From the NCBI GenBank assembly GCA_040954595.2, contig CM082580.2:12476909-12540908 (forward strand): a stretch of DNA of 64,000 nucleotides, in the 5' to 3' direction. A program made the position numbers and the translations under genes. Below, piece after piece: positions 1-64,000 of this stretch. The DNA comes from Balanoglossus misakiensis (lineage: Eukaryota; Animalia; Hemichordata). The notes beneath the pieces were generated by a model that had not been told where the DNA came from, made no database searches, and saw only the letters and a program-made list of their open reading frames with translations. Numbering within the stretch: the first letter of the stretch is position 1; each line of letters begins with the position of its first letter.

Positions 1-97
1 TTAACCATTTAAACATTTGTGTTGAGACATTGTTCCTCTTGTCATCTGGCTTGTAGTAAAAGTGCTCTTTTATTGTCTCTTGTTTTGTTTTTTAAAG

Positions 98-215
98 AAT
101 TGGCCAGCCATCAGAATGTGCCGGAGCTGTAGCATTTCTCTGCTCAGATGAAGATGCTTCTTTCATCACCGGGGAAACTATCGTCATTTCAGGAGGACAG
201 TATGCAAGACTTTGA
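98..215 (+). CDS. DHRS4: Last coding exon of a dehydrogenase/reductase SDR family member 4-like gene (5' part outside window)
   Basis: AG acceptor at 96-97 after a T-rich tract; exon reads [38 protein letters not shown], matching the DHRS4/DHRS2 C-terminus and ending in a PTS1-type ARL tripeptide. Confidence 0.8.
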
Positions 216-538
216 ATTACAATGTCAGGAAAGGGAGAGAAACACTGAACATAATTTGAGAGATGTGTGTTTCTCCTGGAGGGCTCGTGACAAAAAAACA
301 TGGTCCACAAACAGTACTGCTTGTTTTATGAAAAGAGTTGTGTGAATTGTATGTTGACATTTAACAAAACCATTAAAGATAACAAAATCTAATTCCTCAA
401 ACATGTGTGATAATCTGTCTCTTTCATAGTGCTGGTATGCAGCCATGATAAACTTTGGAGATGACCTGTGACCTACTTTGACATAGCCAATGTGAACACA
501 GGCCTATATTATTATGTGGACCTAAATTATGATTTCTC

Positions 539-817
539 ACATTTTTCATGAGCTATATATATATAACCCATGAAAAATGTCCAGAAGTGACAAAAACACC
601 AAAATTCCGAAAGTCAGGAAATCGTCATTTTTCACATTTTTCATGAGCTATAACCCATGAAAAATGTCCAGAAGTGACAAAAACACCAAAATTCCGAAAG
701 TCAGTAAATCGTCATTTTTGATATTTTTCATGAGCTACAACCCATGAAAAATGTCCAGAAGTGACAAAAACACCAAAATTCCGAAAGTCAGGAAATTGTC
801 ATTTTTGACATTTTTCA
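539..817 (-). repeat. Left flank array: ~3 copies of a diverged 87-bp sister monomer, inverted relative to the main satellite
   Basis: Unit CATGAGCTATAACCCATGAAAAATGTCCAGAAGTGACAAAAACACCAAAATTCCGAAAGTCAGGAAATCGTCATTTTT recurs at ~87-bp spacing; its reverse complement aligns with the main monomer. Confidence 0.85.
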
Positions 818-3800
818 TTTTTCGACTTTGCGAATTTTCAAAATTTGGTCATCTTTTGAAAAAATCATGGGTTATAGCTCATGAAAATCATCCAGAAATG
901 ACAATTTTTCGACTTTGCGAATTTTCAAAATTTGGATATTTTTTGAAAAAATCATGGGTTATAGCTCATGAAAATCATCCAGAAATGACAATTTTTCGAC
1001 TTTGCGAATTTTCAAAATTTGGTCATTTTTTGAAAAAATCATGGGTTATAGCTCATGAAAATCTTCAAAAATCGACGATTTTTCGACTTTGCGAATTTTC
1101 AAAATTTGGTCATTTTTTGAAAAAAACATGGGTTATAGCTCAGGAAAATCTTCAAAAATCGACGATTTTTCGACTTTGCGAATTTTCCAAATTTGGTCAT
1201 TTTTTGAAAAAAATCATGGGTTATAGCTCATGAAAATCTTCAAAAATCGACGATTTTTCGACTTTGCGAATTTTCAAAATTTGGTCATTTTTTGAAAAAA
1301 TCATGGGTTATAGCTCATGAAAATCTTCAAAAATCGACGATTTTTCGACTTTGCGAATTTTCAAAATTTGGTCATTTTTTGAAAAAACCATGGGTTATAG
1401 CTCAGGAAAATCTTCAAAAATCGACGATTTTTCGACTTTGCGAATTTTCAAAATTTGGTCATTTTTTGAAAAAACCATGGGTTATAGCTCAGGAAAATGT
1501 TCAAAAATCGACGATTTTTCGACTTTGCGAATTTTCAAAATTTGGTCATTTTTTGAAAAAACCATGGGTTATAGCTCATGAAAATCTTCAAAAATCGACG
1601 ATTTTTCGACTTTGCGAATTTTCAAAATTTGGTCATTTTTTGAAAAAACCATGGGTTATAGCTCAGGAAAATGTTCAAAAATCGACGATTTTTCGACTTT
1701 GCGAATTTTCAAAATTTGGTCATTTTTTGAAAAAACCATGGGTTATAGCTCAGGAAAATGTTCAAAAATCGACGATTTTTCGACTTTGCGAATTTTCAAA
1801 ATTTGGTCATTTTTTGAAAAAACCATGGGTTATAGCTCAGGAAAATGTTCAAAAATCGACGATTTTTCGACTTTGCGAATTTTCAAAATTTGGTCATTTT
1901 TTGAAAAAACCATGGGTTATAGCTCAGGAAAATGTTCAAAAATCGACGATTTTTCGACTTTGCGAATTTTCAAAATTTTGTCATCTTTTGAAAAAACCAT
2001 GGGTTATAGCTCAGGAAAATGTTCAAAAATCGACGATTTTTCGACTTTGCGAATTTTCAAAATTTGGTCATTTTTTGAAAAAACCATGGGTTATAGCTCA
2101 GGAAAATGTTCAAAAATCGACGATTTTTCGACTTTGCGAATTTTCAAAATTTGGTCATTTTTTGAAAAAACCATGGGTTATAGCTCAGGAAAATGTTCAA
2201 AAATCGACGATTTTTCGACTTTGCGAATTTTCAAAATTTGGTCATTTTTTGAAAAAACCATGGGTTATAGCTCAGGAAAATCTTCAAAAATCGACGATTT
2301 TTCGACTTTGCGAATTTTCAAAATTTGGTCATTTTTTGAAAAAACCATGGGTTATAGCTCAGGAAAATCTTCAAAAATCGACGATTTTTCGACTTTGCGA
2401 ATTTTCCAAATTTGGTCATTTTTTGAAAAAACCATGGGTTATAGCTCAGGAAAATGTTCAAAAATCGACGATTTTTCGACTTTGCGAATTTTCAAAATTT
2501 GGTCATTTTTTGAAAAAACCATGGGTTATAGCTCAGGAAAATGTTCAAAAATCGACGATTTTTCGACTTTGCGAATTTTCAAAATTTGGTCATTTTTTGA
2601 AAAAACCATGGGTTATAGCTCAGGAAAATGTTCAAAAATCGACGATTTTTCGACTTTGCGAATTTTCAAAATTTGGTCATTTTTTGAAAAAACCATGGAT
2701 TATAGCTCAGGAAAATGTTCAAAAATCGACGATTTTTCGACTTTGCGAATTTTCAAAATTTGGTCATTTTTTGAAAAAACCATGGGTTATAGCTCAGGAA
2801 AATGTTCAAAAATCGACGATTTTTCGACTTTGCGAATTTTCAAAATTTGGTCATTTTTTGAAAAAACCATTGGTTATAGCTCAGGAAAATGTTCAAAAAT
2901 CGACGATTTTTCGACTTTGCGAATTTTCAAAATTTGGTCATTTTTTGAAAAAACCATGGGTTATAGCTCAGGAAAATCTTCAAAAATCGACGATTTTTCG
3001 ACTTTGCGAATTTTCAAAATTTGGTCATTTTTTGAAAAAACCATGGGTTATAGCTCAGGAAAATGTTCAAAAATCGACGATTTTTCGACTTTGCGAATTT
3101 TCAAAATTTGGTCATTTTTTGAAAAAACCATGGGTTATAGCTCAGGAAAATGTTCAAAAATCGACGATTTTTCGACTTTGCGAATTTTCAAAATTTGGTC
3201 ATTTTTTGAAAAAACCATGGGTTATAGCTCAGGAAAATGTTCAAAAATCGACGATTTTTCGACTTTGCGAATTTTCAAAATTTGGTCATTTTTTGAAAAA
3301 ACCATGGGTTATAGCTCAGGAAAATGTTTAAAAATCGACGATTTTTCGACTTTGCGAATTTTCAAAATTTGGTCATTTTTTGAAAAAAACCATGGGTTAT
3401 AGCTCAGGAAAATCTTCAAAATCGACGATTTTTCGACTTTGCGAATTTTCAAAATTTGGTCATTTTTTGAAAAAACCATGGGTTATAGCTTAGGAAAATG
3501 TTCAAAAATCGACGATTTTTCGATTTTGCGAATTTTCAAAATTTGGTCATTTTTTGAAAAAAACCATGGGTTATAGCTCAGGAAAATCTTCAAAAATCGA
3601 CGATTTTTCGACTTTGCGAATTTTCAAAATTTGGTCATTTTTTGAAAAAACCATGGGTTATAGCTCAGGAAAATGTTCAAAAATCGACGATTTTTCGACT
3701 TTGCGAATTTTCAAAATTTGGTCATTTTTTGAAAAAAACATGGGTTATAGCTCAGGAAAATGTTCAAAAATCGACGATTTTTCGACTTTGCGAATTTTCA

Positions 3801-6800
3801 AAATTTGGTCATTTTTTGAAAAAACCATGGGTTATAGCTCAGGAAAATGTTCAAAAATCGACGATTTTTCGACTTTGCGAATTTTCAAAATTTGGTCATT
3901 TTTTGAAAAAACCATGGGTTATAGCTCAGGAAAATGTTCAAAAATCGACGATTTTTCGATTTTGCGAATTTTCAAAATTTGGTCATTTTTTGAAAAAAAC
4001 CATGGGTTATAGCTCAGGAAAATCTTCAAAAATCGACGATTTTTCGACTTTGCGAATTTTCAAAATTTGGTCATTTTTTGAAAAAACCATGGGTTATAGC
4101 TCAGGAAAATGTTCAAAAATCGACGATTTTTCGACTTTGCGAATTTTCAAAATTTGGTCATTTTTTGAAAAAACCATGGGTTATAGCTCATGAAAATCTT
4201 CAAAAATCGACGATTTTTCGACTTTGCGAATTTTCAAAATTTGGTCATTTTTTGAAAAAACCATGGGTTATAGCTCAGGAAAATGTTCAAAAATCGACGA
4301 TTTTTCGACTTTGCGAATTTTCAAAATTTGGTCATTTTTTAAAAAAAACCATGGGTTATAGCTCAGGAAAATGTTCAAAAATCGACGATTTTTCGACTTT
4401 GCGAATTTTCAAAATTTGGTCATTTTTTGAAAAAACCATGGGTTATAGCTCATGAAAATCTTCAAAAATCGACGATTTTTCGACTTTGCGAATTTTCAAA
4501 ATTTGGTCATTTTTTGAAAAAACCATGGGTTATAGCTCAGGAAAATGTTCAAAAATCGACGATTTTTCGACTTTGCGAATTTTCAAAATTTGGTCATTTT
4601 TTAAAAAAAACCATGGGTTATAGCTCAGGAAAATGTTCAAAAATCGACGATTTTTCGACTTTGCGAATTTTCAAAATTTGGTCATTTTTTGAAAAAAACC
4701 ATGGGTTATAGCTCAGGAAAATCTTCAAAAATCGACGATTTTTCGACTTTGCGAATTTTCAAAATTTGGTCATTTTTTGAAAAAACCATGGGTTATAGCT
4801 CAGGAAAATGTTCAAAAATCGACGATTTTTCGATTTTGCGAATTTTCAAAATTTGGTCATTTTTTGAAAAAAACCATGGGTTATAGCTCAGGAAAATCTT
4901 CAAAAATCGACGATTTTTCGACTTTGCGAATTTTCAAAATTTGGTCATTTTTTGAAAAAACCATGGGTTATAGCTCAGGAAAATGTTCAAAAATCGACGA
5001 TTTTTCGACTTTGCGAATTTTCAAAATTTGGTCATTTTTTGAAAAAACCATGGGTTATAGCTCATGAAAATGTTCAAAAATCGACGATTTTTCGACTTTG
5101 CGAATTTTCAAAATTTGGTCATTTTTTGAAAAAACCATGGGTTATAGCTCAGGAAAATCTTCAAAAATCGACGATTTTTCGACTTTGCGAATTTTCAAAA
5201 TTTGGTCATTTTTTGAAAAAACCATGGGTTATAGCTCAGGAAAATCTTCAAAAATCGACGATTTTTCGACTTTGCGAATTTTCAAAATTTGGTCATTTTT
5301 TGAAAAAACCATGGGTTATAGCTCAGGAAAATGTTCAAAAATCGACGATTTTTCGATTTTGCGAATTTTCAAAATTTGGTCATTTTTTGAAAAAAACCAT
5401 GGGTTATAGCTCAGGAAAATCTTCAAAAATCGACGATTTTTCGACTTTGCGAATTTTCAAAATTTGGTCATTTTTTGAAAAAACCATGGGTTATAGCTCA
5501 GGAAAATGTTCAAAAATCGACGATTTTTCGACTTTGCGAATTTTCAAAATTTGGTCATTTTTTGAAAAAAACCATGGGTTATAGCTCAGGAAAATGTTCA
5601 AAAATCGACGATTTTTCGACTTTGCGAATTTTCAAAATTTGGTCATTTTTTGAAAAAAACCATGGGTTATAGCTCAGGAAAATCTTCAAAAATCGACGAT
5701 TTTTCGACTTTGCGAATTTTCAAAATTTGGTCATTTTTTGAAAAAACCATGGGTTATAGCTCAGGAAAATGTTCAAAAATCGACGATTTTTCGATTTTGC
5801 GAATTTTCAAAATTTGGTCATTTTTTGAAAAAAACCATGGGTTATAGCTCAGGAAAATCTTCAAAAATCGACGATTTTTCGACTTTGCGAATTTTCAAAA
5901 TTTGGTCATTTTTTGAAAAAACCATGGGTTATAGCTCAGGAAAATGTTCAAAAATCGACGATTTTTCGACTTTGCGAATTTTCAAAATTTGGTCATATTT
6001 TGAAAAAACCATGGGTTATAGCTCATGAAAATCTTCAAAAATCGACGATTTTTCGACTTTGCGAATTTTCAAAATTTGGTCATTTTTTGAAAAAACCATG
6101 GGTTATAGCTCAGGAAAATCTTCAAAAATCGACGATTTTTCGACTTTGCGAATTTTCAAAATTTGGTCATTTTTTGAAAAAACCATGGGTTATAGCTCAG
6201 GAAAATCTTCAAAAATCGACGATTTTTCGACTTTGCGAATTTTCAAAATTTGGTCATTTTTTGAAAAAACCATGGGTTATAGCTCAGGAAAATGTTCAAA
6301 AATCGACGATTTTTCGATTTTGCGAATTTTCAAAATTTGGTCATTTTTTGAAAAAAACCATGGGTTATAGCTCAGGAAAATCTTCAAAAATCGACGATTT
6401 TTCGACTTTGCGAATTTTCAAAATTTGGTCATTTTTTGAAAAAACCATGGGTTATAGCTCAGGAAAATGTTCAAAAATCGACGATTTTTCGACTTTGCGA
6501 ATTTTCAAAATTTGGTCATTTTTTGAAAAAACCATGGGTTATAGCTCATGAAAATCTTCAAAAATCGACGATTTTTCGACTTTGCGAATTTTCAAAATTT
6601 GGTCATTTTTTGAAAAAACCATGGGTTATAGCTCAGGAAAATGTTCAAAAATCGACGATTTTTCGACTTTGCGAATTTTCAAAATTTGGTCATTTTTTGA
6701 AAAAAACCATGGGTTATAGCTCAGGAAAATGTTCAAAAATCGACGATTTTTCGACTTTGCGAATTTTCAAAATTTGGTCATTTTTTGAAAAAAACCATGG

Positions 6801-9800
6801 GTTATAGCTCAGGAAAATCTTCAAAAATCGACGATTTTTCGACTTTGCGAATTTTCAAAATTTGGTCATTTTTTGAAAAAACCATGGGTTATAGCTCAGG
6901 AAAATGTTCAAAAATCGACGATTTTTCGACTTTGCGAATTTTCAAAATTTGGTCATTTTTTGAAAAAAACATGGGTTATAGCTCAGGAAAATGTTCAAAA
7001 ATCGACGATTTTTCGACTTTGCGAATTTTCAAAATTTGGTCATTTTTTGAAAAAACCATGGGTTATAGCTCAGGAAAATGTTCAAAAATCGACGATTTTT
7101 CGACTTTGCGAATTTTCAAAATTTGGTCATTTTTTGAAAAAACCATGGGTTATAGCTCAGGAAAATGTTCAAAAATCGACGATTTTTCGATTTTGCGAAT
7201 TTTCAAAATTTGGTCATTTTTTGAAAAAAACCATGGGTTATAGCTCAGGAAAATCTTCAAAAATCGACGATTTTTCGACTTTGCGAATTTTCAAAATTTG
7301 GTCATTTTTTGAAAAAACCATGGGTTATAGCTCAGGAAAATGTTCAAAAATCGACGATTTTTCGACTTTGCGAATTTTCAAAATTTGGTCATTTTTTGAA
7401 AAAACCATGGGTTATAGCTCATGAAAATCTTCAAAAATCGACGATTTTTCGACTTTGCGAATTTTCAAAATTTGGTCATTTTTTGAAAAAACCATGGGTT
7501 ATAGCTCAGGAAAATGTTCAAAAATCGACGATTTTTCGACTTTGCGAATTTTCAAAATTTGGTCATTTTTTAAAAAAAACCATGGGTTATAGCTCAGGAA
7601 AATGTTCAAAAATCGACGATTTTTCGACTTTGCGAATTTTCAAAATTTGGTCATTTTTTGAAAAAAACCATGGGTTATAGCTCAGGAAAATCTTCAAAAA
7701 TCGACGATTTTTCGACTTTGCGAATTTTCAAAATTTGGTCATTTTTTGAAAAAACCATGGGTTATAGCTCAGGAAAATGTTCAAAAATCGACGATTATTC
7801 GATTTTGCGAATTTTCAAAATTTGGTCATTTTTTGAAAAAAACCATGGGTTATAGCTCAGGAAAATCTTCAAAAATCGACGATTTTTCGACTTTGCGAAT
7901 TTTCAAAATTTGGTCATTTTTTGAAAAAACCATGGGTTATAGCTCAGGAAAATGTTCAAAAATCGACGATTTTTCGACTTTGCGAATTTTCAAAATTTGG
8001 TCATTTTTTGAAAAAACCATGGGTTATAGCTCATGAAAATGTTCAAAAATCGACGATTTTTCGACTTTGCGAATTTTCAAAATTTGGTCATTTTTTGAAA
8101 AAACCATGGGTTATAGCTCAGGAAAATCTTCAAAAATCGACGATTTTTCGACTTTGCGAATTTTCAAAATTTGGTCATTTTTTGAAAAAACCATGGGTTA
8201 TAGCTCAGGAAAATCTTCAAAAATCGACGATTTTTCGACTTTGCGAATTTTCAAAATTTGGTCATTTTTTGAAAAAACCATGGGTTATAGCTCAGGAAAA
8301 TGTTCAAAAATCGACGATTTTTCGATTTTGCGAATTTTCAAAATTTGGTCATTTTTTGAAAAAAACCATGGGTTATAGCTCAGGAAAATCTTCAAAAATC
8401 GACGATTTTTCGACTTTGCGAATTTTCAAAATTTGGTCATTTTTTGAAAAAACCATGGGTTATAGCTCAGGAAAATGTTCAAAAATCGACGATTTTTCGA
8501 CTTTGCGAATTTTCAAAATTTGGTCATTTTTTGAAAAAAACCATGGGTTATAGCTCAGGAAAATGTTCAAAAATCGACGATTTTTCGACTTTGCGAATTT
8601 TCAAAATTTGGTCATTTTTTGAAAAAAACCATGGGTTATAGCTCAGGAAAATCTTCAAAAATCGACGATTTTTCGACTTTGCGAATTTTCAAAATTTGGT
8701 CATTTTTTGAAAAAACCATGGGTTATAGCTCAGGAAAATGTTCAAAAATCGACGATTTTTCGATTTTGCGAATTTTCAAAATTTGGTCATTTTTTGAAAA
8801 AAACCATGGGTTATAGCTCAGGAAAATCTTCAAAAATCGACGATTTTTCGACTTTGCGAATTTTCAAAATTTGGTCATTTTTTGAAAAAACCATGGGTTA
8901 TAGCTCAGGAAAATGTTCAAAAATCGACGATTTTTCGACTTTGCGAATTTTCAAAATTTGGTCATATTTTGAAAAAACCATGGGTTATAGCTCATGAAAA
9001 TCTTCAAAAATCGACGATTTTTCGACTTTGCGAATTTTCAAAATTTGGTCATTTTTTGAAAAAACCATGGGTTATAGCTCAGGAAAATCTTCAAAAATCG
9101 ACGATTTTTCGACTTTGCGAATTTTCAAAATTTGGTCATTTTTTGAAAAAACCATGGGTTATAGCTCAGGAAAATCTTCAAAAATCGACGATTTTTCGAC
9201 TTTGCGAATTTTCAAAATTTGGTCATTTTTTGAAAAAACCATGGGTTATAGCTCAGGAAAATGTTCAAAAATCGACGATTTTTCGATTTTGCGAATTTTC
9301 AAAATTTGGTCATTTTTTGAAAAAAACCATGGGTTATAGCTCAGGAAAATCTTCAAAAATCGACGATTTTTCGACTTTGCGAATTTTCAAAATTTGGTCA
9401 TTTTTTGAAAAAACCATGGGTTATAGCTCAGGAAAATGTTCAAAAATCGACGATTTTTCGACTTTGCGAATTTTCAAAATTTGGTCATTTTTTGAAAAAA
9501 CCATGGGTTATAGCTCATGAAAATCTTCAAAAATCGACGATTTTTCGACTTTGCGAATTTTCAAAATTTGGTCATTTTTTGAAAAAACCATGGGTTATAG
9601 CTCAGGAAAATGTTCAAAAATCGACGATTTTTCGACTTTGCGAATTTTCAAAATTTGGTCATTTTTTGAAAAAAACCATGGGTTATAGCTCAGGAAAATG
9701 TTCAAAAATCGACGATTTTTCGACTTTGCGAATTTTCAAAATTTGGTCATTTTTTGAAAAAAACCATGGGTTATAGCTCAGGAAAATCTTCAAAAATCGA

Positions 9801-12800
9801 CGATTTTTCGACTTTGCGAATTTTCAAAATTTGGTCATTTTTTGAAAAAACCATGGGTTATAGCTCAGGAAAATGTTCAAAAATCGACGATTTTTCGATT
9901 TTGCGAATTTTCAAAATTTGGTCATTTTTTGAAAAAAACCATGGGTTATAGCTCAGGAAAATCTTCAAAAATCGACGATTTTTCGACTTTGCGAATTTTC
10001 AAAATTTGGTCATTTTTTGAAAAAACCATGGGTTATAGCTCAGGAAAATGTTCAAAAATCGACGATTTTTCGACTTTGCGAATTTTCAAAATTTGGTCAT
10101 TTTTTGAAAAAACCATGGGTTATAGCTCATGAAAATCTTCAAAAATCGACGATTTTTCGACTTTGCGAATTTTCAAAATTTGGTCATTTTTTGAAAAAAC
10201 CATGGGTTATAGCTCAGGAAAATGTTCAAAAATCGACGATTTTTCGACTTTGCGAATTTTCAAAATTTGGTCATTTTTTGAAAAAAACCATGGGTTATAG
10301 CTCAGGAAAATGTTCAAAAATCGACGATTTTTCGACTTTGCGAATTTTCAAAATTTGGTCATTTTTTGAAAAAACCATGGGTTATAGCTCAGGAAAATGT
10401 TCAAAAATCGACGATTTTTCGACTTTGCGAATTTTCAAAATTTGGTTATTTTTTGAAAAAACCATGGGTTATAGCTCAGGAAAATGTTCAAAAATCGACG
10501 ATTTTTCGACTTTGCGAATTTTCAAAATATGGTCATTTTTTGAAAAAACCATGGGTTATAGCTCAGGAAAATGTTCAAAAATCGACGATTTTTCGACTTT
10601 GCGAATTTTCAAAATTTGGTCATTTTTTGAAAAAACCATGGGTTATAGCTCAGGAAAATGTTCAAAAATCGACGATTTTTCGACTTTGCGAATTTTCAAA
10701 ATTTGGTCATTTTTTGAAAAAACCATGGTTATAGCTCAGGAAAATGTTCAAAAAGCGACGATTTTTCGACTTTGTGAATTTTCAAAATTTGGTCATTTTT
10801 TGAAAAAACCATGGGTTATAGCTCATGAAAATCTTCAAAAATCGACGATTTTTCGACTTTGCGAATTTTCAAAATTTGGTCATTTTTTGAATAAACCATG
10901 GGTTATAGCTCAGGAAAATGTTCAAAAATCGACGATTATTCGACTTTGCGAATTTTCCAAATTTGGTCATTTTTTGAAAAAACCATGGGTTATAGCTCAG
11001 GAAAATCTTCAAAAATCGACGATTTTTCGACTTTGCGAATTTTCAAAATTTGGTCATTTTTTGAAAAAACCATGGGTTATAGCTAGGGAAAATGTTCTAA
11101 ATCGACGATTTTTCGACTTTGCGAATTTTCAAAATTTGGTCATTTTTTGAAAAAACCATGGGTTATAGCTCAGGAAAATGTTCATAAATCGACGATTTTT
11201 CGACTTTGCGAATTTTCAAAATTTGGTCATTTTTTGAAAAAACCATGGGTTATAGCTCATGAAAATCATCCAGAAATGACAATTTTTCGACTTTGCGAAT
11301 TTTCAAAATTTGGTCATTTTTTGAAAAAAATCATGGGTTATAGCTCATGAAAATCTTCAAAAATCGACGATTTTTCGACTTTGCGAATTTTCAAAATTTT
11401 GTCATTTTTTGAAAAAAACATGGGTTATAGCTCAGGAAAATGTTCAAAAATCGACGATTTTTCGACTTTGCGAATTTTCAAAATTTGGTCATTTTTTGAA
11501 AAAACCATGGGTTATAGCTCAGGAAAATGTTCAAAAATCGACGATTTTTCGACTTTGCGAATTTTCAAAATTTGGTCATTTTTTGGAAAAACCATGGGTT
11601 ATAGCTCAGGAAAATGTTCAAAAATCGACGATTTTTCGACTTTGCGAATTTTCAAAATTTGGTCATTTTTTGAAAAAACCATGGGTTATAGCTCAGGAAA
11701 ATGTTCAAAAATCGACGATTTTTCGACTTTGCGAATTTTCAAAATTTGGTCATTTTTTGAAAAAACCATGGGTTATAGCTCAGGAAAATGTTCAAAAATC
11801 GACGATTTTTCGACTTTGCGAATTTTCAAAATTTGGTCATTTTTTGAAAAAACCATGGGTTATAGCTCAGGAAAATGTTCAAAAATCGACGATTTTTCGA
11901 CTTTGCGAATTTTCAAAATTTGGTCATTTTTTGAAAAAACCATGGGTTATAGCTCAGGAAAATGTTCAAAAATCGACGATTTTTCGACTTTGCGAATTTT
12001 CAAAATTTGGTCATTTTTTGAAAAAACCATGGGTTATAGCTCAGGAAAATGTTCAAAAATCGACGATTTTTCGACTTTGCGAATTTTCAAAATTTGGTCA
12101 TTTTTTGAAAAAACCATGGGTTATAGCTCAGGAAAATGTTCAAAAATCGACGATTTTTCGACTTTGCGAATTTTCAAAATTTGGTCATTTTTTGAAAAAA
12201 CCATGGGTTATAGCTCAGGAAAATGTTCAAAAATCGACGATTTTTCGACTTTGCGAATTTTCAAAATTTGGTCATTTTTTGAAAAAACCATGGGTTATAG
12301 CTCAGGAAAATGTTCAAAAATCGACGATTTTTCGACTTTGCGAATTTTCAAAATTTGGTCATTTTTTGAAAAAACCATGGGTTATAGCTCAGGAAAATGT
12401 TCAAAAATCGACGATTTTTCGACTTTGCGAATTTTCAAAATTTGGTCATTTTTTGAAAAAACCATGGGTTATAGCTCAGGAAAATGTTCAAAAATCGACG
12501 ATTTTTCGACTTTGCGAATTTTCAAAATTTGGTCATTTTTTGAAAAAACCATGGGTTATAGCTCAGGAAAATGTTCAAAAATCGACGATTTTTCGACTTT
12601 GCGAATTTTCAAAATTTGGTCATTTTTTGAAAAAACCATGGGTTATAGCTCAGGAAAATGTTCAAAAATCGACGATTTTTCGACTTTGCGAATTTTCAAA
12701 ATTTGGTCATTTTTTGAAAAAACCATGGGTTATAGCTCAGGAAAATGTTCAAAAATCGACGATTTTTCGACTTTGCGAATTTTCAAAATTTGGTCATTTT

Positions 12801-15800
12801 TTGAAAAAACCATGGGTTATAGCTCAGGAAAATGTTCAAAAATCGACGATTTTTCGACTTTGCGAATTTTCAAAATTTGGTCATTTTTTGAAAAAACCAT
12901 GGGTTATAGCTCAGGAAAATGTTCAAAAATCGACGATTTTTCGACTTTGCGAATTTTCAAAATTTGGTCATTTTTTGAAAAAACCGTGGGTTATAGCTCA
13001 GGAAAATCTTCAAAAATCGACGATTTTTCGACTTTGCGAATTTTCAAAATTTGGTCATTTTTTGAAAAAACCGTGGGTTATAGCTCAGGAAAATCTTCAA
13101 AAATCGACGATTTTTCGACTTTGCGAATTTTCAAAATTTGGTCATTTTTTGAAAAAACCGTGGGTTATAGCTCAGGAAAATGTTCAAAAATCGACGATTT
13201 TTCGACTTTGCGAATTTTCAAAATTTGGTCATTTTTTGAAAAAACCGTGGGTTATAGCTCAGGAAAATGTTCAAAAATCGACGATTTTTCGACTTTGCGA
13301 ATTTTCAAAATTTGGTCATTTTTTGAAAAATCCATGGGTTATAGCTCAGGAAAATGTTCAAAAATCGACGATTTTTCGACTTTGCGAATTTTCAAAATTT
13401 GGTCATTTTTTGAAAAAACCATGGGTTATAGCTCAGGAAAATGCTCAAAAATCGACGATTTTTCGACTTTGCGAATTTTCAAAATTTGGTCATTTTTTGA
13501 AAAAACCATGGGTTATAGCTCAGGAAAATGTTCAAAAATCGACGATTTTTCGACTTTGCGAATTTTCAAAATTTGGTCATTTTTTGAAAAAACCATGGGT
13601 TATAGCTCAGGAAAATGTTCAAAAATCGACGATTTTTCGACTTTGCGAATTTTCAAAATTTGGTCATTTTTTGAAAAAACCATGGGTTATAGCTCAGGAA
13701 AATGTTCAAAAATCGACGATTTTTCGACTTTGCGAATTTTCAAAATTTGGTCATTTTTTGAAAAAACCATGGGTTATAGCTCAGGAAAATGTTCAAAAAT
13801 CGACGATTTTTCGACTTTGCGAATTTTCAAAATTTGGTCATTTTTTGAAAAAACCATGGGTTATAGCTCAGGAAAATGTTCAAAAATCGACGATTTTTCG
13901 ACTTTGCGAATTTTCAAAATTTGGTCATTTTTTGAAAAAACCATGGGTTATAGCTCAGGAAAATGTTCAAAAATCGACGATTTTTCGACTTTGCGAATTT
14001 TCAAAATTTGGTCATTTTTTGAAAAAACCATGGGTTATAGCTCAGGAAAATGTTCAAAAATCGACGATTTTTCGACTTTGCGAATTTTCAAAATTTGGTC
14101 ATTTTTTGAAAAAACCATGGGTTATAGCTCAGGAAAATGTTCAAAAATCGACGATTTTTCGACTTTGCGAATTTTCAAAATTTGGTCATTTTTTGAAAAA
14201 ACCATGGGTTATAGCTCAGGAAAATGTTCAAAAATCGACGATTTTTCGACTTTGCGAATTTTCAAAATTTGGTCATTTTTTGAAAAAACCATGGGTTATA
14301 GCTCAGGAAAATGTTCAAAAATCGACGATTTTTCGACTTTGCGAATTTTCAAAATTTGGTCATTTTTTGAAAAAACCATGGGTTATAGCTCAGGAAAATG
14401 TTCAAAAATCGACGATTTTTCGACTTTGCGAATTTTCAAAATTTGGTCATTTTTTGGAAAAACCATGGGTTATAGCTCAGGAAAATGTTCAAAAATCGAC
14501 GATTTTTCGACTTTGCGAATTTTCAAAATTTGGTCATTTTTTGAAAAAACCATGGGTTATAGCTCAGGAAAATGTTCAAAAATCGACGATTTTTCGACTT
14601 TGCGAATTTTCAAAATTTGGTCATTTTTTGAAAAAACCATGGGTTATAGCTCAGGAAAATGTTCAAAAATCGACGATTTTTCGACTTTGCGAATTTTCAA
14701 AATTTGGTCATTTTTTGAAAAAACCATGGGTTATAGCTCAGGAAAATGTTCAAAAATCGACGATTTTTCGACTTTGCGAATTTTCAAAATTTGGTCATTT
14801 TTTGAAAAAACCATGGGTTATAGCTCAGGAAAATGTTCAAAAATCGACGATTTTTCGACTTTGCGAATTTTCAAAATTTGGTCATTTTTTGAAAAAACCA
14901 TGGGTTATAGCTCAGGAAAATGTTCAAAAATCGACGATTTTTCGACTTTGCGAATTTTCAAAATTTGGTCATTTTTTGAAAAAACCATGGGTTATAGCTC
15001 AGGAAAATGTTCAAAAATCGACGATTTTTCGACTTTGCGAATTTTCAAAATTTGGTCATTTTTTGAAAAAACCATGGGTTATAGCTCAGGAAAATGTTCA
15101 AAAATCGACGATTTTTCGACTTTGCGAATTTTCAAAATTTGGTCATTTTTTGAAAAAACCATGGGTTATAGCTCAGGAAAATGTTCAAAAATCGACGATT
15201 TTTCGACTTTGCGAATTTTCAAAATTTGGTCATTTTTTGAAAAAACCATGGGTTATAGCTCAGGAAAATGTTCAAAAATCGACGATTTTTCGACTTTGCG
15301 AATTTTCAAAATTTGGTCATTTTTTGAAAAAACCATGGGTTATAGCTCAGGAAAATGTTCAAAAATCGACGATTTTTCGACTTTGCGAATTTTCAAAATT
15401 TGGTCATTTTTTGAAAAAACCATGGGTTATAGCTCAGGAAAATGTTCAAAAATCGACGATTTTTCGACTTTGCGAATTTTCAAAATTTGGTCATTTTTTG
15501 AAAAAACCATGGGTTATAGCTCAGGAAAATGTTCAAAAATCGACGATTTTTCGACTTTGCGAATTTTCAAAATTTGGTCATTTTTTGAAAAAACCATGGG
15601 TTATAGCTCAGGAAAATGTTCAAAAATCGACGATTTTTCGACTTTGCGAATTTTCAAAATTTGGTCATTTTTTGAAAAAACCATGGGTTATAGCTCAGGA
15701 AAATGTTCAAAAATCGACGATTTTTCGACTTTGCGAATTTTCAAAATTTGGTCATTTTTTGAAAAAACCATGGGTTATAGCTCAGGAAAATGTTCAAAAA

Positions 15801-18800
15801 TCGACGATTTTTCGACTTTGCGAATTTTCAAAATTTGGTCATTTTTTGAAAAAACCATGGGTTATAGCTCAGGAAAATGTTCAAAAATCGACGATTTTTC
15901 GACTTTGCGAATTTTCAAAATTTGGTCATTTTTTGAAAAAACCATGGGTTATAGCTCAGGAAAATGTTCAAAAATCGACGATTTTTCGACTTTGCGAATT
16001 TTCAAAATTTGGTCATTTTTTGAAAAAACCATGGGTTATAGCTCAGGAAAATGTTCAAAAATCGACGATTTTTCGACTTTGCGAATTTTCAAAATTTGGT
16101 CATTTTTTGAAAAAACCATGGGTTATAGCTCAGGAAAATGTTCAAAAATCGACGATTTTTCGACTTTGCGAATTTTCAAAATTTGGTCATTTTTTGAAAA
16201 AACCATGGGTTATAGCTCAGGAAAATGTTCAAAAATCGACGATTTTTCGACTTTGCGAATTTTCAAAATTTGGTCATTTTTTGAAAAAACCATGGGTTAT
16301 AGCTCAGGAAAATGTTCAAAAATCGACGATTTTTCGACTTTGCGAATTTTCAAAATTTGGTCATTTTTTGAAAAAACCATGGGTTATAGCTCAGGAAAAT
16401 GTTCAAAAATCGACGATTTTTCGACTTTGCGAATTTTCAAAATTTGGTCATTTTTTGAAAAAACCATGGGTTATAGCTCAGGAAAATGTTCAAAAATCGA
16501 CGATTTTTCGACTTTGCGAATTTTCAAAATTTGGTCATTTTTTGAAAAAACCATGGGTTATAGCTCAGGAAAATGTTCAAAAATCGACGATTTTTCGACT
16601 TTGCGAATTTTCAAAATTTGGTCATTTTTTGAAAAAACCATGGGTTATAGCTCAGGAAAATGTTCAAAAATCGACGATTTTTCGACTTTGCGAATTTTCA
16701 AAATTTGGTCATTTTTTGAAAAAACCATGGGTTATAGCTCAGGAAAATGTTCAAAAATCGACGATTTTTCGACTTTGCGAATTTTCAAAATTTGGTCATT
16801 TTTTGAAAAAACCATGGGTTATAGCTCAGGAAAATGTTCAAAAATCGACGATTTTTCGACTTTGCGAATTTTCAAAATTTGGTCATTTTTTGAAAAAACC
16901 ATGGGTTATAGCTCAGGAAAATCTTCAAAAATCGACGATTTTTCGACTTTGCGAATTTTCAAAATTTGGTCATTTTTTGAAAAAACCGTGGGTTATAGCT
17001 CAGGAAAATGTTCAAAAATCGACGATTTTTCGACTTTGCGAATTTTCAAAATTTGGTCATTTTTTGAAAAAACCGTGGGTTATAGCTCAGGAAAATGTTC
17101 AAAAATCGACGATTTTTCGACTTTGCGAATTTTCAAAATTTGGTCATTTTTTGAAAAATCCATGGGTTATAGCTCAGGAAAATCTTCAAAAATCGACGAT
17201 TTTTCGACTTTGCGAATTTTCAAAATTTGGTCATTTTTTGAAAAAACCATGGGTTATAGCTCAGGAAAATGCTCAAAAATCGACGATTTTTCGACTTTGC
17301 GAATTTTCAAAATTTGGTCATTTTTTGAAAAAACCATGGGTTATAGCTCAGGAAAATGTTCAAAAATCGACGATTTTTCGACTTTGCGAATTTTCAAAAT
17401 TTGGTCATTTTTTGAAAAAACCATGGGTTATAGCTCAGGAAAATGTTCAAAAATCGACGATTTTTCGACTTTGCGAATTTTCAAAATTTGGTCATTTTTT
17501 GAAAAAACCATGGGTTATAGCTCAGGAAAATGTTCAAAAATCGACGATTTTTCGACTTTGCGAATTTTCAAAATTTGGTCATTTTTTGAAAAAACCATGG
17601 GTTATAGCTTAGGAAAATGTTCAAAAATCGACGATTTTTCGACTTTGCGAATTTTCAAAATTTGGTCATTTTTTGAAAAAACCATGGGTTATAGCTCAGG
17701 AAAATGTTCAAAAATCGACGATTTTTCGACTTTGCGAATTTTCAAAATTTGGTCATTTTTTGAAAAAACCATGGGTTATAGCTCAGGAAAATCTTCAAAA
17801 ATCGACGATTTTTCGACTTTGCGAATTTTCAAAATTTGGTCATTTTTTGAAAAAACCATGGGTTATAGCTCAGGAAAATGTTCAAAAATCGACGGTTTTT
17901 CGACTTTGCGAATTTTCAAAATTTGGTCATTTTTTGAAAAAACCATGGGTTATAGCTCAGGAAAATGTTCAAAAATCGACGATTTTTCGACTTTGCGAAT
18001 TTTCAAAATTTGGTCATTTTTTGAAAAAAACATGGGTTATAGCTCAGGAAAATGTTCAAAAATCGACGATTTTTCGACTTTGCGAATTTTCAAAATTTGG
18101 TCATTTTTTGAAAAAACCATGGGTTATAGCTCAGGAAAATGTTCAAAAATCGACGATTTTTCGACTTTGCAAATTTTCAAAATTTGGTCATTTTTTGAAA
18201 AAACCATGGGTTATAGCTCAGGAAAATGTTCAAAAATCGACGATTTTTCGACTTTGCGAATTTTCAAAATTTGGTCATTTTTTGAAAAAAACATGGGTTA
18301 TAGCTCAGGAAAATGTTCAAAAATCGACGATTTTTCGACTTTGCGAATTTTCAAAATTTGGTCATTTTTTGAAAAAACCATGGGTTATAGCTCAGGAAAA
18401 TCTTCAAAAATCGACGATTTTTCGACTTTGCGAATTTTCAAAATTTGGTCATTTTTTGAAAAAACCATGGGTTATAGCTCAGGAAAATGTTCAAAAATCG
18501 ACGATTTTTCGACTTTGCGAATTTTCAAAATTTGGTCATTTTTTGAAAAAACCATGGGTTATAGCTCAGGAAAATGTTCAAAAATCGACGATTTTTCGAC
18601 TTTGCGAATTTTCAAAATTTGGTCATTTTTTGAAAAAACCATGGGTTATAGCTCAGGAAAATGTTGAAAAATCGACGATTTTTCGACTTTGCGAATTTTC
18701 AAAATTTGGTCATTTTTTGAAAAAACCATGGGTTATAGCTCAGGAAAATGTTCAAAAATCGAAGATTTTTCGACTTTGCGAATTTTCAAAATTTGGTCAT

Positions 18801-18938
18801 TTTTTGAAAAAACCATGGGTTATAGCTCAGGAAAATGTTCAAAAATCGAAGATTTTTCGACTTTGCGAATTTTCAAAATTTGGTCATTTTTTGAAAAAAC
18901 CATGGGTTATAGCTCAGGAAAATCATCTAGAAATGGCA
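818..18938 (+). repeat. 87-bp AT-rich tandem satellite, ~208 monomers, highly homogeneous
   Basis: Consensus TTTTCGACTTTGCGAATTTTCAAAATTTGGTCATTTTTTGAAAAAACCATGGGTTATAGCTCAGGAAAATGTTCAAAAATCGACGAT (plus one T) repeated head-to-tail; variants are mainly A6/A7, CAGG/CATG and TGTT/TCTT. Confidence 0.99.
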
Positions 18939-19092
18939 ATGTTCAGAAGTGACAAAAACACCAAAATTCCAAAAGTCAGGAAATCGTCATTTTTGACATT
19001 TTACATGAGCTATAACCCATGAAAAATGTCCAGAAGTGACAAAAACACCAAAATTCCGAAAGTCAGGAAATTGTCATTTTTGACATTTTTCA
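18939..19092 (-). repeat. Right flank array: ~1.8 copies of the same sister monomer as 539-817, same orientation as the left flank
   Basis: ATGTTCAGAAGTGACAAAAACACCAAAATTCC...CATGAGCTATAACCCATGAAAAATGTCCAGAAGTGAC...CATTTTTCA is nearly identical to the left flank units. Confidence 0.85.
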
Positions 19093-19965
19093 AACACCGG
19101 AAAAACGCCAAAATGAGCAATATTCACAAAGTCGAGAAGTAGACTTTTTCAGCTGGGAAATGCGCTCATGTTGAAGAGCAATTAGCAAGACTCGACACAA
19201 ATATATGTACAAAAAATGTATAGAATTTTATTTGAACCAGCAAAAGATTTCCAGCAGAAGATTAAGGTACAGACTGATAGAAAGTCAAACAAACTCACTG
19301 CTTCTAATAAACAGTCATCTGTATGTATCTAGAGTATATAGGTACATTGTTGACTTTATCTGTAATGTGTGAAAATTCATTCAACTGCAAGAGAGGTCTA
19401 ATACACCAATTGGTATACATGTCAATTCACAAGAAGGAAATAAAATATTCAAAAATTTTTGATGAGTAAGAAAATTCTTTGCAATGAACTTAGGGATCTT
19501 AAATTGGTCTCTACCCTGGTTCTGAAAATGAAGGTCATTGTGGAAAATGTTTAATAGATCGGCACAGACCGAAATAGAAAATTCGAAAATTTCTGGCTTC
19601 TGTGGTCGCTAAAACAGCTCCTTTTGCCGGGGTTTTGGGGGTAATGTTCCTTTTCTTGTGTATAAGATTGTTCATATGCTAAAGTTGTTTGAGATGGTGA
19701 AGAAACAAAATATCTGGGCATTTAAAAAAAGATGTATTTTCTTAACCCCTATAAGACAAACATAAGACTGATTGATTTACATGTATATAATAATCTTGGA
19801 ACTAACTACAATATATCTTGAGTAACCTACAATAAGTTACACAGTAGACTATCTTGTGTATCTCAGAGGGAATAACTAGAGAAATGTTAACACTGAAATT
19901 GAAGTGAATAGTTAATTTAAAATCATGGCAGTCCAAAATATATTTAGTACACATGCTGACTGACA

Positions 19966-24680
<4,715 letters not shown>

Positions 24681-24880
24681 CTTCAGGGAAGTTCCGATAC
24701 TCTACGACTTGAAATGCGGAAATCCGGTCGATCAACCCGACACAAAACGTCTGCAGATACTGTTGGTAGACCACCTATCCCACAATTCAAAGCTCTCGCG
24801 TACGACAACTACTTCCGGGGTCGCCAGAAATCCCTGCTGGTTAGCTTCAGATTCATATTGAGAATATTCACGTAAGTTAC
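24681..24880. promoter_or_regulatory. Putative bidirectional promoter ACTL6/TSSC4
   Basis: Head-to-head genes; CpG-richer segment with ETS-like ACTTCCGG (~24811); GTAAGT donor at 24872 consistent with a non-coding first TSSC4 exon. Confidence 0.6.
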
Positions 24881-25297
24881 AACGTATGTTTCGGTTCCGC
24901 GAACAAGTATCTGAACAAAAACTAGTTTCTGTATTTATCATATTCGCAGTACTGGATTTACTCATTTACTATTACGCCGTTTATTTGCAGCACCTCCTAC
25001 TTTTCCACTTCTGCGTCGCTGGAAAGCTGAAACTGATGAGGTTTGTACCATTATAATATTCAGCATCCCCAGGGTTACTCACCATGCTAAAGAGACAAAG
25101 CCGGATGTTTTCTTTTGGTAAATTGTTATGTTTTTTTGCAGCCTGAAACAGGCACAATCACACATGTGTATGTTGAAATCATTTTCTTGTACTAGACAGT
25201 TTTCAAACTTTTGTTGATGGTAACATGTTGGCACATTCATTTCAATCTACAGGTTGGTGCAGTTGTCTGTGATACACTTGATTCCCACATCTTTGAA

Positions 25298-26188
25298 ATG
25301 GAGGATCAGAACAGTAAAACAGCTGAGCAGAGACAGGAGTTTGTTTTGAACACTGGATCACCAGGCACTGGTTTTCAAAACAGGAGTAAAGATGTCTTTG
25401 GGGGACTGGGACCTCTTGAAGATCTGTACCAGCAAGATGCCACCAAAAGAGTGACAACAGTGGCCCAACCTGAGGAGAAAGATGATATCATCGAGTGTTC
25501 CGATAAGGCAGTGACTACAAAAGAAACTGACTTCAAAAAGCCCGAAGCTCCTCCTCTTAGAAAATCAAGCAAAATTGTTCCAAGAGGCCCTAAAACGCCA
25601 GACTATGTTTTACATCCATACAGCTGGAAAAAGTATTCATTGAGTGAAACGGGTGAAGAAACCATGGGTTTGAAAGGTGATGCCTTGAATAGCAGAATCG
25701 CATTGGATTTCTTGAAAGATTGCAGGAAAATCGCCGAAGTTGGCGAGTCCATGGAAACGGATGACGACAAACCCACAAGGATGGTTTTCAAAAAGCCTGT
25801 ATCCAAGGAAACAGACGACAACAAAAAAGAGTCGGGTGTTTCCACAGCAGTTTCAAGTTCCCCATTCATTGATCACACACACAGAATGCCCGAGTATGTC
25901 GTTGGAAGGGAAAAGCCGACATTTCGGAAAAGGACACATGCAGCAACAGCGACAAGCGATGACAGCTCCACATCCTCAAAACGCCTCTCACTGGAGCATT
26001 TGGAAGAGAATGACCAGTCAGAGGACACAGCCAAAGCGACCGGTGACAGCAAGCGTCAGTCAGAACCTACAAGCGTCTCCGCAGTGGACCATGATCCGGA
26101 ACTCCAGACAAAGCCTGGTTTCAAAATGGTGAAGGGACACAAAAGTAGAAAAATAAGGACTAGAACACTAGAAGACGAATCCGAGTAA
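25298..26188 (+). CDS. TSSC4: U5 snRNP-associated protein TSSC4, single coding exon
   Basis: Conserved blocks FQNRSKDVFGGL, PDYVLHPYSWKKYSLSE, NSRIALDFL, MPEYVVG; AG acceptor near 25252 upstream of ATG 25298; AATAAA near 26410. Confidence 0.88.
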   Translation: MEDQNSKTAEQRQEFVLNTGSPGTGFQNRSKDVFGGLGPLEDLYQQDATKRVTTVAQPEEKDDIIECSDKAVTTKETDFKKPEAPPLRKSSKIVPRGPKTPDYVLHPYSWKKYSLSETGEETMGLKGDALNSRIALDFLKDCRKIAEVGESMETDDDKPTRMVFKKPVSKETDDNKKESGVSTAVSSSPFIDHTHRMPEYVVGREKPTFRKRTHAATATSDDSSTSSKRLSLEHLEENDQSEDTAKATGDSKRQSEPTSVSAVDHDPELQTKPGFKMVKGHKSRKIRTRTLEDESE

Positions 26189-26669
26189 AACCAACCCAAG
26201 CTTTTACTAATATAAGTAGGCTTTCAGTTGGGAATTTTTTGTAAAAGAGACACGTGGTAGAGTTGTGCAACTGACCAGTCAAATCCTGGGTTTCACATCA
26301 TTGATGCTGCTAACAAGTATTGGAATTTCCAACTTCATAAAGTGGTCATAGATGAACTTTAATTTCTCAAATGCCATTGTTTTGCCAGTACACTCGTTAC
26401 GAGTTATACAATAAAGGTTATTTCAAAACCACAGAACTGTTATTATGTGTTCAGTTTGTTGAGTTTGTTTAATAAAAAACTTGCACACAGTGTTTTACAG
26501 ACGAGGAAAAACGCAGTAATGTCCTATCAGGTTTGCCTTGGATTTTGTTCTCACTGCTTATTTCTGAGTTTCACATCGTATCAGACACATTTGGAAGTGA
26601 TGATTACTGTCTGTTGCTGTATGTCATGTACTTTGCTCTTGGAGACAAAAACTTCAACAGGCTCAAAAT

Positions 26670-29715
<3,046 letters not shown>

Positions 29716-30499
29716 ATTGGCGTGATATAAATAAGCAGTCTCGAGAAATGCTGTAAATTGGTCTAAATTATTGCATATGCTGAGTGGAAGAGAAATAAAG
29801 CTGCCTCCAGGATCACAGAACGAAGCACAGTTCGCCGGTCTAACCTCTAACATGCACTATCAACTTTGACCCTTGACCCTTGTGGCGTCCCTAAGTACCC
29901 TTCGATCGAGTTGGAATTTGATTCATTCTGCACGAGCGTAGCTAAAAGTAAGGACCGTACGTTTACCTTTCCAGCGATTGCTGTTATAAGAATGGTAGGT
30001 CAAAATATGCAGTTCCATTCCTTTATTTGCTTCCTGGAAGAAACTAAGAATGCACGACAATTTGTGTTTGACTTGGTTTTGAAATCTAAACTGTAGCTGA
30101 GTGCAACGGACGTGTTAATCTATTACGTCAACGACATTTAAATAGTGTATTTTAAACTGGAAGTGTTGGCAAAATGCTGGTACTATTTCCACCTGTTCAC
30201 AGTTGAAATGGTGTTACTTTCTCATATGTAAATAATTGATATAATCGGGTTCATATACATTTGGTTGACAACAGTCCAATTTTAATTTGAAACTCCCTCA
30301 TGCTCACTCCCTCCTTCAAAAAGAACCTTGGATCCAGCTGTCACGTGATATTGCACCTGTTTTAGGATGGCGTAAATATTATCCAGTGTGACTCTAGTGT
30401 TATTAATACAACAACAGTGTCTGTAGTCTATTCAAATTTGTTCTGAAATTGATGAAACAGTGTCATATGTATTCATAATTTCTTCAGTCTGCAGATGAA

Positions 30500-33400
30500 A
30501 TGGACTCCACCACCACCACCACCACCACAGATTCACCCGCAAGCAGTCACTCCTGTACCCTAACACCCTACTGTTTCAAATTAGTTTGCAAACAACCCCG
30601 GCATCATGAATTGCTTGAAGTGCTGGCCAGCATCACTCACTTCACCAAGGAAGAACAGCAAAGACTAGAGAAGACCATTGAGAAGTATGAGAAGGAAGGC
30701 GTGAAGAAAGACGATGCCATACCCGACCCGGAGCCAGAATACCGATTCCCTCTTCTCCATTGGGCATGTGCTTTGGGTATGGCACATTCTTCTCTTCGGT
30801 GTTGTTAAGTTTCTTTGGAGGGCTTAATTAATAGTCAAAATGAAACAAAAATAGTCAAAATATCAAGGTCAGTCTGCATATGAGAACGGAAGAAACATCC
30901 AGCTGATATGTTTTCTTTGATTAAATTGCAGCCAAGGTGTCAGTGGTGAAATATCTGATAGTCAAGGAGGGTTACAATCCAAACACACTCACACCGCAGA
31001 GGGACACACCAGTCCACCGTGCTATAACGTGTCTGGGCTCGACCAAAGCAACGAAAGGCAAGCAAAGGCAGATGGATAGCTTACTGAATCTGATGCCTGG
31101 TAATATCAGTGTGGTCAACGCCAAGGGACAGACACCACTGCTAATGTTGGTTGATATGCTGATAAGGCGAGAGACAAGCTCGCAGTTTTTCTCCGACACC
31201 ATCCGGGCCATCACTGAGTGCGCCATCAAATTGTCACCAGGTGAGTCAGAATGGCCAACTTCTGAATGCCCCTAGGCTATATTTCAAAGCCCAGGACACT
31301 TCACCCTGAGGAAAATACAATACACCACAGTAAAAAATACTGAAACTAAATTAATATGCTACAATGGGCATTATGTGTGCATAATAATTTCAACTTTTCT
31401 TTTTTCCTCCCACTTTAGACGAAAGGAACAAAGCTTTGAACACACAGAACAAACATGGGAACACAGCACTTCATCTCATGGTACAAGAAGATGGAATGTT
31501 AGCTGACATCAAGAAGTTGGTAGAAGCCAAGTGTAAATTGAATATTGAGTATGTGATGTTTTTTTTCTTTGTAAATAGTTATGCTGTGTTGTAGGATTTA
31601 GAGTAGTGATTGACAGAAAACTACAACTCTTAAATTTAATCTGAGAGTAGCTTAAATTTATTGTGCAGGAATTATTAGTTAAAGTGACTGATCAGTGAGC
31701 ATTGCACATCATCTAAAGTGTCATTTCTCTCCATTTCTTTCAGAAATAAAAGTGGCCTCCCAGCTTTGTTTTTGGCAGAAAGACTTGGAAATCACGACTA
31801 TGTAAAGGTGCTCTGCAGCCATATGCCTTCCTGCATGACATCAAGACGGTAAGGGTCACCATTGGTTGAAAAAAAAAAATAGAGAGGGAGGCAAGCGCAT
31901 GATGTTCTACTACGAGAGAGAAATCAGTATGTTCTTATTTGCGGCTAGATGGTTTGTGGAGGGATTGGGAAAACACAGAAATGCACTTATGGCATTACAG
32001 GGCTAGCACTGCAGAGACACAAGAAGGAATGTGACATCCCTTGCAAAAATGCTGAAATTATGCTTGTACATGTACAACCAACTTATGAAGATGTCATATT
32101 TTATGTTAGGTTGGCCCCGCGCTCAAGGATGACCCACGCAGATTCAGATATCGCATCAGGTTCCAATCATTACTTCACACGGAGTCCATCTAAGGTAGGC
32201 ATTTCAATCTATTCTTCAGTCCTCACTCCGAGGTTGTGTCTACATGTACCATCTGGCATATAGCGGCTGCAGTGGTGATGAAAATGAAATTAATGACATT
32301 GAAAGAAAACAAAACTAATGTATTTCTTGTCGTAAAGCATGGCACATTACAATTTTTCTCTTTCAGAGAAGTCCTTTGAAGCAAGTTGATGACATCACAA
32401 GGAAAAGGTACGGTATCTGAAATGATTTGAAAGTAACTTCCAAGCGAATCGCCCTATTAGAATTTCTTGACAATATAAAGATTGACCAAGGTTTCAAGTT
32501 GCCTTGGTTTGCCAATCTGCATAACGTTGTTGCTGCATGTCCAATGTGTATCCCGTAATGTTATAGGTGTCCTGTCAGAGATGACGACAACAGTGAGGAC
32601 TCGTTGCAGCATGAAGACATGAAAAGAATGAAGAGGAGCCATCCTCAGAAAATCAGCAGCATGAACCCTGTTGTCGTGTGCTCTGAAAGGAGTGATGCTG
32701 TGGAGTTCCTGGACAGAGATACCTTTGATGATGAGACAGATACTGTGGCTGAATCAGGGTGAGTTGGGTCATTGGGGTGGGTAGATAGGCAGACAGAGAT
32801 CAGACAGGGGTCCAGCTGGGTGGGGTTTTTTGACGATGGGCTTATGGTGGAGTTAGGGGGTCGGCAGTATGGGCCTTGAGTTTTGACTTTCTACTGGGAG
32901 GCAAACAAGAAGTGCATCTGAATATTCATCGGACAAAACCCAAACAAAAATGGATGAAATGTTGCAAGTAGGTCACCTCCCAGTCAGTGTACATGATGCA
33001 TATCAGTAATTTCTTTTTTTGTTTGTGCTCTTCTAGAATCGAGAATGGAAGTGCCTCAGGCAGCAGTGAAGACAGTGAGTCAGTCAGCAACAATGAGGAC
33101 GAAGATGATTACGAGGATGAGGACACAAAGAGCCCATGCACAGACTGCGTCAAATGTACACAGATCAAAACTGAGGCGTTGTCACCAGGCGCATGTGTGG
33201 GGCATGGTGATGAATACAAAGAAAATCAAGGTTGTGTGTTGTTGTTTGTTTCCACAGTCCCCCAGCTGGTAATAGAATGATCGTAAAACTTGTTGAAGCA
33301 TTTACAATACTGTCATTCTAGATAACAATGAACCAGTCATACATGATTGTTTCAATTCAAAGTCTTGTAAAATTGACAAATCTGCTTCCAATGAAAATCG

Positions 33401-34161
33401 ACTAACTCCTGAGATTATCTGTCTCCCACTTCAGAAAAGTCCCCCATGGAAAAGATGTGCACAAGTGGACTACTCCGATATCTGACGATGAGTCCAAGTG
33501 TCAAGCAGGAGCTGAGCCGCATACTGCAAACGGACAAAGATAAACTTGAAGATATGCAGAAAGAACTGAAGTCCCAGTCAGAAGGTAAATCTAGAGATAC
33601 ACAGTGATGGTTTGCAACAGCTGGGCATTAACAAACGTTATAGCCATGTGCAAGTTCAGGCAGGCGTTTTGACCAGAGACTGGTTCTTAATGCTAATGTG
33701 CTGTGTATGAGAACTTATCACAGATCACATCTGTGTACCATTTCGTCTCTAACCATTTGCCATTGCCTCTTTCAGCACTTTCCAGCGAATTGCTAGATGT
33801 CAGATTGCAGAAACAGGCCGCTCAAACCAGAATAGTTGACCTTCTCAAAGAATTGGAGGTATGGTATCATTGTCACTCCCAGCTTACAAAATAAGTCATC
33901 AGACTTTCTTTCTCAGTGATTAACAACAATGTCTAATTGTACACAAAGTATCTAAGAAGACGTTGTACACACAAAGTTGTTTGACACACACGTTTTGTCT
34001 GATCCGGTTTGCAGAAGCTGCAGTCAGAGGCAGGTGATCTGGAAAAGAAGGAATTCAGCATGGAGAGTACACTGAAGAAACAGCAGAAACAGTCGACAGA
34101 AATCCAGGAAAAGTTGAAAGTTTTGAATGAAGGACTGAAAGAATGCCAGGAGTGGAAATAG
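30500..34161 (+). CDS. Ankyrin-repeat protein with acidic linker and C-terminal coiled coil, multi-exon; start codon uncertain
   Basis: Spliced reading PLLHWACALAKVSVVKYLI..DTPVHRAI..GQTPLL..LNTQNKHGNTALHL..NKSGLPALFLA; acidic exon near 33038-33231; heptad-rich exons ending ..LNEGLKECQEWK* at 34159-61. Confidence 0.8.
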
Positions 34162-34398
34162 TGGTATTCAAGACAGCAGTGCAGTGTTCAACAAAGTTCA
34201 TGCAAAGACTTTAGATTTCTTCCCTGTTCATATTACCATTCGCGAGAAGCTAATGTTCTTTGAAAAATGTTATGTACTGGGGTATCACAGCAAGCTCACA
34301 AAACTCCAAGTGGAGAGGTGCTCATTCTGGATGTTTGGGGAACTTACTTCAGAGCATTTACCACCGCCAGTGGGCAGTATTACAGGCCTCAACCAGCA

Positions 34399-34490
34399 TT
34401 AACCCTTTCACCGCAATAGTTTGGTCAAAATCCATTGTTTTTGTGGTATAGTTGGACCTGTATACAGGGTAATGGGGGTGATAGGTTTAT
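34399..34490. mobile_element. Short degenerate piggyBac-like MITE in a 3' UTR
   Basis: Starts TTAACCCTTTCACC and ends GGTGATAGGTTTAT, a degenerate match to GGTGAAAGGGTTAA. Confidence 0.4.
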
Positions 34491-35148
34491 AAAGAGCAGC
34501 TGTCCGTGGTGAAGTCATGGTTGCTGGGGTCCACAACACACCTGCCATCATAATATACACAGTTTGTCTCAGCAATGAATATTGCAGGTTCATGCAGGAG
34601 TAGAGTTGTCACAAATCAGCATGTTGCAATACAGCACGGAAGCTTAAACCGTCAGTGTTTTAACTGTGGTGTTGTGTTGTGTTGTGTTGTGAACAAAGGT
34701 TTACATATTTTATAGTTCATATTAGTTGTTTATATTAATGTTGTTAAGTAGTTTTATCAGTTTGTTCATTTTAACAGTTTGACTAACATAATCATGATAA
34801 AAAGTTTTACCACTTGCCCTGATGGAATTCAGAGGGAACTACACAAGAAAATAAACCAGCATTGTCTTTAAAATTCACAGTTGTCATGTTATTGTAGTGT
34901 AGAAAATTTTACTGAATTTATGAGTAAATAAATTTACCATTTTCAAATGCTCAAATGTCTGTACATTATTTTTATACAACATTTCTTATGGCACACCAAC
35001 CTCACACTGAAATTCAGACTCACAAATATGAAAACAGTTCAATTTGGCTGTTAAAATTCAGAGCAAAGTACATGAACATGTATACTGATTATGTACAATT
35101 AAACGTCCATTGGCAAACATTTCTGAAATCACTGCTCCTCTTGGCGTT

Positions 35149-36132
35149 TTACTGCTTTGTCAAAAGCCCTGTGTCTGGTGCCGACGTCCAAATGACTTTC
35201 TGAATTTCTCTGAAATCGGGATGTTTAGCGTCTCGCACAAGCTGTAGCAACATGGATTCACTGGTTGTGATAAAGGCACCACTCTGTCGCATTCTCTCAA
35301 GGGCATAAAGTCTGGAGAAACAGAAGGAGAAAAGAAACTTGAATTATAAGTCTGTAATAGTACAACTATGCAACTTCTGTAACTTGTCAGTAATCTTTAC
35401 TGAAGCACATGATTTGAATGCGACCAACAACTGTCATTACCTAATAAAGCATAATATGGTATGCTTTTGTACATGATAAAAATGTTAATTGATATGGCAG
35501 ATACACCTACCTGTCCACCATACTTCTGGAAGAACACGCATCCGCTATGACATGTACGTCAATGTCATTATCAATGAGATCAAGTGCTGTAGCTTGAATG
35601 CATGCCTGTGTTTCAATCCCACACAGGACCACTGATTTTACACCAAGTTTCTTCACATGCTCTTCAATTTCTGGCACCATCATGGTGAAACAAGTCTTTT
35701 CTACTTTCTTGGAACCCTCTACGATAAGCTCTGGCACAGTTGGGCCCAAACCTGAAATAGACAACACATGTCATGATACTCAATAAATTTCCTGTTCAAG
35801 GAATTGTTCATTAATCATTTAATGCTAGATGGCATCTTTTCCTTTCCTTGGTCTTTGAGGTAGACCAGGACCTAGCTGTGGTAACGCAGCTGTATGATTG
35901 CATAATGATAATAGATTACTCGTTTATGTAAAAAACTTAGTCTACATTTACCTTTCGGGTATTGCTCTGTTGTAATGATCGGCATTTTCAGAATTTTAGC
36001 TGCTGCAAGCATGCGTCCAGCGACTTCAATTATTTGAGGAAAGTATTTTATCGTAGGGCGGAATTTCTCCTGCAGGTCGCAGAGAAATAATGCCGACGAG
36101 TTGACAGCAATCTTTCCTACTCGGGAAGCCAT
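35149..36132 (-). CDS. ISOC2: Isochorismatase domain-containing protein, 3 coding exons
   Basis: [90 protein letters not shown]. The short N-terminus favours ISOC2 over ISOC1. Confidence 0.88.
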
Positions 36133-36760
36133 GTTGAACTGGGGTGTGACCTTTGACCCCAGTCAGGTGGTTGCTGTCACATGTGTCAGCTACACAGCTG
36201 TATTGTCGATCGTATACATGATATATCTAGTATGTTAACTTAATATTAAAGCGGTTAAACTATCAGATAGGGTACTGAATGTCCTAATCTATCGCCTGAT
36301 CTGTAAATACAATGACCACCGCTGGATAAGCAGGTGTGTAACTTGCTTCAGTGACATTCTTGCATGAGTATTACGTCTCAGATCCCATGTCAATTATCAT
36401 GATATTGTATTTCATGTGTTTGCTAGCACTGTGTAGCAGTGTGGTTGATTTGGATTAAAGAGACTATGACTCTGATCTATCAGTGACGAATTTGTAGCTA
36501 GACAAAATCACGCCATGATGACCTTAGACTGATGTCGATTATTATTCGAACATGCGCCACGTGGCAAAACTTGACTAGTACAAATGTTGAACAGATAGTT
36601 ACTTCTTTCATAATAAAACTAAACAAGATAGTGTTTAATACTGTTTTCATTGAAATAAAGTTTTGAAAATTATAAATTCATTTTCATTTCAGGTTTAATC
36701 AACTTCAACAAGACAACAGAAATAAGTAAACGTCATTTGTATTCTCTTCTGCGTCTTATA

Positions 36761-39700
36761 ATGGTATCCATGGCAATGAAGAGGGGGTTGATCTTGCCAT
36801 TTGTGGCTCTAAGCTTGATTTGCATACAAAATGTGGAGGGAGTCAAGCACAGTAATGTTGTGCTGATTGGTGCAACAGGAGATTTGGCCAAGAAGTATCT
36901 CTGGCAGGGATTCTTCAATTTATTCATAGGTTAGTTGATACATATTGCATATCTTAGTAGTTGGGGATAAGAAATTGATGTTGTCTCCCCCCTATTTAAA
37001 TGGACAATTATCCACTGCATTGTTTATAACAACCATGTCATATTTAACGTCATGTAATTATAACTATTTGATTAATTTGTTTCTCAGCAAAATCGGACGA
37101 CAATAACATCTTCCATTTTTACGGTGGTGCAAGGGCGGAGAAAGAGAAGGGAGAACTTCTGTTGCAGAAAGTCCTGGAAGAAACAGTGACATGTCGCGGC
37201 ATCGAAAGAAGCGACTGTGAGGAAATGAGGTCAAAGTTCATACAGGCAACGGAGTATCACCAATTGAAGCATTCCCAGCACTATGCAGATCTAGCTATGG
37301 CTATGGAAAAGGCGATGATGGCTGACAAGGATGCAGTGGAGCTCGGAACATTGTTTTATCTCTCTGTTCCACCGTTCACGTATGCAGATATAGTCACTGC
37401 CATAAACACAGGTAAAAACTATCAATATCTTCACTTGGTTTGACCCTGTGGCTGTCAGTGAACTGATTGCATCTTTGTACAGGGAGATGGATTAATATTT
37501 TTCATATGACATCATGAGATTGTAGACAAACTTTTGATGACTCTATCTCTTGTAGAATGCCGACCAGTTGGTGACAATGCCTGGCTGCGAGTGGTGTTGG
37601 AGAAACCCTTTGGGAAAGATACAACATCAGCTGAGAAACTTTCCAAAGACATCGAGGCCCATCTCAAAGAGGAAGAGGTTTACAGGATAGATCATTATCT
37701 GGGAAAGCTTGGTAAGAACATACAGTTTTTTGCATAATGATTTGTTGTAAATGACATTGTTGTATAGAGGAAGGTGTGTCTATGTGCAAACCTTCAGAGG
37801 ACTTCAATAAATATATCCATGTACTTGAGTCCCATCTTTTATTTTATTTATAGGTGTGAAACAGATTCTGCCATTCAGATTCCAAAACAGACTGATTTAC
37901 GACAAACTGTGGAACAAAGATCACATTGAAAGAATTGAGATCGTCATGAAAGAAGATATGGATGTCAAGGGTCAGTTGACAGCAATTATATTTTCAAAAA
38001 GAGTGGATAAGGAAATGTTACTTTATATCAAGATGCTTCTGTGGAATTCAAATCAGCCCAGCATCTGTCTCATGGTGCAGCATGTCATGATCAATAGAAG
38101 TCTAGAAATTATGTCGAAAATGCCAATGAACAATGACACATTTAATTGAATTTCTCCCTTTGACAGGTCGCATGGGATTTTATGATGAATATGGGGTCAT
38201 CAGAGATGTCTTGCAAAATCATCTGACTGAGATGCTTGCCCTGGTCACCATGGAGATCCCAGACAACATCAGCGATGTGGCAGAGCACCACAGACGTAAA
38301 CTTCACGTGATGAAACAGATACGGCCAGTGTCATCAGAGAATTGTGTCGTTGGCCAGTACAGAGACTACAATGATCAGATTCGAGCGGAACTCAAAAAAG
38401 CACATGACTTTGAAAGCCTCACTCCAACGTACGCGACAGTTGCCATGGAAATAAACAATCCCCGCTGGAAAGGAGTTCCGCTTGTTCTTATGGCCGGCAA
38501 GATGTTGGACGAGAAGACAAGCTACGTGAGAATTAAATTCAAACAAAATATCCTTCGTGTCACTATGAGTGAAAACAGTTCAAACTTCTGCCAACCCAGA
38601 CAAATTTTGTTTGATGCCAGTGCATCTGATTCCAAAACACCTGTCCTGTTAGTCTCTAAGACATTACCACAGCCGGAGGTTTCCAGCAACTTGAAGTTGG
38701 CTGAGACTGATTCTGCAAAGGAAGTGTTCGGTTCGCCAGCTTCTGACTACTACATGTATACTGCAGATGGTAATCCCAGTGCATACAGTAATTTAATACA
38801 AGCCGTTTATGAAGGGCAAAAGGACATGTTTGTAGGAACAGAAGATTTGCTAGTATCTTGGAAGATATGGACACCCCTACTTGAAAGCATTGAGACCAGG
38901 AAACCCAGAGCATACCCAGGTGGTACGGCCAATGCCAATTGGTTGGATGTTGTAACCCTTGGCAGCAAGGTCAAATATGTTACTGACATTTCACTGGTCG
39001 GAATAGATGCACCCAGCCAATCACAAGACATCAAAAGTGTTCCAGCAAGTTTCCGGAATCAACCACTTGTCTCGGGGAGGACAGAGGTCATTCTGAGGCA
39101 GTTAAGCCACGATCTGGAAGCACTAGCCAGAGAGTACGTTGCAGTGGATGGTTCGTTCCACATGGCATTGTCAGGGGGCACCACCCCTAACTTGCTGTTT
39201 CAACACCTGGTTCTGAACGCAGTGGAGTTCCCGTGGGATAGAACGCACATTTGGCAGGTTGACGAAAGATGCGTGGATTCCAAGAGTCACTTGCTGAATT
39301 TCAACAGTCTGCTGGAAAATTTATTGCAGTATGTGCCTGTTCCTCAGAGTAATATCCATTCCATGCCAGTGGAGCTGACAAAGAGTGAATACGAAGAGGG
39401 AAAAGATTTAGGAAGTGCCATGTACGAAGCTGAAATCAAAAATCTCATTCCCCACCAGTCTCTCGATTTCATTTTACTGGGCGTCGGTGGAGATGGACAC
39501 ACTGCATCTCTGTTTCCAGGGCAACCAGAAGAAGACGACAATGAAGAATTGGTGGCATTAGTGGACAACGGGCCAAAAGATCAATCACCGGAAAGACTGA
39601 CAATGACCCTGAACTTCATCAACAGGGCCAAGAACGCTGCAGTCCTAATTTGTGGCCAGAGCAAGAAAGGCATTGTGTCTTTGTTGCAAGACGTAGGCAG

Positions 39701-39785
39701 AGATGCAAAGAAATGGCCAATCACAGGTGTCGATTTGATTGATGGTGATATGGCCTGGTACGTTGATTACGACGCTTTGCTGTGA
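36761..39785 (+). CDS. H6PD: GDH/6PGL endoplasmic bifunctional protein (hexose-6-phosphate dehydrogenase), 5 coding exons
   Basis: Signal peptide, [42 protein letters not shown], then a 6PGL domain ([28 protein letters not shown]). Confidence 0.97.
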
Positions 39786-40257
39786 TGTCCACAGCATGTC
39801 ATATAATGCACCTGACCGTATGGGAATGGGCATAAAACATTCTATACCCACCAAAGTACATTTGTCACTAATTGTCATCTTTTGATGTAAATTTCCTATG
39901 TCTTTTTTTAGATAAAAAAGGTGATTAGACTGTATACCCTTTATGTTCTGTTTTGTAAGTTGTAGTGAGAGAGTGAGTTTTATGTTTTTATTTGACACAT
40001 TATGTAAGTGGATGCAGTTGCCAAAATAAACGATTAAAGACATCGATCACACATACTGACATAGATATTAAAGTACATATAGTAACACAGACATTATATT
40101 GACACGGGGATTCAGTTTTTTCATTTCTGCAAGCTGAAATGCCATACGATCTTGTTGGGGGTGATGATTACATCTCTGCATGTGAAGTCTGTCTTGTATT
40201 GTCTGGTATTGTCTCCCTCTGTATTCTGTTGTATCTTCTGTACTGTAGCATACTACT

Positions 40258-43200
40258 CTATCTCTTCCTTCCACCTCTTTCTTTCAATTGTAGTTGGACC
40301 ACACTGCTCGCAGACACATTGTAGAACGCGAGGCTGTTGGAGTCTTTGATGAACATGCCCTGTGAAGCAGGAAACACAAAAAATAAATTGCTATTTCGAT
40401 CCAACGTGCCAAAAAAATAGGATGCAACTACGCTCATAAGAAAAATACAAATGATGTCATATGCCATGAGTTTTGACAATAGCAGACTCCTGATCACAAC
40501 GTATCTGTCTTACCTCCATCTGCAATTTCTGTTTACCAGTCGGCATAGAAAGTTCTTCCATCAACTTGGACTTGATCACAGACACCTGAAAGAATCAAAC
40601 AATGGCACACAATGCATCAGCTGTTGGAATACTTAAGATGACGAACTGAAAAGGTCGATGCAATGAACAGAACGTGGTATCACACACACACACAGAGACA
40701 CTAACCTGATCTGTTATTGGCAACGTTATGCTGAGCGTCTGTCCGTTGAGTTTCCATTCAGCCTTGTCTGGTAGTTTGGGAACTTGTACTTTGAAAGTGA
40801 CAGGTCCCTGCGCAGAGAAGAAGGGGAGAAGAGAGCTGATCAACACATAGAAAGCCATTCTGCGTAAATACAGTTATGATCTCGGTTCAAATATTCACAC
40901 ATCATACATCACTGGGAAATTTTTAGCATGCTTACCGGATTCTTTGCCAAGAATTGTGGTTCTGGCATGAGGGAGTCCTCTGTCTTCTGTTTCTTTGTCG
41001 GGGGTTCGTCCGCTTGCTGGGGAGGTGGCTGTCTGCTTTGTTCTTGTGGTGGGGGCTGTGGTGGAGGGGCAGTCGGTGGATTGGGGTTGACTCTACCCAT
41101 GAACTGCATCATTTGTGGTGGTCCTGGTGGACGAACATCTTGGGGGGGGGGAGAGAAAAAAAGACAATACATCAATGATGGACAGAAAGCAACTACACAG
41201 TAACACACGTCATGACCCATTCCCTTCCTGCATCGCATCTGAACTTACTTGGTGCAAAGAAAGGCGGGTTTGCCGGCGGAGGCGGTCTCATGGGCATCCC
41301 TGGTATGGGAGGCATTCCAGGTCTCATTGATGGCAGACCAGGTGCTCCGATCAGCGACGGCAATCTGTGTGGCATCTGGGACCTCTGATCCATCTGGGAC
41401 ATGGAACCTGGCAGCTTGGACATCTGCTGGGGTGGTGGAGGGGGTTTGGGTGCTTGCTTTGGAGGCAGCAGCGGTATTCGCAGAGCGTCAAACATCGAAC
41501 CTGGCATTGGTTTTGCCGGTCCAATCTTCTCTTTTTCTTCATCAGGACTGAAAAATGAAGAAATTTTTGTAAGAGTTTGTTTCGGTCCATGTCCTGTCAT
41601 TAATATCGTAAGAACGGATTGACAGCTTGAGCATCACCTGTGTGATGGTTAAATGCCTGGGGGTGGGGGGTTGGAACTGTCCTAAACTTGACTTACGTGA
41701 GGCCTCTTGCTTTGTGGATAGCCTCAATCTGTTCTTTCAGTGAAATGTTGGCCTTGGCTTTGTTGATGGTAGCTTCCATACTGAAATGAAAATATGAAAT
41801 GTTTCAACAAGGCACACACAATACAGCTACAATAAACTGGAAAGAAGTCTTCAATATTTTAATTATGAGAAAATGACAAAACATCTACCAATTAAATGAA
41901 TACAGTATTTTACTCACCTAGCAGTGTGACCATCCCACGCCACCTTCTCTTTGGGTTTGATGTCTTCTTCACCAATCTGTAAATAAAACAGACACTCGCA
42001 TAAATCTCTGTCTCAAAATCAACACACTAGCAATGACACTATTTTTCTCTTTCACTCCATGAATTTCTGATGCAGAACAAATGTCAACCCTCACCTTTTT
42101 ACCGATGGCAGTTTCCACGTCTCCTTCACCGAAGATATCCGTACGTCTCTCAGCCAGCTGTTTCAGACTGCTCTCAATGGCCGAGCCAGGCGCATACACT
42201 TCTTCCTGGGCCTTCTCATGCAGGCTTCTGTCTCGCTGTTCCTTCCAGCGCGGATCCAATAAACCTGTTGATTTGGACATGCATGATCAGTGGGCCTGTT
42301 GACCACAGGAAATCTTACAGGGACTTTTGAGGTTTTTTAACTACCTTTGTTTCTCATTCTATCCTATGATAAAATCTCCAGTATTCCAGCTGTTGGCCTC
42401 CACCACCATGTCAATAATCTACAAATACAACATAAAATCCATCTTACCAATTCTCATGTGTTCTTGCATCTTGTCTGCAGGTATCTTCTCACCAGTGATG
42501 GGCGATATCAAGTACTTATCTGTCAAATCATGTTGTAGCTTAGGCGCTAGGGAGGAGACAGGAGAGGACAAAGTGTTGTTTAAAATACAGACAATCGATC
42601 TCAAGGTAACATATTTGTCACCAGTTAGTCTCATCAACTGTTGATCACACAACGTTACAATCATATCACTGCAAGAAAAGAAACAACCAGGCCATTTTAT
42701 CTACTAGTGACCCTTTTTTACTCTCTCTCTCTCTCTCTCTCTTACCCTTTGGATCGTAGTCTTTTCTGATTTCCACCTCTCTTGGCATAGGTGGCAGTGG
42801 AGGTAGTCTGTCTGATGGTGGTGGCATTGGTGGTGCTGCTCTGTGATCTTCCTCGTCAGACGAACCCTGAATTCAATAGAACAAATTACAGTTTCAGTAT
42901 ACACATACTGACTGGCCATGAGGGAAAATACACATACTGACAGGCCATGAGGGAAACAGTATACGTTTATTGCCCCTAAGGACCGCAGGGAAACAGACAG
43001 TTTTGGGGGATTATACAAGCATATTTCACCGACAAGGACAACACAAGCGAGAAATAATTTAACAATCATTACCTCATCCATATCTTGTAATTCAGTATTT
43101 TCATCAGCTGGCAGGGGAGGTCCCATACCAGGTACTGTTGGCTGTCGATCATCTTCCCCTTCATCTTCGTCATCCGATTCAACTTCCATCTCAACCTCCG

Positions 43201-45402
43201 CCCCTTCTCCCTCCTAGAAATCACAAATGCAGGGAACATAAGTGCCAATCACAATACACTACATGTACTGAAGACAGAATATTACCCTTGAAAGTTTCCC
43301 ATATGCAGATGAAATTTTTCATGTAACATGCAGGTCAAATCTTTTTTACAAGGCAGTAAGGAAGGCATATCAGGAAAACATGTACTTCAAAGGCACCAGA
43401 TGTCAGAGCGAGCACTGATGTCTTGGAAAACAGAAGCTTTGTAATATAAGTTGAGCTATCAATGGATAGTATACTTACTCCATACATTTCGTAACGTTCT
43501 TCAGCCAGTATTCGAGCACCGACACGTTCTGGCGTCGTGGGTGGAGGAAAGTTGCCTGGTTCGTTGGGCGGTACATCCACTGTCTCCACGACAACAAAGT
43601 CGTGCCATTCAATCTGTGAATAGGCAACTGTGGGAAGAACAGTACATGTATTAAATTGGATGTGGAAAAACGCAGCAGTTACACTTCTGATTTATTCAGT
43701 ATTTTCACTAACTTTGGTAGAAATTCACACATTCTTTAAGAATGTTTATAATTCAAAACTCTCACCTCTTTCCCGTTCCCTTTCTTCCTCTTCCTTTTTT
43801 CTCAACCTTTCCTCATGTTTTGCCCACTCCACACGGTGTTTGACTTGGTCTAGGATATGTTTGGGATTCTCAGAGTCATCCTGCAGTTTGTTCATCAAGT
43901 CTTTGGGGGGTATCAACACCTTGCATTTGTAAAAAAAAAAAACAATCATTTAATTAAATCAATCGGTGTTGTAATTAACACTTGTAATTTATATAATATA
44001 GTCAATGATCCCTTACCTTAGTGTACTGTTCCACCAGTTTAGTGAAGTAGTGGAACAGACTGTGCTGCGGCCGCAAGAAATCAAACTGGTAGTTGCGCTG
44101 TTCTCGGTTCATCAGATTGGTCAGGAACTGTCGGCCGTTCCTGGCCACAAACTGAGCGGTCAGCTTGACCACATCCAAATCGTAGGCGGCGATCGACGGT
44201 GGATCAGCAATGAACTCATACTCTGGTGGAGGCTCTTTCGGTACGACTGGTTCCACTTGGACTTGAGAAGCCGGTTTGGTTAACTGCATGAGCTGCAGCG
44301 AGCAAACAAAAAAGGTAAGTAATTGTGAAATACAGAAAGCATGGCTAATAGGGTTTTACATGTACACTGACTGTAAAATGAATACAACCATAAAGCACAG
44401 TTCCACTATACGTCACCACTTTGCATAGACACACAAACCTGGGAGAAACACAAGAACTGACATAACAAAGATACACATCAATGAATGATCATGTAGACAT
44501 GGCATTACCTTAGGTAGCATGGCAGAAGAACCCAGCGGCTCGCTGGCTTTTCCCTCCTGGAAATCCTTGACTTTGTGACGATAGTATGCATGGTATGGAT
44601 CATTGGGGTTCAAGAAATTAAACTTGGGGTTGTTGATTTCGTTCTGACGAATCCTGGTTTCGAATTCAGGTCCTGAAATGAACACAGATGATATTGTTGA
44701 AAAGTGTCATTATCAAATTAGAGGACCAACTCCATGTAATGATACCATTGCAACAATACTAACAGTAACAGTATCATACCCATGCAGATTTTGTTTTTAC
44801 AAATCATACCTTAAAGTGTGGCCTATATATGTATATTCCTTTTGGACAGTTTTAATTAAGTGACTTACCATTCCTTGCTACAAAACTGGCAGTCTTGTCA
44901 ACAATATCTGTTCAACTGGTCAGGAAAAATAGCTGTAACAGCCCAAATTAAATATTATTAATTTGATTATCCTTCCTGGTTGGAAGGGTTACAAATCTCA
45001 TTGGAATTTGGAGGCCTCATTGGACACACATCCTACAACCATGGAGGTACTAGAGTACCTCTAGTACCTCCATGCTACAACTTACAAGCTACATACGTCA
45101 AAATGCAAGTACTCCTTGTTCTTGCCAACTTGGCATACAAACAGTGAAATACAAACTTCCAACTGATACCTCGGGTTTGTCGGCATACAGTGGAAGTGAG
45201 ATAAGGACAAACACCAGAACTGAAAACAGTTCCCTTGTGGTCATCTTAACACAACGTCATGAAAACGAAACATGGTAAGGATACTTCGCACTTCAGGCGG
45301 AGGGTAAATGATGCCGACGATTGGCTTCCCGGATTGGCTTTCTTCTTTCTTTTCCGGCAACTCTTCCTTCTCGTTGACCGCATCTGCCACTGCAGCCGGC
45401 AT
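40258..45402 (-). CDS. SF3A1: Splicing factor 3A subunit 1, multi-exon
   Basis: GIIYPPPEVRNIVDKTASFVARNGPEFE, second SURP VVKLTAQFVARNGRQFL, YLISPITGEKIPADKMQEHMRI, Pro-rich region, ubiquitin-like C-terminus ..LQLKERGGRKR*. Confidence 0.98.
44908..45284 (-). other. U12-type GT-AG intron in SF3A1 (first coding intron)
   Basis: 5' site GTATCCTTA, branch-like TTTTCCTGAC ~11 nt before the AG; splicing restores PEVRN|IVDKTAS. Confidence 0.88.
45040..45074. mobile_element. 35-bp palindromic micro-element with 7-bp TSD (P-element-like termini)
   Basis: CATGGAGGTACTAGAG-TAC-CTCTAGTACCTCCATG flanked by CTACAAC at 45033-39 and 45075-81. Confidence 0.75.
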
Positions 45403-46128
45403 CTTGGTGTTTCTATGGATACTCCTAGATTACGAAAATGGCGTCTCTAGGACGTAAAAATAATCAGAATCGAGTACGCGTGTGAAGCCTCGTCCACATG
45501 GATTGTACACAAAACATCCAATATGGCCGCCGTCAAAATTGCTGCGCTTGCCGGACGATGGTGGCGCTCTTGCAGCGTCCCTGCGCGCGCGACACCCGCG
45601 CTACACCGACAGGGGCGACAAACGTTCTGCGCATGTGCCACAGGAAGTAAACAGTTACATAGACTTATGCTGGAGACGTAACTTTTTTTCAAAAGGGATG
45701 AAAAATACCCAAAAGGGATGGACAAAATGACACATAAAGCTCGTGTGAACCATGATCTAAAACATACCTCATGTCCACATCAATCTAACCCTGGCCTAAT
45801 AAGATATCGCGACTTGAATTTGGTGGCGCGTAATTTGAGCATGCACAACGTCATGTCAGTGTTGTGTCAGTTTGAAATAAACATTTCAAAGTTATGCAGA
45901 TACTGTGGTTTCGACTTAGGCTAATAAAACTTCACCTACGTCATGTTGATAGCTGTTTAACAATCGTGTGATTTTCACGAAAAGTATGATGTGTACTACC
46001 GCCTTAGTTGAGAAATAAACAATAATCCGTTCTCATGAGCAACAGCAGACGATGTAAACATTTGGCGCGAACGTTTCCAAAAGTGGACCAGTCGTTACCA
46101 TGGTAGTCTAGTTGTAAACACTGCCAAG

Positions 46129-49100
46129 ATGTGCGACAACGACTGTGTCTTAGCTGGTAAAACCAGGTCACAAAACAAATGTAGTGGGAAGTTATATGCT
46201 ATAACGGATGCGATAAGAAGATGTTGCAAAGGGTTAGTGAATGACGGCGATGTTTTTAGTTTTATTTGTAAATATCATTTTCGTCGTGTGACAAGAGACG
46301 ACAGTCGCCGTTGCTCTTGTCCGGCACCATGGTCACACAGTCAGACGATCAGCGACCGCCCGATCCCGTCAAGGCTGTACAAGGTTTTTGATGAAGTAGG
46401 CGAGTCCGACAGAAGTTACATGCCTGGAACACGATGGTGTCATAGGTGCAAGTTACGAGCCGACTCAGAGTTTTTCCCCGGCTTCCAAGCTTACGTTCCT
46501 CCCAGCCAAAGTAAATCCGTTGACCTCAGAGACAGATCCCCCTTGGTAAGTTTCAAGCATCTATATCTTCTGATTACATGTTTTCAATGTAGAAACGCAC
46601 ACTGGGATCGTGGGAGGTTCACTTCGGGTTCAATGACACAATATGTACGTACGAAAGTCGTATTATGAAACAAAACAAACGTAAGAAAGGGAAGTCCCTG
46701 ACACTTCAATAATTGAGGGCGCAAACGCTGGGGGGGGGGGGGGTTCTTGAGAGAATGAAAATGATAATGTCTTGTTGTTTTTTCATTATATTTATCAGGT
46801 TCTACACAAGGAATATCTGTGTTTTGTGAAAAAGTAATTGATACATTGATGTGATTGTCCTATTTCTTCAACTCAACACTTGTACATGTATTTTCTATCA
46901 TACAGTACCCAATCCAATTTGACCAGAAAGAGACACAGTATTGTGGTACAGTTCTTTCAAGTAGTGAGGGTCACGTATTGTTGTCAAGTAGTCAATGGAG
47001 AAGCATTATTTCGAAACTAGAAGGTTAGTATTTGATTTTAACACAGTTACAGAGAGTTAATAAGATTTTGTGCTATTTATCTAACGAATAAGGCCAGTTT
47101 TGATATCATTACCACCAGATGCAAGACATACAAAGAGGTAAATCAAATCTGCACCCTTTCAATATAACATTGTTTGGTCTGAGACTGTGCAGTTACTAAA
47201 ATATGACTTCATTAGGTGTAAGACTTTTCACATGCAATGTAAGGCAACTAAATAAAATGTGAACAGTGTCTAGCAGCAAGTAGGTTATTTGGTAATTCTG
47301 ATAATAATTGTGGGTTATAATTTTCCTCAAAATTCCCAGCATCAACTTTTCCCACTCAACTGAGGACCCTACAGGAAATGGTGTACAGGGCACAACAGAA
47401 TGGTGTTTCTTTTGATCTGAAGAAGTTGGAGTTCTTTGTAAAGAAACATGTACCGGATCTGTATAGTTTGATCTATACAGCACTAGTTGACCCAGCAACA
47501 TCGACACAAAGAAAAAAACAACAAGAGATGAGAGTACTGGCCACCTTAAATTTACTCACATTTTACAGGTGAATAATTTTGTTTCTTTTTGTAGCTTATT
47601 TACATTGTTGTGTTCACTGAAACACACCCAATGGTCAGTTGTTTAAAACTACTTGAGTGTACCAAAATCTCAACCTATTTCTTTTCAATCATAAAATTAG
47701 ATCACAGAAGACAAGCCAGTTCCAAGAGGCCATGGGATTTTATTTAACCATGCAAGGGTTGTCACAGGAAGCCCTGGATATGTGTCGGGTGTTGGGTCTC
47801 TCACAGCACTCAAGAACCTTGGGGAGGAAGAAACAAGTAATTTCCAAAGAACACAGGAGAAATGTGCAGACATTCATTAAGAAGAAGTTACAAGTAGGTT
47901 TTTTATATTAAAAGGAAATTTTGCACTTTTTCAGAGATTTAATTTGCACTTTTTCAGTGATTTAATTTAGTGAAATATACATGTATTTATAAATGAGTTT
48001 CATTTTTGAGTTTACCCAAAAGCCAGAAAGAAAAGTTCAACACCCATTTAAGTGAAAATCAATGTTTTTATTCCTTGACGTTTAATGTAAAAATCCATCT
48101 CTTTATAATAATTTATGTAGTAAGGTTAGTTGTAAATAGAAAACATACCTGTGTGTGAGTCTATCTAAAACACATTGGTTATGGAGACCAGGCTACATGA
48201 TTGCTATCCTAGCTTTTACAAGATGATGCTCTTTTTGTACAATGTCATTCATGTTCCAATTTATTGTATAGTCAATCTATGACAGTCATAGGGGTGTTAT
48301 GCATGATGTCCTATAATTACAAAGTCGTACACCTTTTACCTTTGACTCTTTTTATTTTGATTCCAAGGAAAGAGGAAAGACATTCATCCTGGCATTAATC
48401 GACGACTTCCATAACATACATGGGTTTAAATCGATGGCTTCTGGCCATAAGGACCTCAAAACCAGTAAGGCAGTACACATGGCGACTACAATGTTGGATA
48501 TTCTTCCAATTGAGCCACTCAATCTGCCAGATGATGGATCTATGCACAGGTAAGGGTAAAACATATTAATGATTACCTTATGACAGTCTTTGCAAAAATA
48601 ATATACTGTATACATGTTTTACAGTTTTCTGAACAATACAAAAAGTATAATAAAACAACTGTACTATTTGCGTCATACGTATACTATATATACATGTGGA
48701 CATGACAAAAATGTTCTTTTTACTTTGCATCCAGGACCATATTCATATACGACAAAAATGGCAAACAAATTCCAGTACGAGGAGGGATAGCACCCCATGT
48801 AATGAGGAGAGAATTTAAATACTTTATGAAAGATTATTCCATGAGCTTTTTGGAATCTTTACCATCTACCTTTCATAAGCTTAACACTCAACATGCTATC
48901 TCATCATTGAAGAATATGAGGTAAGGTCCCACCGTTGTCCGATGCCACCAAACATTTGTGTGTTCGTTCGGTCAGTCAATCAATCAGTCAGTTACAGGAA
49001 ATACAACAGTACTGTAATAAAATTAAAGTCTTTTATGATGTTACATTGTTTATCATGAATGTTTCCCCACTAAATAAAGAATGCAAAGTTATACTTACCA

Positions 49101-52100
49101 AATAAACCACATGTACTTAAGCAATAAAACACCCCCAGCCATGGTATATCACGAGATTTTGACCAGTTCACGACATATACGCACGAGCGATAGCGAGTGC
49201 GTATATGGAGTTGAACTGGTCAAAATCGAGTGGTATACCATGGCTGGGGGTGTTTTATTGCTATTATATTATGCCAGTATATTGAAACTTTGCATAAAAC
49301 ATTTTAAAAAGGCATTTTCTTTAACTATGATATATGACTGTGGTATATGGCTAATATATCACGGTCACGTGTCGTGTCTCGACCAATCAAATAGCGTGAT
49401 TTACACCATCAATATACTGGTATAATATAATACATATTTTATCACCTTTGTATTTCTGATGTAAATCACACCCAGTGAATCTGAAAAAGAAATTAGAGAA
49501 TGTAACTGTCTGTTGCAGTGAATGAATATAATTGTTGATGTAATTTCTTTGCTCTAGCATTTACAACCTTTGCTCAATTCTCTTTTGTTTTTAATTTTAA
49601 GGCCATATACTGACATTGATGCAGAAGAATTGCACACCCTTGACACAACCATTCTGATTGATGAGATTGAACAGCAACTAAAGAATAAAGATGACCTGTA
49701 CAACCTGTGGACCATGCTTCTCAATTTGCCACAACTGAAGACATACACTTCACAGCATGCTATTTTGGCACCAGGTGATTGGCCAGTGTGGTACTTTGGG
49801 AAAAAAATCATCGCCTCTTACAATGAAAATGACACAGTTGTCCCAAGAGAAGTTCTTTCTTTCATACCTACTGTTGGTCAATTTCATATTGCTTTAAATG
49901 CATCCCGTGATATTGTTATCTGTTCAAAGTTTTTTTTCCAGTTACTGTGCAATGGAGTCTTTGATAAGCGTTTTATATTAGCTGCCTTGCCTAAACCCTA
50001 CAAGGTCTCACTCTGTATTTTTCTAGCATTCAGTGGTTGGGTTCGCATCCGTCGTTATGTAATTGGAAAACTGACTGTCTGTAAATCTGTTGAAGTGCAA
50101 TTCTTGCTTTTTCTTCTTGATGAATTAATCCCGCTTGTTTATTTACATTACCCTGTTTTTGTTCAAGGTAATGACAGAAAGATGTTACTGAATGTCATGA
50201 AACGCCTGGAAATCTACTTCATCATAGCCAACAGACATCACTACAACAAATCTTTGCTGAGTTTGCTTTCTGATGACCTATACCACACATCACACTTACC
50301 CGGTTACACAAATCTGACACAACACCACCAACATATCATCACTGAGAAGAAAGTGGAGCTCTTTCACTCATCACTTCGACACCACATACAACCACATGAT
50401 GATGGCAACACAATACAAAGACAAGCACACATGCTACACTATACAAAGCACAACATTCTAATTCAAGAATTCTTACAACTGCACAACCATGGCAAAGACG
50501 ACTATGACCTGACACTGTTAGCTGGCAGAAGTGCTGAGACACTACTTGACATTGTCAATCAGGTTATGAAATCTGCAGCTGAACACCGACCCACACCAAT
50601 TAACAATGGAACATATCACCTCCCAACATTCAATGCAGACATCACATCAAAATGCCTACCGCTGGGTTTCAGGTGGTCTCACCAACACCGACCAAATGAA
50701 GACCTCCTGTGTGACAGTCCAACCTGTTCAACCTCTTCTTCTTCCAATCTTTGCAAACGTCTCACCTGTGGCCACACATATCACATTACCTGCCTCAGTC
50801 AAACTGGCTGTTCTATTTGTTCCCCTTTCCTAACAGCTGAAGTTGTTCGCCTGTCTAACAGCTGGAATGAGGGCATTGTGAAGGAAATGCCACAACGGCC
50901 TCCACAAGAGTCCACAGAGACAGAGCACAGTGATGGCTTTACGTCCACTTCACACACACATGGGAAAGAGTACTACCTAACAACACAATTTGAAGATGAC
51001 ATCAAATCTCGTGCAGCTTTAATACCACAAGTTAGAACTGGTCAATACCAAAACCACCAACACAGGGAGATGAGTACACACACTACATGCACCTCCAATG
51101 CTGGTTTCTCCAATGTTTCTTCTTCAACACAACTTCCTCAGCTATCTGTTCTTTCCCCCACTGAATCACAACAAGCACAGACACCCAACTCAAACACCAA
51201 TAATGTTCAACAAACACAAACACCATCACTGCCAGCACAAACATCTTCTCCCTCATCAAATGATGATACACATTTACAACAATCACAGACATCCAACCTA
51301 TCGACCAGCGGCGGAGAAACACAACAATCACAGACATCAGCACCTCCAGAACCCACAGCCACATGCAGTCACTCCACTTTTACTCACAAACAGACACAAA
51401 TACAAGAAAACACAAACAAACAACTTCATAAATATTCTCACTTACGACATTTGGTTTGGTTGAAACCAAAACCACAAATGCACGGCACCATTAATTACTG
51501 GCTATGTCACTACATCATTTCACAAGGAACAATACACTCCAATAATGTACGTTCAGGCAGCAATGCTTGCACCTTGATTTGTCTACTGTTTGCGCAATGG
51601 TTTTACCAAAGATGTCCTACAAATATGCTAACTACATCGACAGTGTTACCTCAAGAATGGTTGGCTGGATTCATTATGTCGTGCGTTCGTGGAAATGATG
51701 TACATGATGTATACCGATTAAATGCAATTCACAACTCATTGAACCTTTCACCATCAGAGGCAATTAAAGTGCTAGGAAACAAATTAAATTTACAATTTCA
51801 GTCAAATGAAATTGGACCGGTTTATACTTGTCACAGGTCAGAACCGAGGCGAGGGTTATTAGAGTTTTATTTTGGTTATTGTTTAACCAAAAGACAAAGT
51901 GCATTAATATATGTTAGAAATGAAATGTCGGTGTTATTTATAGTGAACCAGGGCAACATTCTGCTTGTAGATTCGCATAGTCACAGAAATAGTCAGAGTG
52001 GTGCTTTGTTTGCCCAAGTTAAATATTCCAATGCAGTTGATTTGTTGAGATGGTACGACAACTTTATTGGCATTGATGCAGAGTATCATATCGGTACCGT

Positions 52101-52119
52101 AACACTAATAGGATTTTAA
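46129..52119 (+). CDS. Putative transposase (Academ/DUF6589-like) fused to a RING-H2-like finger and a C76-like cysteine protease; ~1280 aa, 7 exons
   Basis: Exons 46129-46545, 46906-47023, 47340-47568, 47701-47893, 48368-48549, 48735-48920, 49602-52119 join by GT-AG introns into 3843 nt with no internal stop. Motifs: N-terminal Cys/His clusters, LIDDFHNIH, PGDWP, GQFHIALN, HHYNK, VELFHS, CGHTYHITC..CSIC, SQG..GSNACTLIC, VDSHSH. Confidence 0.8.
49120..49428. mobile_element. Nested non-autonomous element with ~143-bp palindrome in the last transposase intron
   Basis: AGCAATAAAACACCCCCAGCCATGGTATA..TTTTGACCAGTTCA..GCACGAGCGATAGCGAGTGC..TGAACTGGTCAAAA..TATACCATGGCTGGGGGTGTTTTATTGCT (49120-49262), followed by a CACGTG/CCAATCA tail; right boundary approximate. 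Confidence 0.6.
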
Positions 52120-52750
52120 TTTTGCAACTGATAACAGATATAGAAATATGTAAATACCTGTAACTTATAACTTATGATCATATTTATTACCAAATCTTGA
52201 CAAAGTCAATAATAACAGTTTCTATCTTGTAAGTACTGAATTAGATACTTCAGAGCAAATGTATAGTTGAGAAGATATCTGCAATTAAATACGAGGGGGA
52301 AAATCAATTATATCTAAGCTTACCTTCATCAATTCAAGTTGAGAGTTGACCATCCATAGTTGTCATAGTGACCTTGTCTCTGTTGTTTCTGTAAATAAAT
52401 AATGGGCAGTGTACATTAAGGAATACATAGCAAATGTTTTGAATTGCTTTGTTTATGTAAATATGTAATTTTGGATATTGATGTTTTCAGAGAAGTGGTC
52501 GATTTAATCTACATGTATGTACATAATATAGATGGGAAATGATCATATATTTTTATAATAAATATTTTCGTTATTTATACATTGGATTTTCTCTTTGATA
52601 ACATCTCTCATACCAATACAATCACAATTAAACATAGCACAACAACCACCAGACTCACCTCGTTTATGTTTTCCGTAGTACCGGTAGACGGAATCGATAT
52701 TCTAATTTATTGGAACATGGTGGAAGCATCTATAGGTGGTGCCATATTGG

Positions 52751-52818
52751 TATAGGTCGCACCGTAGTTGACAGAGCTCAGAAAATTCTAAGTGCTGTCA
52801 ACTACGGTGCGACCTGTG
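52751..52818. mobile_element. 68-bp hairpin micro-element with 7-bp TSD, nested in the transposon right arm
   Basis: 21-bp perfect stem AGGTCGCACCGTAGTTGACAG / CTGTCAACTACGGTGCGACCT; termini TATAGG../..CCTGTG; ATATTGG at 52744-50 and 52819-25. Confidence 0.7.
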
Positions 52819-54153
52819 ATATTGGCGCAACTAACAGAACGCCAAGACTCTATCGGCCATGAATTTACCAAGTTTCATCTCAAGGGCTACGGCCGATCCG
52901 CGAAATGCGATCCGCAGCTATGTTTTGAAACCAAAGACAAACATGCAAAACACTGTGGGTAAACACTTTCCCGCGGCTACACCGTTTCTACTACAGAGTT
53001 TACCGAGTGACAGTTTGTCCAATCATATTATCAAAAGACGTAAGAAATAACAATAATAATATATCTGCATTGGCGTTACCAGATTGCAGCCGAAACAACT
53101 TATAGAAGGTAAAACTTGGCCAGACTCCTGGCTAGACGCGTATCAGCTGGTTGAAAACACTCGCCCACATTGTACTTCCGGTAGCGCATGCGCAGAACGT
53201 TTGTCGCCCCTGTGCGCTACACCCGATATTGCGCTATTCGGCCTACAAAGATTTGTTCCACTTGACAAGACATTTCAACTCAGTTAGCCTATTTAGGCGT
53301 ATTTGGAAATTCAACCAACTTTTAACAAAGTTAGTCAAAGTACGACTTAGGCAGACCCAATGTGTGTAACTGTCCACGCAAAGTTTGGTGCAGTGAGAAT
53401 TAGGGCCTGCTAACTTTAATCTGGGTTGAAGCTATTTTGCTATAAAACTGTAATACAGATAAGTGGTGTTAATTTCCGCAGTCCATCAGTATAAACGTCC
53501 ACTCTTTCTCAAATGACAAGAAGTGTGTATTTTGAAGGGCAAAATGTCGCTGTCATTATTTTGAAAATACTGAACAGGGTAGGGGCAGTACCATTTTCAA
53601 CCCCTAGGCCTACTTGTAAACAGAGAGATCACAACACGACGTCACGCACACATATGCATGGTTTATAATCCCCCAAAAAAATTATAATGTAATCATTTAA
53701 AAGGGGAATTCAAGATCAAACATAAATGACAATAGTTCTGATGAAAACTGAAATCAAATTGTCAACTTCGGATATGTGTGGTAAATTAGTGGTCTAACTG
53801 CCTGGCCATTTCCTTTGTAATCGATCGCTGCCAAATTCATTGTCACTTACAGCAATAAATAATCTAAAGTGCAATAAAACAACGTGGCATTCTGGTTTAT
53901 CACGTGACTGTTTTTGTCATATATCAGGACGTCACCCAACATATGCCAACACAAACACAAAGTCTTGCTTCGGTCAAGTTCCAGTTGTAGACACACGACG
54001 TTCTGGGTTTGCTATTGTGCACGTGACTTCAAGTGGTGAGTAAGAAACTTTATGTTATGTACACTGAAATACACCGATTTTTCAGAGAGTGCGGCGTGGC
54101 CTTCTAATATTTCGTTTTACATATTTTTTCCAGACGAGTGGATTGTACTAAAG

Positions 54154-54765
54154 ATGAATTCCGCATGCTGTGTAATCTTCATCATGACGTTCATCGTCAC
54201 CTGTAACTGTGCCTGTTATCCGAGTGGAAGTGAGTGAACATTTAAAAAAAAAAAAATGAATACCCAAATGAGCTGTATGCCAAGTTCAGCCCAAAACACT
54301 ACGAATAAATGTGACCAGGGTTTATATAACGAGACGACAATTCCTTGTTTTTATTAACTTGCAGCGAATAACTTGGAAGGGCCCCTCTGTGTTCCAGAGG
54401 AAACTTGGATGTCGAATTGCTTCCGCTGCTCATGTGATGCCTCCGGATGGAATTATGAATGTTGCTCGTAAGGACGTTACATTTGGTTATGTCGATGACG
54501 CAAAAACAAAGCCGTTTGCCTCAACGTGGGGGAGGGAGGGGGAGGGGATGAGAGAAAGAGTAATTTGAGAAATAACATTATTGGGCCGCATCTAACAATA
54601 TGATCTTCTCATGTTTGCTTTTATTCTTCTCATTCTAGTCCACCTTATCCGGTTTTCGACCGCACCATATGCAAGTCTACTTTCGATTCTACAACGTGTG
54701 AATATGAAGTGACTCCAATCGGCAACTCCGACGAAGAATGTGAAATCCATGGGTGGGTGGGATGA
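54154..54765 (+). CDS. Beta-microseminoprotein (PSP94)-like secreted protein, copy 1, ~101 aa
   Basis: Exons 54154-54229, 54365-54467, 54639-54765: signal peptide then ACYPSG..C..W..NCFRCSC..ECCS..ICK..FD..TCEYEV..EECEIHGWVG*; 10 mature Cys in the PSP94 pattern. Confidence 0.85.
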
Positions 54766-55907
54766 TCTCCGAGTCAACAGATGGTCGAGTCTTTCCGTTG
54801 GTATATACACGTTTGTGCCTTGCCTTCCAGCGTGTGTTATCATTTTCAAACCGATTTGAATGACGTAGCCATCATTTCCAATTTATGTATATTTCACGAC
54901 TGAAAAAAGCTGAAGAACCGATTAAAGTAACACTGAAATCTCAGGAATGTTGTTAGTGTTTGTGTTCGGCTTTCGCATCGCAATATACTGTACTGAACGA
55001 CAGGTCATTTGGAAGTCAATTCGGTCACCTGTTTGCTGGTACTTGAGGGCACCAGATGCCAGTCATTGTCACCAAAACGCTAGACAAGTAACGAGAGCGT
55101 TTAGTGAGCCAATCAGTGTCTTGGACAAGCGTGAGCGATGATCTTATTCCGCATTATCCAATTAACGTGTTTGTCGCAAATGTAAATCCAGGGTTGCTAA
55201 AACTAGACAACTAGGCTACACTCACTATGATGATGATGATGATGAAAGATCTTTACCAGAACACGCGACATTTAGTGTACTTCCTTCACTCAATGCAACT
55301 TTCAAATAAAATCGATTTCTTTAATGTCGACGATTCACAGGATCCAAACGACATTGAACGCTTAGAGGTCAAATAGACAATTGTTAATTTACGGCAATCA
55401 ACCTCTTGATAAGGTCAGAGGTTTATTAAATCAATCATCATTAATAGACGGCTTTGTCCTCGCCCAGCTCACTAGGACCTAATTTCAAAGTCATGATATT
55501 GCCGACCGGCTGTCACGCGTATGCCCAGACGGTGTGGCGTGAATATTTTGCAATTGTTTAAATGAATGACCAAAAAACTTTCTCTAAATAAGCGAACAAA
55601 ATCCTTCACATAAATCAGTCGTTATAGTTTGAAACACAGCTGGCACCTTATTACCCCTGCTTGACACCCAATACGATTTTAATTGGCCTAGCGATAATTA
55701 CATCGTTATCATCAACACTTTCGAACAACACTTTTGCTCTCGAGGTCTAATTTTCTGAACTTTTGTAAAGAATATTGGGCCACTTCTGGCACGTTCCAGC
55801 AATTTATTTTCACTCTGTATAAAAATTCATTACCGTTATTGAAGAGAAGTTTTATTTCCTGCGGGTGATTAGTTAGGCAATTTGATCTACTGGCTTTGTG
55901 AGCAGAC

Positions 55908-56045
55908 TGTATAAATTGGATTGTGGACAGCTCACAGCTGTACAGTGCAGGCGGACCACCTCCACAAGAACTCCAAGATCAACAACTCACACAATCGTCG
56001 TTGACTTATTTAAAACACCAGCCAAATATTTCCTACTTGGTGAGT
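55908..56045 (+). promoter_or_regulatory. TATA box and probable non-coding first exon of MSMB-like copy 2
   Basis: TATAAA near 55910, GTGAGT donor near 56040, AG acceptor near 56667 just before ATG 56692. Confidence 0.5.
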
Positions 56046-56691
56046 CTGGCGTTTTATTGTATTAACTTGATCCGTGTTATCAGGATATTGAATGTGTACA
56101 TGACTCGTAATGCACACAGTTTGTTCTGTCCAACGGGCATGAGATCTAAAATCTCAACACATTCTCACCGTCCCTCGTTTAAACGTCTCCCTGTTCTACT
56201 GAAAGTTACTAGCGACAAATAAATCTCAACACCTATCGGAGACGTTATGCATGACTTTTGACGTTTTGGGTGGTGATAATGAAATATTTCTGTCGTGAAC
56301 ATGTGGGAAATATTTCGCCAAGTTCTTCGGTGACCGCGGCCATTGTCCGAAGGAACTAATCAACAGGTGGTTATCTTGTGTGCCCTCTTTCTATCTGACG
56401 AAGAAACATGTTCAGCCACTGATTGATTGGCCCATAACAGCTGAAAAAGTCTAAGTAAAAGCATCAGTATAAGTCGATACTCGTGAAATTCAAGTTATTT
56501 ATTCAGAACTCAATGACGATTTCTAATGTGGCCTTTCTCATTCTCATGACTCCCATGACAGAACACTTCCACATATTTGTCTTTTCGATTCGCAAAATAA
56601 TTCCTTGGCATTATTCTGTATCATTTTTGTGGTGTTTTAACAGCTTGATAGAGTTTGTCTAATACAGTAACTGAAGCAATCCTGAAGAGTC

Positions 56692-57433
56692 ATGAAGATC
56701 GACATGATCGCCATTGTTGTCATGACAACTCTGATTGTCAGCTGTTACGCCAGCTGTGGTTTTAGGGGTGAGTTTTGGTGGCGTTGTTGTTATCGCGTTT
56801 GTCATTATCATCTCAATTTTTGCAACATCCTAACTATGACTAGGTATCAGAAAAACTCTGATTGAATTACTAGTATATTGTATTGGCCTATCTATACACA
56901 GCCAACTGGCCGCATATTCGAATTCTTTAAAATCACTCTTCTTTCAGGCGTGGAGCCTCCATGTGAACCTGGTGAAACGCACGTTCTGGAGGAAAACTGT
57001 TATCGATGCACTTGCCTGGAAAACGGTGTGACGGAGAAATGTTGCGGGTGAGTGGACTGTTTGGGGTGGTCTCTTCTCGCGAATGTAAAGAACAGTGCGC
57101 GGCAGATAAAGAAAAAACAGAAAGACAGACAGACAACTGACTGTCGTACCATAAAAGACGCATATGTACGTATGTTGTTGTGCAACTTCTCGAAGCACGT
57201 ATTCGCCATGAAGTTTTGTAGATGGAGATCACTCAAGCCTCCAAGAAATACCTTGATACTCTTACAAAAATGACGGTTCTGTTTTTATCTCTCTTTCAAG
57301 ACCTGATTATCCTACTTCGATGTCCCCCGGGTGTGTGGTGGGAGAACTGAACACGGTCACCTGTGAATTTGAAGTTGTCCGTCTCCATGGTGATCCGGAA
57401 GAACCCTGCACAGTGTATGGCTACGTTGGCTAA
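56692..57433 (+). CDS. Beta-microseminoprotein (PSP94)-like secreted protein, copy 2, ~102 aa
   Basis: Exons 56692-56767, 56948-57047, 57301-57433: MKIDMIAIVVMTTLIVSCYASCGFRGVEPPCEPGE..NCYRCTC..KCCG..GCV..TCEFEVV..EPCTVYGYVG*; same intron phases (1,2) as copy 1. Confidence 0.85.
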
Positions 57434-58148
57434 TTGGTTCCATAGTGTGTCTTACTAAACTGACTCTTTAAAATCCACACATTTTTCACATGATTTGACG
57501 AGATACTGCACAACTTATTGTCCAAGATAAAAGTGCGCCACCATACGGTCATTCGAAGACTTAGACGAGACCCTTACGCAAGCATGCGGGCATATGGTCC
57601 ATAATCGGGTCATTCGGGCAAGAGAAACAAAAAATAAGCACCCGACTGGCGTGGCGTAGTATATGTTGATCATTGCCTATTAAAGAAATGAAAATAATCA
57701 AATACACTCATACGCGTCTTTATTAAGAGATTGGCATATCAGCGTGTTACTGCCTTCACGCTGCAATTACCCGGGTCACATCCCCGACTTTATCGACGGA
57801 CAATCGAGATCATGCCACCTCTATGACGCACTTTGATTTCGGAGGAGCTTTATAAGGTAAATGTTAATTATCAGCACCCTGGAGGAATCACTTATTATTT
57901 GCTGAGAGAATTAATTTTCAAATAATATCCAGTTATGCAGGCAAATGACCCATGGGGATCACATAATATCTTGATGATTCTTTTACGATTTTGAATGGTG
58001 TCTGTCAGCATTATATGTACTGTTACAGTGAATGCCTTCAATATTCGAACTTTTCCTGGACAAATGCCAAGATAACAAGATACAATTTTAAAATTTCCTG
58101 AGGGCGAATTAAAGACACTTTATCGCAGGAGGTAAGCATATGATAATT

Positions 58149-58179
58149 CTGTCCGTCCGTCCATCCGTTCGCCTGTCTG

Positions 58180-58219
<40 letters not shown>

Positions 58220-58285
58220 CGTCTGCGTGCGTGCGTGCCTGCCTGCCTGACAGACAGACAGACAGACAGACAGTCAGTCAGTCAC
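58149..58285. repeat. Compound microsatellite
   Basis: Consecutive (GTCC)n, (CTGT)n, (CT)n, (GCGT)n, (GCCT)n, (GACA)n and (CAGT)n tracts. Confidence 0.9.
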
Positions 58286-61200
58286 TTAGATAGGTAGCCG
58301 CCAATACATAGTCTGTGTTCATCGCAATGACGCGGCCTATCACTTTCACTGCAGCCGCCCAACCAGACGTGTTAGGCAACACCTATTGTTCAGGGGTGTG
58401 AAGTACCCGGGCTCGGAAGAGTTGAGGTCACGAAAAGCCTTTCTACACCAGCTCTATCCTTTCTCCTGGATTTCTAACATACATATGTCTGTGACCGAAA
58501 AGCGAAGGAAGTTCGATTGAGGGCGAGGAGCAAGGCAGTGGTCATATCCCTTGAGTAGCAAAACCCAAGTACTTCAGGACAATAGATGGTGCTTGACACA
58601 ACGAAAGGTTGGCTGGAAAGGACAGGAGCGAGAAAGTCGCCCAAAACTGATCTACCAAAAATAACAAATTAAACCAGATTTTTAAGAGAACCCGTTGTAC
58701 TTCTATTCACCGAATCAAAGTAAATCATCATTAAGAACAGCAAACAAGTCATCGTTCTCAGACATCGACGGAATCCCATTGACAGAAATAGTGTTTGCAT
58801 CCCCGCCGCTTGTTGACAACATTCAAAGCGTGTTGACGGATATGCTCTCAATTCATGCGAACAGTTATATAGAGCAGGCATCTCTTCACCACGACTGTCA
58901 GCTTTCCACCCATGGACTGAGGTGGGCTAGCGTTGTATCGAATTGTGTGTGTTTAATCATTAACTTGGTGCAGTCGCACGCTTGTACACCATGTGGTTAC
59001 ACATTACCTGGGCCTTATACCTGATTGGCTGGGCTGCCGTGTAGAGATAGAGCTTGATAGCTGCTATCGCAGAGCTGGTTGACTTACACAGGATATTTGT
59101 TTTTCTCGGCGATACTAGTCGAGTTGCATTCCGTCTTTTAATATTCAGAAGTGTGTACATTTGTCCGTGTGACAGAAACTGTCTCCCGAGCGAGGCCTTT
59201 GTTCGGAACACATCGCTGGCGGTACAAGAGCTACCGTCCCTTGCCTGGTTTCTCACCAACCTGTGAAGTCTGTTACCAGACGGCAAAGGAGACCCAGTTC
59301 GCCTCCCGCTTTCTGAGTCGACATCGTTTGCTGTTCCGTTTGTGTGTGTCTGTGTCCTTTTGTCGTCGACACTGCCGTGTACACGTACATGGTTTAGGCG
59401 CCGATATTGTGGCGGATTGCTTCCTCCCGTTGACACCGTACAACGTTTGCAGTCTCGTCGGAGGATGAAACTGGGGAAGAATTTTTAACGACGTTTCACG
59501 AACAGCGTGCGTAATATACCCCTTCTACTACTCATAACAGACGGCGACGTCAACAGTTTCATATCCTACCATCAAGGTGTTGAACCGAAGGACGGATTCC
59601 CTCCGGCGAAACTCAGACAAGCCCCGATATATATACATCGCAGTTTTTGACGAGCTGCTTCATCGCCCTGTGCGAAATGCCAAACACCAGGTCCGGTTCT
59701 CGCAGCGTATCCAACGTTGGCGTGGTGGGTGATTTCGTTGAGAGTAGCCTCAGCACACCGGGGACCATGAAACGAACTGTGAGTGTGATAAGCAAACGCG
59801 GACCAAAGCCAAAATACGGCAGGAGAGACCCGCCTGTAGACGACCATGCAAGATCAGGTAAGAATTCGTTCTATAAACCCAACTCTGCGATGTGTGCCAA
59901 AATGACCACCTCACGGTATAAGCGGAATAATTAATGAAATAAATTATATACGTATGTGAAAATAATGGTTGAGATCATGATTTCCACGTTGTCCCTGGCC
60001 CAAAGAGGAGGTCAAATGTTCAGGGCAATAGACGCATAATTTGGTAGGTTCAACCTACTACGCTTTACATATAGTCGTCATTTCTGGCCGGCGCCATTTT
60101 GTTATTAAATTTCTGCAATGTGTTCTGTAGTTCTATGCCGTGCCTTATAGTTTAAAATCGATCGATATAGCACCATGACAATAAAAAGGTAAAATAACCT
60201 AGTTCACATCACCTTGAAACATATCAGCAAGATCAGAATATGGTATTTGTGATCTGTAAGTCGTTTTTGTTTCTTGTTTCCATTTTCTGTGATGTGTACA
60301 CGTAGCCGAAATCAGCTTTTGAGACTGCAACACAGTGTGGGTGAAACGATAAATATAAAATTGATCTGCTGTGAAAAGAAATGTTGGCGTGTTACTACCG
60401 ATTACATAAATCTGTGTCGTAAAGTAACTTCACGTGTTTCTGTCAACGTGGTAAATGCCAGTATGATGGCTGGGTAGTGTCCTCAGTTTGCGGTTTCTAG
60501 GCGACTGACTTGGCCCGTAACAGGCGATGAACTTGACGTTGCCGTCTGGGCCGGTAGTTGAAAGGGGATACCCGCAGATTACCGCGGAAAAGAATAGCCG
60601 CGGTGTGGCTATCGTACACACGTTATGTTGGCTGTGTTGATATGAAGGGTTTCAGAATAACCGGATTACAAGCATACTACGCTGATAATATGATAAGTAT
60701 GAAAACCCGGACGACGGTCAAGTGAGATCATGGTAACCGACTGGCGAGGAACAAAACGTTTCCACCCAACCACACTATGGGGGAACCCTCTCGCATCAAA
60801 GATTGCAATTCGCAGAATTTTCCTCCTTTACAACAGTACTATGGGGATACCCCTCTCCTGGTGATATTATTGCCATGGTTACGGTTTGCGCAAATTTGGT
60901 CTGTCACAAAAACTGACCCAAATGGACACCTGTTTACAGCCCCTGGTCGCTATGAAGGCGCCATGGGGGGAAACATTACTACCAATCCTAAAGATTTTAC
61001 GATTGTGTAAAATTCCAACTTATAAAAAATTCAAGGGAAAGTATGTAGAATTTTTGGAGTTGTAAAATATATATATTGTAGTTTGAATTGTGATGATTTT
61101 TTTAGTTTAGCACAGTCACAAATAATTATATTAAACACCGTTGGCCTTAGTCTATAACTAGTGCGAATGTTTATGTGACTACAGTGGCAGTGTCACCAAG

Positions 61201-63411
61201 CCTGTAAGTAATATCAGCAATTGTGGTCTTTCAAGTACAACACCCTCGCATTGTTGTATTTAACTTCATCAAAGGGTTGAAATTTTTATCTAAAAATAAA
61301 TCAGACACCTGAGCAGAAGTCACTGACGATTTTCACAACTTAAAAGGTGGCGATGGTCAGTATTTATGGATCATATGTAACAAAAAGACTTGCCGATCGA
61401 AAAAAGCGTAAACAAATCGTCGTTGCAAATGTTTTACGCTTTGATATGATTAAGCTCGGAAATGAAATATACGGAACGACCAGTGCGAATTTAATAAGGT
61501 GCAATAAAAAAGTTAGTGTTTTGACAATATTTTATCGGGGACCTTGTATTCGGTTAGTACGGCGAATACATGTTCAAGAGCAGATTCTTAACATGAAAGA
61601 TAACCACGGGTGGGTCAGCTGTGGGCGATGAACTGCGTTGACTGCGACGCAAAGGGCAAAACAACTTCAGATTAAAGTTGGCACTCCTATAGCTCTACCG
61701 CTCTCCATCCGCAGTCAAGACATAATTTTCTTGTGGTGGCATCTTCGGGCAGATCATTTCGTCGACAACGGAAACCATAGCGGTGGCAGCGCACAAGTTA
61801 CTTTTCTGCAGTAACGAACAAATACATGTCCCGTCAACTCTACTCCTGCGAGCACACCGCTGGTGGAGTGATTTTGCTGGAAGTTCCCTATGCCTCGGTT
61901 CTTTGGTGAAATTGTATGATTGCAATTTTTTGCTTCATTAATTATTGGCTCTGGGGTGGCTTCTGAGTGAACGAACATCGGCAAGACTTCTGAAGAAGGA
62001 GCTGTTCCTTTCAAAGTTTACAGGATTAAATCGGTATTAGCGCCTTGTTTGAATCCGTTGTTATTTTTGCAAACACTTTCCGTAGAATCCGCGGTCTTTT
62101 TCGCTCACCGCCTCCATTGTCCGGCCGCATGTACACAGCCAGAAACCAAACAAAGATTTTAGAAGGTATACAAGCTGGTCATTCTACCCAAAACACAGGG
62201 GCGTGGGGGAAGAGAAGTGTAACAGTTTTTTGTTACCGAATTAGGCTGGATACGTTGACAGGTGTCCACGAGAAGGAGATGGGGGAGGGGTTCAGAGAGC
62301 TCTCCAAAATTACAAAAAGCACGAGAGTGACATTTCAATGTAAAATCGCGCCAAAAAACCCGAGTCGTAGCTTTTCATATCGCGGGCCCACGGCCATCCA
62401 AATTTCTACTCCAATTTCCAGTTCTAATAATTCAGATACCGACGTAACCGGGCTATGATCGCTATCCTCACTCCATAAAACCGGCGCGCTATAAATCCAT
62501 TCGATGTTTAGTGTTACCAGGCCTGCGCAAGATGGCTAGCCCAATTAAAGGATTGTAAAAGCAAATTATTCGATAAACCCCCAAGACGTAAAAGATGGTC
62601 GCGTATTTTGGAAGAAGAGAACAATGGAAGGCACAGTTGCAAGCAGAGACCGGGGTTGGAAGCTTTATCTTCCAGATCCTGCGAGCTTAAGCCATTGTAA
62701 TTGGTCAGGGCAAACAATCGTGGTTATCAGACGCGATTTGAGCATGCCAAAAGTTACATTCTACTGATCTTGTTTCCTCAGCAGACACGAACGAGGCAAA
62801 TAAATTTGTTTTTGCCTTTCCACCTTTTTTTACAATCCTTTATTTGGCGGTGTTTGGCTTGTCAACATGTCTGATGTGTGGATTGACGGAATCAACGAGC
62901 TTGGATCAATGAATGTCGCCTTTATTTAGAAGTTGTAGTGGCAGATGAAAGAGACACAGTGGTGTGATTGTTGTAGGGGTTTGCCCGCGATAAGGCTGAA
63001 TACCTTGTGATTAGAACATGTCGGTCTTCTCTCGAGTTGTTCAGAGAGAGGGGGAGAGACAGAGAGTGAAGGGGGTGGGGATCTATAGAGGGAGCGAGAG
63101 AGAGGGATGTAGCAAGAGCAAAAGAGAGTGGGAGAGAAGGGGGGGCATGAGAGAGCTATGATTGGTAGTTTTGTCAGGTGGGTGGGGTGGGGCTCTGAAC
63201 ATACCGGATGACGGTCACCGGTTTCTGCTGTGATGGTGACCAGCGGCTTTCTGACCTTGCAGTTTGTACAAGACCGGTACTGTCAAAACAGGTGTGCAGC
63301 CATTCCGCGTGACAAATGAGACTAATTAGAATGCAAACTAAACACGTGCATTTTAGCCTATGGGGTGATTTATTGTTCGGTTATTATTTTCCTTCCTTCC
63401 CGGTCTCCCAG

Positions 63412-63604
63412 AGCCAGACAGCGAAGAGTCCGTGGACGAGGAGGAGGAATTCTCCGAAGAAGAAGACGAGTTCATCAAAACCGAGAAGGCGGATCTTGAT
63501 GAGAAGGAAAGGTCGAAGGAGGACTCAGGCGGGCCCACCACTAAGAAGACAGTGGCGCAAATCATGAAAGACAAAAAGCGACAGACAGCCTTAACTTTGA
63601 ATTG
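63412..63604 (+). CDS. RFX6: RFX6 exon immediately before the RFX DNA-binding domain (gene runs off the window)
   Basis: AG/GT-bounded exon EPDSEESVDEEEEF..KKTVAQIMKDKKRQTALTLNW, resembling vertebrate RFX6 [21 protein letters not shown]. A phase-compatible candidate first exon is 62129-62165 (MYTARNQTKILE), unconfirmed. Confidence 0.85.
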
Positions 63605-64000
63605 GTGAGTTTCCCCACAGGGTTCCGACCCAATCGTGATCGAGTATGCGCATTAAATTCAATGATGAAAACTGTTCATGATTACCTGTGTCCATGGCGC
63701 CCTCGGTATCGACATCTACTTAATCATATTAACGAATGAAAGTCTTTGATTTTTTAGAATCGATTTAGAGTTGGCGGATCACCCTAACCTGAAAATGCGT
63801 GCATGTGTTTCTTATGTTATTCCAGTTTGTTTTATATTCTTATCTACGTGTGATATGTAGGCTAACGCGATTAAACCCATCGCCTACTGGTCTGGAGAAT
63901 CAGACAAATGTAGATAAAACACCATTAAATTTTTTGACAGGAATAAGAGTTTTTTACGCCATTCTTTCGCGTACATTCGTTTGATTTACAAGATAGTGGT

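What the first reader, a model, noticed from the sequence alone, without database searches (positions are those of the whole stretch)
50710..52119. Possible ubiquitin writer and eraser on one transposase: RING-H2-like finger plus herpesvirus tegument-type deubiquitinase fold
Seen: C-x4-C..CGHTYHITC..CSIC (50710-50820), a long S/T/Q-rich linker, then SQG..GSNAC (Cys codon 51568-70), a GNDVHD helix and LLVDSHSH..GAL (DSH 51970-78). Established: peptidase C76 enzymes (UL36/BPLF1/M48 N-terminus) have Gln..Gly-x-x-Cys followed by a D-x-H motif and act as deubiquitinases/deneddylases. Inference: the element may remodel ubiquitin or NEDD8 marks to escape silencing or degradation, analogous to the SUMO proteases of Zisupton elements.
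Basis: partly seen in the sequence, partly recalled or inferred. Interest (0 to 1): 0.85.

Follow-up and report, generated by a model that had tools for sequence, protein, structure and literature searches.

The report
Intact transposon carrying a tegument-like deubiquitinase
An apparently intact jumping gene in an animal genome encodes one predicted protein that joins a likely cut-and-paste enzyme to a zinc finger and to a domain predicted to strip ubiquitin off proteins, likely protecting the enzyme from disposal; the proposed ubiquitin-adding role of the finger is doubtful.

Summary
They lie in the last exon of a seven-exon, 1280-aa gene model inside a 7.6-kb element with 42-bp terminal inverted repeats and a perfect 9-bp target duplication; one contig shows the empty site. 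The C-terminal domain is a viral-tegument-like deubiquitinase (VTD) by profile (PDB 8ADB, E 3e-6), predicted fold (Z 17 to 8ADD, 14.6 to M48) and intact Gln/Cys/Asp-x-His. Activity is untested. The finger has RING-H2 ligand order, not PHD, but lacks most usual E2-contact residues (Trp 0 of 17 relatives, basic residue 1 of 17) and also occurs in relatives without the VTD, so the "writer" half is weak. The core resembles DUF6589 (Academ-like by recall) but has no helicase or XPG. The same finger-plus-VTD layout recurs in 14 of 155 other VTD proteins. VTDs are published from Helitrons, and cnidarian VTD fusions to transposon domains are mentioned in passing. I found no paper describing this TIR element. 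The scan found the same layout earlier in a broken coral copy (e1-7769259). Verdict: new variant of a known kind; this intact copy makes the question testable.

The parts
45599..45607 (+). Left target-site duplication, 9 bp (a 10-bp reading with an asymmetric end also fits this site alone)
   Evidence: Identical to 53215-53223; other copies run on through 53214, which favours 9 bp
45608..45649 (+). Left terminal inverted repeat
   Evidence: 38 of 42 bases match the right repeat
46129..46545 (+). Predicted exon 1: start codon and Cys/His-rich N-terminal region, likely zinc-binding
   Evidence: tblastn of P0002 and GT-AG model; 54% identical to P0002
46906..47023 (+). Predicted exon 2
47340..47568 (+). 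Predicted exon 3 (helical region)
   Evidence: the only one of three tested acceptors that keeps the frame
47701..47893 (+). Predicted exon 4
48368..48549 (+). Predicted exon 5 with DDFH (D331/D332, codons 48401-48406), inferred first catalytic Asp
   Evidence: DD conserved in P0002, P0113, P0101, L001, L002; codons
48735..48920 (+). Predicted exon 6
49117..49430 (.). Nested high-copy repeat with internal hairpins (MITE-like) inside intron 6; not part of the element proper
   Evidence: Contigs of X1, X2 and X3 join 49116 to 49431; summed depth above 100,000 in X1 and X2; hairpins I1 and I13
49602..50709 (+). Exon 7, transposase core: GDWP (D501, 49777-79), GQFH (H537), RHHYNK, VELFH (E694, 50356-58); inferred DDE triad
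   Evidence: Motifs conserved in relatives; core 82% identical to P0002; Atlas look-alikes are DUF6589 in 28 of 30 hits
50710..50820 (+). RING-H2-like finger, C-x4-C-x13-C-x-H-x2-H-x2-C-x5-C-x2-C
   Evidence: Pattern in 0 of 5000 shuffles; best PDB sequence matches are RING-H2 ligases, E 3e-4 to 5e-3; Pfam RING hits all below cut-off
51055..51417 (+). S/T/Q-rich linker, likely disordered
   Evidence: 53% S/T/Q; 31% identical to P0002 over model residues 930-1045
51439..52119 (+). VTD (viral tegument-like deubiquitinase) domain: Q1083 (51523-25), C1098 (51568-70), D1232-x-H1234 (51970-78); stop 52117-19
   Evidence: 65% identical to P0002
53173..53214 (-). Right terminal inverted repeat
   Evidence: contigs with other flanks diverge after 53214
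53215..53223 (+). Right target-site duplication
   Evidence: empty-site joint 45597 to 53214 in one contig of X1

Best explanation
This is a 7.6-kb element with terminal inverted repeats and a 9-bp target duplication whose single predicted protein is likely a DDE cut-and-paste transposase carrying, on a long linker, a VTD domain predicted to remove ubiquitin, likely from the transposase itself or from proteins at its DNA breaks, while the RING-like finger likely serves as a structural zinc module rather than a ubiquitin ligase. Shown: repeats, duplication, open frame, motifs, conserved catalytic residues, recurrence of the layout in relatives. Predicted: splicing, the VTD fold. Inferred: the D331/332-D501-E694 triad cuts the ends and inserts with a 9-base stagger; the tethered VTD trims K48/K63-type chains, as its tested relatives do, so that the enzyme or its complex outlasts proteasomal removal; the VTD is an optional add-on, since the finger occurs without it.
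For: Element: TIRs 38 of 42, perfect duplication, empty-site joint and other flanks, stop-free 1280-aa model 64% identical to P0002. VTD: Atlas top hit 0.96, 18 of 30 hits in the Herpes_teg_N set; 8-sequence profile hits PDB 8ADB at E 3.4e-6 with Cys on Cys and DSH on DPH; model pLDDT 77.7, pTM 0.83; Foldseek ranks 1-5 and 7 are VTD or M48 chains; Z 17.0 (rmsd 2.9, 183 aligned) to 8ADD and 14.6 (3.3, 183) to 2J7Q. Cys plus D-x-H kept in 15 of 16 transposase-linked domains, one has E-x-H. VTD 65% against linker 31% identity to P0002. Two diverged contigs show 10 synonymous against 6 and 3 changed codons over the 33-40 codons leading into the domain. All three Helitron VTDs tested and Drosophila ms(3)76Ca cleave K48 chains (PMC9741609). 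Finger: Trp in the C6-C7 spacer 0 of 17, spacer only 4-9 residues, Arg/Lys after C8 1 of 17, Ile/Leu before C2 2 of 16; these are the kinds of position mutated to kill RING ligases (PMC7010608).
Against: No activity, transcript or substrate was seen. Pfam finds no Herpes_teg_N in the window's domain or P0002, and single-sequence and two-sequence PDB searches found nothing. The fold's next neighbour is the non-DUB protease AvrPphB (Z 12.4), and identity to tested VTDs is only 9-17%. The window's VTD sits on a long branch (1.37). The only PDB sequence hit is K6-specific Wc-VTD1, so linkage preference is open. The finger keeps all eight ligands, is 81% identical to P0002, and the family keeps Pro after C7 in 13 of 17 (Ser in the window) and a hydrophobic residue before C8 in 13 of 17, which an E3 would also show. 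No named transposase family matches the core in Pfam or the PDB. The empty-site joint rests on one contig with 20 letters on its short side, seen in X1 only. The two VTD-less relatives carry caveats: P0003 looks like a chimeric gene model, and L001 ends 1.4 kb after its stop with no terminal repeat seen.
Confidence: 0.6

Rival explanations
1. Writer and eraser both work: the finger is a non-canonical RING-H2 ligase and the VTD edits the chains, making a ubiquitin-editing transposase.
For: Eight ligands in RING-H2 order; nearest PDB sequences are active RING-H2 ligases such as RNF38, ARK2C and AMFR; Pro after C7 in 13 of 17; many relatives have a hydrophobic residue two after C1 (listing). Precedents: the RAG1 RING is an E3 (PMC2691831, abstract start; PMC10799480 passage); Agaricomycete VTDs are fused to RBR ligases (PMC9741609).
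Against: No Trp helix (0 of 17), basic residue after C8 in 1 of 17, Ile/Leu before C2 in 2 of 16; the window's copy has Thr, no Trp, Ser and Ser at these places. The finger is present in P0003 and L001, where no VTD was found, so the two are not obligatory partners.
Confidence: 0.15
2. The domain is an active VTD-fold protease whose main target is not K48 ubiquitin on the transposase: NEDD8 on cullins, K6 or K63 chains at DNA breaks, or a non-ubiquitin protein.
For: Tested VTDs vary: two Helitron VTDs cleave NEDD8; fungal, protist and bacterial ones prefer K6. The profile's only PDB hit is the K6 enzyme. The fold borders YopT-like non-DUB proteases.
Against: Its two named stand-alone insect relatives likely belong to the insect/nematode subfamily, whose tested member prefers K48 and ignores NEDD8; that assignment is inferred, not tested against the Drosophila sequence. 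A di-glycine in the window's linker is absent from P0002, which argues against self-cleavage there.
Confidence: 0.2
3. The VTD is a captured passenger that is inactive or not expressed, or the locus is a domesticated host gene rather than a mobile element.
For: No RNA evidence could be obtained; inactive VTDs exist in insects.
Against: Catalytic residues kept across 16 proteins, most from different 50%-identity clusters; excess of synonymous change; same exon and frame as the core; TIRs, duplication, empty site and other flanks.
Confidence: 0.05

Closest known systems
Helitron (Helentron) VTD deubiquitinases, zebrafish DrT1-VTD2 (PDB 8ADD); Erven et al. 2022, PMC9741609
   Same: VTD fold (Z 17.0), Cys plus Asp-x-His site, fused into a transposon protein
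   Different: Here the host is a TIR element with a target duplication and a likely DDE core, not a rolling-circle RepHel; the VTD is C-terminal; 9% identity; no Helitron domain among 65 longer relatives scanned
Invertebrate VTD subfamily: Drosophila ms(3)76Ca, nematode genes, cnidarian VTD fusions (PMC9741609)
   Same: Nearest sequence relatives include stand-alone beetle and wasp proteins and a sea-anemone protein; the paper notes cnidarian VTDs fused to unnamed transposon-associated domains and supposes a transposon source
   Different: Those insect and nematode genes are single-domain host genes; the paper names no TIR superfamily. In my tree the insect-containing branch lies beside, not inside, the transposase-linked group
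Herpesvirus large tegument DUBs (M48, PDB 2J7Q; UL36, BPLF1; Pfam Herpes_teg_N)
   Same: Fold (Z 14.6, rmsd 3.3, 183 aligned) and active-site order
   Different: 13-16% identity, no direct Pfam hit, C-terminal on a transposase; nothing else viral in the element
Academ superfamily, AcademH lineage (Kojima 2020; seen only second-hand in PMC10045372)
   Same: 9-bp duplication; core resembles DUF6589, which I recall as the AcademH-type transposase
   Different: No helicase (AcademH) and no XPG nuclease (AcademX); RING-like finger rather than PHD; VTD tail
RAG1 / RAG1-like transposases
   Same: A RING finger on the same chain as a transposase core
   Different: RAG1's RING is N-terminal with shown E3 activity; here the finger is RING-H2-like, follows the core and lacks usual E2 contacts; no sequence match to RAG1 in PDB searches
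Agaricomycete RBR ligase-VTD fusion proteins (PMC9741609)
   Same: A ubiquitin-ligase-type module and a VTD on one chain
   Different: Host gene, RBR type, K6-specific VTD; no transposase

Membership tests
VTD / peptidase C76 deubiquitinases | Papain-like alpha-beta-alpha fold matching M48 and DrT1-VTD2 | tested here: met
   Predicted model pLDDT 77.7; Z 17.0 to 8ADD, 14.6 to 2J7Q, 14.4 to 8ADC; Foldseek E 1e-6 to 1e-3
VTD / peptidase C76 deubiquitinases | Catalytic Cys followed far downstream by an Asp-x-His motif | tested here: met
   C1098, D1232, H1234; invariant in 8 of 8 aligned; aligned to Cys and DPH of 8ADB
VTD / peptidase C76 deubiquitinases | Gln upstream of the Cys (oxyanion role recalled from M48) | tested here: met
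   Q1083 invariant in 8 of 8; present in 15 of 16 transposase-linked domains
VTD / peptidase C76 deubiquitinases | Sequence similarity to characterised members | tested here: met
   Profile to 8ADB E 3.4e-6; Atlas 0.96; relative P0101 hits Herpes_teg_N at E 5e-4, below cut-off. No direct Pfam hit for the window's domain
VTD / peptidase C76 deubiquitinases | Cys-His distance in the active site | not testable with these tools
   The fold tool returns no coordinates
VTD / peptidase C76 deubiquitinases | Cleaves ubiquitin or NEDD8 conjugates | not testable with these tools
   Needs a bench assay
RING-H2 E3 ligases | Eight ligands in C3-H2-C3 order | tested here: met
   C812, C817, C831, H833, H836, C839, C845, C848; first pair is C-x4-C, not the usual C-x2-C
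RING-H2 E3 ligases | E2-contact hydrophobics: first Ile/Leu, central-helix Trp/Leu, Pro and Ile/Val near the last Cys pair | tested here: not met
   Window: Thr, no Trp (5-residue spacer), Ser for Pro, Ile kept. Family: Ile/Leu 2 of 16, Trp 0 of 17, Pro 13 of 17, last hydrophobic 13 of 17
RING-H2 E3 ligases | Arg/Lys directly after the last Cys | tested here: not met
   Ser in the window; 1 of 17 in the family; feature described in PMC7010608
RING-H2 E3 ligases | Cross-brace fold and ligase activity | not tested
   Both fold jobs went to the VTD; the complex job gave no answer; activity needs a bench assay
PHD finger | C4-H-C3 ligand order (recalled) | tested here: not met
   Ligands 4 and 5 are both His in all 17 fingers listed (the search pattern asked for this order); the extra Cys that gives a weak PHD_NSD hit is absent from P0002 and P0003
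AcademH DNA transposons | 9-10 bp target-site duplication | tested here: met
   feature from PMC10045372
AcademH DNA transposons | Encodes a helicase | tested here: not met
   No other ORF of 150 aa or more in the element; no helicase family in P0001 or P0002
AcademH DNA transposons | Academ-type transposase | tested here: inconclusive
   Atlas look-alikes DUF6589 in 28 of 30, top score 0.97; no Pfam DUF6589 hit; the DUF6589-Academ link is recalled and was not found in print; no Academ reference sequences were available
AcademX DNA transposons | Nuclease (XPG type, recalled) and 3-4 bp duplication | tested here: not met
   9-bp duplication; no XPG hit; duplication length
Helitron / Helentron | RepHel protein (HUH endonuclease plus helicase) | tested here: not met
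   No such family in P0001 or P0002; TIRs and 9-bp duplication present
Zisupton / KDZ transposons | Ulp1-type SUMO protease (recalled) | tested here: not met
   The fold's top matches are VTDs with Cys...Asp-x-His order; no Peptidase_C48 hit

The most novel reading that the evidence does not exclude
This is a living member of an undescribed helicase-free Academ-like transposon lineage whose transposase edits ubiquitin both ways, with a non-canonical RING-H2 ligase and a tethered VTD, and the lineage is the transposon source that was supposed but never named for domesticated animal VTD genes such as the Serinc-VTD fusions and the insect male-sterile VTDs.
Probability: 0.12. Interest if true: 0.85.

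Novelty: new variant of a known kind. Interest (0 to 1): 0.5.

Why it matters
Transposon-borne deubiquitinases have been assayed as isolated domains, but the paper that did so leaves their use to the element as a hypothesis. Here the domain sits on a one-gene, apparently intact and recently inserted cut-and-paste element with defined ends. A Cys-to-Ala comparison in an ordinary transposition assay would test directly whether a transposon uses a deubiquitinase to outlast host disposal. It also extends VTDs from rolling-circle elements to a likely DDE lineage that fits no named family cleanly, and offers a candidate donor for domesticated animal VTD genes. The appeal is to transposon and deubiquitinase specialists; each ingredient has precedent.

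Tried and rejected
No whole genome is held for this window, so copy number, other duplications and a proper dN/dS could not be measured. Single-sequence fold of the domain was useless (pLDDT 36). Pfam, single-sequence PDB and two-sequence PDB searches missed the VTD; a word-indexed search among 720-2293 aa proteins found only P0002. Viral contigs: 0 relatives among 15 and 12 pattern matches. No RNA holder listed. Finger-plus-helix dimer prediction: no answer. The wide structural search was never run. One search compared overlapping alignments and is uninformative. The AcademH paper is not held. Cluster membership of P0002 and P0003 could not be looked up. L001 could not be searched further and shows no terminal repeats. 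Rejected: PHD finger (ligand order); Helitron or viral origin (anatomy, flanking host genes); self-cleavage at the linker di-glycine (not in P0002); insect VTDs nested inside the transposase-linked group (they form a neighbouring branch; the tree has no outgroup, so direction is unknown). Whether the 16 transposase-linked VTDs form one clade is neither shown nor rejected (p-AU 0.286). Contig depth over the element exceeds the flanks in X1 (about 103-120 against 40-56), but the tool says depth is no copy number, so I rest nothing on it.
Full report
Setting. The window is animal DNA: an 87-bp satellite fills 817-18923, followed by intron-bearing host genes such as TSSC4 and H6PD. The closest relative of the protein in question is a Ptychodera flava protein, P0002, so the host is likely a hemichordate or near relative (inference). 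No whole genome is held.

Observation. The finger pattern arose in 0 of 5000 shuffles. A loose version of the protease motif arose in 1204 of 5000, so that motif needed other support.

The element. A 42-bp inverted repeat pair (38 of 42 matching) bounds 45608-53214, flanked by a perfect 9-bp duplication. This site alone would also fit 10 bp with an uneven end, but contigs from other sites match through 53214 and then diverge (two in X1, one in X2), which favours 9. One contig of run X1 joins 45597 to 53214, the empty site (20 letters on the short side, not seen in X2 or X3; all three runs are one sample and may be the window's source). A high-copy repeat at 49117-49430 is skipped by element contigs in all three runs and is a nested insertion in an intron. 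Seven GT-AG exons give a stop-free 1280-aa model, 64% identical to P0002. The splicing is predicted; no RNA was available. Identity by region: N-terminal Cys-rich 54%, helical 63%, core 82%, finger 81%, linker 31%, C-terminal domain 65%.

The core. DDFH, GDWP, GxFH, RHY and VExxHS motifs recur in P0002, P0003, P0101, P0113 and loci L001, L002 and L004. I read D331/332, D501 and E694 as the DDE triad (inference). Pfam and PDB sequence searches name no family. Atlas look-alikes of the P0002 core are DUF6589 in 28 of 30 hits (the Atlas notes its statistics were not measured for parts of proteins). I recall DUF6589 as the AcademH-type transposase; the one paper holding the term does not say so, and the AcademH paper was not held. 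AcademH makes 9-10 bp duplications and has a helicase, while AcademX makes 3-4 bp and has a nuclease (PMC10045372 passage). This element has the 9-bp duplication and neither enzyme, so I call it Academ-like and do not file it.

The protease domain. Direct Pfam and PDB searches miss it. The Atlas ranks Herpes_teg_N clusters first (0.96; 18 of 30 hits in that set; recognition 2275, just under its 2300 mark). Six relatives give an eight-row alignment with invariant Gln, SNACT, GN..H and D-x-H. That profile finds one PDB sequence, the VTD 8ADB, at E 3.4e-6, with Cys on Cys and DSH on DPH. The model built on it has pLDDT 77.7. Foldseek's six matches under E 0.001 are five VTD or M48 chains and AvrPphB. 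The second aligner gives Z 17.0 to the Helitron VTD 8ADD, 14.6 to M48, 14.4 to Wc-VTD1, 12.4 to AvrPphB and 8.8 to the next. The Cys-His distance could not be read out. Two diverged contigs covering 33-40 codons that lead into the domain show 10 synonymous against 6 and 3 changed codons, with about four times more replacement than silent sites. That count uses 18 of 23 and 14 of 16 differences, stops short of the Cys, and comes from contigs selected for likeness.

Spread of the layout. The profile finds 889 proteins at E up to 0.001. Of 155 hits held besides P0002, 14 also match the finger region of this transposase, and two (P0101, P0113) match the core as well. With the window and P0002, 15 of 16 keep Cys and D-x-H, and one has E-x-H. 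The domain ends within 25 residues of the C-terminus in 144 of 157 proteins. None of 65 longer hits scanned has a Helitron family. P0003 and L001 have core and finger but no VTD, with the caveats that P0003 begins with an unrelated QRICH1 piece and L001 ends 1.4 kb after its stop.

The finger. It has RING-H2 ligand order, and its nearest PDB sequences are RING-H2 ligases (E 3e-4 to 5e-3). The weak PHD match rests on a Cys that relatives lack. Among 17 fingers (18 examined, one truncated), none has Trp between C6 and C7, that spacer is 4-9 residues, and 1 has Arg/Lys after C8; 13 keep Pro after C7 and 13 a hydrophobic residue before C8. Ile/Leu before C2 occurs in 2 of 16, though many have a hydrophobic residue two after C1. 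Such positions are the ones mutated to inactivate RING ligases (PMC7010608; my mapping of positions partly rests on recall). The window's finger lacks all but one. I put ligase activity near 0.15-0.2 and favour a structural or binding role.

Tree. A quick tree of 115 domains (157 examined; 40 dropped as partial, 2 by length; midpoint root, no outgroup; the careful search did not finish) places 13 of the 16 transposase-linked domains with five Serinc-VTD fusion proteins in one supported group (SH-aLRT 95-97). The two named insect proteins lie on a separate 36-row branch (99). One clade for the 16 is not rejected (p-AU 0.286) and not shown. The Serinc fusions are candidate domestications. A donor role for the insect genes stays open.

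Mechanism. Most likely the transposase binds the repeats, excises the element and inserts with a 9-base stagger. The VTD, on a fast-changing tether, would remove ubiquitin within reach, most plausibly K48-type chains on the enzyme or its partners. The tested Helitron and Drosophila VTDs cleave K48 chains, and protection from the proteasome is the authors' own proposal (PMC9741609). Probabilities: VTD fold 0.95, active deubiquitinase or deneddylase 0.7, the whole reading 0.6.

What is known. PMC9741609 (I read parts 1, 2, 3, 5 and 6 of 9, passages, and supplement 1 as text; not part 4, parts 7-9, supplements 2-3 or the zip, and figures are not held) describes VTDs in Helitrons. It notes cnidarian VTDs fused to unnamed transposon-associated domains and fungal VTDs fused to RBR ligases; 'Academ' and 'Zisupton' do not occur in its main text. 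PMC11417382 (passages) reports Herpes_teg_N in Helitron-like elements. RAG1's RING ligase is cited from a search listing (PMC2691831) and a passage of PMC10799480. PMC5751038, PMC10294476, PMC5753468, PMC10643670, 10.1101/2021.09.26.461848 and 10.1101/2025.10.24.684071 were seen as passages only and added no description of this element. Searches found no paper describing a VTD on a TIR transposase. Repbase and subscription journals are outside the library, and unread supplements or the Kojima paper could hold it.

Verdict. Real feature, eraser assignment strong, writer doubtful, each ingredient with precedent, and the combination on an intact TIR element not found in print. New variant of a known kind; interest 0.5.

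Noticed in passing
P0071, P0077, P0089, P0103, P0136: Five proteins from different 50% clusters fuse a Serinc membrane domain to a C-terminal VTD; they form one branch inside the group holding most transposase-linked VTDs. Candidate domestication; taxonomy unknown.
   Followed up: partly
P0013, P0027, P0030, P0033, P0051, P0075, P0128, P0142, P0150: Nine VTD proteins share an upstream helical region with a WWSTYH motif (homeodomain-like by eye) and a low-complexity linker; possibly a second transposon lineage carrying the same VTD subfamily.
   Followed up: partly
window 45400-45599: The element sits about 200 bp upstream of the start codon of a minus-strand host gene that I recognise by eye as SF3A1 (name recalled, not tested), so it likely interrupts that promoter region.
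   Followed up: no
window 49117-49430: High-copy MITE-like repeat nested in intron 6, absent from element contigs in all three runs.
   Followed up: partly
window 48150-48195: A 46-bp stretch in intron 4 with many unrelated loose ends in the contigs, likely a short dispersed repeat.
   Followed up: no
window 52754-52815: A 30-bp, 90% inverted repeat with a 2-base gap in the element's 3' non-coding region.
   Followed up: no
window 817-18923: 87-bp satellite, about 208 copies at 98% match, open in two frames for over 2000 codons; flanked by diverged 87-bp units.
   Followed up: partly
window 51426-51547: Contigs about 85% alike show diverged sister subfamilies of the element's VTD region in the same sample, with a different linker.
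   Followed up: partly
P0003: The Exaiptasia model joins a QRICH1 domain (E 1.8e-9) to this transposase's C-terminal half; likely a nested insertion or a merged gene model.
   Followed up: no
P0094, P0100, P0101, P0119: These relatives carry an extra Cys/His cluster (C-x2-C...H...C) in the linker between finger and VTD that the window's copy lacks.
   Followed up: no
window 54100-57440: Two neighbouring small genes for likely secreted cysteine-rich proteins, beta-microseminoprotein-like by eye (recalled, not tested).
   Followed up: no
window 20200-39785: Ordinary host genes: TSSC4 and H6PD by Pfam; actin-related, DnaJ, ankyrin-repeat and isochorismatase-like exons by eye.
   Followed up: no
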